A DNA stretch of 64,000 nucleotides from Macrostomum lignano (Eukaryota). The notes beneath the pieces were generated by a model. The model was not told where the DNA came from and did no database searches. It saw only the letters and a list, made by a program, of their open reading frames with translations. The stretch is taken from NCBI GenBank assembly GCA_002269645.1, contig NIVC01000309.1:124001-188000 (forward strand), written 5' to 3'. Shown here piece by piece: positions 1 through 64,000 of the stretch. The position numbers were made by a program, and so were the translations under genes. Position 1 is the first letter of the stretch. The number at the start of each line of letters is the position of its first letter.

Positions 1-3000
1 TTCATCCGCCATTGGCAATCTGGTGCCCAAACTGAATCACTCTTCGTGCGTCTACAACTCCAGTCTAAACATCTCGCTGATCAAGGATGTGTTAGGTAAG
101 TTCCGTTTCTCTGGAAATGTTCAAAGTCCAAGAACACCGGGCGGCTTTTACAGAAGCAGTCAACATCGCTTTAGTTGGTTTGCTCAAAGGCTTTAAACAA
201 CTGATTTCCTATTACTTCAACGTCCCGCTCTTCTGATGCTAATTATCGGCAGTGGCAACAGGCTAATTAATATTTGATTTTGTTTCATATGCTCACCTTC
301 TTGTCATTTGGCAGTCTCTTTTTCAACCCCAATCTCGCTTCTCCACTGCATCGCTTTGTCACACAACTAAAAAAATTCTGCGCTCTCATTCACAGTAAGA
401 AAACGTTTACATTCTCAGGTTCCAGCATCTCAGACAACAGCTACATCATTGGCAGCGTGCTGCAAGGCCCGCTCTGCTTCCACAGATCTGCCAGCAGCGG
501 CAGCGGACTGGACATCAACTACTGCGGCGTTCCGTATTGCAGTGAGTGAAAAAAATGTCTGTTGTTCAGGTTTAGTTTGACTATTTTTAGGCGGCAGCTA
601 GCAAAGAGACAGCAAAAAGTATAGCATTTTGCAAGCTAGTAGAGACTATGAGCAAGCAATTTAATCCAAGATAGCAAAGCACATGCATTTTGAGCCTCAC
701 TGCTGGTTCTCTATGGTGTGTCAAACCATAGACAATGTGTGTCAAAGTGTGTCAAACCATAGACAATGTGTGTCAAAGTGTGTCAAACCATAGACAATAT
801 GTGTCAAAGTGTGTCAAACCATAGACAATGTGTGTCAAAGTGTGTCAAACCATAGACAATGTGTGTCAAAGTATGTCAAACCATAGACAATGTGTGTCAA
901 AGTATGTCAAACCATAGACAATGTGTGTCAAAGTGTGTCAAACCATAGACAATTTGTGTCAAAGTGTGTCAAACCATAGACAATGTGTGTCAAAGTGTGT
1001 CAAACCATAGACAATGTGTGTCAAAGTGTGTCAAACCATAGACAATGTGTGTCAAAGTGTGTCAAACCATAGACAATTTGTGTCAAAGTGTGTCAAACCA
1101 TAGACAATATGTGTCAAAGTGTGTCAAACCATAGACAATGTGTGTCAAAGTGTGTCAAACCATAGACAATGTGTGTCAAAGTGTGTCAAACCATAGACAA
1201 TGTGTGTCAAAGTGTGTCAAACCATAGACAATGTGTGTCAAAGTGTGTCAAACCATAGACAATGTGTGTCAAAGTGTGTCAAACCATAGACAATGTGTGT
1301 CAAAGTGTGTCAAACCATAGACAATGTGTGTCAAAGTGTGTCAAACCATAGACAATGTGTGTCAAAGTGTGTCAAACCATAGACAATGTGTGTCAAAGTG
1401 TGTCAAACCATAGACAATGTGTGTCAAAGTGTGTCAAACCATAGACAATGTGTGTCAAAGTGTGTCAAACCATAGACAATGTGTGTCAAAGTGTGTCAAA
1501 CCATAGACAATGTGTGTCAAAGTGTGTCAAACCATAGACAATGTGTGTCAAAGTGTGTCAAACCATAGACAATTTGTGTCAAAGTGTGTCAAACCATAGA
1601 CAATGTGTGTCAAAGTGTGTCAAACCCAGGGACAACTAAAACCCTCGGGACGCGAAACGAGCCAATTCATGGCAAAAAGTCTGAGGGGCTCGCTTAAAAG
1701 TATTGTTCTATGGCTTTTTCAAGTCTTCTCTGCTATCAGGCATTAACGGTTAGATTAAATAGTAAAGCGAGGCAATGTCGAGTATTTAATTTAAAGAATA
1801 GGAACCTTTCGTCAAAAGTTTGTACATTTCGTCAAACATAATTACGCAGTTTCGCTGAGCTCCTGATAGACTAGCAAAAACTGACTGGATCACATCGGCT
1901 GCGTCGGTTTCTGTGCCAACTTCTCCTGTACCTGCTAGTTGCAGCTGCAGCGTTCGGGGATGAGGCAATTGCAATAGCTTCCGTAGGTAAGAGTAAGCCG
2001 AACTACTGATCAAGTAGAGCAATGCTGACTGTCGCACTAGTGAAATGTCATAGCGGCGATTGTTCCGATTTACTAATGTAAGGCTAAGTTGTCGAATCAA
2101 AAACTGAAGCGACGAATCCAAATCAGAGTCAGAATCTATATCATCACTGATTCTACTAACAAACGCTTCGACTTCACGTTGGGGATTGGCGTCGGAATTT
2201 TTGCACCGCATGACAACAGCATCCAGTTGCGACCAGCGCTTGAGTGTCGGTTGAAATCCAAACAAGTCTCGAACCGAAATCGGTGTATGCAGTTTGAATG
2301 CACGAATCAGAAAGTTGGGTGAGACAAAAATTCGAACAGACAGGTCTCCATCTTTATCTAACGTAAACAAGTAAACGTCTCGTTCAGAATAGCTGTGTTC
2401 AGTGCATGTCGAGATACGACATCCGAATTTTTCACCTCAGCTCGAAAACTTTCCCATGCCGGCAAAAAATCAAGCAGCTGAAAAGCGTCCATCTCATCGA
2501 TGTCGCCGCACTTCGCATCAGAAAGAACACCGCGCTTTTCGGCCTGTCTGTCTTGGTCTAAAATAAGAGTAAAAATAAAAGTAAGATAATTGTGAGCGGC
2601 AAAATCGATATAGACGCTAAGTGTTGAGCAATCTTTAAGTTACGTACCTTGGTTCTGAGCAAAACACGAGCTAGGAACTCCATTAAAAACAGAAGGAGGA
2701 TTAATTGGCCTTTCGGTAGAGTTTTTCTTGACCATTGGAGCATCGCTTGGCCAATGCTTTACGCACACGCCCATATTGTCAGTCACTCTCTAAAATAATA
2801 AATTTTGGGTTTCAAGTTGTTTGGACGAGACTGGCATGCAGAATTGAAGCGGAATTATGCAGCAGTATTGACAGCAAATGATCTGGCTTCTTACCTGGAG
2901 AATATTTGGCAGCGCCGTTCTCCATCGCTCTCGCTCCTGTGGATCTCTGGGAAACGCAAATGTCCGTGTTCGAACGGCTTCAGAGTTGTAATTTGACGAG

Positions 3001-6000
3001 CACGGAAATACGCTGCACTTTCTTGGCATTTCATCAAGTGAATAAAAAATGCTTCTCTTGATATAGTTCAGCTTAGCTTCACTGCTGGCCGCAGCTAAAG
3101 CAATTTTAATTTGCTTGATAGCAGAGAAGACTTGAAAAAGCCATAGAACAATACTTTTAAGCGAGCCCCTCAGATTTTTTGCCATGAATTGGCTCGTTTC
3201 GCGTCCCGAGGGTTTTAGTTGTCCCTGGTCAAACCATAGACAATGTGTGTCAAGAATGTCAAACCATAGACAATGTGTGTCAAAGAATGTCAAACCATAG
3301 ACAATGTGTGTCAAAGTATGTCAAACCATAGACAATGTGTGTCAAAGTGTGTCAAACCATAGACAATGTGTGTCAAAGAATGTCAAACCATAGACAATGT
3401 GTGTCAAAGTGTGTCAAACCATAGACAATGTGTGTCAAAGTATGTCAAACCATAGACAATGTGTGTCAAAGTGTGTCAAACCATAGACAATATGTGTCAA
3501 AGTGTGTCAAACCATAGACAATGTGTGTCAAAGTGTGTCAAACCATAGACAATGTGTGTCAAAGTGTGTCAAACCATAGACAATGTGTGTCAAAGTGTGT
3601 CAAACCATAGACAATGTGTGTCAAAGTGTGTCAAACCATAGACAATGTGTGTCAAAGTGTGTCAAACCATAGACAATGTGTGTCAAAGTGTGTCAAACCA
3701 TAGACAATGTGTGTCAAAGTGTGTCAAACCATAGACAATGTGTGTCAAAGTGTGTCAAACCATAGACAATGTGTGTCAAAGTGTGTCAAACCATAGACAA
3801 TGTGTGTCAAAGTGTGTCAAACCATAGACAATGTGTGTCAAAGTGTGTCAAACCATAGACAATTTGTGTCAAAGTGTGTCAAACCATAGACAATATGTGT
3901 CAAAGTGTGTCAAACCATAGACAATGTGTGTCAAAGTGTGTCAAACCATAGACAATGTGTGTCAAAGTGTGTCAAACCATAGACAATGTGTGTCAAAGTG
4001 TGTCAAACCATAGACAATGTGTGTCAAAGTGTGTCAAACCATAGACAATGTGTGTCAAAGTGTGTCAAACCATAGACAATGTGTGTCAAAGTGTGTCAAA
4101 CCATAGACAATGTGTGTCAAAGTGTGTCAAACCATAGACAATGTGTGTCAAAGTGTGTCAAACCATAGACAATGTGTGTCAAAGTGTGTCAAACCATAGA
4201 CAATGTGTGTCAAAGTGTGTCAAACCATAGACAATGTGTGTCAAAGTGTGTCAAACCATAGACAATGTGTGTCAAAGTGTGTCAAACCATAGACAATGTG
4301 TGTCAAAGTGTGTCAAACCATAGACAATGTGTGTCAAAGTGTGTCAAACCATAGACAATGTGTGTCAAAGTGTGTCAAACCATAGACAATGTGTGTCAAA
4401 GTGTGTCAAACCGGCAGGCAATTTACGAGCGTAATCCTTGGAGCACTCATTTAAGCACTATCTTGCTCGGCCTTTTCATTAATTTCATGCATGCCTCCAA
4501 CCAAACCAACCAGGAAGCTCCATATGAAAAAGTTACGCCGTAGAAAAAGGTTCAGCAAAAAAATTCACTTAACGAAACCTGAATTGGTAGTCTCTACTAG
4601 TTCGACTTGTAGAAGACTACCTAGCTCGACCATAGACAATAAAGTCAACTCGACCATAGACAAGACAGTCAACTCGACCATAGACAAGACAGTCAACTCG
4701 ACCATAGACAAGACAGTCAACTAGACCATAGACAAGACAGTCAACTCGATCATAGACAAGACAGTCAACTAGACCATAGACAATAAAGTCAACTCGACCA
4801 TAGACAAGACAGTCAACTCGACCATAGACAAGACAGTCAACTAGACCATAGACAAGACAGTCAACTAGACCATAGACAAGACAGTCAACTAGACCATAGA
4901 CAAGAAAGTCAACTCGACCATAGACAAGACAGTCAACTCGACCATAGACAAGACAGTCAACTCGACCATAGACAAGACAGTCAACTTGACCGTAGGCAAT
5001 AATCGTCGGGCACCTTCCGAGTGTGCTAAAAAGTCTATAGCTTCATGTATTAGAAAATGAATTTGCTTTTAACTAAATCTAAAGGACTAATAGTGCACTT
5101 TAGAATGCAGGTTAATAAGTAAAAATTTTTCATAAGCGAAATAAAAACAAATCGACTTAACTTTTTGTTAATCAAGCCTCGCTTAGAGAAACCACAAAAA
5201 GCTTGAGGCGCATTTTTGTTGCAGGCACTATTTTAATGCAGCTGGTTATAAATTATTTATGAACTGTAGGAATGCTTTAGGCTGACTACACAAAAGAAAA
5301 AGAAGTCTTGTTCAAATGTATGAGGGGCCTATTTACCATGTGCAAGATTTCTCATGCCACTAGCATGAGTTGAGTCCTACTATGAACTTTCCACGCATAT
5401 GCAGCAACTAACTAAAGAAAGAGTTCTGTGATAAAAACTAGTCGTAGTACTCGAACAAGTACCATGTCGTTTCTCTGCTTCTGAAGGCAAGAAATATAAA
5501 GATGGTTCAACGCAGAGAACTACTTTCGGAGTTAAAATTTTTGATAGCATTGTATTATATGTAATCTATTGTTTAAGTGAATTAAAGCGAAATGTCATTT
5601 CTGTTAACGATTTTTTCATAATTTAAACAAATGATTTAGTTGCTAGTGGCATTGTGTCACTAAAATATGTAGGAAATTAGCTTGACTTATTTGACTCAGC
5701 TGCAGGGGCTCCGGGCATCCGGCTACAGTGGGGAGGCGTCGCCTGACGACCTCTGGCAACCAACAGGCAGCTGGTGCTGCGGTGTCGCACAGGGAGATCC
5801 GGTAGTGCTGGTGTCCGAAACGTGGTCCCTCTCCCGGTCCCCCTCGCTCGCCCGGTGGCTCTTAGGTAGCGGACGAGCTGGCAGAGATTCTCTGGCCTGA
5901 AAACGGGCTGAGGTAGGTGAGCCAAGGACTACTTATATGCTAGTGGTCCTTGAGGTGAGCCTGTCCTGAGTAAAGGCGGGCAAGTCACAGATGAAGCGCT

Positions 6001-9000
6001 CCGCATTCTCAACAAAAGAGATGCAAAATGGGCACTCATCACTACGGATTTTTCCCTGGAGGTAGCGATGCATGGCCTGAGAGAGCCATGGTCACCGGCC
6101 TGATGTCCCTGGGCGGTCCGCTATATTTAGGAACAAGTTAAAGATTGCACAAATCAATTAAAAAATGATCTGAACCAACTGTACATTAATGTGAATCGGC
6201 TTTCAAAGAAGCCGTCAAAACGCGTTAGAAACGTCCCGACGAGTAAATGCCGGTTTGCATTACACGAGTCAAAGGCTGCTCAATTGTTAAATCAAAGCCA
6301 TTAAAATTTTATTTGAACAATCTATGGTCCACTGAACTACTGCTAGTAATGCGAGCTGGTCTTTTTATCCTCTGTGGTTGTAAAGAAAAATAAATCAGGC
6401 AAATAATATTGAAAATGAGCATTAGATCATACATATCTGCTTCCTATTAAAACTATTGGCTACTAATGTGTTGAAAAATTAATATGTGCTATATTTTAGT
6501 AGTTTATTTTGCAAATATATAGCCAGCCTTTAGCTAAAGAGTTTGTAGGAAACAGTGTTTAACTTGGCTTAAATCGTCCTTACAATTCGCGCAGGGAAAA
6601 GCGCCAACGCCCTGTCAAACTGCTCATCACTGAGTCAGAGGGTCGCCATCAACACGGCTTACATGGGCTCAGTGCGCGAGTCGCGATCTGGAAAGCCGTG
6701 TCTGTCCTGGCAAGCCCTGGCTAATGGCAGTCTGAGCCGCCGGTTCCGCAACTTGAATCCGGCCTACGAGTTCCGAGTGTTCCTGCCTGACAGCGAATCT
6801 GTCGCTAGCGTTGGCAGGGGCTGCCGCAGCGCCGCAGTGATGTTCAAGGACAACAGCAGCAGCCTGGGCTGGCAGTCCCTTACCAAGCTCGTCATAGACA
6901 GCGAAATCGGACTGGGTCCCTGGTGTCTGGTTGAGAAGCAGGGCTACACAAATCTCACGATGGAGAGCTGCAGTGTGCCAGAATGCTGTGAGTTTAGGAC
7001 GGTAGTTTATCCACAACGTGAGATCACAGGTAGTTTTTGGGACTTGACAAACTCGACGAGTTGACAGAATAGCTGGGATGCTGATGGTTTTGGTATGATT
7101 CGTTCAAGATTTAAGTGAAGCAGGACAATTATTTCAGTAGGTTTTGTGTATTTATGATGGTTCAATGTGGTTCATCTTAGTATTTTTAGGAAAAAATTAA
7201 CACACGAAGTACAAATTATCCCGGGTTATTTCTCAGAAAATAAATCATTTGTTTTTAATTGAGCATGCCCGTCTGTTGTTACACGTATGATGCGTCAAAA
7301 AAGTAAAAAGTAGCTTCTAGGAAACCGCAAATGTTGCATGAATATCGATGCGACACTATTTACTATTTTTAGCAACCTCGCTGAAGTGCATCTCAGGCCT
7401 GCTGCACCAGAAGTACGGACCTCACGTGCTCTCCAAGCTGGTCGGTCCGAGCTTGGACGTCACCCTGCTCGACTGCAGCTTCGGTGACAAGAAGTGCACA
7501 CCGGCTGACTTCACTGCGCTGCACCATCCCTACTACGGCGCCTGCTACAAGTTCAACAGCGCTCCGTTCCTTCGAGACCTGTCGCCGATGCAGCACGGTT
7601 TGCGTCCGCTCAGCCTGAAGCTGTTCGCCGACGATCATGACTACCTGGGGAACCGGCGTCCGGACACCTTCACGGCCGTCCGAGCAGTTATGGGCGGCCC
7701 GTACAATCTCGGAGAAGCGAGTGACCCGGCTGGATTCAACTTGATCGTGATGCCGCCGGGAGCTTATCCGGGCACCTCACATGCCATTCCAATTTACACG
7801 GGGGCTCGGTCCACTGTTCGTATAAGCTACATCCTGGACATGGACAACACAACGAGGGGCCTTTGCAACAGTAACGAGTCAACCATTGACTACAACATCT
7901 ACAGCTGGAGCCCGACTGTACTTCGGCCGAAAACTGAGCAGAGTTTTAAGTCGCCTGATCCCTACTTTTTGTAAGTGCTTTAGCGTGTTGAAAACGTTTG
8001 GGTGAATGTGCCTTTGCGTGTAGATCTTAGGTCTAAGTCGAGCAGTAACAAGTACCTTCTTCCATGGTACATTCTCGATCAGGGGCGTCGCCACCGGGGG
8101 GGGGGACAGGGGGACATGTCCCCCCAGTAAGAGCTTTGGGCGGATATGCCAATGCTTTGTCCCCCCCCCCCCCCTAACCTACCTTGTGACCCGTTGTGGA
8201 AAGCAATGGTTTAGTTTCAAGGCGCTAAAATGAGTGCCTGCGGCGCTAAAATGAGAGCCTGCGGCGCTAAAATGAGAGCCTGCGGCGCTAAAATGAGAGC
8301 CTGCGGCGCTAAAATGAGAGCCTGCGGCGCTAAAATGAGTGCCTGCGGCGCTAAAATGAGTGCCTGCGGCGCTAAAATAAGAGCCTGCGGCGCTAAATGA
8401 GAGCCTGCGGCGCTAAAATAAGTGTCTGCGGTGCCAAAATAATCACTGACAGTACCACTCAGAAAATAATGTACACATGTGTAGAAATTTAGTCATGTAC
8501 ATGTATAATTTGCAAAATTCTTTGCTTTGCCCCCCACCATAAAATCCATGGCGACACCCCTGTTCTCGATAGGAAGTTTTCCGACTGAATGAGTAGTCCT
8601 GAAAAGTAACCCGACCTTGTTTTCCCGCTCAGCCAATTCAACAAAAGCTCTTTGGCTTTCACGAGCAACCAAGAGTCCTGCGCCAATCTGGCCGTCATTG
8701 ACGAGTTTGTCCGCGAATGCAATTGTCTGCCCTACTCACTGCCGATCCCTGTAAAGTACAAAAACGTAGTCGACTGCTTTCATCTGAACAAATCCGAGCC
8801 CGACGCTGTTCTTCGCCTAATCGCGAGGGAGGACTGCGCCGTGAAACTTTTCTCGCAACTGGAGACACTCACCGAGACTTTCTGGGCCGGCTGCAGGGCC
8901 AACTGTAAGATGCCCAAGTACGCCATGCAGCTTGTGAGTTTGGACAAGAAACCAGCCAAGCATTGCTTTTGAAACCAGTTGTACAGAGCTAAACAATTAT

Positions 9001-10116
9001 TGCGACTTAATGATTTATGGATGGTGTCAGGTGTGGAACGTTCAGTTTAGTACAAAAGTCTCGAGAAGGAACTTTCTTCGACAGTAGCTACGTGCTACTG
9101 GTGTCCGCAGCGCAGGTTCCCCTTCGGAGAGTCCAGGAGGTGGATGGTCGCTCGCCCGGTAGGTAGAGATACAAGACGAGCGGACAATAGTTCTCTGGCC
9201 AGAAAACGTCGGAAAGGTACGGGTTTGCGCCGAGAAAGGCAAGAATGTCCTGGATAAAGGCAGAGGGAATTCACATATGAAGTGCTTCGCATTCTCAACA
9301 ACAGAGAAGAGGCAGAGTGGGCATTTTTACCTGGAGGTAGCGATGCCTGGCAAATAGCCACGGCCAGAGAGGGCCATGGTTACCACTCTGATGTCCCTGC
9401 GGTTGAGTCAAAGCTGGCTCTGCGGAGGGCGGAAGAAGGAGAGGGGACAGCCGCGCAACATTTTCGGGCAGTCGGGGGCGCTAGCACATCTCTCCCTGTG
9501 CTTGGTTGCCACCCACTGGTTAAATCCAAGTGGTGACAATTACAAAATGTCTATAAGAAGCTTGTTGCGACAACAGAACCAAATTTTGAGTATTTCCAGC
9601 TGAGAACAACTAGTTTTGTTTCCAACCTTCCAGACGACTCAGCCGTGGCCCGACGCGTCCCACGCCGCTTACAACGCGACGCTGCAGTCGCTCACTTCGC
9701 TGGTCGGCTTCCCGAAGCAGGTGAGCCCCGACCAGGGCCTGGCCATGCTCTACTACTCCTACCTGCAGGGTGAGCAGCTGATCCAGCCCAGCTCGGTGAA
9801 GCGCTTCGGCCAGTCGCTGGCCATGCGAGAGGCGGCTCGCAGCAACCTGGCCTGGATCCGGGTCGAGGCCGAGTACCCGATCGGGTCCGGCAGCGCCCAG
9901 GCCGACGGATATCCGGTGGAGAATCTGCTGGCCGAGATGGGCGGCATTCTGGGTCTGTACTGCGGCGTCTCGGTGCTGACCATCTGCGAGCTGATGGACC
10001 TGGTGGGCCGCCTGCTGCACCGGACCGCGCTGCGGTGGATGCGCCGCAGTCAGGTTAGCAGCTCCAACGCCAAGGACGACAAGGTAGTGGAGGTGCAGCC
10101 AGCTAGAAAGCTGTAA
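1..10116 (+). CDS. DEG/ENaC (amiloride-sensitive channel family) subunit, 5'-partial, with kringle-like modules in the ectodomain; exons <1-95, 419-541, 6595-6987, 7373-7970, 8633-8933, 9634-10116
   Basis: All five GT-AG junctions are phase-consistent (1,1,1,2,0). Motifs: LDCSFGDKKCTPADF..HPYYGACYKFN, ECNCLPYSLP, YAMQLTTQPWP, and TM2 ENLLAEMGGILGLYCGVSVLTICELMD (GxS filter). Stop TAA at 10114-10116. Confidence 0.9.
1627..3227 (-). mobile_element. Internally deleted P-element-superfamily (THAP) DNA transposon, about 1.6 kb
   Basis: TIRs of about 110 bp (CAGGGACAACTAAAACCCTCGGG...) with one visible mismatch. 8-bp TSD GTCAAACC at 1619-1626 and 3228-3235. Contains THAP and P-transposase coding remnants. 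Confidence 0.92.
1786..3029 (-). pseudogene. Truncated THAP-domain P-element transposase (spliced; about 3029-2895, 2789-2650, then from about 2557 to 1786)
   Basis: MPRKCSVFPC..FAFPRDPQERERW spliced to VCVKHW..RPINPPSVF forms a C2CH THAP domain. Then RRYD..SAYSYLRKLLQLPHPRTL..CVIMFDEMY. The frame stops soon after the first catalytic D, and a frameshift appears to be needed near 2400. Confidence 0.82.
4624..4990. repeat. 24-bp tandem repeat (ACCATAGACAAGACAGTCAACTCG)
   Basis: Directly visible. Shares the ACCATAGACAA core with the adjacent 31-bp satellite. Confidence 0.93.
5800..6110 (+). repeat. Dispersed repeat copy A (homologous to 9089-9410)
   Basis: Shared blocks TCGCTCGCCCGGT, TTCTCTGGCC-GAAAACG, CGCATTCTCAACAA, CCTGGAGGTAGCGATGC and CTGATGTCCCTG. 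Confidence 0.75.
8080..8562. mobile_element. hAT-type MITE with an internal 21-bp tandem array
   Basis: TIRs CAGGGGCGTCGCCA / TGGCGACACCCCTG. 8-bp TSD TTCTCGAT at 8072-8079 and 8563-8570. Internal repeats GCCTGCGGCGCTAAAATGAGA at about 8221-8440. Confidence 0.9.
9089..9410 (+). repeat. Dispersed repeat copy B (homologous to 5800-6110)
   Basis: Same conserved blocks as copy A, located in channel intron 5. Confidence 0.75.
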
Positions 10117-10213
10117 CATGACTGGCATTGCAAAACAAATAAAAATCTAGTAAGAGAGCATCGGTAAGAAGAAAGTTAATGAGGAACTCCCTGGTCTGTT
10201 AGTGTTGTGTTTT

Positions 10214-10450
10214 ACTTCTCCGTTGTGTCAGCGACTCCAGCTGGCAGGCCACATCATCCGCGCCGAGTCGTACTGCCCAGAGCCGGTGCAGGAGGTGCTG
10301 CTGCTGACGCTGCAGGCACCCTACCGGCAGGGGCAGGCGCGCACTCGGCGTTTCGTCGACTGCCTGCTGGCTGACGCCGGCGCCCCGGATTCGGCCGGCG
10401 GCGTGGCGTTCATCCGTGGCGCTAACCCTGCGTAGTCTGTTGTTGTTTTC
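10214..10450 (+). mobile_element. 3' fragment of an RTE-like non-LTR retrotransposon
   Basis: RLQLAGHIIRAE..EVLLL..RQGQARTRRFVDCLLADAG resembles the post-RT C-terminus of RTE LINEs. It is followed by a short (GTT)n tail. Confidence 0.65.
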
Positions 10451-10988
10451 ATGTTTACTTTTGCATTATAACATATTTTGCCCAACATTTCTTAATCAAT
10501 TTAACGATCTGAAATCTTACGCAATCAATTTTTTGTTTAACTTAGATCGGAAAAAATCTATATTTTTAATTTTCTTTTTTATCGCCTAATTGCTTGTTGG
10601 CATCTCTAGTTAAAGACACGGATTGTTTTGTTAGGATCCTTTCTTGCTTCTGACATTAATCACGTACGCCTACGAGCTAATTGCTTTCTGTCTGTCGTTA
10701 TAGAGTAATAAATCTCGTTACTGCTCCGTACATTCCCTCCATACTTTAAAGTTAAGACATTTGTTTCCATGCAAAATATACTACTTTCATGAGTTCAAGC
10801 GTATGAAATCTAATTATTGTATTTTATGGTAAAGTTACGAGTACTTTAAAGTCGCGAGCTCTATGGAATAATTTATAGGAAACAGCAGATTAATGGCGGA
10901 AAATTACAATCTTATTAATGATTAGTCGTCTGTACACAAGAAAATAATGTACTTGTTACACTACTCCATACTAAGCGTGTTTCTCATG

Positions 10989-12105
10989 TCACAACGATGT
11001 CAGCGGCTGGCATTGCTTTGTTCTCAACCGAGCAGCACTGCCTTCTGGTAGCTCCTGAAATGAAGAAGCATTGAAATATGATTATTTAACTAGGCATGAG
11101 TAGTTATTCCGCATCAGATAGATTTCTCACTCAACTTGTCCTCCTAAACCTGTCCTACTCAACCTGTCCCACTCAACCTGTCCTCCTAAACCTGTCCTAC
11201 TCAACCTGTCCCACTCAACCTGTCCTCCTAAACCTGTCCTCCTAAACCTGTCCTACTCAACCTGTCCTACTCAACCTGTTCTACTCAACCTGTCCTACTC
11301 AACCTGTCCTACTCAACCTGTCCTACTCAACCTGTCCTACTCAACCTGTCCTACTCAACCTGTTCTACTCAACCTGTCCTACTCAACCTGTCCTACTCAA
11401 CCTGTCCTACTCAACCTGTCCTACTCAACCTGTCCTAATCAACCTGTCCTACTCAACCTGTCCTACTCAACCTGTCCTAATCAACCTGTCCTACACAACC
11501 TGTCCTATACTCAACCTGTCCTACTCAACCTGTCCTAATCAACCTGTCCTACACAACCTGTCCTACTCAATCTGTCCTACTCAACCTGTCCTACTCAACC
11601 TGTCCTACTCAACCTGTCCTACTTACCTGTCCTACTTAACCTGTCCTACTTAACCTGTCCTACTCAACCTGTCCTACTTAACCTATCCTACTCAATCTGT
11701 CCTACTCAACCTGCCCTACTTACCTGTCCTACTTAACCTGTCCTACTCAACCTGTCCTACTTAACCTGTCCTACTTACCTGTCCTACTTAACCTGTCCTA
11801 CTCAACCTGTCCTACTTAACCTATCCTCCTAAACCTGTCCCACTCAACCTGTCCTACTCAACCTGTCCTACTTAACCTGTTCTCCTCAACCTGCCTTCCT
11901 CAACCTCCCTTCTTTCCCAGGCCTCACCAGCCGCCGATAAACGAGTACAAAGGTCCTGCCAGCGTGGCTCTGTGCTGTTGCTGCTGTGTCGGATAAGCCG
12001 CAGCTGCAACGCTGCCGCCCGATCTGGCCAATCCAGAGCCTGTCGGTGCAGTGCAACAGCCGCCGCGGCTTCGTTGACCAGCGCTGCTCGGATGCCGCCT
12101 CATGG
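10989..12105 (-). CDS. Possible terminal exons of an unidentified gene (12105-11928 and from 11054 down to about 10989)
   Basis: GC-rich island with acceptor CTGTCAG, donor CTG|GTGAGG and a strong downstream acceptor CTTCTTCATTTCAG. The intron is filled by a 14-bp satellite. Reading frame and product are uncertain. Confidence 0.35.
11127..11900. repeat. 14-bp tandem satellite (TACTCAACCTGTCC)
   Basis: Directly visible array. Confidence 0.96.
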
Positions 12106-12545
12106 CTGACAGGGAGGCTGGAAACAAGGGAGTGGAGTTTGTCGCATTTAAAGTGAGACAGATCGTGCTTGATTAAATTGTTATTTGTTTCCACTTAAAA
12201 TAATATTAAAATTAATTTTAGTGATTTTAGCTCACTTTGCTGCTTACAGTAGGACAAAAGGCGCGTAATAGTCTCAAGTATTTTGTTAGGGAGCAAAAAA
12301 ACAAAGGTAAAACTATTAGCAAAAAATGGTTTCAGTTAAACATTAGCTTAAGGGTGTAGCACCGTTCTTTAGTTAAATATGTCATTAGCTATGTATTAGC
12401 CACAGTTTTTGCTTGCTAAGTTATTAATAAAACGTTATAGCAGAAGATGTACCACCGTTAGCTTGAAATGTTCATTACAATACCTGGTCCACTGAAATGA
12501 TTTAAAAGTGGTACTTGGTGTACTTTCTGTAAAAACTAAAAGATA

Positions 12546-12632
12546 CATGTAGATAGATAGATTGACAGATAGATAGATAGATAGATAGTAGATAGATAGA
12601 TAGATATTGAATAGATAGATAGATAGATAGAT
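12546..12632. repeat. (ATAG)n microsatellite
   Basis: Directly visible. Confidence 0.9.
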
Positions 12633-12954
12633 CGATTTTTGACAATTTCGGACATTTATGACAGCCAACGCAGTTATGAAGTATGATTTATGACAGTTAT
12701 GAAACTGCTATTTTTAGCCATAATAGACTGAGCCGTATGCTCTCCACGCAGCCTTCTAGAGAACTTTCTACTCGTACATTTTAGAACAAGTTTTGTTTGC
12801 ACACGAATCCCACCAACCTCGCGCCGTGCAACCCACCCCACTCCCCCAATTAACCAGTAAAATGTACTAAATACTCGATAACTATAAAGGCCTCATACTG
12901 CAGCAAGCGGATGCTGGAAGCCGAATGCCTATCTCTACCCAACACACCGAAGCT

Positions 12955-13290
12955 ACATTAATACCCCAACTCAACTCGACAGGTACTCGATCCCTATGGA
13001 TGAGCAGATTTGAACGCTAATATCAGCAGCTATGGCTACCCCAACACAGACATTCTGATCCGATGGAAGGTGACCGCAGGCATCGAGCGATCACGGCAGT
13101 ACAGCAGCGATCTCAAAAAATGCCTGTTGCAATTCAACCTTACAAAAGAAGCCCAGAAGTTCTATGTTACTTTTCTAAACTTTTACGTTTTATCCATGTA
13201 CATGTACGCGATTTTCACCTGGTCCGGCACACTGAATTCTTTAATTTTCAAGTCAAATAATTCGTACGAAATTAAACTCACAGTTTTCTA
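12955..13290 (+). pseudogene. Degenerate Cys-loop ligand-gated ion channel fragment
   Basis: TPTQLDRY(SI)PMDEQI, then a 1-nt frameshift into NANISSYGYPNTDILIRWK..LLQFNLT. This matches the C-x13-C loop / SYGY / W / QF pattern, but both cysteines are disrupted. Confidence 0.5.
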
Positions 13291-13439
13291 CTCTAAGTAG
13301 ACTGATAATTTTTTGTTTTATTTGTAAGTTTGAAAAAAAAGAAAAAAGCAGCAGTTAAAGTGAACTCTAATGCTCATCCTCATTTCGTCAGCATATTTGT
13401 ACAGTTATGTCTTCTAAAACGGATTTTCCTGATATACAA

Positions 13440-13623
13440 TATTATTCTTTGAGCCAGAACACGTGGACCTGGTTCGATTCCGTGAGCGGCCACTCTAATT
13501 TAAGGCTTATGGACGAAAATTTGCCGAGTGGTTGTCGTGCGATTCACCCATCAGGGCCAATTCCAAAATGCACAGAGTGTACATGCAACAATGGACGATT
13601 AGAAAGTCTTATTGACTGCGGAA
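13440..13623 (+). mobile_element. tRNA-derived SINE copy (family A)
   Basis: B box GGTTCGATTCC followed by GTGAGCGGCCAC, identical to the minus-strand copy at 63890-63960. The body (GGGCCAA..GCACAG..AGTGTACATGC) matches 55488-55850. Confidence 0.7.
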
Positions 13624-14040
13624 AGCTGCACGATAGCATCACGTGATTAAGGTTCAAGGTTGCTGCTAGGGCAATCATCTGATTGGTCGTAGAGACCTGC
13701 ACGATTAGCATCACGTGATTAAGGTTCCAGGCTGCTGCTAGGGCAATCATCTGATTGGTCGTAGAGACCTGCACGATTAGCATCACGTGATTAAGGTTCC
13801 AGGCTGCTGCTAGGGCAATCATCTGATTGGTCGTAGAGACCTGCACGATTAGCATCACGTGATTTAAGTTCAAGGCCGCCGCTAGGGCAATCATCTGATT
13901 GGTCGTAGAGACTTGCACGATTAGCATCACGGGATTTAAGTTCAAGGCCGCCGCTAGGGCAATCATCTGATTGGTCGTAGAGACCTGCACGATTAGCATC
14001 ACGTGATTTAAGTTCAAGGCTGCTGCTAGGGGAAAACATC
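13624..14040. repeat. 72-bp tandem minisatellite, about 5-6 copies
   Basis: 24-aa periodicity in ORFs 13544-14017 and 13791-14060. Most units carry CACGTG and ATTGG. Confidence 0.95.
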
Positions 14041-14250
14041 TGACTTGGTGTTAATAACACGTAGTTGTCTCCGACGAAAAGTTATTTGTCTTCAGTTTAA
14101 AAACAATTTTTCTGTCACTGTAACTCCTATAATTCTCTAACTCATTCACTATTCACTACAAACTTTTAATAGCTCACTCAGACTGATATATGTAACTCGA
14201 TTTTAAGTGCGCGTATACCTATAGTATTCGAATATGTACAAGTACAGACG

Positions 14251-14977
14251 CAACTAACTAACTCCGGCGCCTCAGCCATTGAACAGGCTCTTACGCCACT
14301 AAGAATGAATTGGGTTACTAATGTACACTAGGTTTCTAAGCTAGGCTAAAAGAGACTGTGACCATCAAGCCGAGCAGGCGACACCAGTCGGGTTGAGGGA
14401 GGGCCCTACCCCCAGCTGTCGGGGCGTCACACCTACTCCAAGCACAAAACTAAACCTCCCCGAGGCTAGCAGGGGTTGAGTGAACCAATCAGGGAAGCCC
14501 GTGCCTTCTCCTGGGATAGTGTACCTCCATAATAATGGTCCTAAGACCTCCCCACGGCCGTGGCAACCCGAAGGAGCCTCCCCACCTACTAAACCCCGGG
14601 TACTCTTTGCCAAGACAGTCACTTATCTTTTAAGCGGCAGGAGGGCTATTCGCGGGACTGTTTCACCCTTTGCTTCGCCAACCCGCCATTTAAATTAGGG
14701 GCCGTGCCAACGGCCTCGTCCTGGTCAGACTCAGTCCTGGTTTTGGCACAATCCAGCTTAAACCTAGTCGTTCACCAGCAGACACTCCGAGGGAGACAGT
14801 CAGAGCATCAACTGGAACGAGTATAGGCCTGCCTTCCTATACAGCTACCCACAGCCATTCCTGATTGACTATTACCCTCCAACCTAGCCTACTAACTCAT
14901 TACAAGCTTTCAGCCAGGCAGAGACAGGTGTCAGGGGTACTGCGGTTTGGAGTCTCTATGCGAAACAAAACCAGACG
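14251..14977. mobile_element. Putative non-coding retro-insertion flanked by 12-bp direct repeats
   Basis: CAAGTACAGACG at 14239-14250 and 14978-14989. GC-rich interior with no credible ORF and a short (AACT) run at the left end. Confidence 0.4.
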
Positions 14978-16313
14978 CAAGTACAGACGAAATGCGACAG
15001 AGACTCAAATTTTAAAATGTGTTCTGTGAATTAAACACCACGAGGTAGTTTTCATCAACATGCATTTGTTTTCAAAAAGGTCTACTGTCAGTAGAGCGTG
15101 TAACAAATGAAGCATTTCTCGCTTTAAGGCTTCGAGTTCTCTGGCGCAAACTAAGTATTGTCAAAAAACGAATGCGAAAACGAAAACAAAGACCACTTAT
15201 AAAGAATTTTTTGGAAAAAACGAACGTAGCAAACAAAAGAAGAAACTGTAGATTTTTTTATTGCATTCAAGCAATTTTTTATTAACGATTTAACAAATAG
15301 AAACAGAAAAAGCTAATAAAAATATGTATAAAGACTAACGACTATTTTTAATCTAAAAATGGTTTTTATCCTACTAACAATGCGAAAAGCCGCACAATAA
15401 AAGAGATAAACAAAATAAACAAAAAATGCACAACAATTTGACTTAACACAACAGAAAAGCAAAAACAAAAAACAGAAACAATATTGCTACAAATAGTATA
15501 ATTGAAGCTTGTTTTGCTGCTTCATACCTGTTGTAAAATATTGGCAAAAAACTACAAAAAGATGGAAACCACAAATACAAATACTATAATATTAGTAAGG
15601 CTGATTTATAACTAAAAATGCATGTATACTACTGACAATGCGAAAAAGTCGCGCAATACAAAAAGATGGACAGAAAATGCATAAAAACACGTTTAAAAAC
15701 ACGCATTTGAAATGAACCAAAGAAAACAAAAAACGCAATGCAAGATTTGAGATAGCAACGAAATAACTATTTAGCTACACCTTAATTACCAACTTGGCTA
15801 CGCCATTAATCATAAAAACTTACAAGTTACATTTACTTTCGATACATATCGGGACAAATAGAACAAAGACTCAAATGCTTCACTTCTGAACCTAATGCTA
15901 TACAAAAACCGAATAGGCTGCAGATTGATATCCTATTTTAACTTAATTAGAAATAAGTCAGCCTGAAAAAACCGTAGAGATCAACGGATTTCCATAAGAA
16001 TTATACGAGAGTACATCGATATAATAGTAATCCAAACTCCACTATGTACTATTGTGCCTTGCTTAGTCACCATGGTGCTCGTCTTCTAACGGGAAAGTCG
16101 GGGGTTCAAATTTTAACTGAACTACTAATCTGTTTTTTTTCTCTTTTTAATTTGTTTACCAAAAGAGAGTCATTTCTCCTCTTTTTGTAGTCTGTAATGT
16201 TTTTCAATCATAATTTTTGTCTAATAAATTTTCATGTTTACAATAAATGTCCGATATGTATCGAAATGATTTAAAACTCTGGATTAGGGAATGTTCATTG
16301 ATTGGTCAAGTTT

Positions 16314-17897
16314 TTATTGCCGCTTGTTGCTATGCACAGTGCGGATGTGATACTTGAGATGGCTGCTCACACTGAAAGCCTTGCCACAGTAGCTGCAACT
16401 GTATGGCTTCTCGCCTGTGTGGATGCGCATGTGATCCTTGAGATGGCTGCTCACACTGAAAGCCTTGCCACAGTAGCTGCAACTGAATGGCCTCTCGCCT
16501 GTGTGGATGCGCATGTGAGTCTTGAGACTGCCGCTCTCACTGAAAGCCTTGCCACAGTAGCTGCAACTGAATGGCTTCTCGCCTGTGTGGATGCGGATGT
16601 GATTCTTGAGATGGCCGTCTTGACTGAAAGCCTTGCCACAGTAGCTGCAACTGAATGGCTTCTCGCCTGTGTGGATGCGGATGTGATTCTTGAGATGGCC
16701 GTCTTGACTGAAAGCCTTGCCACAGTAGCTGCAACTGAATGGCCTTTCGCCAGTATGAGCTCGCATATGTCTAGTCAGATTTACTTCCCCATGAAACCTA
16801 GCCTTACACACAGAACAGACGTATCGCCTCTCCAACAGATGCACCAATCTCACGTGAGCAATTTTACTCGATTTGCTCTTGAAAACTTTCTCACAAAATC
16901 CGCAAATTAAATCGCCGCCCGAGTTTAAAATGTCGGCCTCTTCATACAGCGGCCTGTCACTAGCGCTGTCGCCGTCTTCGGCTACAATTTTGTACAGTTT
17001 GGCCATCTCGTCGCCATAGTAGACAAGAAGCTCGTGATCCGGGCTGATGTCCCGGATAGCAATGTAATAGACATTATTATCCCACTGGAAGGCTATCATG
17101 TTCTGCTCGCAGAGGTTCCTACTACAATTAACATAGCGCATCCAATTGGAGAAGCGCATGTCGGCGGCGTCAACCCATTCGCAAGACTTGTCGCGTCGAA
17201 TCTCCCAGGCGTAGGAAGACGCTTCAGCGGTGGCTTTGTCAGTGATTCGCTGGCCAAGATAGGGTCCGAAGATGGAGCCCCTAGCGATAGGAGCTTCGGC
17301 CCACACGCCATTTCCAGCGTGTCGGCCAACAGCGGAGCGGCAGATCCTCATGCCGTCAGGCAGTGTGAGATCAGAGAAATTCTCAGCAGTGCCAAATCCA
17401 TCCGGCATTTTATTGCTCACCCAGCGTTGATGCAGCTGGCAGCAATCGCCAAACACCTCTTTGCCGCAGTCATAGCAGTACAAGCTGCGCTCATCCGTCT
17501 CCTTGTAGACGCAGGCAGTTTTACCGCGCCTCGGCGGCAGTTGGCGCGGCTCTGTCGGTAGAGAAGCCGCGATGACAGCAGAGCTAGAACTCTTGGACTT
17601 GCTGGAACAGGCAGAAGCAGTTTTGATCTTCTTTGACTTGGCCACTGGCTGATAGTCAGGATCGCTGTCGCTATCATGTCGGTTGCGCTTCTTTTGCACA
17701 GTACAGGCTCGTTTTGGCTGCTTTTGCCTAGCAACTGTTGCCTTGCAAACAGCAGCTGTTGACGCTGCTCGCTGCTGCTCAACTGGTTGTTGCAGATCTG
17801 GGACACCTTCAGCACCAAATAGTTCTTTAATAAGGCGCTCATTTTCTGCCTTCCTGTTCAACCGCAGCAGCTCATAACTGCTAATGGTTGCTGACAT
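16314..17897 (-). CDS. PRDM9-like PR/SET histone methyltransferase with zinc knuckle and 7 C2H2 zinc fingers; uninterrupted ORF, no KRAB domain visible
   Basis: 527-aa ORF. Knuckle YCYDC..CCQLH. SET motifs FGPY, NWMRYVNC, EQNMIAF..VYY, ELLVYYG. TGEKP/TGERP-linked fingers. Confidence 0.88.
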   Translation of the reverse strand: MSATISSYELLRLNRKAENERLIKELFGAEGVPDLQQPVEQQRAASTAAVCKATVARQKQPKRACTVQKKRNRHDSDSDPDYQPVAKSKKIKTASACSSKSKSSSSAVIAASLPTEPRQLPPRRGKTACVYKETDERSLYCYDCGKEVFGDCCQLHQRWVSNKMPDGFGTAENFSDLTLPDGMRICRSAVGRHAGNGVWAEAPIARGSIFGPYLGQRITDKATAEASSYAWEIRRDKSCEWVDAADMRFSNWMRYVNCSRNLCEQNMIAFQWDNNVYYIAIRDISPDHELLVYYGDEMAKLYKIVAEDGDSASDRPLYEEADILNSGGDLICGFCEKVFKSKSSKIAHVRLVHLLERRYVCSVCKARFHGEVNLTRHMRAHTGERPFSCSYCGKAFSQDGHLKNHIRIHTGEKPFSCSYCGKAFSQDGHLKNHIRIHTGEKPFSCSYCGKAFSESGSLKTHMRIHTGERPFSCSYCGKAFSVSSHLKDHMRIHTGEKPYSCSYCGKAFSVSSHLKYHIRTVHSNKRQ

Positions 17898-18992
17898 ATA
17901 GAAGTTGTCAACAAATCAAATATCACATTAAAGCTAGTCACATTTTCTGAATAAAAATAGTAGCAATACTTCTTAGGCCTATCTTAAGGAAGTTGATATG
18001 TAAATCCTTCTAGAAAAAATGGACACTTTAAACAAAATTTATCCAATAAAAAAGGATTTAGCCAAAGAAAGACAAAGAAGTTATATAGGGCGAAGTCAAA
18101 GCTATAATAAAGTGGATATTATAATAACAAAATGCAACTCAATTCTATGAACTAAATAGTTTACTACATAGGCCAAAACTAATAGTCTAAAACTTAAATT
18201 ACTATTATTTGAATAAAATGCATAGCACTTTAGTACCTAAACCCATGTTTAGGGTATTTGCACAACTTAATTTTTTCATGTCAGGTTTTCTAGGGATTTT
18301 ATTTTTTAGGTTCTTTTTAGATTAATCTAACAAATGAAAAATATAGACTACCTAGCATATATACATTTTCATAAATTAAATTAAAATTTGCACAAATAAC
18401 ATATTAAGATATCTTTAGTAGTCAGCAAGTTATCAATGGCAAAAACTGATGCTAGGGGAAAACAAGAGAGCCACAGACAAATCAGACTAAGGCAATAAAC
18501 TCAGAGTAATAAAGTTGATAAAACTCAACCTGATACAAAAAGATCTGTCTTGATACATATAGTCCTATAGAAGTTTTTATAATGCTATCTAATACCTAGT
18601 TTAATTGTTTTGCAACTCATCATATTAGGTGGCCCACTATTACCTTGTTTCTTGTTAACCATTAATATTACTTGCATAAATTTAAATTAGGCCTAAACAA
18701 ATAAAACTCTATTTATCACTTTATGCTTCCTAAGTTATAATAAAAATAGACATGCATTTTGTTCTTTTATGGCCTAGTTTTCAACTTCATTCAAATTTTG
18801 TATTTTTACTTTTAGGGATTTTTGAGTTTTTAAAACATTTTTAACTTGTAGACAGTGCATATTTTAAAATAAATTTTAAGTTTTAAAATAAAAAATTATC
18901 ATAATTAATCTGTTGAAATTAAATGAACAAAATTATAATTATATTGTAGTTTGTGCTAGGCTTATTGTTGCAACATTATTCCAATGTCCCTA

Positions 18993-20321
18993 TGAGGGCT
19001 ATTAGAAAATGTTTGCTTATTAGTCAATGAAATTAAAACTAAGTCATATTAAAAGATAAAACTTATCAAAAAACTCTATTAGCATCTCATTATTCAAAAT
19101 ATTTGCCACTAGCCTCATGGCATTTTTCCCACTGCTGCACAAGTCTATCAATGCTGGCACTAATGCTGCTCTTTGTTGTGGCTGCTATTCCTTTGCGCTA
19201 AGCCTCATTGGCTTCTTCTTTGCTGCTAAAATGTTGGCTTTGCATTGTCTCCTTGATCCTGGGGAAGAGGAAAAAGCTACATAGGCTAAGATACAATGAA
19301 AAAGGCCAATGCAGAAGAATCTCCCAGCCCCATAAGGAGATGGTTTCAATCAACAATTTTTTTGCAATATAGAGCAGCTTGTCAGGATTGGACCCTGGGC
19401 ATGCAAGCTCAGCCTTTTGTTGCAATTGGCTCTTTGCACATTGCACAACACTTTCAAAAAATAGTCACCATTTACTGTCTGGCTGGCAAGAATAGCCTGA
19501 TCAAAGATGATGCCTTTGTGATTAAAGAAAGTCACATGCATGATTTTCAGCTGAGCAATGCTCTTTGCAGCCTTCACTGGCCTTGGAGAGCCAGGCTGGC
19601 ACCTATATGTACTTTGCCACTTCAGTTTAGCCTCCCACAAATGCACCCAAGTCTCATCACAAGCCACAATTCTCTAAAGAAACTGAACTCCCTTGCAACT
19701 GTATCTTTGCAGATGAGCTGCACTGAGAGTTATGTGGTAGACTTTCTGCTTCTCTGACAGGATATGAGACACCCACTTTGCGCAAATCTTTCTGACTTTA
19801 AGATCTTCAGTCAGAACTTTATGGATTGTCATGAGACATGCTAGTAGACTCAGCCAGCTGATGAGTGGTAACACAGTGATCCTCTTGCATAGCAGCCTCC
19901 ACCTTTTGTACCAATTGTGTTGTTTGCGCTGAACAGGGCCTTCCACTTTGAGGTTTGTCTTGAATGTCCTTTTTGTCATCAAGAACACTTGCCATCTAGC
20001 AACAAACAGTGTCATATGACAGGCAAGAGTCTGCTATGGCTTGATACATGATTGCATGTCTCTGTTGGAAACAGTCTAAGCAAGGCATAGAACTTGATGA
20101 TGGTTGATTTGTCTTCTTTAGAGAAGCTTTTTTTGCAAAATGGAGGTGTTTATAATAGGACTTATAAATTTTCTAATGTGAAGCTAGGTTTCAAGATTTT
20201 AAGCCAAATTTTTTGTAATAGGCACATTATATACCAGGCAATAGCCTCAGCTTAGTCGCATTTTTTATGTGAATTATAAAAAAATATCAGTCAATAATCA
20301 AAACTTTTCTAATAGCACTTG
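18993..20321 (-). mobile_element. Full-length but decayed mariner (Tc1/mariner) element, about 1.33 kb
   Basis: Degenerate TIRs TGAGGGCTATTAGAAAA / TTTTCTAATAGCACTTG flanked by TA. Broken ORFs with RKICAKWVSHIL (WVPHEL), CDETWVH and FFLFPRIKETM. Confidence 0.85.
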
Positions 20322-20542
20322 TAATATCTAGAAACTTTTATCACTTTTGCATATCCCATATAAATTATAAGTCAAATGTCCAAATGAAGTCAAAGAAATT
20401 TATTCATTTTTTTGCAAATTTCTATAGGCCCCTAGGCCTAACTAAATATTTTTTGCTTAAAATTAATATATTCATAGTATAATTATTAGCCATATTATTA
20501 ATAAAGGCTTTTACTTTTAATAGTTTTAATTATATTATAATT

Positions 20543-21555
20543 TGAGGGGTATCCAAAAAGTAGTGATACTTCTAACCCTAGCTCTCATTCTATAGCTTCT
20601 TGTGATTTAAAATTTTATGAACTGATAGCGGCAAATCTTTTCTACAGACTGCTTGTTGAATTTTTAAATTGATACCAGAGAACAAAAGTTATACCCATGA
20701 AAGTAACAGTAGGCCCACCTATACCATGGAGTTACACAAATTATAGGCTGAGCTTCATGAGATCCATGCTGAGTAAGCTTCGATAAATTGTTGATTTTGG
20801 TTTTTCCAACCTGTCAGCAATTTCTCAAATGGTCATTTGGAGGTCCTTGTCAAGAAGATCTAGAATGGAGTCCGCTAGTACATCAGGTTGATGAATGTAT
20901 GGCCACCTTATCCAATGCTAATCTGCCAAGTCAGTCCATCCCTCTGAACTGTTCAATCCATTGATAAACTATCATTTTGCTGACCGCAAAGGATCCGTGC
21001 GCAGAGCACAGTTTTGCATGAATTTCTGAGGCACTATGGCCAGCGCCCCAAAGAGTGAAGATGGTACTTTGCTGAGCAACAACTAAGTGCACATCCATCA
21101 TGTGTGTTGTCAAGTATGGGCAATGAAATCATGAATGAATTGCAAAATGCAAGCTCTTCTGTTTGCAAGCAAAGTAATGAATTTAATGCTTTATATTTCT
21201 GTGCATGATCTTGTCCATAGATAAATTTCAGTCAGTCACAGTGAGCATCATTTTGAAATTGGGCTTTGGTATTGCTTCAACAAGACATTTATTGATGCTT
21301 TCTTAATGAATGAGTGCAGAAGTCAACTATTATAAATTTTAATATAGTTTGTGTAACTCCATGGTACAGGTAGGCCCTACTGTTACTCTTGTTACTCTTG
21401 TACTATAACTTTTGTTCTCTAATATCAATTTTAAAAATTCAAAAAGCAGTCTGTAGAAGAGATCCGCCGCTATCAGTTCATAAAATTTTAAATCACAGGA
21501 AGCTATATAAAGAGAGCCATGGTTAAAAGCATCACCACTTTTTGGACACCCCTCG
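20543..21555 (-). mobile_element. Non-autonomous mariner derivative with inverted ends of about 200 bp
   Basis: About 20543-20745 is an inverted copy of about 21343-21555 (GAGGGGT.TCCAAAAAGT.GTGAT...). The interior encodes a mariner N-terminal HTH remnant (GHSASEIHAKL..VYQWIEQF). The right end is followed by TA. Confidence 0.8.
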
Positions 21556-21626
21556 TACAATATCTTTGTTATAATCCTAGAGAAATTTCTAAAAAACTAT
21601 TAATTTCTCTATAAATGTATACAAGG

Positions 21627-22290
21627 CCATAGTCAGGAAGGTGGCAGAGTGTGCGCCGGAACAAATTTTGGCCTCTCCCAAAATTGTGCGCCGTGCGCCG
21701 ACACAAAAACCCTCGTGTGCGCCGTTGTGCGCCCGCCACTACCTGCCTTGCGACAATAAAAGACCTTTTTTTACAACATAGCAACAATTTTTGTGCGCCA
21801 ATATACGGGACGGTTATGGGCTATCTATATTATATTATGAGAAATTGAGATCGTTAAACCGAAAATAGAAATTTAAAAAATTTTTAATTTAATTTCTAAT
21901 TTTTAAAACAAAACAAACATAAAAAGTAAGCAAATGGCAAAAACAAAGGTAAAAAGGAACAGAAAAATATTTTTTTTTATTTTTTATTTTTTGGTAAAAT
22001 GCAGTGTTACATTAGATAGAACAGTGAATAGTGTACTGTAACAAGTAACGACTTACATCGTTACATGGGATCGCCACAAGGGTAACGCTGCATGTGGCGC
22101 GGCGCCCGCCGCGCCGCGCCGCCATGCGCCGGTGTCCTCTGGTATGCGCCGTTGTGCGCCACTGTGCGCCAGTGCGCCACTGTGCGCTGTTGTGGCGTGC
22201 CGCTGTGCGCCGTTGTGCGCCGTTGTGTGCCCAAAAAGGGCTTGTGTGCGCCGGAATTTTCCGACCAAACTGCCACCTTCCTGACTATGG
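21627..22290. mobile_element. MITE with 21-bp TIRs, 8-bp TSD and subterminal TGTGCGCC repeats
   Basis: CCATAGTCAGGAAGGTGGCAG / CTGCCACCTTCCTGACTATGG. TSD ATACAAGG at 21619-21626 and 22291-22298. Confidence 0.85.
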
Positions 22291-23886
22291 ATACAAGGCA
22301 ATCATGCAAACCCAGCTAGTAATCAAGTTTTTTGACTCCTCAATATTTAATAACAAAGCAAACAAATGAACTAGGCCTACTATCTATAAATCTTAGGCCT
22401 ACTTATTTTGCCAATTTGCCATGCTATAGGGCCTAGGCCTATCTTAAGTTCTACTTTTCAATCTTTTGCTACTAGGTGTATGTGGATCCTAAGTAAATGT
22501 TGTTGTATTGCCAATATTGGCACTGCATTGATTTTACAAATTTTGTATAAAAAGAGTAGGCCTATAAAAATTTTCTGTATGAATTGATATTAAAGTTTGG
22601 GTAGGCCTAGACCTTAATCTTTAAGCCTAAGCCCTAAGTAGGCCTATAGGCCAATCATTTATTTAAAGCAGAGAATAGGTAGGCCTAGGCCTATGACAAT
22701 GACTAGGTAATAGTAGGGCCTGAAAAATTGATAGGGGGGGCCTAATGATAAGACTGCATACCCTGCATTTACTATGAAACACATGATATGGCCTAGGCCT
22801 ACACATGATAACACATGCAAGATTTTATAACTTTACAGGGGTCTAGTCAAGCCTCCAGGTGTTCAACCTACCTAGTCTTCTAATAATACTAATCCTCCTA
22901 TACCTTTTTTGCTTTTAAACTCAGCTTAGCTTTTCCTGTCGCTAATATACATAGCACAATAAGCAAGTAGACAGAAACTTTGATACAGAAAATCCAATTT
23001 CTTTCAAACAAATGTCAATTTTGCCTAAATCTTTGCATATTATGACTTCTGCGAGTGACGATTCCTGAACAGAATGCGTGTTTTTTTCAGTCACGGGAGA
23101 TCCTACTGACATACTCACTATCGGCCTGCCCATAGAGAATTGCTTAAAATAATGCGTACACAGTTCGTATTATCCAAAGCGTTACGTGTATTAACAAAAA
23201 ACATATATTATTTAAACAACATATAAAACATATAAAAAAATATATACAAAACTTGACAACATTTAAATACTTCTCCAAAGATTTTTGAAATAGTATTTTT
23301 ATATATTTAGAACACTTCAAAGTGTTCACTAAAGAAGACATAAAATCAAGGGATTATTTTTTTAATTTCGGAACTTAGTAAGAATAATGAAGATTGCAAG
23401 GGGTCGACGTAATAATCAATGGTTTATTTGAGTTGAATAATAGTGTTTTCTTCTAATATACGCAGTAAAACTATATTCTGCAACACTAGGCTTATAGGCT
23501 ATGCAGCTATTTAAATGTACCATAAAATGATAAATATCTATAATCCTTTCCTTTGACCCTCTGCTCTGTGGAGGACGTGCTCATTTATTCATATGAAAAT
23601 GATAATAACCTTTCACAACAGAATAACAACGCTGGATCAGTGGTGGATCCTGCAGGATTTTTAAAGTAGGGGGAGTGCATGCGGACCATGCAGCCAAAAT
23701 TTTTGTGTTAGCCCAAAATACATGTACATGTAAGCCCCAAATCAGACCAAAATTACAATACCCCGGAAAAAAAGGGAGGCAAAAGAGGGGAATTTATTTC
23801 TATTGAAACTATGGATTGTTGGTCAGGCTAGTATTCATAAAATATAGTATTAGATCATCGTGCTACTTTGTTGCGCTACATGTAGA

Positions 23887-24109
<223 letters not shown>

Positions 24110-24117
24110 CCGCTCAC

Positions 24118-24264
24118 CATTCGCCCTGCTGCTCGGTCAGCCGCCGCACCTGAAAGCCGGACTCGGCCAGGACTCTCTTGTTGAGGTCCCTTGCTGACAC
24201 TTCCTGCCCGGCCGCCTCTCCCGACGACGACTCCATGGCAGGAAGCGCGAAGTTTCGGGTGTGT
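24118..24264 (-). CDS. Probable coding exon (..AMESSSGEAAGQEVSARDLNKRVLAESGFQVRRLTEQQGE), affiliation uncertain
   Basis: Acceptor TCTACAG and donor ATG|GTGAGC with coding-like codon usage. The phase does not join cleanly to the upstream MYCBPAP-like exon. Confidence 0.45.
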
Positions 24265-24747
24265 CTGTAGACAGCAGGAAAATTCCATGCCTTAACTCTC
24301 AAAACAAGTTGCTAATTGTTGGCTGAACTCAGCAGAAATCGGACACTCTTGACTTTTCTGCCTACATGCAGCTACACTAAAAGTGCAATTCGAGACACTC
24401 ACCGCTGGTTGGTGCCACCTGCTCTAGAGTAGCAGCCCTCGATAGAAGTAGCTGAAAATTATTTAATTATAATGTCGTAATTATAAAGCCCAAAAATAAT
24501 TTCGAGATTGCAGAAACCTTTTTTGAACTCCCTCACGGCATGCTTCATCCCTCACACCATGCTTCATCCCTCACGCCATGCTTCATCCCTCACGCCATGC
24601 TTTCTTTCCTCTCCCTGATCCTCCCCAATCTTTCCTCTTTGAGCATCCTTCTAGCTTCTAGGAAATATCTTCACGTCATCAAGCCAGCTCCATCAAGAAT
24701 TCCCCCCCCAATCTGCTACATCCTGTCAACTTCAACAGCTTGCCAAC

Positions 24748-27397
24748 CTTGACCGGCAGTCTGCTCTATCCAGCTTCCTTTGTCGCCTTTATCGGCGTCA
24801 GCTTCATCGGCAGGGACAGGGGCGGCCAGCTGCCGATAAGCCGGCGGCAAGTCTTCGGGCCGCAGGTGGCCCCGCTGGAGGCCCATCTTGTAGAAATCCT
24901 CGGGCCGGCCCAGAAGGCTGTGCGGCACCACGTTGCCTCGACTGTCCAGCCGGGGTCCCGGCGCCGCATGCTGGATTCGCGGCTGCAGCCAAACATCGTC
25001 AACGTCTTCCGCTTCTTCCGTCGTTACTCCCTCGTCGTCGACGGCTTCGTCGTCTTCGGGCGCGGCGCGTCGCAACAGCGCAAAACGACGCAGCGGTGGG
25101 CGGCGCAACGCCGGAGGTATCTCCCTGCGGACCGCCACGCGACGGGACGACGATGGCGCGACGTCGGCGATTCGAGTCGACATGGCGGCCCCAGAGGCAG
25201 CGGTCTCCATGCGGACCTCCTGGGTGATCTGCGGGTTTTGGGTCGGCTCGTTCGACTGCTCAGGGAGTAGAGAGGCAGATTCTCAAGCACTGATGGGGAG
25301 CGGAGAGGCAGATTCTCAAGCACTGATGGAGAGCGGAGAGGCAGATTCTCAAGCACTGATGGAGAGCGGAGAGGCAGATTCTCAAGCACTGATGGGGAGC
25401 GGAGAGGCAGATTCTCAAACACTGATGGGGAGCGGAGAGGCAGATTCTCAAACACTGATGGGGAGCGGAGAGGCAGATTCTCAAGCACTGATGGAGAGCG
25501 GAGAGGCAGATTCTCAAACACTGATGGGGAGCGGAGAGGCAGATTCTCAAACACTGATGGGGAGCGGAGAGGCAGATTCTCAAGCACTGATGGGGAGCGG
25601 AGAGGCAGATTGTCAAGCACTGATGGAGAGCGGAGAGGCAGATTCTCAAGCACTGATGAAGAGCGGAGAGGCAGATTCTCAAACACTGATGGAGAGCGGA
25701 GAGGCAGATTCTCAAGCACTGATGGAGAGCGGAGAGGCAGATTCTCAAGCACTGATGGGGAGCGGAGAGGCAGATTCACAAACACTGATGAAGAGCGGAG
25801 AGGCAGATTCTCAAGCACTGATGGAGAGCGGAGAGGCAGATTCTCAAGCACTGATGGAGAGCGGAGAGGCAGATTCTCAAGCACTGATGGAGAGCGGAGA
25901 GGCAGATTCTCAAGCACTGATGGAGAGCGCAGAGGCAGATTCTCAAGCACTGATGGAGAGCGGAGAGGCAGATTCTCAAACACTGATGGAGAGCGGAGAG
26001 GCAGATTCTCAAACACTGATGGAGAGCGGAGAGGCAGATTCTCAAGCACTGATGGAGAGCGGAGAGGCAGATTCTCAAGCACTGATGGAGAGCGGCAGAT
26101 GCAGATTCTCAAGCACTGATGGAGAGTGGAGAGGCAGATTCTCAAGCACTGATGGAGAGCGGAGAGGCAGATTCTCAAGCACTGATGGAGAGCGGCAGAT
26201 TCTCAAACACTGATGAAGAGCGGAGAGGCAGATTCTCAAGCACTAATGGGGAGCGGAGAGGCACATTCTCAAACACTGATGAAGAGCAGAGAGGCAGATT
26301 CTCAAGCACTGATGGAGAGCGGAAAGGCAGATTCTCAAGCACTGATGGAGAGCGGAAAGGCAGATTCTCAAGCACTGATGGGGAGCGGAGAGGCCAGTGA
26401 GAAGCTTCCCGGACTTTAGCATATACAAGGGCAAAGGGCATGAAAAGTACCCTGTTCAAGTCCTCGTCTCTAATACGCAGCCTCGCGATCTCCTCATTGT
26501 AGATGGCATTCTTCATCCGGTTTGGGTGGCCGCCGGCGTCCTCGTCGAGGTCTGCGAGGCCGCTCGGGTCTCGTTTTTGCCTCCGGAGCCGGTCTGGGGA
26601 AGTTTTCGTGAAACTTATTAAATTAATGGAAAATGGAGATGAAGGCAGGGGAGAGTAGAAGTGAGAGAGCAGAGATAGTAGAGGGGAGAGTGCAGAAGAA
26701 TTAGATGTTAGAGAGCAGAGCGATTAGAGCTGAGAGGGCATGAAGAGTAGAAGTGAGAGGGCAGGTAGATTGGAGGTGAGTGGGCAGAGAGAGCAGAGGG
26801 GAGAGTGCAGAAGAAGTATATGTGAGAGGGCAGAGAGAGTAGAGGAGGTAGTGCAGGGAGAGTAGAGGTGAGAGGGCAGGGAGAGTAGAGGTGAGAGGGC
26901 AGGGAGAGTAGAGGGGAGAGCCGAGAGGGTAGAGAAAGTAGAGGGGAGAGGGCAGAGAAAGTAGAGGTGAGATGGCAGATAGAGTAGAGGGGAGAGGGCT
27001 GAGGGAATAGAGATGAGAGGACAGGGAGAGTAGTGAAGTCAGAGAGCAACAGAATGTGATTTTTGTCTCCATAAATCAAAGATTAGAAACTTTGAACGGC
27101 AGAATCAGTTAATTGATATTAGAACAGCCTCATCACAGCAACATAAAAGTGCACGGCAGCCGCAAGCACAGCTGCTGGTGAGCAGTTTAGGCTTGTCCTT
27201 TGTTAATACCAGCGCGCCCAGCAGTGCGCAAGAGATAAGACAAGAGTAAGTGAGTGCTATAATTAATTTTCACATGTTTATCTACAGCAAATACGGTAAT
27301 TTAAGAGTTGAGTAAACTGTAGGACAAGGGCAGACGGCAGAGTAGTGTACTCACTTGGTGCCATAGACACCCTCCTTCCTCCCAGCCTGCTCGCCAT
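24748..27397 (-). CDS. MYCBP-associated protein-like 5' exons (27397-27355, 26593-26451, 25255-24748)
   Basis: Phase-consistent junctions (1,0). Peptides RMKNAIYNEEIARLRIRDEDL and GPRLDSRGNVVPHSLLGRPEDF recall the MYCBPAP N-terminal motifs (recognised from memory, not searched). Confidence 0.55.
25262..26396. repeat. 33-bp tandem minisatellite filling an intron (GAGCGGAGAGGCAGATTCTCAAGCACTGATGGA)
   Basis: 11-aa periodic ORFs in several frames; lies between exons 26451 and 25255. Confidence 0.96.
26640..27050. repeat. GA-rich degenerate repeat
   Basis: GAGAGTAGAGG-like units. Confidence 0.8.
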
Positions 27398-28397
27398 GCT
27401 GAGAGCGGTTCGGTCAGACCGAGACAAAGTGCTTTAGAACTTTGAGCCAACTTCTACACTTTATTGGATAGATCGAACCTACTTTAATTAGGTCTCTTCT
27501 GTAGTCTAGATATTGGTTTCAACCATCTGTCTGTTGTTGTTGTTGTCTTATTTAAATTCTCTCTTGAGCGAGAGGGAGAAGGGGTCCACAGCGCACTGCA
27601 AACGCAAATTGCAAAGCTGAGACAGACAGACGGGCATGTAGAGAAGAAAATAACGAAAACTCTGGTGCCTATGACAACCAATGCGGTGGAAGCAGAGACC
27701 CCCTTTGGCACTCGTAGTCGACCCCACCCCCTGCCCGGCCCGTAAGCCGTTTCTGCCGCTGTCGCCTGCCTCATTGTCTTTGCTTGAGCAGTTTTGCAGT
27801 CACAGCTCTGCATTCCAGACGAGCACAGCGGGCTAGTGTGTTACCCTAACATCTGTAATATTTTTAGAAATTATCAAATCTTGCATCAATATTTTATTGT
27901 ATAGAATTTTATCACTATTTTTAGTGACAGTTTGCACTCGTCTGAAAAGACAGATTATGACAAGTCAGTAAATTTCAGCTTGTCAACACTGTTTAGCCTT
28001 ATCAGTAGCTCAAGTGAAATTATCGTATGGATTTCAGTTTACTTGGCCAGAGCAAACTTACTGCGAATTTTATCAGGCTGTGTGCTTAAACTCGAAGCGT
28101 AATTAAAATCTAGACAATTTTTTATAAAGACTGACACTTCTCGCTAAGCCTGAAAATCCTAAAAGTACATCTTTTTGAGTTACATAAATATCAGGTTTAA
28201 AACTTCTTTCAAAAATATTCCAGCAGATGTTTATAACATTTAGGATTTCCCATGCAATTCATGATTCACACTCTGTCTCAGCTGCTGTTGCTGCATTTTA
28301 AAAGTAACTGTGACACATTCTTTCTCCAGACAGCGTTTCCCCATACACCCCTCCATTTCTGCCCATTAACCTCAGAGAGACTTTAGAGGGATTCACA

Positions 28398-29230
28398 TCA
28401 TTCCCATCTCTCTCCCATCTCTCTCCTATCTCTCTCCCATCTCACTCCCATCTCTCTCCCACCCATCTCTCTCTCACCTCTCTCCCATCCTTCTCCCATC
28501 CTTCTCCTATCCCTCTCCCATCTCTCTCCCATCTCTCTCCCATCTCTCTCCCATCTCTCTCCCATCTCACTCCCATCCCTCTCCCATCCTTCTCCCATCC
28601 CTCTCCCATCTCTCTCCCATCTCACTCCCATCCCTCTCCCATCCTTCTCCCATCCCTCTCCCATCTCCCTCCCATCTCTCTCATATCTCTCTCCCACCCA
28701 TCTCCTCTCTCACCTCTCTCCCATCCTCTCCCATCTCTCTCCCATCCTCTCCCATCCCTCTCCCATCTCTCTCCCATCTCTCTCCCATCTCTCTCCCATC
28801 TCTCTCCCATCTCTCTCCCATCTCTCTACCATCACTCTACCATCTCCCTCCGCTCCCTCTCCTATCTCTCTCCCATCTCCCTCCCCTCCCTCTCCCATCT
28901 CTCTCCCATCTCTCTCCCATCTCTCTCCCATCACTCTACCATCACTCTACCATCTCCCTCCGCTCCCTCTCCTATCTCTCTCCCATCTCCCTCCCCTCCC
29001 TCTCCCATCTCTCTCCCATCTCTCTCCCATCTCTCTCCCATCTCTCTCCCATCTCTCTCCCATCTCTCTCCCATCTCTCTCCCATCTCTCTCCCATCTCT
29101 CTCCCATCTCTCTCCCATCTCTCTCCCATCACTCTACCATCTCCCTCCGCTCCCTCTCCCATCTCCCTCCCCTCCCTCTCCCATCTCCCTCCCCTCCCTC
29201 TCCCATCTCACTCCCCTCCCTCTCCCATCC
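28398..29230. repeat. (CTCTCTCCCAT)n-like pyrimidine array
   Basis: Directly visible. Confidence 0.93.
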
Positions 29231-29245
29231 CAGTCATAACCTCAC

Positions 29246-29612
29246 CTAAAGTGCTGGACCGCCTTCCAAAGCCCGACGATCCACCGGCGCTCGACAAGGC
29301 AACCGTCGATGCCGATCTTTGACGTCCGCTGAGGCCCGACGCGTGCAGCTTGGCGAAGCGCAGCGCCGAGACAACTCCGACGCTCAGCCGGCTGAAGCGT
29401 CCTCTGACATCGCTGCCGCGGTTGCCGCCGTCCGGGCCATCCCGAGACGGCAGCTTCAGCCCGGGACCCAGCGCGAAGCTCACTCGCTTGGCTTCCACAT
29501 TGGAACTGCCGTTGCTGCTGCGCCTGGCCGGAACATGGTCGGCTGTCTCGATGGAAACTGACGCCCGCTGCTTGCGCTGACCATTCGATGCCGACTTTTT
29601 GAGTGACGACAT
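29246..29612 (-). CDS. ATG-containing exon (MSSLKKSASNGQRKQR...RRSSTL), possible alternative first exon of the MYCBPAP-like gene
   Basis: Acceptor CCTGCAG directly before the ATG, 122 open codons and donor TTAG|GTGAGG in phase 1, which is compatible with exon 26593-26451. Confidence 0.55.
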
Positions 29613-29737
29613 TCTGCAGGGCCGAGGGATTGGGTGAGGGAAATCAAGGGAAATTATCCCGTGTGTGCATGGGTTAAACTGTTCCTTTGTTTTATCGGCA
29701 ACCTTTATTGGATGATAATGTAAATCAACTTTGTCTA

Positions 29738-30245
29738 ACAGGAATCGCTCCTGTCTAACAGGAATCACTCCTGTCTAACAGGAATCACTCCTGTCTAACA
29801 GGAATCACTCCTGTCTAACAGGAATCACTCCTGTCTAACAGGAATTACTCCTGTCTAACAGGAATCACTCCTGTCTAACAGGGATCGCTGTTGTCTAACA
29901 GTAATCGCTAATGTCTAATAGGAATCGCTAATGTCTAACAGGAATCGCTAATGTCTAACAGGAATCGCTAATGTCTAATAGGAATCGCTAATGTCTAACA
30001 GAAATCGCTAATGTCTAATAGGAATCGCTAATGTCTAACAGGAATCGCTAATGTCTAACAGGAATCGCTAATGTCTAATAGGAATCGCTAATGTCTAACA
30101 GGAGTCGCTAATGTCTAACAGGAATCGCTAATGTCTAACAGGAATCGCTAATGTCTAACAGGAATCGCTAATGTCTAACAGGAATCGCTAATGTCTAACA
30201 GGTATCACTCATGTCCAACAGGAAATGTCCTCTTCAAACAGGAAT
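29738..30245. repeat. 20-bp satellite array 1 (GTCTAACAGGAATCACTCCT / ..CGCTAAT)
   Basis: Directly visible. Confidence 0.95.
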
Positions 30246-31361
30246 CTATCTAAGGGTAGTATCCTAAATGTCTAACATGAACGAATCTTCATCTAACATG
30301 ATAGTTTTAACAGTCTCTGCAACAATAAGTCATCCTCATGCTCTGCTTGTACTTTAGTTTCTAATAAAGCATAATTTCTTTTTCCAGTCGGTGGGATAAA
30401 AAAGGCCAATTTAAACTATACAGAAACTCAGCCAATCGATTAGCAAAATATTGCTAAAGGAATCTAGTGCTGCTTCTCAGCTTCAGTCAAATTGCTGTGA
30501 GACAAGGAGAGAATGTGGGAGAGAGAGAAAGGACTCAGCGTCGCTTATATTTGATGCATTTCTCAGAGCGCGCGTGACCGCTGCTTTGCCCCAATGCCAT
30601 ATATCTAGTTTAAAAGTACAAAGCCGAGAAAACAATGTGCCCATTTTTCCCATTCACTTTATAGTTTTTTGGTTCTACCTAAATGACTTCTGCTTTTTTG
30701 GCGAAAGTCGTATCTGAATAGGTGCCTGGATTTTAGAATTTTTTTACAATTGTTACTTTTCTCAGTAATCCCTATGCATTCTCCATCGATTGATGAGGCT
30801 AGAGGCAGCTGGGCATACAGGGGGATTGAAAATCAGCTGCAGAGAATAAGTCTGGGGAGTTAAAACGACGTAATGGGGGGTCAAAAATCTCGTGAGCAAA
30901 CGGAGTGTTGGAGATTTTTTACAGTTGCATTCCAGCTTGTCACGCCTTTGATGAATTTTGCTAGAATTTCTATGATGTCCCGGCCTATCTTGATCAAGTC
31001 ATCAGGTAAAGTCTGGGCTGCAGGTCCCATTCTTGCAAGGGATCCTTGGTCTCGCAGTCCCTATTGTTTCGCAGGCCTGTGTTTATTGCTTGCTAATCTA
31101 AACTGTGTTAGGGGTGCACTTTTAATTCTGGATTGGAATTCCTAGGAAATGCATATCGGTTAAATATCATTTGAACTGTTAGCTTTGAAGAGTTCTCTAG
31201 TCTGTCTCCAGTGTCTCGTAAATTCTAGTTCAAAGGCGACAATCTTTAATGCCCGCATTGAAACAATTCCGTGTTCAAGTTCTGTAGAAGAGCGACAGTC
31301 AGGTAATTATGCGGGCATGTGTACATATCAGGCCAGAAGTTTGCTGGTCTTACAATCGCTT

Positions 31362-32530
31362 TTGTCTAACAGGAATCGCAGCTATCTAACAGGAATTGCA
31401 GCTGTCTAACAGGAATCGCAGCTACTAACAGGAATCACAGCTGTCTGACAGGAATCGCTTTTGTCTAACAGGAATCGCAGCTATCTAACAGGAATCACAG
31501 CTGTCTAACAGGAATCGCAGCTATCTAACAGGAATCACAGCTGTCTAACAGGAATCGCAGCTGCTAACAGGAATCACAGCTGTCTAACAGGAATCACTCC
31601 TGTCTAACAAGAATTGCTCTTGTCTAACAGGAATCCTCCTGTCTAACAGGAATCACTCCTGTCTAACAGGAATCACACCTGTCCAACAGGAATCGCAGCT
31701 GCTAACAGGAATCACAGCTGTCTAACAGGAATCACTCCTGTCTAACAAGAATTGCTCTTGTCTAACAGGAATCCTCCTGTCTAACAGGAATCCTTCTGTC
31801 TAACAAGAATTGCTCTTGTCTAACAGGAATCCTCCTGTCTAACAGGAATCCTCCTGTCTAACAGGAATCCTTCTGTCTAACAGGAATTGCTCCTGTCTAA
31901 CAGGAATCCTCCTGTCTAACAGGAATTGCTCCTGTCTAACAGGAATCACAGCTGTCTAACAGGAATTGCTCCTGTCTAACAGGAATCACACCTGTCCAAC
32001 AGGAATCGCAGCTGCTAACAGGAATCACAGCTGTCTAACAGGAATCACTCCTGTCTAACAATAATTGCTCTTGTCTAACAGGAATCCTCCTGTCTAACAG
32101 GAATCCTTCTGTCTAACAAGAATTGCTCTTGTCTAACAGGAATCCTCCTGTCTAACAGGAATCCTCCTGTCTAACAGGAATCCTTCTGTCTAACAGGAAT
32201 TGCTCCTGTCTAACAGGAATCCTTCTGTCTAACAGGAATTGCTCCTGTTTAACAGGAATCCTTCTGTCTAACAGGAATCCTTCTGTCTAACAGGAATTGC
32301 TCTTGTCTAACAGGAATCCTCCTGTCTAACAGGAATTGCTCCTGTCTAACAGGAATCGCTCCTGTCTAACAGGAATCGCTCCTGAATAACAGGAATCACA
32401 GCTGTCTAACAGAAATCGCTGTTTTCTAAAAGAAATCGATCCTGTCTAACAAGATCTCTCTAACAAGAATGACCATTGTCTAGCAGCAATGGTTTTGCCT
32501 TACACTACAGGAATCGCCCTGTCTAACAAT
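31362..32530. repeat. 20-bp satellite array 2 of the same family, with higher-order variant blocks
   Basis: GTCTAACAGGAAT core with recurring multi-unit patterns. Confidence 0.95.
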
Positions 32531-35500
32531 AATCTACCTGCATACCTGACACTAGCTTTCCTGTTTAACGGTTGTTAACCCTTTTCTAGTGGGAATAAAT
32601 TCCTCCTTGTAATATTCCTACTATTACAGTTTGAATACCTTCGTGTATATAGTACCATCAGATTTCACCACGTATTTTTCCTAGAACCTCAGTTTTCTTA
32701 ATAAATCCCTCTTTTTTCACAGCAAATCTGAATAATACTGACTTTTAATTACGGCTGCAGTCGCACTTCTGAAGACAATTAATAGGCAGGGCCTCAACCT
32801 TTGCTGTCAAGCAGAAAATTTTGCTCCAGGCCCGCGTAGGTAATTGGGCCTTTTTTTGGCCTCTGTCAGTAGCATCTGAATGAAACAATTAATTTTAATT
32901 CCGTCTAGGTCTCATTAGGAGCTTTGCTGATGAATTAATTTATCACATAGAATATGAAAAAACTATTAGTCACAATAGTTGGCACGTTGCCACTGTAATT
33001 ATCCACGATGAATTATGTTTCAAGAGTTATTTATGCATGTATTGGCTCCAATTAGACATGTAGTATCGGCCCTGAATGCACAAAAACAATTTTATAGCTT
33101 ATTGATGCAAATCTTCTGCAAATCTGGGACATCCAAATAATCAATGTCTTACATGTAAAACTATAATTTATATTAGCATATTAAGTAATTAAAACGTAGG
33201 ACATATTCAATATAAATTAGTATACCTTGCATCTTTGTATAAATATTACATGTAGCAGTAAGTATCTATAAACCGTTGGCGTATTTGGTCAGTTTCTATC
33301 AGTTTTCTTATCTTATCATCGCATTTTAGGTCAGTTTAGTGGTGTCTTACATTTTGCAATCGACTTTCAAGTACTCGTATATAGACGCAGTTTCGTTCAT
33401 TTCTTATATTAAATTGTTGCACTTCTTACCGCCAAGACAACTTAAGCTAGACTAAATCGTCCTTGTTTATTACATGTAAATGTATTCTACGCACATGCAA
33501 CAACAAAGTTTGGCAAAGTGCAAAGTTAACATAACTTACCTGAAATATGCGAGACAAATAGGTGACAAAAGCTTACAGTACCAACCGTGCTTTTCAATTC
33601 AAATAAGATAAACGTAGAGACGTTCAGGATTTAGCAAGGGGCATCAAACAAGATGCATGCAGCATTGCAGACTGGTCGGACTGTCAAGGTGAACGTTGAG
33701 CTTTGATACGAAGGGATTTAAATTTATGCGCACTTTTTTACCACGAGAGTACTTTAACAAACGATGTAGTTTCTGCTTTGTTGATGTTTTTTTATTGCTA
33801 GGTTATTATGATTAAAGTATTTTATTTTCTAAATTTATTTTTACTTGATCAGATATACATGACAGTGTTAGTACACTAAACACCGATTCAAAACAAAAAA
33901 GGATGGCACCAAAAATTCGCGCGCGGATCAATTAAGTCAAAGATTCAAGTTTTGATTGACCGAACCGACGGACTCAACATTTCATTGTCAGTCAAGTGGA
34001 GTGGTGGGCCTAGAGAATTCTGTATAAGTCAAGTGTGTCAAATGACTCAAATATCAGGCTAGATAAATCGAAATTAAATGCAAAAATGCATTTTATTGAA
34101 TTACAATTAGCACAAACTCTTAAGTAAATTTAACTATCAAAAGACTAAATTGTTTTACATAGTAATACAAGTATAACTTGAACTTGAAGTAACTAGGCCT
34201 ATTACAAATTACAGCTAGGCCCTATTTTAAATCGGAACCTTTAAGACAATATATAGTTTTTAAAGTGTTTGACTATAGATTATAGTGCCAAAAACCAGCA
34301 ATAGGCCCTAGCCTAATCTATATAATTTTTTAACATTAAACTAGGCCTATTGCCAATCTTGGCCCTGGCATACATGTCGCCTTCTGAACTATGGACATTG
34401 GCTATTTCAATATTAATAATATGGTTTATTAATGATATTACAAATATTATGCCAAAAATAGGGGATTAATGCTATCTTTTAATATTAAAGTTGAAAATTG
34501 TCTTGAAGAAAATTCTGGGTCTGATTATTTATTAGAACTTGTCTATGCCAGTGGCATTGCTAACTAAATATTTTACAAAGTAATTACACAAAGTTTTATT
34601 ACAAAGTTATTGACTAAGATACTAGTAACTAGTTAGTATATTAATAATATATTTCTATTCACATATTAGTTAGAATAGATAGGATCCTGATCAGGCTAGG
34701 CCTAAAGTCTTAGGATCCCAAAAAATTGGATTCCTCCATTCTTATAAGATTGGGATCTCAACTCTAAAAAAGGAAATTAGTTGTAGTATAAGCCTAGGTT
34801 TTTATTTAAAATTTGTAGAATTAATGATTATTTGAATGCATTTTTAAAAATGGTAATAGTCTACTTCTTTGGTAGGCCTAATAGCCATTTCAATAATAGG
34901 CAAATAGCCACTTCAGTATCAGTAATAAATATGACCAATTCAGTAATTGCCATTTTAGTAAGAGCTACTTTGTCTTTAATAACAAGTATAGGAAAATTAC
35001 AAATTATATTAATATTGATATGTTCTAAAAGAATGCATAAAAAACTTGAAGGATTAAAGGAATAACAATATTATAAATAATTAGGATACATTTTTGCACA
35101 TTTTAAGAGATTTAAATTGTTGCAAAGTGTATGTATTTGTATATGCAATGCATGCATATGTTTAACTACTTTAACTTTATCTAACTTGTAAAAAAGTGTT
35201 TTAACTAATCTATATATATTTTAATTTCTTGGTAGGCCTATGCTAGATATATGTACTAGAGACAACTTATAATTGACCAAAAAATATATATACATTAGAA
35301 TCTCTAAGGGCCTAGCTACTTGAAATTTTAACAATCTAATTTTTTAATACAAAGCTTTTTGCCTAATATTCTTAGCCTTTAATTTTTTTACAAAGTTAAC
35401 ATGCAAAATAGCAAATTAAAATACAATTTAATAACTATATTTGACATGTTAATTTATTAAATTAGTAGTTGCTAAAGTCAATTACTAAAAATATATTGTT

Positions 35501-38434
35501 TTGACAGTTGTAAATCTCTTTACTAATAGGGATTGTTACTAAAGTGGTAATTTTTTGTTATCAAAGTGGTTGCTAATAAAGTGTATTATATTCTTTAAAA
35601 CATATTTAATATATAGATTATAGGGATTAGAGGATATCATATTTTTATATTTTTAGACTTAATATCTTTACTTTTAAGATAATCAAGACTTGATTGAGAT
35701 ACAAGATTAAGCCTAATAAATGTCTAGTAGGCCTTTATACTATTCTATCTATTAATGCTAATATTGTTATTTGTTAATTATTTCCTATGATAATAATAGA
35801 AAGAAAAACAAATTATATAATATTGAGCATATTAATAACTTAATATGTATCAAATAAAAATATAATAATATCATATCATAGTCACAAAAGTCATATAGTT
35901 ACAAATCTTGACTTTTTTCTGAGATCTTAAAACTAAGATAAAAAAGTGCTGAGATTGAGACTGAGATCTTGCCCTATCCTTATCTATACTTGGGTGTAAC
36001 CTAGGGATTTACCTGGCTATTTCTATTGACAATATATATATAAATTGCTATTGGATAAAATTATAGTCTGCTCTTAGTCAACTATAATTGCTATATCTAT
36101 AACTATAACTATTCTCAGCCAATGACTATTGACTGTTCTCAGCCAATTAGGACATATATAGGCTTATGTGTTGCTAATAGAAATAACCAGGTGATTCCCA
36201 AGGTTGTACATATATATCCCTATTATTATATCATTAATTTGTTGGTTACAAAACTTTGCATCTATTGTGTTTTACCTTTTGATCTTGATCTTGATCTTTG
36301 ATTTTGATTTTAATTTTGACAACCTTGACCTATAGGTGCTAGCTAGGTTTTTTGTCTGGTTGCCAGGTGCAATTTGGCATCTAGAGTCCAATTTTAGGGT
36401 GCAAATTATAAAAGCAAAGTATGGCACTACTAAAATATAAAAAAATGAACATTAAATTTAAGAAGCAAAATATGAGTCATAACATGGTAACAACTATACT
36501 ATTGCATTTTATTTTTTGTAGCTTATGAGACACGACTTGCTTCACTTTAATAATTTAAAATCATTGGATATCAGTTTAATCTGATAAAATCTGAATTGCA
36601 TGCACCTAGATTTAAATCAAATTTTATAGTCTAATTGATATGGTCTTTACCAAAATTAGGGACTCTACCTTATAAGCTTAAGCTTAGATAAAAGTCCCCA
36701 ATTATCCCCTTGCTTGTTCTCTCCTATCTCAGGTCCATTTTTCGTAACTTTTTTTGCCAAATCTAGTTTTTTTGGTGTCATTATGAACAAACTGACATAT
36801 TATCTATGTAAATAGGTTACTTGGGCTCCACTTTATGAACTTAAGTTGTCAAGCTGATAGGCCTTTTTGAGCAATATATTACATTAAAATCTCACAAAAA
36901 GTTTTCATAGATATTTAATTTTTTTGATATAGCATGTTTATGTACTTCTAATGATATGCAGCACTATATACTGTATTTGTGATATATCATGTAATATTAG
37001 TATATCTTGTATTATTGCTTGAGTTATCTTATGGCACTATACATTGTATCGTACTTCATGTATTCTTATATTTAATCTTTTTATAAAATTTTCTTTTATT
37101 AGGGTTTCTCTTATGCTAAATATTTCTAGAATCAAAAGTATCATAGTTTACTCTGGTAAATGTTCTGCCTAAGGCAATCTATTATATTCAAAATCTTAGT
37201 TCTTATTTTTTAATGGCAATAAATTTTCTTAATGTCTAGGTTTTAATGCCAGAAAAGAAAGGAGAAGTAGAAATGCATATGTATATTGTTATATTTCTAT
37301 TAGCTAATGTTATTCATTTTATATGCTTAATACAAGTCTTAACAAAATCATTTATAAAGCTTTAACTCTGTTAATATCAATAATATGCAAAAAGACAACA
37401 TATCTGGAAATGTATTGGATTTATTTTGTTTTTTTGCAGAGTTTTTGAATTTTTATATTCATTAGACTACTTTAAGTAGGTTAGTCCTTTGTGTCTTCAT
37501 TTTTATTGTAGTTTAAGTTAACAGAAAAAGCAGAATTAAGTTTCCAGACAAGTCAAATTAGGAAAGAATCACTTTTGACTAGATTATCAGTCAGGAATAT
37601 ACACACTCTGTGTTTTTAAGTTTAAATTAAATCAATGTTTCATATTTTGGCTATGGCTACTTCACATTTGGAAAAGTTTAGCTAAGGCACCAAAAATAAA
37701 TTTAGTTATAGCAGAAATCTATTTTAATAATCTCCATACTTTTACAGCAATTGCAGCATGCAGTCGTGTTTGTATTTTTAGTCATTCTATATAAACAGTT
37801 TACAATATATATTGACAGTGGCAGTGCTATAATTTTCGCGCATTATTGTCATATTTGCCCACAAATTAGTTTTAGAGTTGCTTTCAACTATTTTTATAGC
37901 TTTTACTCTCTTAGCTCTCCAGTCAAAGCTAGCTACCTGTTTGCAATATATCTCTATCTGCCTTCATGCATCACTTGGCTGACTTCCTCCCGTTTCTATC
38001 CTGCTATTGTTTTCTCCAGGGACCATGCGAGAGTGCTAGCTACTGCCTTTCTCTCCCTCCAGCTGTGTACACGCTTGATTGTACATTCGGAATTTGATGA
38101 CTGGATTCCTATTGGGTAGCCTGAGAACAAAGGATGCTGAAGCTGAGGGTAGCTCAGATGGGGGATGAAGATTCTGGGAAGAGGATCTTTGCTACTGGCT
38201 ATTGTTCTTTAGGGTGACAGCCGTACCTGGCTCCGTGTGTATATATATTTGGGTAGGAGAGTGAGGCTTGTTCCTACGCTCAGCTCAGCCTCCCCTGTCT
38301 CTTTGTTTCCTTTTTTAGCTTGCGTTGATAATTATTCGCATAATATTCTGATGATCATTCTATGAAAATTGCAGCCAGTTAAAGTTATGCAATCTCGCCT
38401 TGTTAATATATCAGATAAATAAATAATAAAAAGA

Positions 38435-40562
38435 ATGCAGAAAGCTCCGGGTTCAGCCAGCCAGCCGCTCTACATTGTGGCCTGCTACAACTGTAAGAAA
38501 ACTGTCAGCCAACCGGAGGGCACTAAGCGTACAATCTGCCCCTATTGCGGTAGTTTGTTCGCCTCGCCCGATGGCGAAGCTTCTTCGTCTGGCTCTGCTA
38601 CTGGCAGTTCGCCGCCACAGCAGCCGCAGCAGCAGCAGCCGCAGAATCGACCTCCGTCAGGTTCTTCATCAACGAATTCAGCTTCCTCATCGTCTAAGCG
38701 ACACAGGCTGGCAAAGCAACAGGCAGGTGGCGGTGACTCGCGGCCAAGAAGCGGTAGCGGCAGCGGCAATAAGCTGCTGAATTTCTTCTCGAATCTGGGC
38801 AAATCGCGGGACAGAAGCCACGGCGGCAGCGGCGGTGGGAAGAAGCGATCGGGCAAAGCCGACGAGTCTCTGCCGCCCCTGAGCCAGTCGCCCAGCCTCA
38901 CCACCGGTCGGTCTGGCGGGATGGCCACCCTCAGCCCCATCGCTCCGGCTAGCATAGAAGGCGGCCTGTACAAATCGCAGAGCGTCACCTCGCTGCTTGT
39001 GCCGCAGCAGCAGCAGCAGCAGCAGTCGATGCCCTCGCCTAGGCAGGATTATCCACAGCCTCAGCTGACCGAATCTATGCTAGCCGACCTGACGGAGGAG
39101 TCCAAACGTACTGGGAATTGGTCTCGATTGAGCGATCTGTTTGAGCAGGCATTCTCTTCGCCTAAGGATCTGGTTGCGGTGTTTAGGTTGGTTTTTTATT
39201 AGGGATATTTGATTATTGATAAATTTTTTAAAAGACATTCTGTCATTTAGTAAGTCTATATAGTGTATTGTGATTTAAAATATTTTAGCTGTCTTACTTG
39301 CGGCGCTAATTTGGTGCTAAAGTCTCGTCTGCGGCGATAAATTGGCGCCCAAGTCTTACCTGTGACGCTAAATTAGCGCTAAAGTCTCATCTGTGGCGCT
39401 AAATTAGCGCTAAAGTCTCACCTGTGGTGCTAAATTGGCGCTAAAATCTGCCTGCAGCGCTAAATTAGCGCTTAAGTCTCACTTGTGGCGCTTAAGTCTT
39501 ATGTGTGGCACTAAGTTAGCGCTAAAGTCTCACATGTGGTGCTAAACGGTGCTTAAGTCTCCTGTGGCGTTAAAGTCTTATCTGTGGCGCCAAAGTCTCA
39601 CCTGTGGCGCTAAATTAGCGCCAAAATTTTACATGCGGCGCTAAATTGGCGCCAAAATTTTACATGCGGTGCTAAATTGGCGCCAAATTGGCGCTTAGGT
39701 CTTACACGTGGCGCTAAATTGGCGTTAAAGTCTCGCCCGCATAGACATTAAGCAACGAGTTTATTTCCCAAATCCCAATTGGTCCAGGTCGGCCCAACGC
39801 GATCCGGATCCCAGCAAAGGCTCCGGCCTTAATCAGGCATTCGTTGAGGCGGCCTACGCCACCCTGAAAGACATGCCCTACGATATGCAGAAGAAAGTGC
39901 TGAAAGCAAATATCTCTGTGCTGCTAGAGAAGCGGCACACTATGGGCGGCAAAGGCGGCACTTCATCTTCGAAGGACGACGTTCGAGCACTATTCGTGAT
40001 CTTGCAGAACCCCCTGCTAGAAAAGGTGACAACTTTTGTACTGTTTGCCCACCTGTTGCGCTGCGTAGCTGCTCTGGGCGACTTCGATCATCACTGCCTG
40101 GTGAACTGGCTGGCCAGGCTCGAGAAGGCCTCGTTTGAAGCTCTGCTGCGCCGGATTCAATACTTCATCTCTGTGAGGCTGTTCCCGCCCAAAACTGAGG
40201 ACCTGCCGCCGCTTGACAAGGCCAGCTGGTGGGTGCCCAACGCTGTGAAGGTGCTGGCCCTGCTCAATGCTGCCAATAACCAGTGCGGCTCGAGGGCCAA
40301 AGTGCCCTATACTGAGTTCTATAACCATACTATTGACAGCTTGGACCTGCTGGCTGGTGAGTGTCTGTGTGTCTGTGTGTCTGTCTGTCTGTCTGTCTGT
40401 GTGTCTGTCTGTCTGTGTGTCTGTGTGTCTGTGTGTCTTTCTGTCTGTCTGTCTGTCTGTCTGTGTGTCTGTCTGTCTGTGTGTCTGTGTGTCTTCTGTC
40501 TGTCTGTCTGTCTGTGTGTCTGTCTGTCTGTCTGTCTGTCTGTCTTTCTGTCTGTCTGTCTT

Positions 40563-40593
<31 letters not shown>

Positions 40594-40614
40594 TAGTGTC
40601 TGTCTGTGTGTCTT

Positions 40615-40675
<61 letters not shown>

Positions 40676-40706
40676 GTCGGTCTGTCTGTCTGTCTGCCTG
40701 TCTGAC

Positions 40707-40777
<71 letters not shown>

Positions 40778-40778
40778 G

Positions 40779-40810
<32 letters not shown>

Positions 40811-43800
40811 AATCAATCTACCTACCTATCTATCTATCTATCTATCTATCTACCTATCTATCTGTCTATCTATATATCTATTCCAGAATACTACACGTGG
40901 CAGAACCCGGCCGCCAATTCCGGATTCACATTCTGCCAGTACCCGTTCATCCTGAGCATTCAGGCCAAGCGCAGCATACTGCAGCGGGACAGCGAGACCC
41001 AGATGATCATTATGGCCAAGCGCAGCCTAGTGGCCGGCGTGGCGAAGCGCAACCAGCCCAGCATGGACATGCTGTTTCTAAACATCACAGTCAGGCGCAG
41101 CCATCTAGTAGCGGATTCAATGCGCCAGATATCCGCTAAGCAGAAGGATTTAAAGAAGAAATTGCGCGTCACCTTCGAAGGCGAAGCCGGCTTAGATATG
41201 GGCGGCCTGACCAAGGAATGGTTCCTTCTACTGATCCGCTCCGTGTTTCTGAGCAATAGCGGCCTGTTCACTTACGATGCCAAGTGAGTGCGACCGGAAT
41301 TAGTGATGCTTTTTGCGCCCGAAAGGCCACTCGTCTACTAGCCTAGACGCAAGATTTAGTAGCTAAAAAGCTAAACTGGTCGCTAAACTTGTCGCTAAAC
41401 TGGTAGCTAAACTGGTTGCTAAACTTTTTGCTAAACTGGTTGCTAAACTGTCGTAGCTAAACTTGTTGCTAAACTTGTCGCTAAACTGGTAGCTAAACTG
41501 GTCGCCGGCTGTTTCTAAACATCACAGTCAGGCGCAGCCATCTAGTAGCGGATTCAATGCGCCAGATATCCGCCAAACAGAAGGATTTAAAGAAGAAATT
41601 GCGCGTCACCTTCGAAGGCGAAGCCGGCTTAGATATGGGCGACCATGGCAACAGCCCACAGATACTATAATAATTATAGTTATTATAGTATCTGTGCAAC
41701 GGCCTGAAAATTACCAGTTTAGCGACCAGTTTAGCAACCAGTTTAGCGACCAGTTTAGCAACCAGTTTAGCGACTAGTTTAGCAACCAGTTTAGCGACCA
41801 GTTTAGCAACCAGTTTAGCGACCAGTTTAGCAACCAGTTTAGCGACTAGTTTAGCGACTAGTTTATCGACAAGTTTAGCGACAAGTTTAGCGACAAGTTT
41901 AGCGACAAGTTTAGCTACCAGTTTAGCTACCAGTTTAGCGACCAGTTTAGCTACCAGTTTAGCAACCAGTTTAGCGACCACTTTAGCTACCACTTTAGCT
42001 ACCAGTTTAGCAACAAGTTTAGCTAGCAGTTTAGCAACAAGTTTAGCGACCAGTGTAGCAACCAGTTTAGCGACCAGTTTAGCTACCAGTTTAGTTACCA
42101 GTTTAGCGATAAGTTTAGCGACAAGTTTAGCTACCAGTCTACAACCAGTTTAGCTACCAGTTTAGTAACCAGTTTAGCAACCAGTTTAGCGACCAGTTTA
42201 GCTACCACTTTAGCTACCAGTTTAGCAACAAGTTTAGCTAGCAGTTTAGCAACAAGTTTAGCAACCAGTTTAGCGACCAGTGTAGCAACCAGTTTAGCGA
42301 CCAGTTTAGCTACCAGTTTAGTTACCAGTTTAGCGATAAGTTTAGCGACAAGTTTAGCGACCAGTTTAGCGACCAGTTTAGCAACCAGTTGAGCTACCAC
42401 TTTAGCTACCAGTTTAGCAACCAGTTTAGCGACCAGTTTAGCAACCAGTTTACCGACCAGTTTAGCTACCACTTTAGCTTCCAGTTTAGCAACCAGTTTA
42501 GCGACCAGTTTAGCTACCACTTTAGCTACCACTTTAGCTACCAGTTTAGCGACCAGTTTAGCTACCACTTTAGCTACCACTTTAGCTACAAGTTTAGCAA
42601 CCAGTTTACCGAGCCCTAATTATTGAAAACACGCCGTCCTGCCAACAGGTCTCGTTGCTACTGGTTCAGCCTGGCGCCGAAGGACAACCAGCAAGAATAC
42701 TATCTGATTGGCGCACTGATGGGCCTAGCAGTGTACAATAGCATCAATTTAGACGTTCGCTTTCCATCTATCTGTTATCGCAAGCTGCTCAGTCCGAGTG
42801 TTGTGCCATCGACTACTGGCACCACTCAGCTGGGCGTCTGTCCGGTCACCCTGACCGACCTGCGTGAGGTCATGCCGGAGCTGGCACACGGCCTGTACGA
42901 GTTGCTGCGTCACCAGGGCGACGTGGCCGAAGATTTTGGCGCCACATTCGAGATTGCTTACACCGATGGAGCCGGCAAGAATCGGACAGTTGAACTAAAA
43001 CCGGACGGTCGGTCTATCTCGGTGACCAATGCCAATAGGCAGGAGTACGTTGCTATGTACTGCGACTACCTGTTGAATAAAGGTGTTTATAGCAAATTCC
43101 GCAGCTTCTATCTGGGCTTTCATCAGGTGTGCGCCAGTAATGCGCTGATTCTGCTGCGACCTGAGGAGGTGTGAGCTCGTCTGTTGTTAACTATTCAACA
43201 GTGAGAGTAGATCTAGAGTGCAGTTTCAAGAGTAGATCTAGAGGCAGATACGAGAGTAGATCTAGAGGCAGATACGAGAGTAGATCTAGAGGCAGATACG
43301 AGAGTAGATCTAGAGGCAGATACGAGAGTAGATCGAGAGGCAGATACGAGAGTAGATCTAGAGGCAGATACGAGAGTAGATCTAGAGGCAGACACGAGGG
43401 TAGATCTAGAGGCAGATACGAGAGTAGATCTAGAGGCAGATACGAGAGTAGATCTAGAGACAGATACGAGGTAGATCTAGAGGCAGACACGAGAGTAGAT
43501 CTGGAGGCAGATACGAGAGTAGATCTGGACGCAGACACGAGAGTAGATCTGGACGCAGATACGAGAGTAGATCTAGAGGCAGATGCGAAAGTAGATCTAG
43601 AGGCAGATACAAGAGTAGATCTGGAGGCATATACACGAGTAGATCTAGAGGCAGATACAAGAGTAGATCTGGAGGCAGACACGAGAGTAGATCTACAGGC
43701 AGACACGAGAGTAGATCTACAGGCAGACACGAGAGTAGATCTAGAGGCAGATGCAAAAGTAGATCTATTGGCAGATATGACAGATATGATATATCGTATA

Positions 43801-44185
43801 TCCATCTATAATATCATGTCCGCAGGTTGAACACCTGGTTTGCGGCTCGCCAAAATTCGATTTCAACGAGCTACGCAAGGTGACAGTGTACGACGGCTAC
43901 AGGCCCAACGACGCGCAGGTGAAATGGTTCTGGGACATTGCCATCAATATGGAACCTGCTAAGCAGGCCGCCCTGCTGCTCTTCATCACTGGCAGCGATC
44001 GGATCCCGGTTGGCGGCATGGCCGAGATGCAAATGAAAATTGTTCGAGTCAATCGCCTAGAAATGCTGCCGATTGCGCACACCTGCTTCAATCAGATCAT
44101 GCTGCCTACCTATAAGACCAAGGCTACACTCACTGAGAGACTGCTGCTGGCCATTGACAACTCGGAAGGGTTTGGGCTTGAGTGA
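38435..44185 (+). CDS. HECTD2: HECT E3 ubiquitin ligase HECTD2-like; exons 38435-39186, 39788-40356, 40887-41283, 42649-43168, 43826-44185
   Basis: Phase-consistent junctions (2,1,2,0). Motifs [39 protein letters not shown], catalytic AHTCFN and C-terminal NSEGFGLE. Confidence 0.9.
39295..39735. repeat. Degenerate GGCGCTAAATT/AGTCTC tandem repeat in HECTD2 intron 1
   Basis: Directly visible; the core resembles the GCGGCGCTAAA units of the MITE at 8080. Confidence 0.85.
40357..40880. repeat. (TCTG)n/(TCTA)n microsatellite filling HECTD2 intron 2
   Basis: Directly visible. Confidence 0.97.
41360..42610. repeat. 12-bp satellite in two inverted arrays (GCTAAACTGGTN at about 41360-41505; ACCAGTTTAGCN at about 41713-42610)
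   Basis: The arrays are reverse complements of each other and enclose a duplicated exon fragment. Confidence 0.93.
41508..41707 (+). pseudogene. Intronic duplicate of part of HECTD2 exon 3 (copy of 41071-41203) plus a 60-bp hairpin-containing insert
   Basis: 133 bp match with two substitutions; no upstream AG acceptor. Confidence 0.92.
43203..43770. repeat. 24-bp tandem repeat (GAGAGTAGATCTAGAGGCAGATAC) in HECTD2 intron 4
   Basis: 8-aa periodic ORFs; self-complementary AGATCT/TCTAGA core. Confidence 0.95.
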
Positions 44186-44379
44186 CATGACATACAGTTT
44201 AGAGATAGGTGTATTGCTGGCACAAACTTAACTTATTAGCTACAGCGCTGGCCCCACGGATTTCAAATACCCGTTTTCGTCATTCGTTGCTTTCTTATAT
44301 TATTAAGGAGCTAAATGAGTACTCCCGTCTCTGCTGGGCTCGTGTGGGACAGAGCAAGATTTTCTTAATAGGGAATTAG

Positions 44380-44501
44380 ATAGACAGACTGACTGACTAA
44401 CTGACAGACACTAAGACAGACAGACACTAAGCCATTAAGATAGACAGACGGACAGACAGACAGACACACAGACAGACACACAGACAGACACTAAGCCATT
44501 A

Positions 44502-44538
<37 letters not shown>

Positions 44539-44655
44539 AACAGACACTAAGACAGACACACAGACAGAAAGACAGACAGACACTAAGCCATTAAGATAGA
44601 CAGACGGACAGACAGACAGACAGACACACAGACACAGACAGAGACAGACAGACAG

Positions 44656-44700
<45 letters not shown>

Positions 44701-44805
44701 GACTAAGACACACACAGACAGACAGACAGACAGACAGACACTAAGCCATTAAGATAGACAGACGGACAGACAGACAGACTAAGACACACACAGACAGACA
44801 GACAT
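44380..44805. repeat. (GACA)n microsatellite with interspersed CTAAGCCATTAAGATA units
   Basis: Directly visible. Confidence 0.93.
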
Positions 44806-45619
44806 GCCCTTAAACGCGCTCTGAAGGCTAACTTATACATTGTACAAGTTTGTATTTCAGATAGAAAGTAAAGTACTTCATTCTTATGGATTTCTTGTAT
44901 CCATGTTATGTATTTCTATATTTGCGCACTATTAACCTCCCTGCAAGCTTAGTGTACAGTCAGACAGGGAACGCGAGCGGTTGATTCTGTTTTCTCTTTT
45001 AACTGTCACTTTGTTGTTTACCTCTCTTTGCTTTTAGGCTATTTCTTGTTGTATACATTTTACAGATTATATCCATTCCACGTAGTTGCTTGCGTTTTGC
45101 ATATTTTCACTATTCTCAGCTCTGTCACGGAGTAACTGGTGTGTCTTTCCTATCCACGTAAAAATTCAAACTTCTGCAATACATTCGCCCGTGTTTTTAG
45201 TTTTTTTTATCGAAAATCCAATTGAGGCGAGTAAAGATTTTGTTTCTTGTTAATTATACACTCTGATCTTTGTTGTACTATTGTCAAATGTAGTCTTTGT
45301 CTTGTTTTATTCTAGTCTTTGTGATATTTGACTTGGCTTGAATTGAGGACTTTAGTGTTTTCAAGTGCCTTTAATGTTTATATGTATTTTTTTAAACTTC
45401 AATTGGCTTCACGCTTTTGGCTCTTTTTCTGTATTCTATACTACGAGTACACATACAATAAATACATTCGTTAATATTAAATTCATATTTAATGCCTTTA
45501 GATTTTTCCTTATTATTTATTATATTTTAGCCCGCATAGCCTCCATCTGTCATCGGGTCCTTTAAAACTTACAATGGAATGGCAATCCGGCCCGCTTAAG
45601 GTTTATTCTCAGTTCTCTT

Positions 45620-46290
45620 ACCTCCTCTCTCCTATATTCTCTCTCTCTCTCTTCTCTCCTGTCCCCCTTCTCTCTTCTCTGCCACTTCTCTTCGCTCCTC
45701 TCTCCACCTTTTCTTTTCACTCTCCCCCTTTTCTACTTTTCTCTCCCCCATCTCTCTTCTCTCTCCCCCATCTCTCTTCTCTCTCCCCCATCTCTCTTCT
45801 CTCTCCCCCATCTCTCTTCTCTCTCCCCCATCTCTCTTCTCTCTCCTCCATCTCTCTTCTCTCTCCCCCATCTCTCTTCTCTCTCCCCCATCTCTCTTCT
45901 CTCTCCCCCATCTCTCTTCTCTCTCCCCCATCTCTCTTCTCTCTCCCCCATCTCTCTTCTCTCTCCCCCATCTCTCTTCTCTCTCCCCCATCTCTCTTCT
46001 CCCTCCCCCTTCTCTCCCCTCCTCTCTACCCCTTTTTCTTTTCTCTCTCCCTTTTCTCCTCTCTCCCTTTTTCTCTTCTCTCCCCCCTTCTCTCCTCTTC
46101 TCTATCCCCTCCCTCCCTCTTCTCTCTTCTTCCTTCTCTCTTCTCCCTCCCCCTTCTCTCCTCTACTCTCTCCTCTCTTCTCTCCCATTTCTCTCTTCTC
46201 TCCTGTCACCCCTTCTCTATCTCTCTCTCCTCTCCATCCTCCCATCCTCTCCTCTCCTCTCTCCCATCCTCTCTTCTCTTCCCTATTCCC
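45620..46290. repeat. Pyrimidine-rich 20-bp repeat (CTCTCCCCCATCTCTCTTCT)
   Basis: Directly visible. Confidence 0.93.
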
Positions 46291-46560
46291 TAACCTTTCC
46301 ACTCTTAGTTGTCCCACAGTCATTAGCTGGGTTGTTTATCTGAACCTTGATACATTATCTGAACCTTCTATATATACAACTTTCGCGCTGTTTCTTCAGT
46401 CGGTCTTTTAGAAGCAATTGGTATTAACATATTTTTCTGCTTTTTTTCAATGCATTTATGCAGTAATCAATTATCATAATACAAACGTGCTAGGCTTGAA
46501 TTTTTAATGCTAAACTAAAATTGAAAGAGATTTTTTTCTGGCTAGACTAGCGGAAGCAAG

Positions 46561-47418
46561 ATGACATCTAAATTGGCCCCAATATTCAGCAGCAGCAGCA
46601 ATAAAAGCGAAGAAAACAAAGAGAATTCCGCACTAGCGGCCAATCCGCGAACAAAGCGCCGAGCCACCCTGACAGCCAAAGAATTTCAAGAGCTCAAAGC
46701 CGTTGCTGAGCAGCCAAAAACAAGCGATCCTAAGCAGCAGCACAAACTGATGAAGCCGAAGCAGCAAAGACGGCGCTCGTCTTCCCTACTGAGCGGTATC
46801 GACCCCGCCAACATCATTGTCACTGAGCAACAGCAGCAGCAGCAGCGCCAGTGTTCGGCCGTCGCCAGCGGCGGTCGGACGCCTTCACCAACGTCGCCAG
46901 CCGAGTCGCAGATCCAACGAGCCAACGCTGTCAGCGCCGAGCTTGATCGAATATTCGATAAATCGGCCGCACCGAGTCTCAGGCGCAGTCTTCGACGCAA
47001 ATCGTTTTCAATTAGTTTAGCTACTACTAGTAGTAGTGCTGCAAAGACTACTAATAGTAGTGATAAGTCTCTGGCTAAGCAACAGCAGCTATTGACAGCT
47101 TCCGATGTAGTTATAGACGATAGCCTGGTGCAGCTGTACTGTCAGCAGGGTACTTACAAGCCGCCGCAGTCTAAAGGCCTCAGCACCATACCGGAAGTGG
47201 CTAACAGCACCCGTCCGCTGCCGTCCACCACTCGGCGCAGATTTATTGACTTCGATTCGCCAGCTCGGCTGGGCATGAAAGATCGCAGCCGATGTAAAAA
47301 GGCGCAGAAACTCTCCGCCGGTTCTAAATTGAAAAGCAACGCATTGAAGAAGAGTGAGCGGCAGATGGATATGGAAGAGTTTAAAGCCTATGTTGATGGA
47401 CTGAATTTGATGGACTGA
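46561..47418 (+). CDS. Single-ORF Tantalus-domain (PRR14-like) protein, 285 aa
   Basis: C-terminal YKPPQSKGLSTIPEV..RRRFIDF..RCKKAQKL matches the Tantalus-like motif pattern; low-complexity S/Q-rich N-terminus. Confidence 0.7.
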   Translation: MTSKLAPIFSSSSNKSEENKENSALAANPRTKRRATLTAKEFQELKAVAEQPKTSDPKQQHKLMKPKQQRRRSSSLLSGIDPANIIVTEQQQQQQRQCSAVASGGRTPSPTSPAESQIQRANAVSAELDRIFDKSAAPSLRRSLRRKSFSISLATTSSSAAKTTNSSDKSLAKQQQLLTASDVVIDDSLVQLYCQQGTYKPPQSKGLSTIPEVANSTRPLPSTTRRRFIDFDSPARLGMKDRSRCKKAQKLSAGSKLKSNALKKSERQMDMEEFKAYVDGLNLMD

Positions 47419-47439
47419 ATGAAAGTTTTTGTACTCATA

Positions 47440-47757
47440 CGAGGGCTGTCCCAAAAGTACAGTGTTACTTTTTATTATATCCCTCGTTCTATAATGACTG
47501 CGCTAAACACACGAGGCGATGAAAGCTGCGCATGAATATGGGCTGTACTTCGCCCCGTCCTCTAAAGGATTTAAATCACACTCGTCTGAGCAACACTTAA
47601 ATGCACATCCATAATTTTTGGTGCAGCAAAAGGAAGAAACAAAAAGGCAATGAAGCTGAAGCCTAGTGGGAAATATTCTTCTACTGCTTTAAAAGTTTTT
47701 GACTCTCTAATTTTTTCCATAGAAGTCTAGCAAAGAAGACTTTTGGGACAGCCGTCG
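47440..47757. mobile_element. Mariner-type MITE just downstream of the stop codon
   Basis: TIRs CGAGGGCTGTCCCAAAAGT / ACTTTTGGGACAGCCGTCG with TA on both sides. Confidence 0.88.
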
Positions 47758-48384
47758 TAGTTTTTCTTACTGACTAAAGGAATATTCTGTACTCAGATTG
47801 TAGATTTGTAAGCCTTCTTTACTTTTTTGTCTTTATGACATCGTGCTTCATGTTGTAGCTATATTTAGTTTCTATAAATTAGTTATTCCAATATCCTGTC
47901 TGGTTACTAGTATGTATTTTTTATTGTTGTGTCTTCTATTATACAAAAAATTAGTAAAGCTTGATTGGATTTTTTAACTCATTGAATTGCCTCAGTAGCC
48001 TTGGTAACCCGGATAAAAATCTACTACTATTTGCATTTCAACTGCCAGTATGCCAATAATAAAAAACCTGCGTGAAAACGAATTTCTAACTGGATTTTTT
48101 ATCATTTAAGCAAGCCTTCTAATCTTCCATCCGGTGCATTCATTCATTATTGTCTGGCATTTGCTTTTTTAATTTCCATTTTCCAATGCTATATATCTCC
48201 TCACACCAATGCCTGTATTCCCAATGCATAGCTGGCAAAAGCAATCAGCAGCTTTGTTAATTAGTATAAAAGTACAAATTTAGCGCATGAGATCGCTTGC
48301 CTACAGCAGCGAACTGCTTCTTCTTATTTGTTTTCAAATTGCCTTTTTTCAGTGTGTCCGATTCTTTGCGTTAAAGCTGTGTAG

Positions 48385-48475
48385 GTAACGTCTGGGATCA
48401 GGAAGAGAAGCTTAGCCGTAACAAGTCCTGGCTTCGATTCCGTGTGCCGCTACGTTAATTTTGGGCTGTGGAAAC
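48385..48475 (+). mobile_element. Truncated SINE family A copy running into a (CTAA)n array
   Basis: CCTGGCTTCGATTCCGTGTGCCGCTACGTTAATTTTGGGCTGTGG aligns with 13470-13525. Confidence 0.6.
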
Positions 48476-48537
48476 TAACTGACTAACTAACTAACTAGCT
48501 GACTAACTAACTAACTGACTAACTAACTAACTAACTG

Positions 48538-48626
<89 letters not shown>

Positions 48627-48655
48627 TTAGCTAACTAACTAACTAGCTAACTAAA

Positions 48656-48693
<38 letters not shown>

Positions 48694-48770
48694 GCTAACT
48701 AACTAACTAGCTGACTAACTGGCTATCTAAACAACGGACTACTTAACCAACTATGTAACTAAGTAACTAC
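48475..48770. repeat. (CTAA)n microsatellite
   Basis: Directly visible. Confidence 0.96.
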
Positions 48771-49064
48771 CTAGTTGGACTTGAACCGGAGTCTTGACAG
48801 TTACTGTGTCTCAATAGTATGATGATACCTTTTTTTACGACAGAGCCTCTTCTTTTAGTTAATAGCAGTTTTTATCACTTAATTTGTTACTTAGAGAACT
48901 TAGTATAATGAGAAGCCTCAATCGGAAAATTTATGCTCTAAAACAAACAAGCCTATTTTTCTACTCTACTATCTTCGCCAGCGAGACGCAGCTGAAGGTT
49001 TCATATTCGGAGGTTTCAATAATACGCAAATCAGCTGTCTTCACAACAGAATATAGAATAAAAC

Positions 49065-49589
49065 ATGTCTGGCGACAGCAGCGCAGCACCAATCCCGCCG
49101 GCTGTAATGTGGGCCCAGCGCAAGGACAAACTGTACGTCACCATCTGTCTGGAGGATGTGCAGAATAAAAAGCTGGAGCTCACCGACAAGCAGCTAATAT
49201 TTAGCGGCGTCGGCGGTACAGACAGGAAGCCGCACGCTGTCACTATCGACTTTCACAAGGAGGTGAACCCTGACGACAGCAAGCAGCTGGTCACCGACAG
49301 GGAGATTGTCATGTGCATCAAGAAGAAAGAGTCCGGGCATTATTGGCCTCGGCTGCTGTCCGATTCCACTAAGCGGCACTGGCTGAAAACCGACTTCAAT
49401 CGCTGGCTGGACGAAGACGATTCAGATGACGACATGGCTGCCAGGGAAAACAACCTGGAGGAGATGATGGCCAGGATGGGCTCGGGATTCGGCGGAGGGG
49501 ACGACGGACTGCCGTTGCCAGGCGACGATATAGGCGCGGACGAGCCGGATCAGGATAGCGACGATGAGGACCTGCCGGATCTGGAGTGA
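49065..49589 (+). CDS. PTGES3: Hsp90 co-chaperone p23 / prostaglandin E synthase 3 homolog, single ORF
   Basis: WAQR..LYVTI, WPRL, WLKTDFNRWLDEDDSD and an acidic tail. Confidence 0.93.
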   Translation: MSGDSSAAPIPPAVMWAQRKDKLYVTICLEDVQNKKLELTDKQLIFSGVGGTDRKPHAVTIDFHKEVNPDDSKQLVTDREIVMCIKKKESGHYWPRLLSDSTKRHWLKTDFNRWLDEDDSDDDMAARENNLEEMMARMGSGFGGGDDGLPLPGDDIGADEPDQDSDDEDLPDLE

Positions 49590-50576
49590 TTCTCTCCAGT
49601 AGAAGTCTTGGCGCCTGACAAAGGAGAGGAGAGATTGGGGGGTGGGGAAACTGAAATTCAGTTTAATATTAAAAGGTCTTAATGAGCAACAGATTGAAAG
49701 TAAACTTCTTATTCAATGGATCAACACTTGTTCATAAATATTTGAACCCCTAATCTCTTTAACCACGTGAATTGCTAACTCCTGGTGAATTTAACTGTGT
49801 TTTCATATTCCAACCAGCAGCATTGTTTGAACAAAAATACGTGTTTTAAATTGCAAAATGACCTATTCATAGTGCTTTTTGTAAGCTTTTAAATTTCTCT
49901 TATAATAATATCAATAGAAATTACTTGCTCACCGCCTATACGACGCACCAGACCTTAACAGTGTTGGCCTTTTCCTGCGTTTTGTAAGTTTATAACCGAC
50001 AACTTGATGTTTTGCTGCGGCAATTTCGTTAGAAAATAATAACTCTACATTTATTTGGTTAGCTGCCATGGTCTCCAACTCTCCTTATGTCAGGCGTCTC
50101 CAGTGCTGTCTCTAATTACTATACTTTTTTAGAATACGTTTTTGTACCATTTCTCTGTTTCATTTTCTCACAGTGTCCATCTTAAAGTTGAGCAGGTCCA
50201 GAAGAAGATCAGTTTGTTCTAGGTTAAACGGAATTCCATGTGTTAAACTTGAGCACTAGTGTAAGTTCCGCCTGATGCCTCTCCGGTTAAGTTATATTTA
50301 CCTTCTATATTGTCAGTACGGATGAATCACCTTCATAATAATATTCACCTTGACTACAATGCTAACATCTAGTGTCATGTATACTCCAGCATAAGATTAT
50401 TTTAGTGAATATCCAGCCACATTGGTTTACATTAAGCCATAGTTTAAAATGGGAGTTTAAAAAAAGAAAAAGCTGAAAGCTTTGATTTCCTTGCTGTTGG
50501 ATAAAGATTCTCTTCGTTGTTTATTAATTTGTTTTTTGTTTAAATCGTAGCTTTAATTGTACGAGTAGTTAGCAAA

Positions 50577-51988
50577 TCAGAGTTCTTGCTCATCCCAGGA
50601 CCATCCCGTCCGCTTGGATATATGAGCACCAACTGCTGCTGGTTGAAACTTCTTTGGCTGCAATGCCGCATACCGCCAATTGTCAGTCTGCATCTCCGGC
50701 AGAGGTTGCTGCTTTTGAAGCTCACCAGCTCTAGCTGTGTTGTCTTGTTTGCCTGATGCTAATCTTGGCTGCCAATGATTTACACCGTCGAGTTTCTGGT
50801 CCTTGCTAGCTGATGCTTGAATCCCAGCTGGTAGTTGGTCAGGTGTTGCTTGTCGCTGATACAGAGGCGACTGTACTGGTTCTGGCTGACTCCAGTGATG
50901 CGACCTGTAGATGAATTGGTATAGGTGTCTTGTTTACTCTTGGAATGGCTCAACATTTCTTCTTTTGGATCCAACTTTCACTATAACCATTCTTCACGCA
51001 AATGATGTTAAAAAATTAAATCTTAACGACCTTGCTGCATTCTGGCGTCTTTAAAACATCCTGTATGTGGATATTACAAACGTATAATAAGGAAATCGTT
51101 TGAAAAGATAGTAACTTTGAGTTCCTACTTTTAACAGGTTTGAATTTTGAAGCTGTGAAAGCGACTGTTTGGCATCAAGCAAATAAATAAAGCAATATGA
51201 TCTTCCTATGTAGGAGTCCCTCGTTCCAAGATTGATTATAAAACTTCTGCATAGAAATACAATCTTGTATACAAAGCCTGCCAGCATACTTTGATGATGA
51301 CTCCTGTTGTAATTTGAGTTGTTCAAGTTGCTCGCCCAGACGACGAACGCTGTCCTCCATACGTTTGAGACTTCTCGATACTGCGCGCTCTTTTGTTCTC
51401 CAGCCTTCGTCATCAGTTAGTTGATCTAAGTTGACGCGCTGAGTAGAGTGGTCGATTGGCACAAGTGACACCGTAGCCCGGTGATGTTGCGTCTGGTACT
51501 GCTGGCCATTTCCTTCGTACGTGTAGCCTCCGCCTGTTTGAGCTAGCCTCTTGAGTCGATTGGCTAGATTTATCTGAGCACAGCAACGACAGCCAGAGCT
51601 GCTCATAGTGTAGCTTGTGTTTTGATGTCGCTTCTGCTGCTTATTCTTCTGCGGCTGAAGATATTCGGATATCAGTTTGTTAACTCGATCGTTTTCCATT
51701 ATTGCTGAATTGGATCTGTGGCTATGCTCCGGTGTCAGGCGTTCCGTAGTACTGATTGGCTGAAAGATAGGGGTCGTGCATCGTACATAGTTGCGCACAA
51801 GTCGTAGCATGATTTCCAAATATTCTTACCTTTGTTAATTCGCCCTTGTTTTCACTTGTATCGGTAACGATTTGGCTTATACTATCTAGCCTTTCGATCG
51901 TCTCTTCCAAGCCTTTGGCTTTATCTATCGCTCGTCGCTCCGACTCCTTTAAGCCTATTTCAAACTTGACTGTCTTTTGCATGTCCAT
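50577..51988 (-). CDS. Uncharacterised coiled-coil/Q-rich protein, about 318 aa; exons 51988-51830, 51759-51290, 50904-50577 (possible extra upstream exon near 52210-52065)
   Basis: Phase-consistent GT-AG junctions (0,2) give one open frame ending at TGA 50577-50579; no recognisable domain. Confidence 0.6.
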
Positions 51989-52695
51989 TTTAACTGGAAA
52001 GAGATTGCTATCGAAGATAAGGTCGATTGCTCTATTAAAAGTTTGCTATAAGCAGTTTTTGTCACGGCTAACTAGAGCGCGTTCGTCTCTGCTTTGCTGC
52101 TTTGCAAAACTGCTTTGCTGCGTTCGTTGCCTTGTCACTTCTTGCTGTTTATAGCTGTACTGGAAAGTGTCCTTTGTACTTTTCCTTCCTCTGAGCCATT
52201 CATCCATCCAGTTCCATGCTTTACAGGGAACAACCAAAGTGCAGTGCAGTACTTCCATCGCTGCACGTGTTTGTATTGACTAGCTTTTTAACACGGAAAT
52301 TGACTTCCGGTTTTACTCTTCTAGAAAGGCTTGTCTATATCCCCATATGTACCTTCTCTGCACATGCATTTAGCCCATATTTGCTCTTATTGTGCAAACT
52401 AGAAATATGGGTAACTAGCTTGAAAACTAGCACGACTTGCAGAGTCAGGTTCGTGTTTATTAATGGAAGTAAATAGGACTGCGATTCTGGTTATTTTGTT
52501 TAAACTGTTTGCACTAGGTTTAGCATTTTCCACTCACCCATTTTCCCCATAGTAGCTACGCAGTTTACTTGTGTCTAGACAAAACTTTTCGTCATTTTCA
52601 CATGAATGCATGCTATAAATTCTTTGAGGCCTACTGTGAGTAGCCAGATCTAGAAAAAAAACACCGATTTTTATACAAAATAAAATCAATAAAAA

Positions 52696-53166
52696 ATGTC
52701 GCAGCCAAGTTCAGCGGTCATTGTGGAAGGCGAGGCGCCAGAATCGGACGATGAAGAGCAGCAGCTGACTGACTCGCCATCCTCCGATGTCAGTTCAAAG
52801 AAATCGACTGCTCCAACTGTTGCAAAAGAGGCCATAGCAACAGAGCACGGGGCGCAGTCTCGGCTGCAGCAGCAGCAGCAGCAAAAGACTAGCCAGCAGG
52901 AGCAGCAGCGTCGCTACGCTAGCAGCGCGTTGCACGCCAGATTTTTTCAAGACGCCGGCAAACTGCAATCCGCGCTGGTTGCTAGGCGAGCGTCAACCTA
53001 CGAGGCGGCTACTAAAGAGCTGCGCGGAGTTGCTAGCCAATTAGCTAAGACGCACGCGTGCATTCAGGATGCCTCGCATGCGCTGCGGCTGACTACTAAT
53101 GATCTGTACAAGCTTGACGACCGGCTGCAAGCCCTGACTAAGACTGACTGGCTGGCTGGCTTGTGA
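52696..53166 (+). CDS. BLOC1S3: BLOC-1 complex subunit 3-like
   Basis: N-terminal VIVEGEAPESDDE plus a C-terminal coiled coil (LRGVASQLAKTHACIQDASHALRLTTNDL). Confidence 0.72.
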   Translation: MSQPSSAVIVEGEAPESDDEEQQLTDSPSSDVSSKKSTAPTVAKEAIATEHGAQSRLQQQQQQKTSQQEQQRRYASSALHARFFQDAGKLQSALVARRASTYEAATKELRGVASQLAKTHACIQDASHALRLTTNDLYKLDDRLQALTKTDWLAGL

Positions 53167-53509
53167 ACGGCTATATTAAACTGATAGTTTTCACACTTTG
53201 CTACAAATTACTCGCAAAACTTTCACTAACTCACTCGTTAGATCATACATTGTTCAGTCGGTTTTTTAGTGCTTTCCAATACTATATGTGTACTATATGT
53301 AAACTTTATGGTTTTTGATAGATTGTCTGTCTCGTTAAAGTATATGATTATCTTTTGTATATAATTCAACCTATTTATGATTTTCAATATCTAAAAACTG
53401 AAATTAGAAAGTGTTCGATTTGATTTTAAGAAAATTTCAGGAGGATCCTATAATTCATGGAGGCTATAATTAATCCTAGCAATAATTAGACTGAGGAATA
53501 GATCAGCTA

Positions 53510-53830
53510 CCCAACAACAGACTAGGGGATAGAGCGACTCCCTAGCAATAAACTGAGGGATAGAGAGGCCCCCTTTACAACAGACTGAGAGATAGAGAGG
53601 CCCCCTCTACAACAGACTGAGGGATAGAGAGGCCCCCTCTACAACAGACTGAGGGATAGAGAGGCCCCCTCTACAACAGACTGGGGGTAGAGAGGCCCCT
53701 CTAGAACAGGCTGGGGGATAGAGGCCCCTCTACAACAGACTGGGGGGTAGAGAGGCCCCTCAACAACAGACTGGGGGGTAGAGAGACCCCCTCAACAACA
53801 GGCTGGGGATAGAGCGGCTACCCAACAACA
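53510..53830. repeat. Tandem repeat of about 30 bp (GAGGCCCCCTCTACAACAGACTGAGGGATAGA)
   Basis: Directly visible between BLOC1S3 and COQ2. Confidence 0.9.
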
Positions 53831-53882
53831 TATTTTCAAGTTATTGAAATTGCAACTTCATTAACCCCATGGATTTCTTCAG

Positions 53883-56800
53883 TTGTCCAAAGCCACAGCT
53901 CGATTTGGTAGCAGCCTTGCCGCCACCGCGCGCTCAGTTGCTGGTCATAGGCTGAGTACCAACTGCTTATTGTTGAGTCAGTCATTTTCGCCGGCGCTTT
54001 GTAGGCGATGGGTAGCAACGGAGCCGGCAATTTTCTCGTCCACCGCAGCGTCAGTTTACACGGTTGCTAGGCGACAGAAACACACAGATTTGCGCCCGCC
54101 AAAGCCAACAATTGCTTATCGACTAGTGGCCTCAGCGCCAGCCGGTCTGCAACCTTACCTGAGACTGGCTCGATTAGATAGGCCTATTGGCACCTGGCTA
54201 TTGTACCTGCCTTGCGCTTGGAGCATCACCTTGGCAACTCCAGCTGGCCTGCTGCCAGATCCGCTTGTGCTGGGCCTATTCGGCTGCGGCGCCCTGCTGA
54301 TGCGAGGCGCCGGCTGTACTATGAATGACATTTTAGATAGGTGAGCCGGACAGAGAGTAGGGGAGGGAGAAGAAAAAGGAGATGAGAGATGAGAGGCGAG
54401 ATGAGAGGAGGGAGGAGAGGAGAAAAGAAAGGAGAGAGAGAGATGGGAGGAGAGGGGATAGGAGAGAAGAAAGGAGATGAATGGGATGAGAGAAGAAAAG
54501 AGAGGAAAAGAGAGAGATGAGAGGAGAAGGGAGAGAGGGGAGAGAGAAGAGAGAGAGATAGAGCTGTGAAGAGAAGCGGGATTAGTATTGGGAAGTTTCA
54601 AGAACCCAAAAGGGTTGCATAGTGAGGCTTTGCGGCCGCATGCTGTAACATTGCTGCTATTAGTATTGGCCAGTGCTGAACAACTAAGGTTGGGACACTT
54701 AACCAAAGCAGGCTACTAATAGTATTGAAAATTGAATGTCTCTCCTACTCAGGGATTATGACAAGCGCGTAGAACGCACCGAGGACCGGCCGATACCTTC
54801 AGGCCAGGTGACTGTGCCCCGAGCTACAGCTTTCCTAATTGGCCAATCGCTGCTGGCCGCTTGCGTTCTGTTTCAATTCGACTGGTTCACCGTTGGTTTG
54901 GGCGTCGCTTCGCTCGGCTTAGTTGCCACTTATCCGCTGTTTAAACGGTTCACTTATTGGCCTCAGGCGGCGTTGGGTATGCCTTATTTATCGGTTTCAT
55001 TTCTTCTTAATTATCTTCTAATTTATAAAAGAAAGCCCTGGCACTATTGAAAAGTCGCTGCTAGTAAGCAACTTCCCTCGGATCTCCCTTGCAACTTGCT
55101 CGACTCTGCGTAACCAGAAAATAGAATGAATCAAATGAGGTTTTACCATAGACTCAGGGGTCGACAAACTTTTTTCCTTTAAGTGCCAGATAAAGAATCT
55201 TGACCATTACTGTGGGCCAGATGAGAAAGAAAATGAATGGATAGAGAGAGAAGAGAAAAAAGAAAATGAGAGATGCGATGAGAGAAGAGGAGAGGAGAGA
55301 GATGAGACGAGAGAGGAGAGGAGTAGAGAAAAGAGAGGAGGGGAGAGAGGACTGAGAAGAAAAACAAACTTTGAGCGGGCCAGATTGCTATTTTGAAGTT
55401 TCAGAGGACCGAGGGCGGGCCAGAGTTTGCCGTCCCCCTGCCATAGACAACAGACCATTGCACTACTGCGGTATGGAGTGAGGATCGTTCTTAGTTAGAT
55501 AAAGAGGCAAGGGACTGTGTACACCCTGACATTGTCACACAACCGGCGTGAGGCTTTGCTGCTCCTTCCGCCGACTCCCCTGAGCAGGCACACAAGCGCG
55601 CGGATACGTACGCAGTCACACGCACAGGCACACACTCAGACAGGAGTGTACAGCGGCCCCTAACTTTATTTATCATTAGGCATGTACACTTCACTGTGCC
55701 TTGGGGTTGGCCCTCAAGGGCGTTAATTGGACGATCAGAGCCAAGCCGAGACTTCAATTTAGCCCAGAAAAATTAATGTAACTGCACTTGGAATCGAGCC
55801 TGGGCCGCTGACACGTCAGAGCGCCGCGCTAGACCACTGGGTAGATCAAGGAAACAAAAAAATAGCAAGGCCTGTCATTAACTAAAGTTCACTAAATAGT
55901 TGAACTTCTGCTGCTGTAGTGCGATGAAACCTCACTGCTAGGTGTCTATCTAGTACTTATCCAAAAAACTTACCTTGCGCGTCACAGGAGTTACACTCAA
56001 CTTCGGCATTCTGATTGGTTACTCAGCTATTCAAGCTCACTGTGATTGGCCAGTAGTGTTGCCACTGTACGGAGCGGCTATCCTGTGGACTATGATTTAT
56101 GACACAATCTATTCGCATCAAGTATGAATTTATAATATTGTACACAATACTTAACAACCTTATCTACGAGTGCCTCTGTTGTGTGCGTTTTTTTCTAGAG
56201 TTATTTTAACTCCCAATAGAACACCTACAGTTGCGTTTAGCTCCTAGCTGCATAGCAACTAGATTTAGTTATTTTTGTATCCTGTTGTTTAACACTGTCA
56301 AGCCAGTTACCATGGACCATTGTGGGACACTTTTTGTTTCTTAGGAAACTTTTCAAGGCTGTGTTCTATATTCCATACAAGTTGATTCTCATATCGTTGG
56401 ATTTTCTGCCAAACTTTGCAAACGGAGAAGCAAAAAAAACTATAAATATTCTGCACAGTCTACTATTGTGGTGAAGGTTTCAATAGATAAGCATCGCATT
56501 TTAATGATATAATATATAATTGTCGATAGGTTGTAGCCTAACGGTTAGAGTGTCGAACTCATTACTGAAAAGTCCGGGGTTCGATTCTCAACCCACTCGG
56601 AACAATTTGTGTCCTTTAGCAAGACACTTAACTCTGCATTGCTTCAGTTCACCCAACTGTAAAATGGGTGCCAGCATTAGCTGGGGTAATTGAGGGTGTG
56701 TGTGCCGACCCCCCCCTCCCCCCAGTCCTTGGACTGGACAGCCTTATTACCAAAAGCTCCTGTGTGTTATATCTTTGAAGAATCTTTTTCAAGCATTTCT

Positions 56801-59397
56801 GGAACAACAAACCTCTAAGAAGTTTTCTAAGAAAATGTAGTGCCCACTCTGTACTTCTACTTGCAGTAGTTCTTAAAATGCTTGCGCGCCGCTGTCTGCC
56901 GTGTGTTTACTTATCTTGACGCACATAAACTTTAGGATTGCTAAATACCTACTTACAGTAATCAACAAATTAGTTGTCTTGCATTTTGAAATTGTTTTGT
57001 AAACATCTCTATAAAATATGACTGATATTCCTACTTAGTAGTAGCAAAAAGTATTTTACTAGTTTTTCTTCGCTTTTCTGTGGCGCTCCAGCTCCCAGTT
57101 CTGTCACCTGTTGTGTGGAGCGATCAGGCTTTCATATTCTATTTGGATAGCTTTTATCTGGATATCACAGTGAGCTGAGTAGCCTCAAATCTCTGAAATG
57201 AGCTTGAGAATTAACTATAATAATGGAACTGCATTTATTCACAGTATCGTTCGACATAAACATGTTGTTTTATTAAAGAACATTTTCAACTCTTTCACAG
57301 GCTTCACATTTAACTATGGGGCTCTGCTAGGCTATGCAGCACTAACTGGCACTATCGACTTGTCCGTTTGCCTGCCCCTGTATGCTGCCGGCTTTTGCTG
57401 GACAATGGTCTATGACACCATCTATGCTCACCAGGTGACCGAACTGGGAACTGGGAGAGATTTCTACTTTATCCAGTTATTGTTTTATATTATTCTAATC
57501 ATTTTATGTTATCTTATATTTTACAAAGTATATCAAATTAAAAGCTTCACTTTTTGTATTCTCTACTTAGAGTAGGCTATTTAGCTTTTGAAACATTTCG
57601 CCAAATAATCAATATAGGAATGTGATTGGCACTATGCTTGTGTATTAAGTTACACTAATTGTTGTTAAACGAGGGTGGGAAGCCGGTGGCAACCCGCGGA
57701 TCAGCCCTGAATTGGGCTCTGCCGCTGAGGGGCACTTCCCGAGATACCCACATGGTTGGGCCCCGACGTCTAGGCCAGGGGAATTTTGGAGCTACTAACC
57801 CAAGCCTATGGCACAAGACACCGCCAACCCAAAAGTGGAATCAGGGACGGTGCTAGGACCGAGTCCACCCAGGCCACCCACCCAGCAGACAAGTCCTCGG
57901 GAGTTCACGAAAAACAGAATTGGAAATGAAAAAGCTTAGTATACTACTGAAAGCCGTCCAAGAGCGGGGAAACCCAGAAGTCTTGGAATAGGGCTTAACT
58001 ATTGGAGCGAGTCTGGAAGGCTTGTATCCGAGGGCGAGTCTCCCATCAGGCAGGATATTGCGACTACCTATGGGGCTGCAAGCCCAAGGGTATCACCTAT
58101 CCAGCTCAATATTGGAGGCCAGGCCAAGGGATCGGGAAGGGGCACAAGGAGCAAGAGGACCCGGACTCAGCCGGTATCCCCGGTTCGGGACGAACATCCT
58201 TCCCAGGACACCAATCCACTGTCAGGATGAGAGCCAGAGACACTTAGGCAGGGAGACAACCAGAGGAGCCAGCAGTTGGACCAAGGACAGAGCAGGATGG
58301 ACCGGGCAGGGAGGGCAGAGCTCATAACTCCAGATATTGGATGGCTTCGAGGCCTAAAATTAAGATAAAACCAATAAAACTGGGGATAAAAACAATGGGA
58401 GGAGCACCCGAACAGCACCCTGCAGCCTACCCCCCCCCCCATAGCCTGCAGCCCGGGGCTCAGCCTCAGGGCTCAGCCTCAGGGCTGGCATCAACTGGGC
58501 TCTACCGTACACCTTCGTGAATGGTCATTCTTTCCTGCAGGGCGGGTACGACCGGGGGGCTCAAGTCCCGTTCTAGCCACACTGCAGTCCAGAGTACACA
58601 CTCACTCCAGGTACACCCCCCCTAAACCAAGGCCGAGGGCCGAAATAATTGGAGAGAAAAGTAGGGTTATTTTTAGAATGGGCACAGCCCCTCCGGGGCG
58701 GACCCTTTGAAAATTGGGCTAGCCGAAGCCAGGCCAATCGGATTGCGCACAACCCTTAGACAAGCTACCAGAGAGGCAACCAGGGTAGAAACAGTCAGAG
58801 AGTTACACTAATTACGAAGAAATATTGTCAATGCGTTTATTTATTGTTTTATTGTTATTTGCAGCTGTTTAATTATTATTTATCACCAGGCTTTGTTGCG
58901 CATGGGTGTCTCGAAACGCACGTTTTTAACGCCTTTTTTAAAACCAAAAATGCTTATTTCGCTTTTCATCACCTTACTAACAGTAGTTTTAACTACCGAA
59001 ATAGTTTGTACTTTAATTGATTGTGCTATGTAAATTGTAGGACAAGGAGGACGATCTCATGGTTGGCGTTAAGTCTACCGCTTTGCTGTTTGGCGACGCG
59101 ACAAAATCCTGGCTGACCGGCTTCACTCTGGGCATGTCGCTGCTTCTGGCCACGGCTGGCGCCAACGCAAACTGCGGCCTGTTTTATCACGCCGGCGCGT
59201 TGTACGCCTCGCTGCACCTTGCCCAGCAGGTGGCCAGCGTTCAGTTGGACAATCCGGCCGACTGCTTGGCCAAGTTCAAGTCCAATAGGAATCTGGGATT
59301 GGCCTTCTGGCTGGCTATCGTGCTGGACAACTTCTTTGGCCTGCCCGTGCCCGGCTTTGGGGGCGGCTTTGAGGAGTCTCTGTTTGCTGATGACTGA
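53883..59397 (+). CDS. COQ2: 4-hydroxybenzoate polyprenyltransferase COQ2; exons 53883-54340, 54753-54976, either 55988-56121 or 57301-57434, then 59041-59397
   Basis: [64 protein letters not shown](S/A)HQDKEDD..GVKSTA; junction phases 2,1,0. Confidence 0.95.
55154..55440. mobile_element. hAT-type MITE with a GA-rich interior
   Basis: Imperfect TIRs TCAGGGGTCGACAAACT / AGTTTGCCGTCCCCCTG. 8-bp TSD CCATAGAC at 55146-55153 and 55441-55448. Confidence 0.82.
55488..55850 (-). mobile_element. Longest SINE family A copy: tRNA-like head, body and short CTAA tail
   Basis: On the minus strand: A-box-like ACCCAGTGGTCTAG, B-box-like GGCTCGATTCC, body shared with 13440-13623, ending TCTAACTAA. Confidence 0.7.
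55988..56121 (+). CDS. COQ2: COQ2 mutually exclusive exon 3, rhodoquinone-type (GVTLNFG...YDTIYSHQ)
   Basis: Acceptor TCACAG, donor CAA|GTATGA, 134 nt, open in the required phase. Missed by the ORF track. Confidence 0.88.
56529..56760 (+). mobile_element. CORE-type tRNA SINE
   Basis: A box TAGCCTAACGG and B box GGTTCGATTC, then GTGTCCTTTAGCAAGACACTTAAC...CTGTAAAATGGG matching the MIR CORE consensus pattern. Confidence 0.82.
57301..57434 (+). CDS. COQ2: COQ2 mutually exclusive exon 3, ubiquinone-type (GFTFNYG...YDTIYAHQ)
   Basis: Acceptor TTTCACAG, donor CAG|GTGACC, 134 nt, same phases as the other exon 3. Confidence 0.9.
57661..58800. mobile_element. 1140-bp GC-rich non-coding insertion with 13-bp TSD (probable retroelement derivative)
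   Basis: AGTTACACTAATT at 57648-57660 and 58801-58813; no TIRs and no credible ORF. Confidence 0.7.
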
Positions 59398-59749
59398 CTG
59401 TGTCTGTCTGTATTTTCAAGGCTTTCGCTAGACCGAGTTTTGTTATAGCTTAGACTTCATGGCTCTTATCAAATTTTGAGCTTTTTAGCATTTCGATTCT
59501 ATGTTTGGTAATGTAGTTGCGACTATGTTGTGTGAGTTTTATCCTCGTATGAATGTACAATACTGTTAAAGCAAACGTGTTGATTTTGGATGTACCATCA
59601 CATGGTTAAATGCATCTTTTATATCGCTTTTTTAAGCAAAGTTAATGTTAGATTTTAGACGAAAAAATTTCAGCTGTAGCTAAAAAGATTTAGTAGTCGT
59701 TTTCAATCTTCTTTTTATTTACGAGCGTACATGCTTCTTTATCTATTGG

Positions 59750-60140
59750 CGCACCCACCTCACTCCACCACTGCCCCGTGGGCTGTACATTTGTGCACCC
59801 ACCTCACTCCGCCACTCTATCCCTTTGGCTGTAAAATAGCGCACCCACCTCACTCTGCCACTCTCTACCCTAAGCTGTACATTAGTACACCCACCTCACT
59901 CCGCCACGGCCCCGTTGGCTGTTCATTTGCGCCCCAAATCACTCCCGCCACTCTGTCCCCTAGGCTGTATAATAACGCATCCACCTCACTCCGCCACTCT
60001 GTCTCCTAGGCTGTACATTAGCTTACCCACTCCACTCCGCCACTCTGTCCCCTAGACTGTACATTATTGCATTCACCTCAATCCGCCACTCTGTCCCCTA
60101 GGCTGTACATTAGCTTACCCACCTCACTCTGCCTCTCTCT
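59750..60140. repeat. Degenerate tandem repeat of about 45 bp (CACCTCACTCCGCCACTCTGTCCCCTAGGCTGTACATT..)
   Basis: The same family recurs at 62925-63215 and at the window end. Confidence 0.88.
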
Positions 60141-60476
60141 CCCAGACTTCAGGTTGGTAAGCTCACCCTTTTTGCCTAAGTCGTTTACTTCCTACATTGA
60201 AATCATTTTTTTTACTTTCATGAAAATCACTTCGTTTTTAACAAAATAGTTTTAGCTTGTTCAGGCAAAATTATTGTTTCAAACGAAGCAAACCAGATCA
60301 ATAAAGTTCAGACGCTGTCATGCAACAGCTAGGCAAGGAAACATCTGCTGCTCTTGCTACTACTAGCAGTGCCACCTCGACGGCAACAGCGGCCGCTTCA
60401 TGACTGTTCGATCCAGTGTCAACTCCAGCTGCTAGTCTAACTTAATCGCAGTTTAATAACTGATCGGATTAGCGCG

Positions 60477-63400
60477 ATGACTTCAACACCGCCAATGTCA
60501 ACAGGTGCTAATGTTGCAGATGATTCCAATCCTGTTGAGCGATGGTTTAAAGCCATTGATTGTGCCAGAATGAGCCTCGTCAAGGAAGCTTATCCAGCTA
60601 TTGACAATGTTGACGTCACAAAGGCCTTGCCATTTGGTCCGAAAAATACTCTTGTAAGTGAGGCCTGTATTGGGTTGGGCTTTTTACATCAGCGATAGTA
60701 CAGTCCATAGATGTACTATCGCTCTCTCAGAGAGGCTAAGGTCGCCATGTCAGTTTCGGATTCCAAGGTCATTATGTCTGTATCACAGATCCCAAGGTCA
60801 CCATACCGGATTCACAGATCCCAAGGTCACCAAACCACCAGCTGTGCAGATCCAAAGGTCACTAAATCACCAGTTTCCTAGATCCCAAGGTCACCAGTTT
60901 CACAGGAACCACGAGTGTCACAGGTCTTAAGTCTTTCAAAGCATTAATCTCAGGATAACAATAACTTATCTTACTCTCTTTAATTTTCAGCACAAAGACG
61001 CCACAGCGCTGCATTTGGCGTCCTACATCGGGCACAAAGACATTGTTAGATTTTTGATATCGTCAAAGGCCGATCCTAATGCCTCTACCAGCGTTAGTCT
61101 TTGTTTTCTTTTCTAATAAAACAGCTTTAAAAGTACCTTTCAAGCTCGATTTTAAAAAACGTGCTTTTTTAATAAATCACTATTCAGCTTGGCTACCGAC
61201 CTATACATTTCGCCGCTTCGGAGGGTCACGTGACTACAGTGGATATTTTGCTCAACGCCGGGGCCGAAGTGAGCCCACTCACTGCTGTAAGTTAACAGCC
61301 TTGATAGTAGCTATGCAAGTGTGCATTATTATTTTACCATATACTGTTGTATTGGTCAGTTTAATGGTTAAATTTCGCATTTTCCGGCAATATTTATTAA
61401 ACAGTTACTTGATGCTGTGAGACAGTTATTAGATGCTGTTAGACAGTTATTAGATGCTGTTAGACAGTTATTAGATGCTGTTAGACAGTTATTAGATGCT
61501 GTTAGACAGTTATTAAATCCTGTTAAATAGTTATTAGATGCTGTTAGACAGTTATTAGATACTGTTAGACAGTTATTAGATACTGTTAGACAGTAATTAG
61601 ATACTGTTAGACAGTTATTAGATACTGTTAGACAGTTATTAGATACTGTTAGACAGTAATTAGATGCTGTTAGACAGTTATTAGATACTGTTAGACAGTT
61701 ATTAGATACTGTTAGACAGTAATTAGATGCTGTTAGACAGTTATTAGATACTGTTAGACAGTAATTAGATACTGTTAGACAGTAATTAGATGCTGTTAGA
61801 CAGTTATTAGATACTGTTAGACAGTTATTAGATACTGTTAGACAGTAATTAGATGCTGTTAGACAGTTATTAGATACTGTTAGACAGTAATTAGATACTG
61901 TTAGACAGTAGTTAGATGCTGTTAGACAGTTATTAGATACTGTTAGACAGTTATTAGATACTGTTAGACAGTTATTAGATACTGTTAGACAGTTATTAGA
62001 TACTGTTAGACAGTAATTAGATGCTGTTAGACAGTTATTAGATACTGTTAGACAGTAATTAGATACTGTTAGACAGTAATTAGATACTGTTAGACAGTTA
62101 TTAGATACTGTTAGACAGTTATTAGATACTGTTAGACAGTTATTAGATACTGTTAGACAGGTACTGATTCTCAATACGCATTCACAATAGGACGGCGACA
62201 CTCCGGTCGCGCTCGCCCTGAAGTGGGGAATGCGCGACACAGTTCGCAAACTGCTGAACAGCGGCGCCACTCTGGACGGCCTGGACGATGCGTCGCTAAA
62301 AAAGTACGCTAAGCGCGGCTTCCTGCCGTCTCAAGAAGCCGCTTCGCCAACTCGACAGTCGGCTGCACCGTCGGCTGGCGGAAGAAAAGGCGGCGGCAAT
62401 GTTAGACAGCAGCAGCAGCAGCGGCATCATTATCAAGGTGCTGGCGGCGGTTATTCAATGGGCGATTCGTCCACTCAGCGACGGTGGCGCGAATTGACGT
62501 CGAAATTTGCCGATGCCGAAGTCGGCAGCGGCGGCGGTGCTGATGATAGCCGGTCGGCGGCCTTCACTGCGGTAGCTCGCTGCGTTCGCCGCCTGTTGGC
62601 CGACTGTCGCACCGAGGAGCGACTGGAAGCTCGAGCTGCAACGCTTGCCTCCGCGCTGCGCTCAGCTGGCCCAGATTTGGCCACGGCCGGAGATCTGGCC
62701 GAATTGCTGGAGATGCTGGCCTTCGATTGCGGCTTCCCAGTATCTGGCTCGCTGGCCGATTGCCTGGCCGGACTGCGACTTCGGTGTCGTCGAATAAGAG
62801 AAGGTCCAGGCGCCTGGGCCGTGCGCTTGATGCGTACGGTGCGTACTTTTTGCTGCTGTCGTTTCTCTATAGTATTTTTATCATATATACTGCGTACATG
62901 TATACAGGTGTTTTCTGAACCCACCTTATTCTGCCTGTCTCCTAGACTGTACATTGGCGCACTCACCTCACTCCGCCACTGTATCTCAATAAAATGTCTT
63001 ATTAAGGCACACCCAATCTGCTCTTGTGTTCCCCAACTGTACATAGACTTGACGCGCCCGCCTCACTCCACCTCTCTGTCCCCCTAGATTGTACATTGAC
63101 GCGCCCACCTCACTTCGCCACTCTGTCCCCCTAAACTGTACATTGACGCGCCCACCTCACTTCACCACTCTGTCCCCCTAGATTGTACATTGACGCGCCT
63201 ACTTCACTCCGCCACTCATACATTTTCAGGCGCAGGACCCGTCGCTAGATTCCCATTCCGTAGACGCAAGTCTGTGCCTCTGTAACGCCTTGCTAAGCAT
63301 GGAACAAGCTGAGTGCACCGGCCGTCTGGCTCCCGCTGCTGAAGAATTTATCAATCAAACTCTGTCGGCTCTGGAAGGCACCGAGGAGCCGCGGCACCTG

Positions 63401-63806
63401 GTGCAATTGCTTGCTCTGGTTCGGCTCTCATCAGAATTATTCGAGTCAAATTTTCTAGCCAAATTCGAACAATTCGCCGACGTTCTAATTGGCTGGTCCA
63501 TTGATCCGGGCGATTCCACCGAGTTCGCCCTGTCCAAACGGCTGGCCGCCTGCTTAACCTCGCTAGGTAGATTATGGCGCGCCAACTCTAATTACACCTG
63601 GCAACTGCTTGACAGCCTAGTTGAAGATGTGTCCGTCTTTGTTAATGAAGAATTGCCTTCGGCGCTGGCTAAAGCCACTAGCGGCGGCGGCGGCGCGCGA
63701 GCTGATTCGCCAGTTGAAACGGCTATGGCAGCAGCGCCGCTGCTGGAGACGTTTGCCACGGTGCTGACTGCGCTGGACAATGCTAGCTGTCGGCAGGCTG
63801 ATGATG
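60477..63806 (+). CDS. Ankyrin-repeat / SMG1-like kinase N-terminus, 3'-partial; exons 60477-60653, 60991-61092, 61188-61286, 62191-62838, 63230-63806
   Basis: All junctions are phase 0. Three ankyrin repeats (TALHLASYIGH, RPIHFAASEGH, TPVALALKWGM). Then FEQFADVLIGWSIDP..LWRAN..LLDSLVED, resembling SMG1 FRDTVDILVGWHID..FW..LLGQFLED. Confidence 0.75.
60770..60930. repeat. Short degenerate repeat (CACAGATCCCAAGGTCAC) in an intron
   Basis: Directly visible. Confidence 0.7.
61416..62160. repeat. 21-bp tandem repeat (CTGTTAGACAGTTATTAGATA) filling an intron
   Basis: 7-aa periodicity in ORF 61368-62270. Confidence 0.96.
62925..63215. repeat. Second array of the 45-bp repeat family
   Basis: Same unit as 59750-60140; fills the intron up to the acceptor. 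Confidence 0.88.
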
Positions 63807-63889
63807 GTAAGGCCTTGGGGTTGGCTCCAGAGTGTTAATTTCGTGCGCACTAATCGTGCACTAAAGCTCCAAATTCTAATTTATAATAA

Positions 63890-63960
63890 TGTGGCCGCTC
63901 ACGGAATCGAACCCAGAGATCGTGTCGGGAGGGTCGTTCTTCTAACCAATAGGGTCCCCG
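63890..63960 (-). mobile_element. SINE family A head fragment
   Basis: The minus strand reads GGTTCGATTCCGTGAGCGGCCAC, identical to the copy near 13480. Confidence 0.68.
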
Positions 63961-64000
63961 ACACTTGACTGCGAAACTATGCCCTCCTAGACTGTACATT

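What the first reader, a model, noticed from the sequence alone, without database searches (positions are those of the whole stretch)
1..7970. DEG/ENaC channel with kringle-like domains spliced into its extracellular loop
Seen in sequence: exon 6595-6987 encodes a six-cysteine module with kringle order (C..AYMG..SRSGKPCLSW..GCRS..GPWCL..ESCSVPEC). The preceding exons end in a second such module (SCVY..GPLCF..INYCGVPYC). Both are bounded by phase-1 introns and splice in frame into DEG/ENaC post-finger sequence (DCSFG..C..DF..YGACYKFN) and TM2. Established: kringles are protein/ligand-binding modules of secreted proteases and ROR-type receptors, not standard DEG/ENaC parts; nematode degenerins carry different Cys-rich inserts in this region. 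Inference: exon shuffling produced a channel gated or tethered by an extracellular protein ligand or matrix.
Basis: partly seen in the sequence, partly recalled or inferred. Interest (0 to 1): 0.82.

Follow-up and report, generated by a model that had tools for sequence, protein, structure and literature searches.

The report
Flatworm sodium channel carrying kringle modules
The window holds most of a Macrostomum lignano DEG/ENaC ion-channel gene whose outer "finger" region contains two divergent kringle-derived modules added by exon shuffling; the architecture is real and apparently undescribed, but it belongs to a wider habit of this channel family of taking up foreign extracellular modules, and its function is untested.

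Summary
Six + strand exons (1-95, 419-541, 6595-6987, 7373-7970, 8633-8933, 9634-10116) join through canonical splice sites into a stop-free 663-aa reading frame. It is a DEG/ENaC protein (Pfam ASC E 6e-29) with TM2 and a G-V-S filter.

Exon 6595-6987 is a six-cysteine module (K2). It falls below Pfam's Kringle cut-off on its own. A profile of K2 from eight paralogues hits only kringle structures in the PDB and matches a kringle profile at E 5.5e-15. K1 (exons 1-2) is more eroded, but both of its ends match kringles.

The window is from M. lignano. Transcript-derived GenBank models of paralogues carry TM1-K1-K2-ASC-TM2 in a single ORF, often with a WSC domain nested in K1. That WSC domain is a phase 1-1 cassette exon, and it lies where the window has intron 96-418.

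All module boundaries are phase-1 introns, so an exon-shuffling origin is well supported. The kringle fold could not be confirmed by structure prediction (pLDDT 50-60). Ligand or matrix gating remains inference.

Mosaic DEG/ENaCs already exist (C. elegans EGAS; predicted hemichordate LDLa and PAN inserts). This is therefore a new variant of a known kind.

The parts
1..95 (+). Exon, running in from upstream of the window. It encodes the middle of kringle-like module K1, including C3 (..LNHSSCVYNSS..). It ends in a split codon (phase 1).
   Evidence: Translation and splice sites. It is 90% identical to the C-terminal end of M. lignano P0166, which stops at exactly this exon end.
96..418 (+). Phase-1 intron inside K1. 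In paralogues, a 276-nt phase 1-1 exon encoding a WSC domain sits at this position (15-16 residues after C3).
   Evidence: exon map of P0004 on locus L001; Pfam WSC in P0006, P0007, P0156 and P0164.
419..541 (+). Exon of 123 nt, phase 1-1. It encodes the C-terminal third of K1 with C4-C6 (GPLCF..INYCGVPYC).
   Evidence: hhalign of the K1 family against a kringle profile: probability 97.6%, E 3.8e-12, over these 24 columns. Multi-kringle proteins are hit by this region plus the start of K2.
542..6594 (+). Phase-1 intron of 6,053 bp between K1 and K2. It is filled with a 31-bp satellite (716-1626 and 3228-4412), a 24-bp satellite (4625-4999) and a 1.6-kb TIR transposon (1626-3228).
6595..6987 (+). 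Single exon of 393 nt, phase 1-1. It encodes the whole of kringle-like module K2 (six Cys; Y-M-G, S-G-K-P-C-L-S-W, C-R, G-P-W-C, C-S-V-P-E-C), with a long insertion between C3 and C4.
   Evidence: Pfam Kringle 24.9 bits, E 2.5e-5, below the 34.3 cut-off. Single sequence against PDB: 26 of 28 weak hits are kringles. Family profile against PDB: the best 60 hits are all kringle proteins, with single-kringle chains at about E 5e-6. hhalign against a kringle profile: probability 98.4%, E 5.5e-15, 81 columns.
7373..7970 (+). Exon encoding the post-insert DEG/ENaC core (LLDCSFGDKKCTPADF..YGACYKFN and following strands).
   Evidence: Pfam ASC. Alignment to ASIC5 from residue 180 and to ENaC subunits from about residue 250. 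90.5% identical to P0003.
8633..8933 (+). Exon encoding the Cys-rich thumb region of the ASC domain.
   Evidence: tblastn of P0005, P0151 and P0007.
9634..10116 (+). Last exon: wrist, TM2 (about 9940-10011, GGILGLYCGVSVLTICELMDLVG with a G-V-S filter), short cytoplasmic tail and TAA stop. An AATAAA lies at 10138-10143.
   Evidence: Alignment of TM2 to ASIC5, ASIC1 and FaNaC structures.

Best explanation
Bases 1-10116 (+) are the 3' five-sixths of a Macrostomum lignano DEG/ENaC channel gene. Two kringle-derived disulfide modules (K1, K2) are built into the finger region of the extracellular domain. They lie between the post-TM1 strands and finger helices and the conserved C-x-F..C..DF..G-x-C-Y-x-F-N strand.

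Origin (shown):
- The modules entered by exon shuffling; every module boundary is a phase-1 intron.
- In paralogues a WSC domain sits inside K1 as a separate phase 1-1 cassette exon, at the site of window intron 96-418.
- The gene belongs to a lineage-specific family in M. lignano, with at least five divergent lineages.

Mechanism (inferred):
- The subunit assembles into a trimeric Na+-selective channel.
- The K1-K2 pair (plus WSC in paralogues) forms an enlarged, glycosylated peripheral finger.
- This finger binds an extracellular glycan, protein or matrix partner and so biases gating. It would do this from the position where ENaC carries its protease-sensitive GRIP domain and where ASIC and FaNaC bind their activating ligands.
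- The classical lysine-binding residues of plasminogen-type kringles are not kept, so any ligand is not bound in the classical way.
For: Gene and frame:
- Canonical splice sites and a 663-aa stop-free join.
- Pfam ASC 101.8 bits against a 23.6 cut-off.
- TM2 and the core align to ASIC5, ASIC1, ENaC and FaNaC structures.
- Paralogue tblastn hits fall on the same exons.

Kringle descent:
- An exhaustive HMMER search of 1.84 billion proteins with the P0001 profile (P0001 is the M. lignano protein holding TM1, K1 and most of K2) retrieved genuine multi-kringle proteins at E 2e-6 to 5e-4. The matching part is the end of K1 plus the start of K2, and the hits score Pfam Kringle 1e-45 to 1e-161.
- The K2 family profile hits only kringle chains among the best 60 PDB matches: HGF, tPA, plasminogen, prothrombin, ROR1/2, apo(a) and Kremen.
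- hhalign against the kringle profile: K2 E 5.5e-15, K1 C-terminal part 3.8e-12, K1 N-terminal part 1.5e-6.
- UniProt names P0003 and P0005 'Kringle domain-containing protein'.

One transcript:
- GenBank Mlig_3_7 proteins are TransDecoder ORFs of RNA-seq-based transcripts (PMC5730564).
- PAA86857 (1033 aa), PAA82974 (1052 aa) and PAA47210 (1091 aa) contain TM1, K1[WSC], K2, the ASC core and TM2 in one ORF.
- Separate gene models span the junctions: P0001 runs from TM1 through K1 into most of K2, P0166 covers TM1 and the N-terminal half of K1, and P0003 runs from K2 into the ASC core.

Exon shuffling:
- Phases in the window.
- The K1-N, WSC and K1-C exons are all 1-1 in L001, and the outer K2 boundaries are conserved in position and phase.

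Extracellular location:
- Seven N-x-S/T sequons within the two modules.

Insert site:
- The N-terminal part aligns to ENaC-gamma 31-111, and the post-insert part to ENaC-gamma from 252 and ASIC5 from 180.
Against: - No transcript or cDNA for this exact locus was available. GenBank has no model here, probably because transcripts overlapping repeats were filtered out.
- TM1 and the start of K1 lie outside the window.
- Each single module is below Pfam's Kringle gathering score, and K1 alone gives no significant PDB hit.
- AF2 gave only pLDDT 50 and 60, and Foldseek found no kringle. The fold is therefore not shown.
- K2 has a 33-residue C3-C4 loop where a canonical kringle has 11, and it lacks N-P-D-x-D after C3.
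- K2 is much less conserved between close paralogues than the neighbouring exon (68% against 90%). This could mean relaxed constraint rather than a binding function.
- The K1 of one paralogue (P0005) has lost its C-terminal half.
- Nothing here bears on ligand binding, gating or even channel activity. The mosaic EGAS channels of C. elegans gave no currents in oocytes (PMC10424705).
Confidence: 0.72

Rival explanations
1. The modules are kringle relics that now serve only as a structural spacer or folding scaffold of an enlarged finger. They have no ligand-binding or gating role, and this copy may even be a decaying paralogue.
For: - Scores are below Pfam's cut-off.
- The loops are much expanded and N-P-D-x-D is lost.
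- K2 diverges much faster than the adjacent ASC exon between close paralogues.
- P0005 has lost half of K1.
- No GenBank transcript model exists for this locus.
Against: - All six Cys and the Y-x-G, C-x-x-W, C-R and C-x-(V/I)-P-x-C motifs are kept across paralogues that are only 23-30% identical. This argues for long-term purifying selection on the fold.
- The reading frame is intact over six exons.
- The family has expanded and gained a further binding-type domain, WSC.
Confidence: 0.2
2. The kringle exons are optional cassette exons or belong to a separate transcript, so the main channel product of this locus lacks them.
For: - Exons 419-541 (123 nt) and 6595-6987 (393 nt) are both phase 1-1 and multiples of three, so skipping them keeps the frame.
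- The 6-kb repeat-filled intron separates K1 from K2.
- All database models of this WSC-less clade are fragments.
Against: - Transcript-derived ORFs of paralogues include the modules between TM1 and TM2.
- The gene models P0001 and P0003 bridge K1-K2 and K2-ASC.
- The first window exon (K1 middle) has no other in-frame partner.
- No separate start, signal peptide or stop flanks the modules.
Confidence: 0.06
3. The modules are not kringle homologues. They are an unrelated lineage-specific Cys-rich domain that resembles kringles by convergence in a few Cys-flanking motifs.
For: - Matches concentrate in short motifs around Cys residues.
- There is no structural confirmation.
- The single-sequence E-values are weak.
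Against: - Motif order and Cys order match over the whole domain: 81 aligned columns, kringle positions 6-90, E 5.5e-15.
- The best 60 PDB hits of the K2 profile are all kringle proteins.
- True kringle proteins were recovered from 1.84 billion sequences.
- The phase-1 boundaries are typical of kringle exons.
- Long-loop kringles of 86-107 aa exist in an ostracod.
Confidence: 0.02

Closest known systems
C. elegans EGAS-1 to EGAS-4 (EGF plus ASC domain ion channels)
   Same: They are DEG/ENaC subunits that have acquired extracellular modules of the exon-shuffling repertoire. This makes them named precedents for mosaic channels of this family (PMC10424705).
   Different: The module type is EGF rather than kringle or WSC. 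The position of the EGF repeats relative to the ASC domain was not examined here. The EGAS channels gave no currents in oocytes, so they offer no functional model.
ENaC alpha/gamma GRIP domain and the ASIC/FaNaC finger domain
   Same: They occupy the same place in the fold. The K1-K2 insert lies between the part that aligns to ENaC-gamma 31-111 and the part that aligns from about 252. From my own knowledge, this variable, peripheral region is where gating regulators act in known channels: proteases in ENaC, and protons, toxins or peptides in ASIC and FaNaC.
   Different: There is no sequence relation to GRIP or to the finger helices. Here the region holds autonomous disulfide modules of foreign origin. 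No furin-type site is conserved among the paralogues.
Nematode degenerins (MEC-4, MEC-10, DEG-1) with Cys-rich domains and an extracellular regulatory domain
   Same: They are DEG/ENaCs with extra Cys-rich sequence in the extracellular loop and a proposed link to extracellular matrix (my own knowledge).
   Different: The degenerin inserts are not kringle-related. No homology to them was seen in any search here.
Kringle domains of plasminogen, HGF, tPA, prothrombin, ROR1/2 and Kremen
   Same: Cys order and the Y-x-G, S-G-x-x-C-x-x-W, C-R, P-W-C and C-x-(V/I)-P-x-C motifs match. There are significant profile matches and phase-1 exon boundaries.
   Different: The loops are much longer (C1-C6 of 122 aa). 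There is no N-P-D-x-D after C3. Scores are below Pfam's threshold. The host protein is an ion channel rather than a protease, growth factor or receptor kinase.
Kremen1/2 ectodomain (Kringle-WSC-CUB)
   Same: From my own knowledge, it is the only well-known protein that combines kringle and WSC. The Kremen1 kringle is the top, though non-significant, PDB hit of the K1 profile.
   Different: In the channel paralogues the WSC domain is nested inside K1 rather than following it. No CUB domain was detected by Pfam. Descent from a Kremen-like gene is not shown.
Predicted hemichordate DEG/ENaCs with LDL-receptor class A repeats (Saccoglossus XP_077866593) or PAN/apple domains (Ptychodera XP_070558481)
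   Same: Foreign extracellular modules are inserted between the N-terminal ASC part and ASC profile position about 128-131. This is the same finger site.
   Different: The module types and the phylum differ. These are computational RefSeq models that I did not examine further.

Membership tests
DEG/ENaC (Pfam ASC, PF00858) | Significant match to the ASC profile above the curated cut-off | tested here: met
   101.8 bits against a cut-off of 23.6, E 6.2e-29, profile positions 145-454 of 455.
DEG/ENaC (Pfam ASC, PF00858) | C-terminal TM2 with a G-x-S selectivity-filter motif preceded by a G-G-x-L-G-L stretch | tested here: met
   LLAEMGGILGLYCGVSVLTICEL at about 9940-10011. It aligns to TM2 of ASIC5, ASIC1 and FaNaC structures.
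DEG/ENaC (Pfam ASC, PF00858) | N-terminal H-G motif, TM1 and post-TM1 strands | tested here: inconclusive
   This part lies upstream of the window. It is present in the nearest relatives P0166 and P0001 (TTAHG, a TM1-like hydrophobic stretch; ASC profile from position 1; alignment to ENaC-gamma 31-111). P0166 ends at the window's first exon boundary.
DEG/ENaC (Pfam ASC, PF00858) | Trimeric, amiloride-sensitive, Na+-selective channel activity | not testable with these tools
   This needs electrophysiology.
Kringle (Pfam PF00051) | Match above Pfam's gathering score | tested here: not met
   K2 alone scores 24.9 bits (E 2.5e-5) against a cut-off of 34.3. The K1 fragment gives no hit. Paralogues score 14-24 bits.
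Kringle (Pfam PF00051) | Homology to bona fide kringles by profile methods | tested here: met
   K2 profile against PDB: the best 60 hits are all kringle proteins, with E down to 5.8e-10 (tandem) and about 5e-6 (single). hhalign: K2 E 5.5e-15 over 81 columns, K1 C-terminal part 3.8e-12, K1 N-terminal part 1.5e-6. Multi-kringle proteins were retrieved from 1.84 billion sequences.
Kringle (Pfam PF00051) | Six Cys in kringle order with the flanking motifs (Y-x-G; G-x-x-C-x-x-W; C-R; W-C; C-x-x-P-x-C) | tested here: met
   K2 has C-25-C-40-C-33-C-14-C-4-C with all motifs present. The N-P-D after C3 is replaced by S-A-A. K1 keeps them in the paralogues.
Kringle (Pfam PF00051) | Triple-loop fold with 1-6, 2-4 and 3-5 disulfides | tested here: inconclusive
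   AF2 models had pLDDT 50 and 60. Foldseek against PDB found no match with E<=0.001 and no kringle among the top hits. The alignment was too shallow (3-7 sequences).
Lysine-binding kringles (plasminogen K1/K4 type) | Anionic D-x-D centre after C3 and an aromatic groove | tested here: not met
   C-R-S-A-A-V-M replaces C-R-N-P-D-x-D in the alignment to the kringle profile. The residue roles are from my own knowledge.
Exon-shuffled class 1-1 module | Module bounded on both sides by phase-1 introns | tested here: met
   In the window, the introns at 95/419, 541/6595 and 6987/7373 are all phase 1. The same holds for the K1-N, WSC and K1-C exons and for the outer K2 boundaries in paralogue locus L001.
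Kremen-like KR-WSC-CUB ectodomain | Tandem kringle, WSC and CUB domains in that order | tested here: not met
   The window gene has no WSC domain. The paralogues have WSC nested within K1 and no CUB domain by Pfam.

The most novel reading that the evidence does not exclude
Macrostomum has evolved a private family of DEG/ENaC channels whose finger was rebuilt from shuffled binding modules (two kringles, with or without a nested WSC). This would turn the channel into a receptor gated or tethered by an extracellular glycan, protein or matrix partner. More generally, the finger of DEG/ENaCs would be a recurrent docking site for shuffled modules across Bilateria (EGF in nematodes, LDLa and PAN in hemichordates, kringle and WSC in flatworms). 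That would be a modular route to new gating stimuli that has not been described as such.
Probability: 0.3. Interest if true: 0.7.

Novelty: new variant of a known kind. Interest (0 to 1): 0.5.

Why it matters
DEG/ENaC channels are opened by very different stimuli: protons, peptides, proteolysis, touch and bile acids. How new stimuli are acquired is an open question.

A channel family that has imported recognisable protein- or glycan-binding modules into the gating-regulatory finger would be a natural experiment in how an ion channel gains a new extracellular input.

M. lignano is transgenic- and RNAi-tractable, so the question can be tested.

The locus is also an unusually clean case of exon shuffling: phase 1-1 modules, including one domain (WSC) nested inside another (kringle) as a cassette exon.

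The value is limited because mosaic DEG/ENaCs are already known, the proteins are already in databases under automatic names, and no function is shown.

Tried and rejected
1. Spliced 663-aa protein as a query for the exhaustive representative search. I used P0001 plus the K2 exon instead; the profile kept only P0001's 404 columns.
2. AF2 of the K2 exon with 3-sequence and 7-sequence alignments gave pLDDT 50 and 60. Foldseek against PDB returned unrelated folds at E of about 1. I treat this as uninformative, not as evidence against a kringle fold.
3. K1 as a single sequence against PDB gave no hit. As a profile it gave only sub-significant kringle hits. Its kringle nature rests on hhalign and on the tandem K1-end/K2-start hits.
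4. The search for homologous proteins returned only a few M. lignano proteins. It missed P0003, P0005 and P0007, which the exhaustive search found, so it was not usable as a taxon survey.
5. A second channel copy in the window: none found.
6. Shared repeats between the window and M. lignano locus L001 as a species test: none found. The species was settled instead by an exact protein match.
7. Kremen-like origin: considered because of the KR+WSC combination. There is no CUB domain and the domain order differs, so this remains a lead only.
8. A furin-type R-R-F-R in the K2 loop of the window copy is not conserved in P0001 or P0003, so I dropped it.
9. The UniProt name 'CUB domain-containing' for P0165 and P0097 is not reproduced by Pfam.
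10. Literature: no paper in the held library links kringle or WSC with degenerin/ENaC architecture.

Full report
**1. What is in the sequence**

Reading the + strand of 1-10,200 gives six open segments joined by canonical splice sites (AG acceptors, GT(A/G)AGT donors). The exons are 1-95, 419-541, 6595-6987, 7373-7970, 8633-8933 and 9634-10116.

The join is a 663-codon frame without stops, ending in TAA at 10114-10116. An AATAAA follows 22 nt later.

Introns 96-418, 542-6594 and 6988-7372 are all phase 1. Exons 419-541 (123 nt) and 6595-6987 (393 nt) are symmetric 1-1 exons.

Two corrections are needed:
- TM2 (GGILGLYCGVSVLTICELMDLVG, about 9940-10011) lies outside the range given in the finding.
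- The window starts in the middle of the first module, so only C3-C6 of K1 are present.

**2. It is a DEG/ENaC gene of Macrostomum lignano**

Pfam ASC matches residues 227-625 of the joined protein at 101.8 bits (cut-off 23.6, E 6e-29).

The part after the modules aligns to solved ASIC5, ASIC1, ENaC and FaNaC structures. This includes LLDCSFGDKKCTPADF against ASIC5 residue 180 onwards, and TM2 with its G-x-S filter.

The species is settled by an exact match. ORF 49065-49586 of the window is in the protein collection as an NCBI-sourced protein, in a 90% cluster whose other members are M. lignano BOX15_Mlig002721 proteins.

Close relatives of the channel are also M. lignano proteins:
- P0003 (A0A1I8GPM0) is 83% identical overall and about 99% identical over 150 residues of exon 7373-7970.
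- P0166 (A0A1I8G934) carries the H-G motif, TM1 and the N-terminal half of K1. It ends exactly at the window's first exon boundary, with 90% identity.

There is only one copy of the gene in the window.

**3. Are the modules kringles?**

*Single-sequence evidence is weak.*
- The K2 exon scores 24.9 bits against Pfam Kringle, below the 34.3 cut-off (E 2.5e-5). The K1 fragment scores nothing.
- K2 against PDB sequences gives only E 0.07-4. However, 26 of the 28 hits are kringles, and both ends of the domain align in the right order.

*Family-level evidence is strong.*
- An exhaustive HMMER search of 1.84 billion cluster representatives used the profile of P0001, which covers TM1, K1 and most of K2. 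Besides channel relatives, it returned proteins matched several times by profile positions of about 268-337, that is, the end of K1 plus the start of K2.
- Seven of the eight such proteins that I scanned are genuine multi-kringle proteins, with Pfam Kringle E 1e-45 to 1e-161. The eighth (P0014) is an unrelated PKD-domain protein.
- A profile of K2 from eight paralogues finds 84 PDB sequences at E<=1. The best 60 are all kringle proteins: HGF, tPA, plasminogen/angiostatin, prothrombin, ROR1/2, apo(a), Kremen1 and uPA. Single-kringle chains score about 5e-6.
- Profile against profile (hhalign, using 23 Pfam-verified kringles), K2 gives probability 98.4%, E 5.5e-15, over 81 columns spanning kringle positions 6-90.
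- K1, with the WSC domain excised, gives 97.6% and E 3.8e-12 for its C4-C6 part. Its C1-C2 part gives 90.3% and E 1.5e-6.

*How the modules differ from canonical kringles.*
- Both modules are highly divergent. K2 has Cys spacings of 25-40-33-14-4, against about 20-28-11-11-4 in the canonical domain (my own knowledge). The main insertion lies between C3 and C4.
- Long-loop kringles are not unique to this family. Ostracod kringles of 86-107 residues turned up in the same search.
- The N-P-D-x-D stretch after C3, which forms the anionic centre of lysine-binding kringles (my own knowledge), is replaced by S-A-A-V-M.

*The structural test failed to decide.* AF2 with 3 and 7 sequences gave pLDDT 50 and 60, and Foldseek returned nothing meaningful.

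**4. One transcript or two?**

I could not obtain RNA evidence for this locus. Evidence from paralogues is good.

GenBank proteins of assembly Mlig_3_7 are TransDecoder ORFs of an RNA-seq-based, genome-guided transcriptome. That plausibly explains why this repeat-laden locus has no GenBank model.

Three such transcript-derived ORFs contain the H-G motif, TM1, K1, K2, the ASC core and TM2 in one frame:
- PAA86857 (P0151, 1033 aa)
- PAA82974 (P0007, 1052 aa)
- PAA47210 (P0156, 1091 aa)

For the window's own clade, separate gene models bridge each junction:
- P0001 runs from TM1 through K1 into K2.
- P0003 runs from K2 into the ASC core.
- The residues at the junctions are those predicted by my splice sites.

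Because the K exons are 1-1 and multiples of three, isoforms without them remain possible.

**5. Exon shuffling and the WSC cassette**

Most paralogues carry a Pfam WSC domain, with E down to 2e-10. It lies between C3 and C4 of K1, so it is one domain nested in another.

I mapped P0004 onto its genomic locus (L001, NIVC01000649.1). The result:
- There are separate exons for the K1 N-part, for WSC (aa 287-378, 276 nt) and for the K1 C-part. All are flanked by phase-1 introns.
- The intron before the WSC exon lies 16 residues after C3. The window's intron 96-418 lies 15 residues after C3 and has the same phase.
- The window gene therefore has an empty site where paralogues hold the WSC cassette.
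- The K1/K2 and K2/ASC boundaries fall in the split codon directly after C6 in both genes.
- K2 is one exon in the window but three exons in L001.

This pattern is what exon shuffling of class 1-1 modules predicts (the Patthy rule, my own knowledge).

**6. Where the insert sits, and what it may do**

The N-terminal part of the family aligns to ENaC-gamma 31-111. The post-insert part aligns from ENaC-gamma 252 and ASIC5 180. K1-K2 therefore occupies the finger, the most variable and peripheral part of the ectodomain.

From my own knowledge, this is where ENaC carries the protease-released GRIP domain and where ASIC and FaNaC ligands act.

The modules carry seven N-glycosylation sequons, which fits an extracellular position.

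My best mechanistic reading is inferred, not shown. The trimer displays six kringle-type modules (plus WSC in paralogues) that bind a glycan, protein or matrix partner and bias gating.

Points that weaken this reading:
- K2 is far less conserved than the adjacent exon between close paralogues (68% against 90%). This is compatible with relaxed constraint, with diversifying selection, or with gene conversion of the core exon. I cannot tell which.
- P0005 has lost half of K1.
- The nematode mosaic EGAS channels were silent in oocytes.

**7. Comparison with what is known, and novelty**

In the exhaustive search, every protein that I confirmed to combine an ASC match with a K-module match is from M. 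lignano. Proteomes of other Macrostomorpha are probably not in the library, so distribution within flatworms is open.

No paper in the held library mentions kringle or WSC together with degenerin/ENaC architecture. UniProt already labels some of these proteins automatically as 'Kringle domain-containing' or 'WSC domain-containing'.

The principle is not new:
- The same search showed predicted hemichordate DEG/ENaCs with nine LDLa repeats (Saccoglossus) or PAN domains (Ptychodera) at the same finger position.

I therefore class this as a new variant of a known kind. It would be moderately interesting to DEG/ENaC and protein-evolution specialists, and it is made more attractive by the genetic tractability of M. 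lignano.

**8. Verdict**

- The kringle descent and the exon-shuffling origin are supported by sequence statistics and gene structure.
- The kringle fold is unconfirmed.
- Function is unknown and only inferred.
- Interest: 0.5.

Noticed in passing
window 716-1626 and 3228-4412: A 31-bp satellite (GTCAAACCATAGACAATGTGTGTCAAAGTGT, about 68 copies in all, 98% matches) lies inside the K1-K2 intron. It is split in two by a transposon insertion.
   Followed up: partly
window 1626-3228: A 1,603-bp element with 117-nt terminal inverted repeats (98% complementary) is inserted in the satellite. A minus-strand ORF (1789-2370) has a P-element transposase-like HTH domain (Pfam E 1.3e-7). It is probably an internally deleted P-like or THAP-type DNA transposon.
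   Followed up: partly
window 4625-4999: A second satellite with a 24-bp unit (CTCGACCATAGACAAGACAGTCAA, 15.6 copies). It shares the core CCATAGACAA with the 31-bp satellite, which suggests a common origin.
   Followed up: no
window about 5800-6115 and about 9100-9400: A dispersed repeat of roughly 300 bp, about 70% identical, is present in the same orientation in introns 2 and 5 of the channel gene.
   Followed up: partly
window 8090-8180 and 8221-8440: In intron 4 there are G and C homopolymer runs in an inverted arrangement around 8097-8175. They are followed by a 21-bp tandem repeat (GGCGCTAAAATGAGAGCCTGC, 10.5 copies).
   Followed up: no
window 11129-11906: A 14-bp tandem repeat (ACTCAACCTGTCCT, about 56 copies) lies just downstream of the channel gene. 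It produces long spurious ORFs in all frames.
   Followed up: no
window 16314-17897 (-): An uninterrupted 527-aa ORF encodes a PR/SET domain followed by C2H2 zinc fingers (PRDM-like; Pfam PRDM2_PR E 1e-34, zf-H2C2_2 E 3e-52). This exact protein is not in the collection.
   Followed up: partly
window 49065-49586 (+): A 174-aa ORF is identical to an NCBI-listed protein. It clusters with the M. lignano 'CS domain-containing protein' BOX15_Mlig002721. This identifies the source genome.
   Followed up: yes
window 6597-6986 compared with 7373-7970: Against paralogue P0003, identity is mosaic: 68% in the K2 exon and 90% in the next exon, with about 99% over its central 150 residues. This could reflect gene conversion of the core exon or fast evolution of K2; which one is unresolved.
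   Followed up: partly
L001 (NIVC01000649.1) 11962-12237: In a paralogue, the WSC domain is a single 276-nt phase 1-1 exon nested inside kringle 1. In the same paralogue K2 is split into three exons by phase-1 and phase-2 introns that are absent from the window gene.
   Followed up: yes
proteins P0112 and P0065 (not in the window): Predicted hemichordate DEG/ENaCs carry nine LDL-receptor class A repeats (Saccoglossus kowalevskii XP_077866593) or PAN/apple domains (Ptychodera flava XP_070558481) at the same finger position.
   Followed up: partly

Follow-up and report, generated by a model that had tools for sequence, protein, structure and literature searches.

Rhodoquinone serves fumarate reduction in several groups of organisms. 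RquA turns ubiquinone directly into rhodoquinone, and this pathway of bacteria and some protists reaches the same end product as the animal pathway. The precursors differ: in bacteria, rhodoquinone is derived from ubiquinone, and in animals COQ2 is diverted to a precursor that comes from tryptophan (Tan et al. 2020, eLife 9:e56376).

One of the closest described systems to the locus reported here is coq-2 of C. elegans, in which two mutually exclusive 134-nt exons, 6a and 6e, are used and the e-type exon changes Phe204 to Leu and Ala243 to Ser. The e-form was required for rhodoquinone (RQ) in C. elegans, and the e exon and rhodoquinone synthesis co-occurred in every species examined. The e exon stood before the a exon in 18 of 18 species, and the pair was known in three flatworms with exons of 134/134 nt, i.e., Schistosoma mansoni (Smp_347140), Fasciola hepatica, and Schmidtea mediterranea (SMESG000018280) (Tan et al. 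2020, eLife 9:e56376, Supplementary file 3). S. mediterranea, a free-living planarian, makes RQ9 as determined by HPLC. The a/e exon pair is accepted as the genomic marker of rhodoquinone synthesis in animals, a pathway on which parasitic worms depend to survive anaerobically and which is a drug-target area.

In the present analysis, such a pair was recognized in COQ2 of Macrostomum lignano, a free-living flatworm. It is a real, if expected, new example of a known switch, in a species absent from the published list; its lineage, Macrostomorpha, is missing from the platyhelminth entries. As in C. elegans 6e/6a, tandem 134-nt exons are present, the e exon lies upstream of the a exon, the same segment is swapped, and Leu/Ser stands against Phe/Ala. 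Unlike C. elegans, for which exon deletions, RQ loss, and cyanide survival are on record, M. lignano belongs to a different phylum, and its switch is known here from sequence and gene models.

COQ2 Gene and Exon Structure

The gene was located at positions 53883-59397 of the forward strand of the window, i.e., the whole 64-kb stretch of M. lignano DNA that was analysed, and was assigned to the UbiA-family polyprenyltransferases. In database protein search, the M. lignano protein PAA57658.1 matched the COQ2 query at 100% over the query span, and in domain search Pfam UbiA (PF01040) was found with 2.8e-55. Both Asp-rich motifs, NDxxDxxxD and DxxDD, were present, and N136, D137, D140, D144, D261, D264, and D265 were invariant in a 26-sequence alignment. 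The AlphaFold model (pLDDT 84.9, pTM 0.80) showed the all-helical UbiA membrane fold. It was matched by Foldseek to ApUbiA (4OD4/4OD5), AfUbiA, DGGGP synthase, and UBIAD1 with target-normalised TM scores of 0.69-0.75 (approximately 0.75 for 4OD4/4OD5). Sequence search for solved structures gave the archaeal ApUbiA only and no eukaryotic COQ2.

Each isoform has four coding exons within the window, one of them being either exon A or exon B:

53883..54340, + strand: coding exon 1, with presequence-like N-terminus and first Asp-rich motif NDILD-R; donor AG/GTGAGC; recognized by ORF and by tblastn with the assembled protein
54753..54976, + strand: coding exon 2, DYDKRVERT...YWPQAAL-G; acceptor CTCAG/G, donor G/GTATGC; ends in phase 1
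55988..56121, + strand: exon A, alternative, e-type (rhodoquinone-type); 134 nt, 45 aa; preceded by ...TCACAG, followed by GTATGA
57301..57434, + strand: exon B, alternative, a-type (ubiquinone-type); 134 nt, 45 aa; preceded by ...TCACAG, followed by GTGACC
59041..59397, + strand: last coding exon; acceptor TTGTAG/GAC; begins with the second Asp-rich motif DKEDD; stop TGA at 59395-59397

A first-pass annotation of this DNA had described exons A and B as two diverged homologous exons of 134 nt with the same phases. Their coordinates, lengths, and borders hold, and the two share 76/134 nt and 25/45 aa. Each is bordered by AG/GT, entered in phase 1, and left in phase 0. With the carried-over G, exon A reads GVTLNFG...IYSHQ and exon B reads GFTFNYG...IYAHQ, and both are open in that frame only. 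When either exon peptide was searched by tblastn against the whole window, the other exon was the only match (E = 1.1e-15) and the next matches had E > 0.1; the likeness is therefore not due to chance, and a third copy is absent. A third alternative exon was ruled out accordingly, with just two copies in the window.

The reading frame is kept only when exactly one of the two exons is spliced in. As had been claimed, inclusion of both shifts the frame, and translation then stops 10 codons into exon B. When both are skipped, translation stops after 11 codons of the last exon. Exclusion by steric hindrance across a short intron was considered and ruled out, since the intron between exons A and B is 1179 nt.

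Exon A had also been said to be missing from the ORF track. Its ORF (55975-56127) is 50 aa, under the 60-aa cut-off, which fits this absence; exon B lies within a 125-aa ORF. The swapped segment begins with the Gly that follows WPQxxL and ends with the HQ that precedes DKxDD. These borders are those of the Paragonimus genomic exons and of the isoform-variable segment in Aplysia and Crassostrea.

Residue Signatures of the Two Exons

Exons A and B were aligned with e- and a-type exons of trematode, mollusc, annelid, and nematode, and vertebrates were also included. The e-type exons were chosen by eye among approximately 135 of 150 representative-search matches, and the exon identity percentages are hand counts over the 45 exon residues of this alignment. 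When the exon A peptide with short flanks was used alone as a protein query, two a-type fragments were obtained, and e-type relatives were absent from the matches.

In the exon alignment, Leu4 and Ser43 of exon A, 39 residues apart, fell in the same columns as L204 and S243 of C. elegans. An additional discriminating column was found at exon position 8, where the e exons (9/9) have V or I and the a exons (10/10) have A. Exon A has Leu4, Ile8, and Ser43 at these e-type diagnostic columns, and exon B has Phe4, Ala8, and Ala43, as in all ten aligned a-type exons. In the numbering of the 26-sequence alignment, F219 and A258 occur in at least 90% of rows; exon B agrees with the vertebrate and arthropod consensus at both, and the exon-A protein has L219 and S258. 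The Leu/Ser and Phe/Ala residues had been proposed at first pass as rhodoquinone-type and ubiquinone-type marks, with alignment to coq-2 a and e exons as the check. The alignment supported the proposal, placing L/S of exon A and F/A of exon B at the corresponding columns of the known exons. The rule of mutually exclusive coq-2 exons, which had been quoted as established, is likewise accurate per Tan et al. 2020. Residues invariant across COQ2, i.e., N, G, Y, T, YD, Y, and Q, are retained in exon A.

By hand count, exon B was 71-73% identical to mollusc a exons. Exon A was approximately 60% identical to the trematode e exon and approximately 56% to a-type exons and to exon B; overall identity gives it no e/a separation, so its classification rests on the three columns and the gene architecture. 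The nearest e exon to exon A was that of Paragonimus, at 62% in the alignment with flanks and 27/45 over the exon by hand count.

Several e-type exons depart from the signature in the exon alignment. At the first site, Gln was found in the leech Helobdella and Ser in the nematode Dirofilaria. At the second site, Ala was found in the snail Bradybaena and Gly in one flatworm-like protein. An annelid study also regarded the A/S site as uninformative. In wider sampling, the Leu/Ser residues are imperfectly diagnostic.

Comparison with Other Animal COQ2 Genes and Origin of the Pair

The M. lignano gene agrees with published platyhelminth coq-2 genes and with the genomic locus of Paragonimus kellicotti in exon lengths (134/134 nt), phases, borders, and order. 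The start of e-type exon A (55988) precedes that of a-type exon B (57301), as in Paragonimus. The intron between the e and a exons is 1179 nt in M. lignano versus 143 nt in Paragonimus. Gly-Tyr in both exons is common to M. lignano and other flatworm coq-2 genes and is flatworm-specific. In molluscs and annelids, annotated COQ2 isoform pairs (Aplysia X1/X2, Crassostrea virginica X1/X2, Helobdella, Alvinella) differ just in the segment encoded by the M. lignano exons. The e-type exons of Aplysia and Crassostrea have Leu and Ser like exon A. At 131 nt (44 aa), the e exons of molluscs and annelids fall one residue short of that of M. lignano, and some of them break the Leu/Ser rule.

These lineage-bound features raise the question of whether the flatworm pair came from an exon duplication independent of nematodes, molluscs, and annelids, with convergent residues and the same function. 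The Gly-Tyr lies at exon positions 11-12 in flatworm e and a exons alike, where both types have Gly/Ala-Trp in the aligned molluscs, annelid, nematodes, and vertebrates. The 134-nt flatworm e exons against 131 nt in molluscs and annelids, and the absence of any closer overall likeness of exon A to foreign e exons than to a exons, point the same way. The question was left open in the earlier work, with mrp-1 cited as a precedent (Tan et al. 2020, eLife 9:e56376). On the other side, borders, phases, and e-before-a order are identical across all the phyla, and residues shared within a lineage could also arise by co-adaptation to the rest of the protein or by gene conversion. An independent duplication is considered possible but rather unlikely. 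It concerns the origin of the pair alone and is compatible with the function proposed below.

Proposed Function of the Exon Pair

It is probable that M. lignano COQ2 uses the tandem exons as either/or modules, the a-form for ubiquinone and the e-form for rhodoquinone. The earlier reading of this locus as a COQ2 gene with the known a/e switch is supported by the Pfam UbiA domain, the fold, the residue columns, and the exon order, lengths, and borders.

In the modelled protein, either exon supplies one short helix, one complete helix, and two-thirds, from its start, of the long helix leading into the second Asp-rich motif. Inclusion of exon B would give the pan-eukaryotic a-form (Phe, Ala), which would prenylate 4-hydroxybenzoate for ubiquinone. 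Inclusion of exon A would give the e-form (Leu, Ser), which C. elegans requires to use 3-hydroxyanthranilate and thereby to make rhodoquinone. The precursor would depend on kynurenine-pathway genes. Rhodoquinone, a carrier of low potential, would then serve fumarate reduction in the absence of oxygen. From the work on C. elegans and helminths, we infer that the substrate is switched and that exon choice may be set by oxygen, sulfide, or developmental stage. Since RQ9 is made by planarians that carry this exon, rhodoquinone synthesis in M. lignano, truly mutually exclusive transcripts, and control of the choice by hypoxia are regarded as likely.

Another explanation is that the spliced-in exon A gives a working isoform with a role outside rhodoquinone synthesis, in an animal with little or no rhodoquinone. 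A different aromatic substrate, a tissue-specific ubiquinone enzyme, and altered regulation were considered as such roles. No quinone measurement of M. lignano was found in the searchable literature, and a literature search on Macrostomum with rhodoquinone, or on locus tag Mlig002721, gave nothing relevant. Leu and Ser also occupy the aligned positions of the archaeal ApUbiA, which is no rhodoquinone enzyme, and in the wider sampling the link between signature residues and exon type is not strict. Rhodoquinone has now been reported in mammals, where an e exon is lacking; exon and product thus do not correspond one-to-one. Against this stand the co-occurrence of the e exon with rhodoquinone in every species of Tan et al. 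and its requirement in C. elegans. The free-living planarian with the same exon makes RQ9, and exon A agrees with the e type at all three diagnostic columns. A different role of the exon A isoform is thus improbable.

The intact, selectively maintained pair in M. lignano extends the genomic marker to Macrostomorpha. Macrostomorpha is an early-branching flatworm lineage. Presence of the pair there implies that the switch is older than the divergence of parasitic from free-living rhabditophoran flatworms. This laboratory species is transparent and regenerating, and transgenesis works in it; it could therefore serve as a safe and tractable model for the regulation of exon choice.

Paralog Comparison and Gene Models

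A paralogous copy of the gene, L001, was compared with the window. Exon A was identical at 134/134 nt and exon B at 133/134 nt, the single change being synonymous. The other coding exons were identical at 454/458 (exon 1), 221/224 (exon 2), and 353/357 (last exon) nt. Of the introns, those flanking the alternative exons were 94.4-94.5% identical and the others 85-90%. From approximately 3.2% intronic substitutions, about 8.7 changes would be expected in exons A and B together, whereas one was observed (P approximately 0.002, by our own Poisson arithmetic). Purifying selection acts on both exons.

The use of each exon rests on one public gene model apiece. Exon A, without exon B, is present in the NCBI protein PAA57658.1 from the RNA-seq-guided Mlig_3_7 annotation; this model comes from the paralogous copy and not exactly from this locus. 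Exon B only is present in the UniProt model A0A1I8GS08. That exon A might be an unused or degenerating copy of exon B and its place in the gene model an artefact, the exon B form alone being made, is very improbable, since the weak polypyrimidine tract at its acceptor (ACTTACCTTGCGCGTCACAG) stands against an intact frame with canonical AG/GT borders and exact 134-nt length, 0/134 substitutions between paralogs with flanking introns differing by approximately 5.5%, the retained COQ2-invariant residues, and a model from RNA-seq-guided assembly.

One larger difference between the copies was found in the intron that separates exon B from the last exon:

57661..58800, + strand: 1.14-kb insertion, absent from L001 and seen as a gap in its alignment with the window

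It is bordered by a 13-bp direct duplication, AGTTACACTAATT, at 57648-57660 and 58801-58813. The insertion is probably a transposable element and no part of the switch.

Intronic Element Predicted to Pair with the Exon B Donor

A repeat search of the region recognized two inverted-repeat arms of 26 nt, 88% complementary with a 17-nt perfect core:

57088..57113, + strand: arm 1, intronic, candidate regulatory element complementary to the 5' splice-site region of exon B
57429..57454, + strand: arm 2, covering the exon B donor between 57434 and 57435 (CAG/GTGACC)

The duplex of the two arms was predicted at -41.8 kcal/mol, and the helix appeared in both MFE and centroid folds (z = -3.5). The same helix is retained in L001, a nearly identical copy that offers no covariation to judge. 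Complementarity of intron to donor was not evident on reading the short e-a intron of Paragonimus.

Competing RNA structures, i.e., docking and selector sequences, control the mutually exclusive exons of Drosophila Dscam. As in that type, a long intronic element in M. lignano COQ2 is complementary to a site at one alternative exon and could decide its use. Unlike that type, there is one pairing in place of a docking site with several selectors, and the pairing would mask a 5' splice site. Its conservation extends between two nearly identical paralogs only, and its role is putative.

If formed, the helix would bury the 5' splice site of exon B and loop out the whole exon, and exon A would be joined to the last exon to give the e-form. 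Melting or blocking of the helix would bring back the ubiquinone form. That this long-range helix sets the choice between the rhodoquinone-type and ubiquinone-type exons in M. lignano is a speculative and rather doubtful proposal. No regulator of COQ2 exon choice was found described in the searchable literature, and within that literature the helix would, if true, be the earliest cis-acting control proposed for quinone switching by COQ2. M. lignano also permits a test of the idea with transgenic minigenes.

Gene 5' End and Neighboring Elements

The N-terminus of COQ2 is rich in Arg, Ser, and Ala and was of low confidence in the structure model. No in-frame ATG before the catalytic core was found in exon 1 of either copy, i.e., the window gene and L001. 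A possible source of the start codon lies directly before exon 1:

53877..53882, + strand: CTTCAG acceptor-like site, candidate spliced-leader trans-splice acceptor

The M. lignano spliced leader ends in ATG, and its acceptor sites have the motif [T/C]TNCAG. As a candidate event, trans-splicing at this site would set the terminal AUG of the leader in frame with COQ2. A spliced-leader start codon fits the window copy but is not asserted, because the acceptor AG before exon 1 is TG in L001.

No match within or around the COQ2 gene was obtained with ARAGORN and Rfam. By eye, tRNA-like segments of SINE type were noted near 55790-55850 and 56529-56600.

The alternative exon pair of COQ2

COQ2, a UbiA-family polyprenyltransferase gene of quinone biosynthesis, contains two homologous internal exons, i.e., exon A and exon B. 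An intact coding sequence needs one of the two between constant exons.

53883-54340 (+), coding exon
54753-54976 (+), coding exon, ending G/GTATGC on the first base of a Gly codon
55988-56121 (+), exon A, e-type, 134 nt, TCACAG before and GTATGA after
57301-57434 (+), exon B, a-type, 134 nt, TCACAG before and GTGACC after
59041-59397 (+), last coding exon, starting TTGTAG/GAC AAG GAG GAC GAT

In the frame set by the carried-over base, each exon encodes 45 residues, and stops occur in the other two frames of both. The exons are 57% identical in DNA and share 25 of 45 residues. When either peptide was searched against the whole window by tblastn, the sole match was the other exon (E 1.1e-15) and nothing further was found below E 0.1. 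Therefore, the homology is real and no third copy was found in the window. Joining exons A and B produces a stop 10 codons inside exon B, and skipping both produces a stop 11 codons inside the last exon, so the enzyme needs exactly one of them. The first-pass annotation had described two homologous 134-nt exons whose joint inclusion would break the frame, and the sequence of 54700-59400 and a script check agreed with it.

This architecture is that of a published switch. In C. elegans, coq-2 exons 6a and 6e, likewise 134 nt each, are mutually exclusive, and rhodoquinone synthesis requires the e-form (Tan et al. 2020). The pan-eukaryotic a-form residues Phe204/Ala243 were changed to Leu/Ser in every e exon examined, and the e exon lay upstream of the a exon in all 18 species of the supplementary table (Tan et al. 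2020). The literature statement of the first-pass annotation, i.e., mutually exclusive exons with Leu/Ser versus Phe/Ala, matches that study. The table includes the platyhelminths F. hepatica, S. mansoni, and S. mediterranea (134/134 nt each), and M. lignano is absent from it. The Paragonimus kellicotti locus also has an e exon (6653-6786) and an a exon (6930-7063) of 134 nt, and shares phases, flanking codons, and architecture with M. lignano. The exon pair was read correctly, and its interpretation as a rhodoquinone/ubiquinone switch is supported. The switch mechanism was already known; M. lignano adds a further case in a useful laboratory species.

Constraint on both exons and their presence in gene models

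Protein look-up revealed a further copy of the gene in M. lignano, L001 (NIVC01002460.1), which is collinear with the window at approximately 93-96% identity. Exon A is identical in 134/134 positions and exon B in 133/134, the lone difference being synonymous (ACU to ACA, Thr). The identity was 98.7-99.1% in constitutive exons, 94.4% and 94.5% in the two introns flanking exon A, and 85-90% in other introns. From the intronic substitution rate of ~3.2%, ~8.7 changes would be expected in the two exons together, whereas one was observed (P ~0.002, own arithmetic), which indicates at the sequence level that both exons are under constraint.

Each exon was also found alone in one public gene model. 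NCBI PAA57658.1, which carries exon A, comes from the Mlig_3_7 annotation, made from RNA-seq with StringTie/TACO. The 90% cluster of this protein has one further member, UniProt A0A1I8GS08, which matches the window copy and carries exon B, although this model mistakenly runs on into the SMG1 gene downstream.

Signature residues and predicted structure

The e- and a-type exons for alignment were taken from a representative-protein search and named via cluster look-up. They came from Aplysia and Crassostrea isoform pairs, Bradybaena, Helobdella, Dirofilaria, Soboliphyme, the trematodes Paragonimus and Calicophoron, and one flatworm-like protein; the Helobdella and Dirofilaria entries are read-through models holding both exons. 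Leu and Ser in exon A, and Phe and Ala in exon B, fell exactly on the two published columns, as the first-pass annotation had claimed. When 26 full-length sequences were aligned, at least 90% of rows carried F219 and A258, which were listed as nearly invariant; the exon-A protein instead carries L219 and S258. Leu and Ser also occupy the corresponding positions of archaeal ApUbiA.

Among the aligned e exons, the first site was Gln in Helobdella and Ser in Dirofilaria, and the second was Ala in Bradybaena and Gly in the flatworm-like protein. The signature residues are thus not absolute e/a markers, and the second site (Ala/Ser) was likewise uninformative in an annelid study. Exon position 8 (56009-56011 and 57322-57324), i.e., Ile in exon A and Ala in exon B, was Val or Ile in 9/9 e exons and Ala in 10/10 a exons, and within this sample it separated the types better than the published Ala/Ser site. 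Val is not confined to e exons, since a single-exon arthropod-like COQ2 (P0283) has it together with Phe/Ala.

In the AlphaFold model, the swapped exon covers residues 216-260. It begins in the end of helix 211-219, which includes L219, takes in helix 222-231, and extends 25 residues into helix 236-268. Three residues separate S258 from D261, the first Asp of the invariant DKEDD motif downstream. This placement fits the published account, in which the swap alters two core helices adjoining the substrates.

Rhodoquinone and origin of the pair

By analogy, the e-form would use 3-hydroxyanthranilate in M. lignano, and oxygen or sulfide may shift the e/a ratio. The prior for rhodoquinone production by M. 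lignano is good, because the planarian S. mediterranea has the same e exon and contains RQ9 by HPLC.

With flanks included, the identity of exon A was 62% with the e exon of Paragonimus, 39-59% with the remaining e exons, and 40-60% with a exons; overall identity does not place it with foreign e exons. Exon B was 71-73% identical to mollusc a exons (own count). Positions 11-12 (56018-56023 and 57331-57336) are Gly-Tyr in flatworm e and a exons alike, and Gly/Ala-Trp in both types in the aligned molluscs, annelid, nematodes, and vertebrates. The shared Gly-Tyr could reflect co-adaptation, gene conversion, or independent duplication. Such a lineage-specific feature of both exons bears on whether the switch arose once or several times, a question that Tan et al. 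left open.

Candidate RNA helix at the exon B donor

The strongest inverted repeat of the 4-kb alternative region has one arm in the A-B intron (57088-57113) and the other across the exon B donor CAG/GTGACC (57429-57454), so that pairing of the arms encloses the whole of exon B. The repeat has 26 nt, 88% complementarity, a 17-nt perfect core, and a duplex energy of -41.8 kcal/mol. The helix closes the MFE and centroid folds of the 401-nt segment enclosing exon B (z -3.5, 0/100 shuffles equal). L001 folds likewise in MFE and centroid (z -3.2), this comparison being with one near-identical paralog without covariation. The donor GTGAC deviates at +5 from the species consensus GT[G/A]AG. The predicted helix is a possible splice-site-masking switch, i.e., it would mask the exon B donor and favor the e-form. 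Reading of the e-a intron of Paragonimus (143 nt) revealed no matching element, and no published regulator of coq-2 splicing was found in the literature searched.

COQ2 gene identity and 5' end

PAA57658.1, recorded as 'hypothetical protein BOX15_Mlig002721g3, partial [Macrostomum lignano]', matched the assembled exon-A protein at 100% over the 321-residue query. The next-best matches were vertebrate 4-hydroxybenzoate polyprenyltransferases (~57%). Pfam PF01040 (UbiA) was detected at 2.8e-55. The AlphaFold model, built with the 26-sequence alignment (mean pLDDT 84.9), superposed with archaeal UbiA (4OD4/4OD5), AfUbiA, DGGGP synthase, and human UBIAD1 (target-normalised TM 0.69-0.75).

Both public COQ2 proteins are 5'-partial. 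In the window copy and L001 alike, exon 1 lacks an in-frame ATG upstream of the catalytic core (region 53865-53990; L001 9947-10042). In the window, the reading frame begins right after TAA at 53862-53864. The spliced leader of M. lignano terminates in ATG and has [T/C]TNCAG as its acceptor motif. CTTCAG/TTG at 53882/53883 fits this motif and would set the terminal AUG of the leader in frame. L001 carries CTG at that site, i.e., the acceptor AG of the window is TG in the paralog.

Four same-strand genes lie in a row at 49065-64000 (+), i.e., a CS-domain p23-like gene, BLOC1S3, COQ2, and an SMG1-like kinase. The row and the UniProt COQ2-SMG1 fusion model would fit the polycistronic transcription units reported from M. 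lignano.

Insertions, repeats, and other loci

A 1140-bp GC-rich insertion (57661-58800, within 57648-58813) in the last COQ2 intron is absent from L001, and a direct duplication of 13 bp, AGTTACACTAATT, borders it. The insertion resembles a recent transposable element that arrived after genome duplication. Two SINE-type segments that resemble tRNAs and have a GGTTCGATTC-type box were seen by eye at 55790-55850 and 56529-56600. They lie in the introns that border exon A and are oppositely oriented. Neither ARAGORN nor Rfam called them, and the repeat finder reported no complementarity between them. COQ2 introns also contain GA-rich tracts (54352-54558 and 55268-55351).

Long minisatellite arrays, whose periods range over 11-47 nt, are unusually abundant in the window, e.g., a 21-mer x36 at 61397-62160 and a 31-mer x~38 at 3228-4412.

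716-4999, minisatellite region
11129-11906, minisatellite region
25270-32451, minisatellite region
40362-46170, minisatellite region
53514-53818, minisatellite region
59745-60143, minisatellite region
61397-62160, minisatellite region

A single 527-aa ORF at 16314-17897 (-) encodes a PR/SET domain (PF21549, 1.3e-34) and, after it, an array of C2H2 zinc fingers, an architecture similar to that of PRDM9. Underlying the array is an 84-bp tandem repeat at 16340-16751 (4.9 copies, 93% matches).
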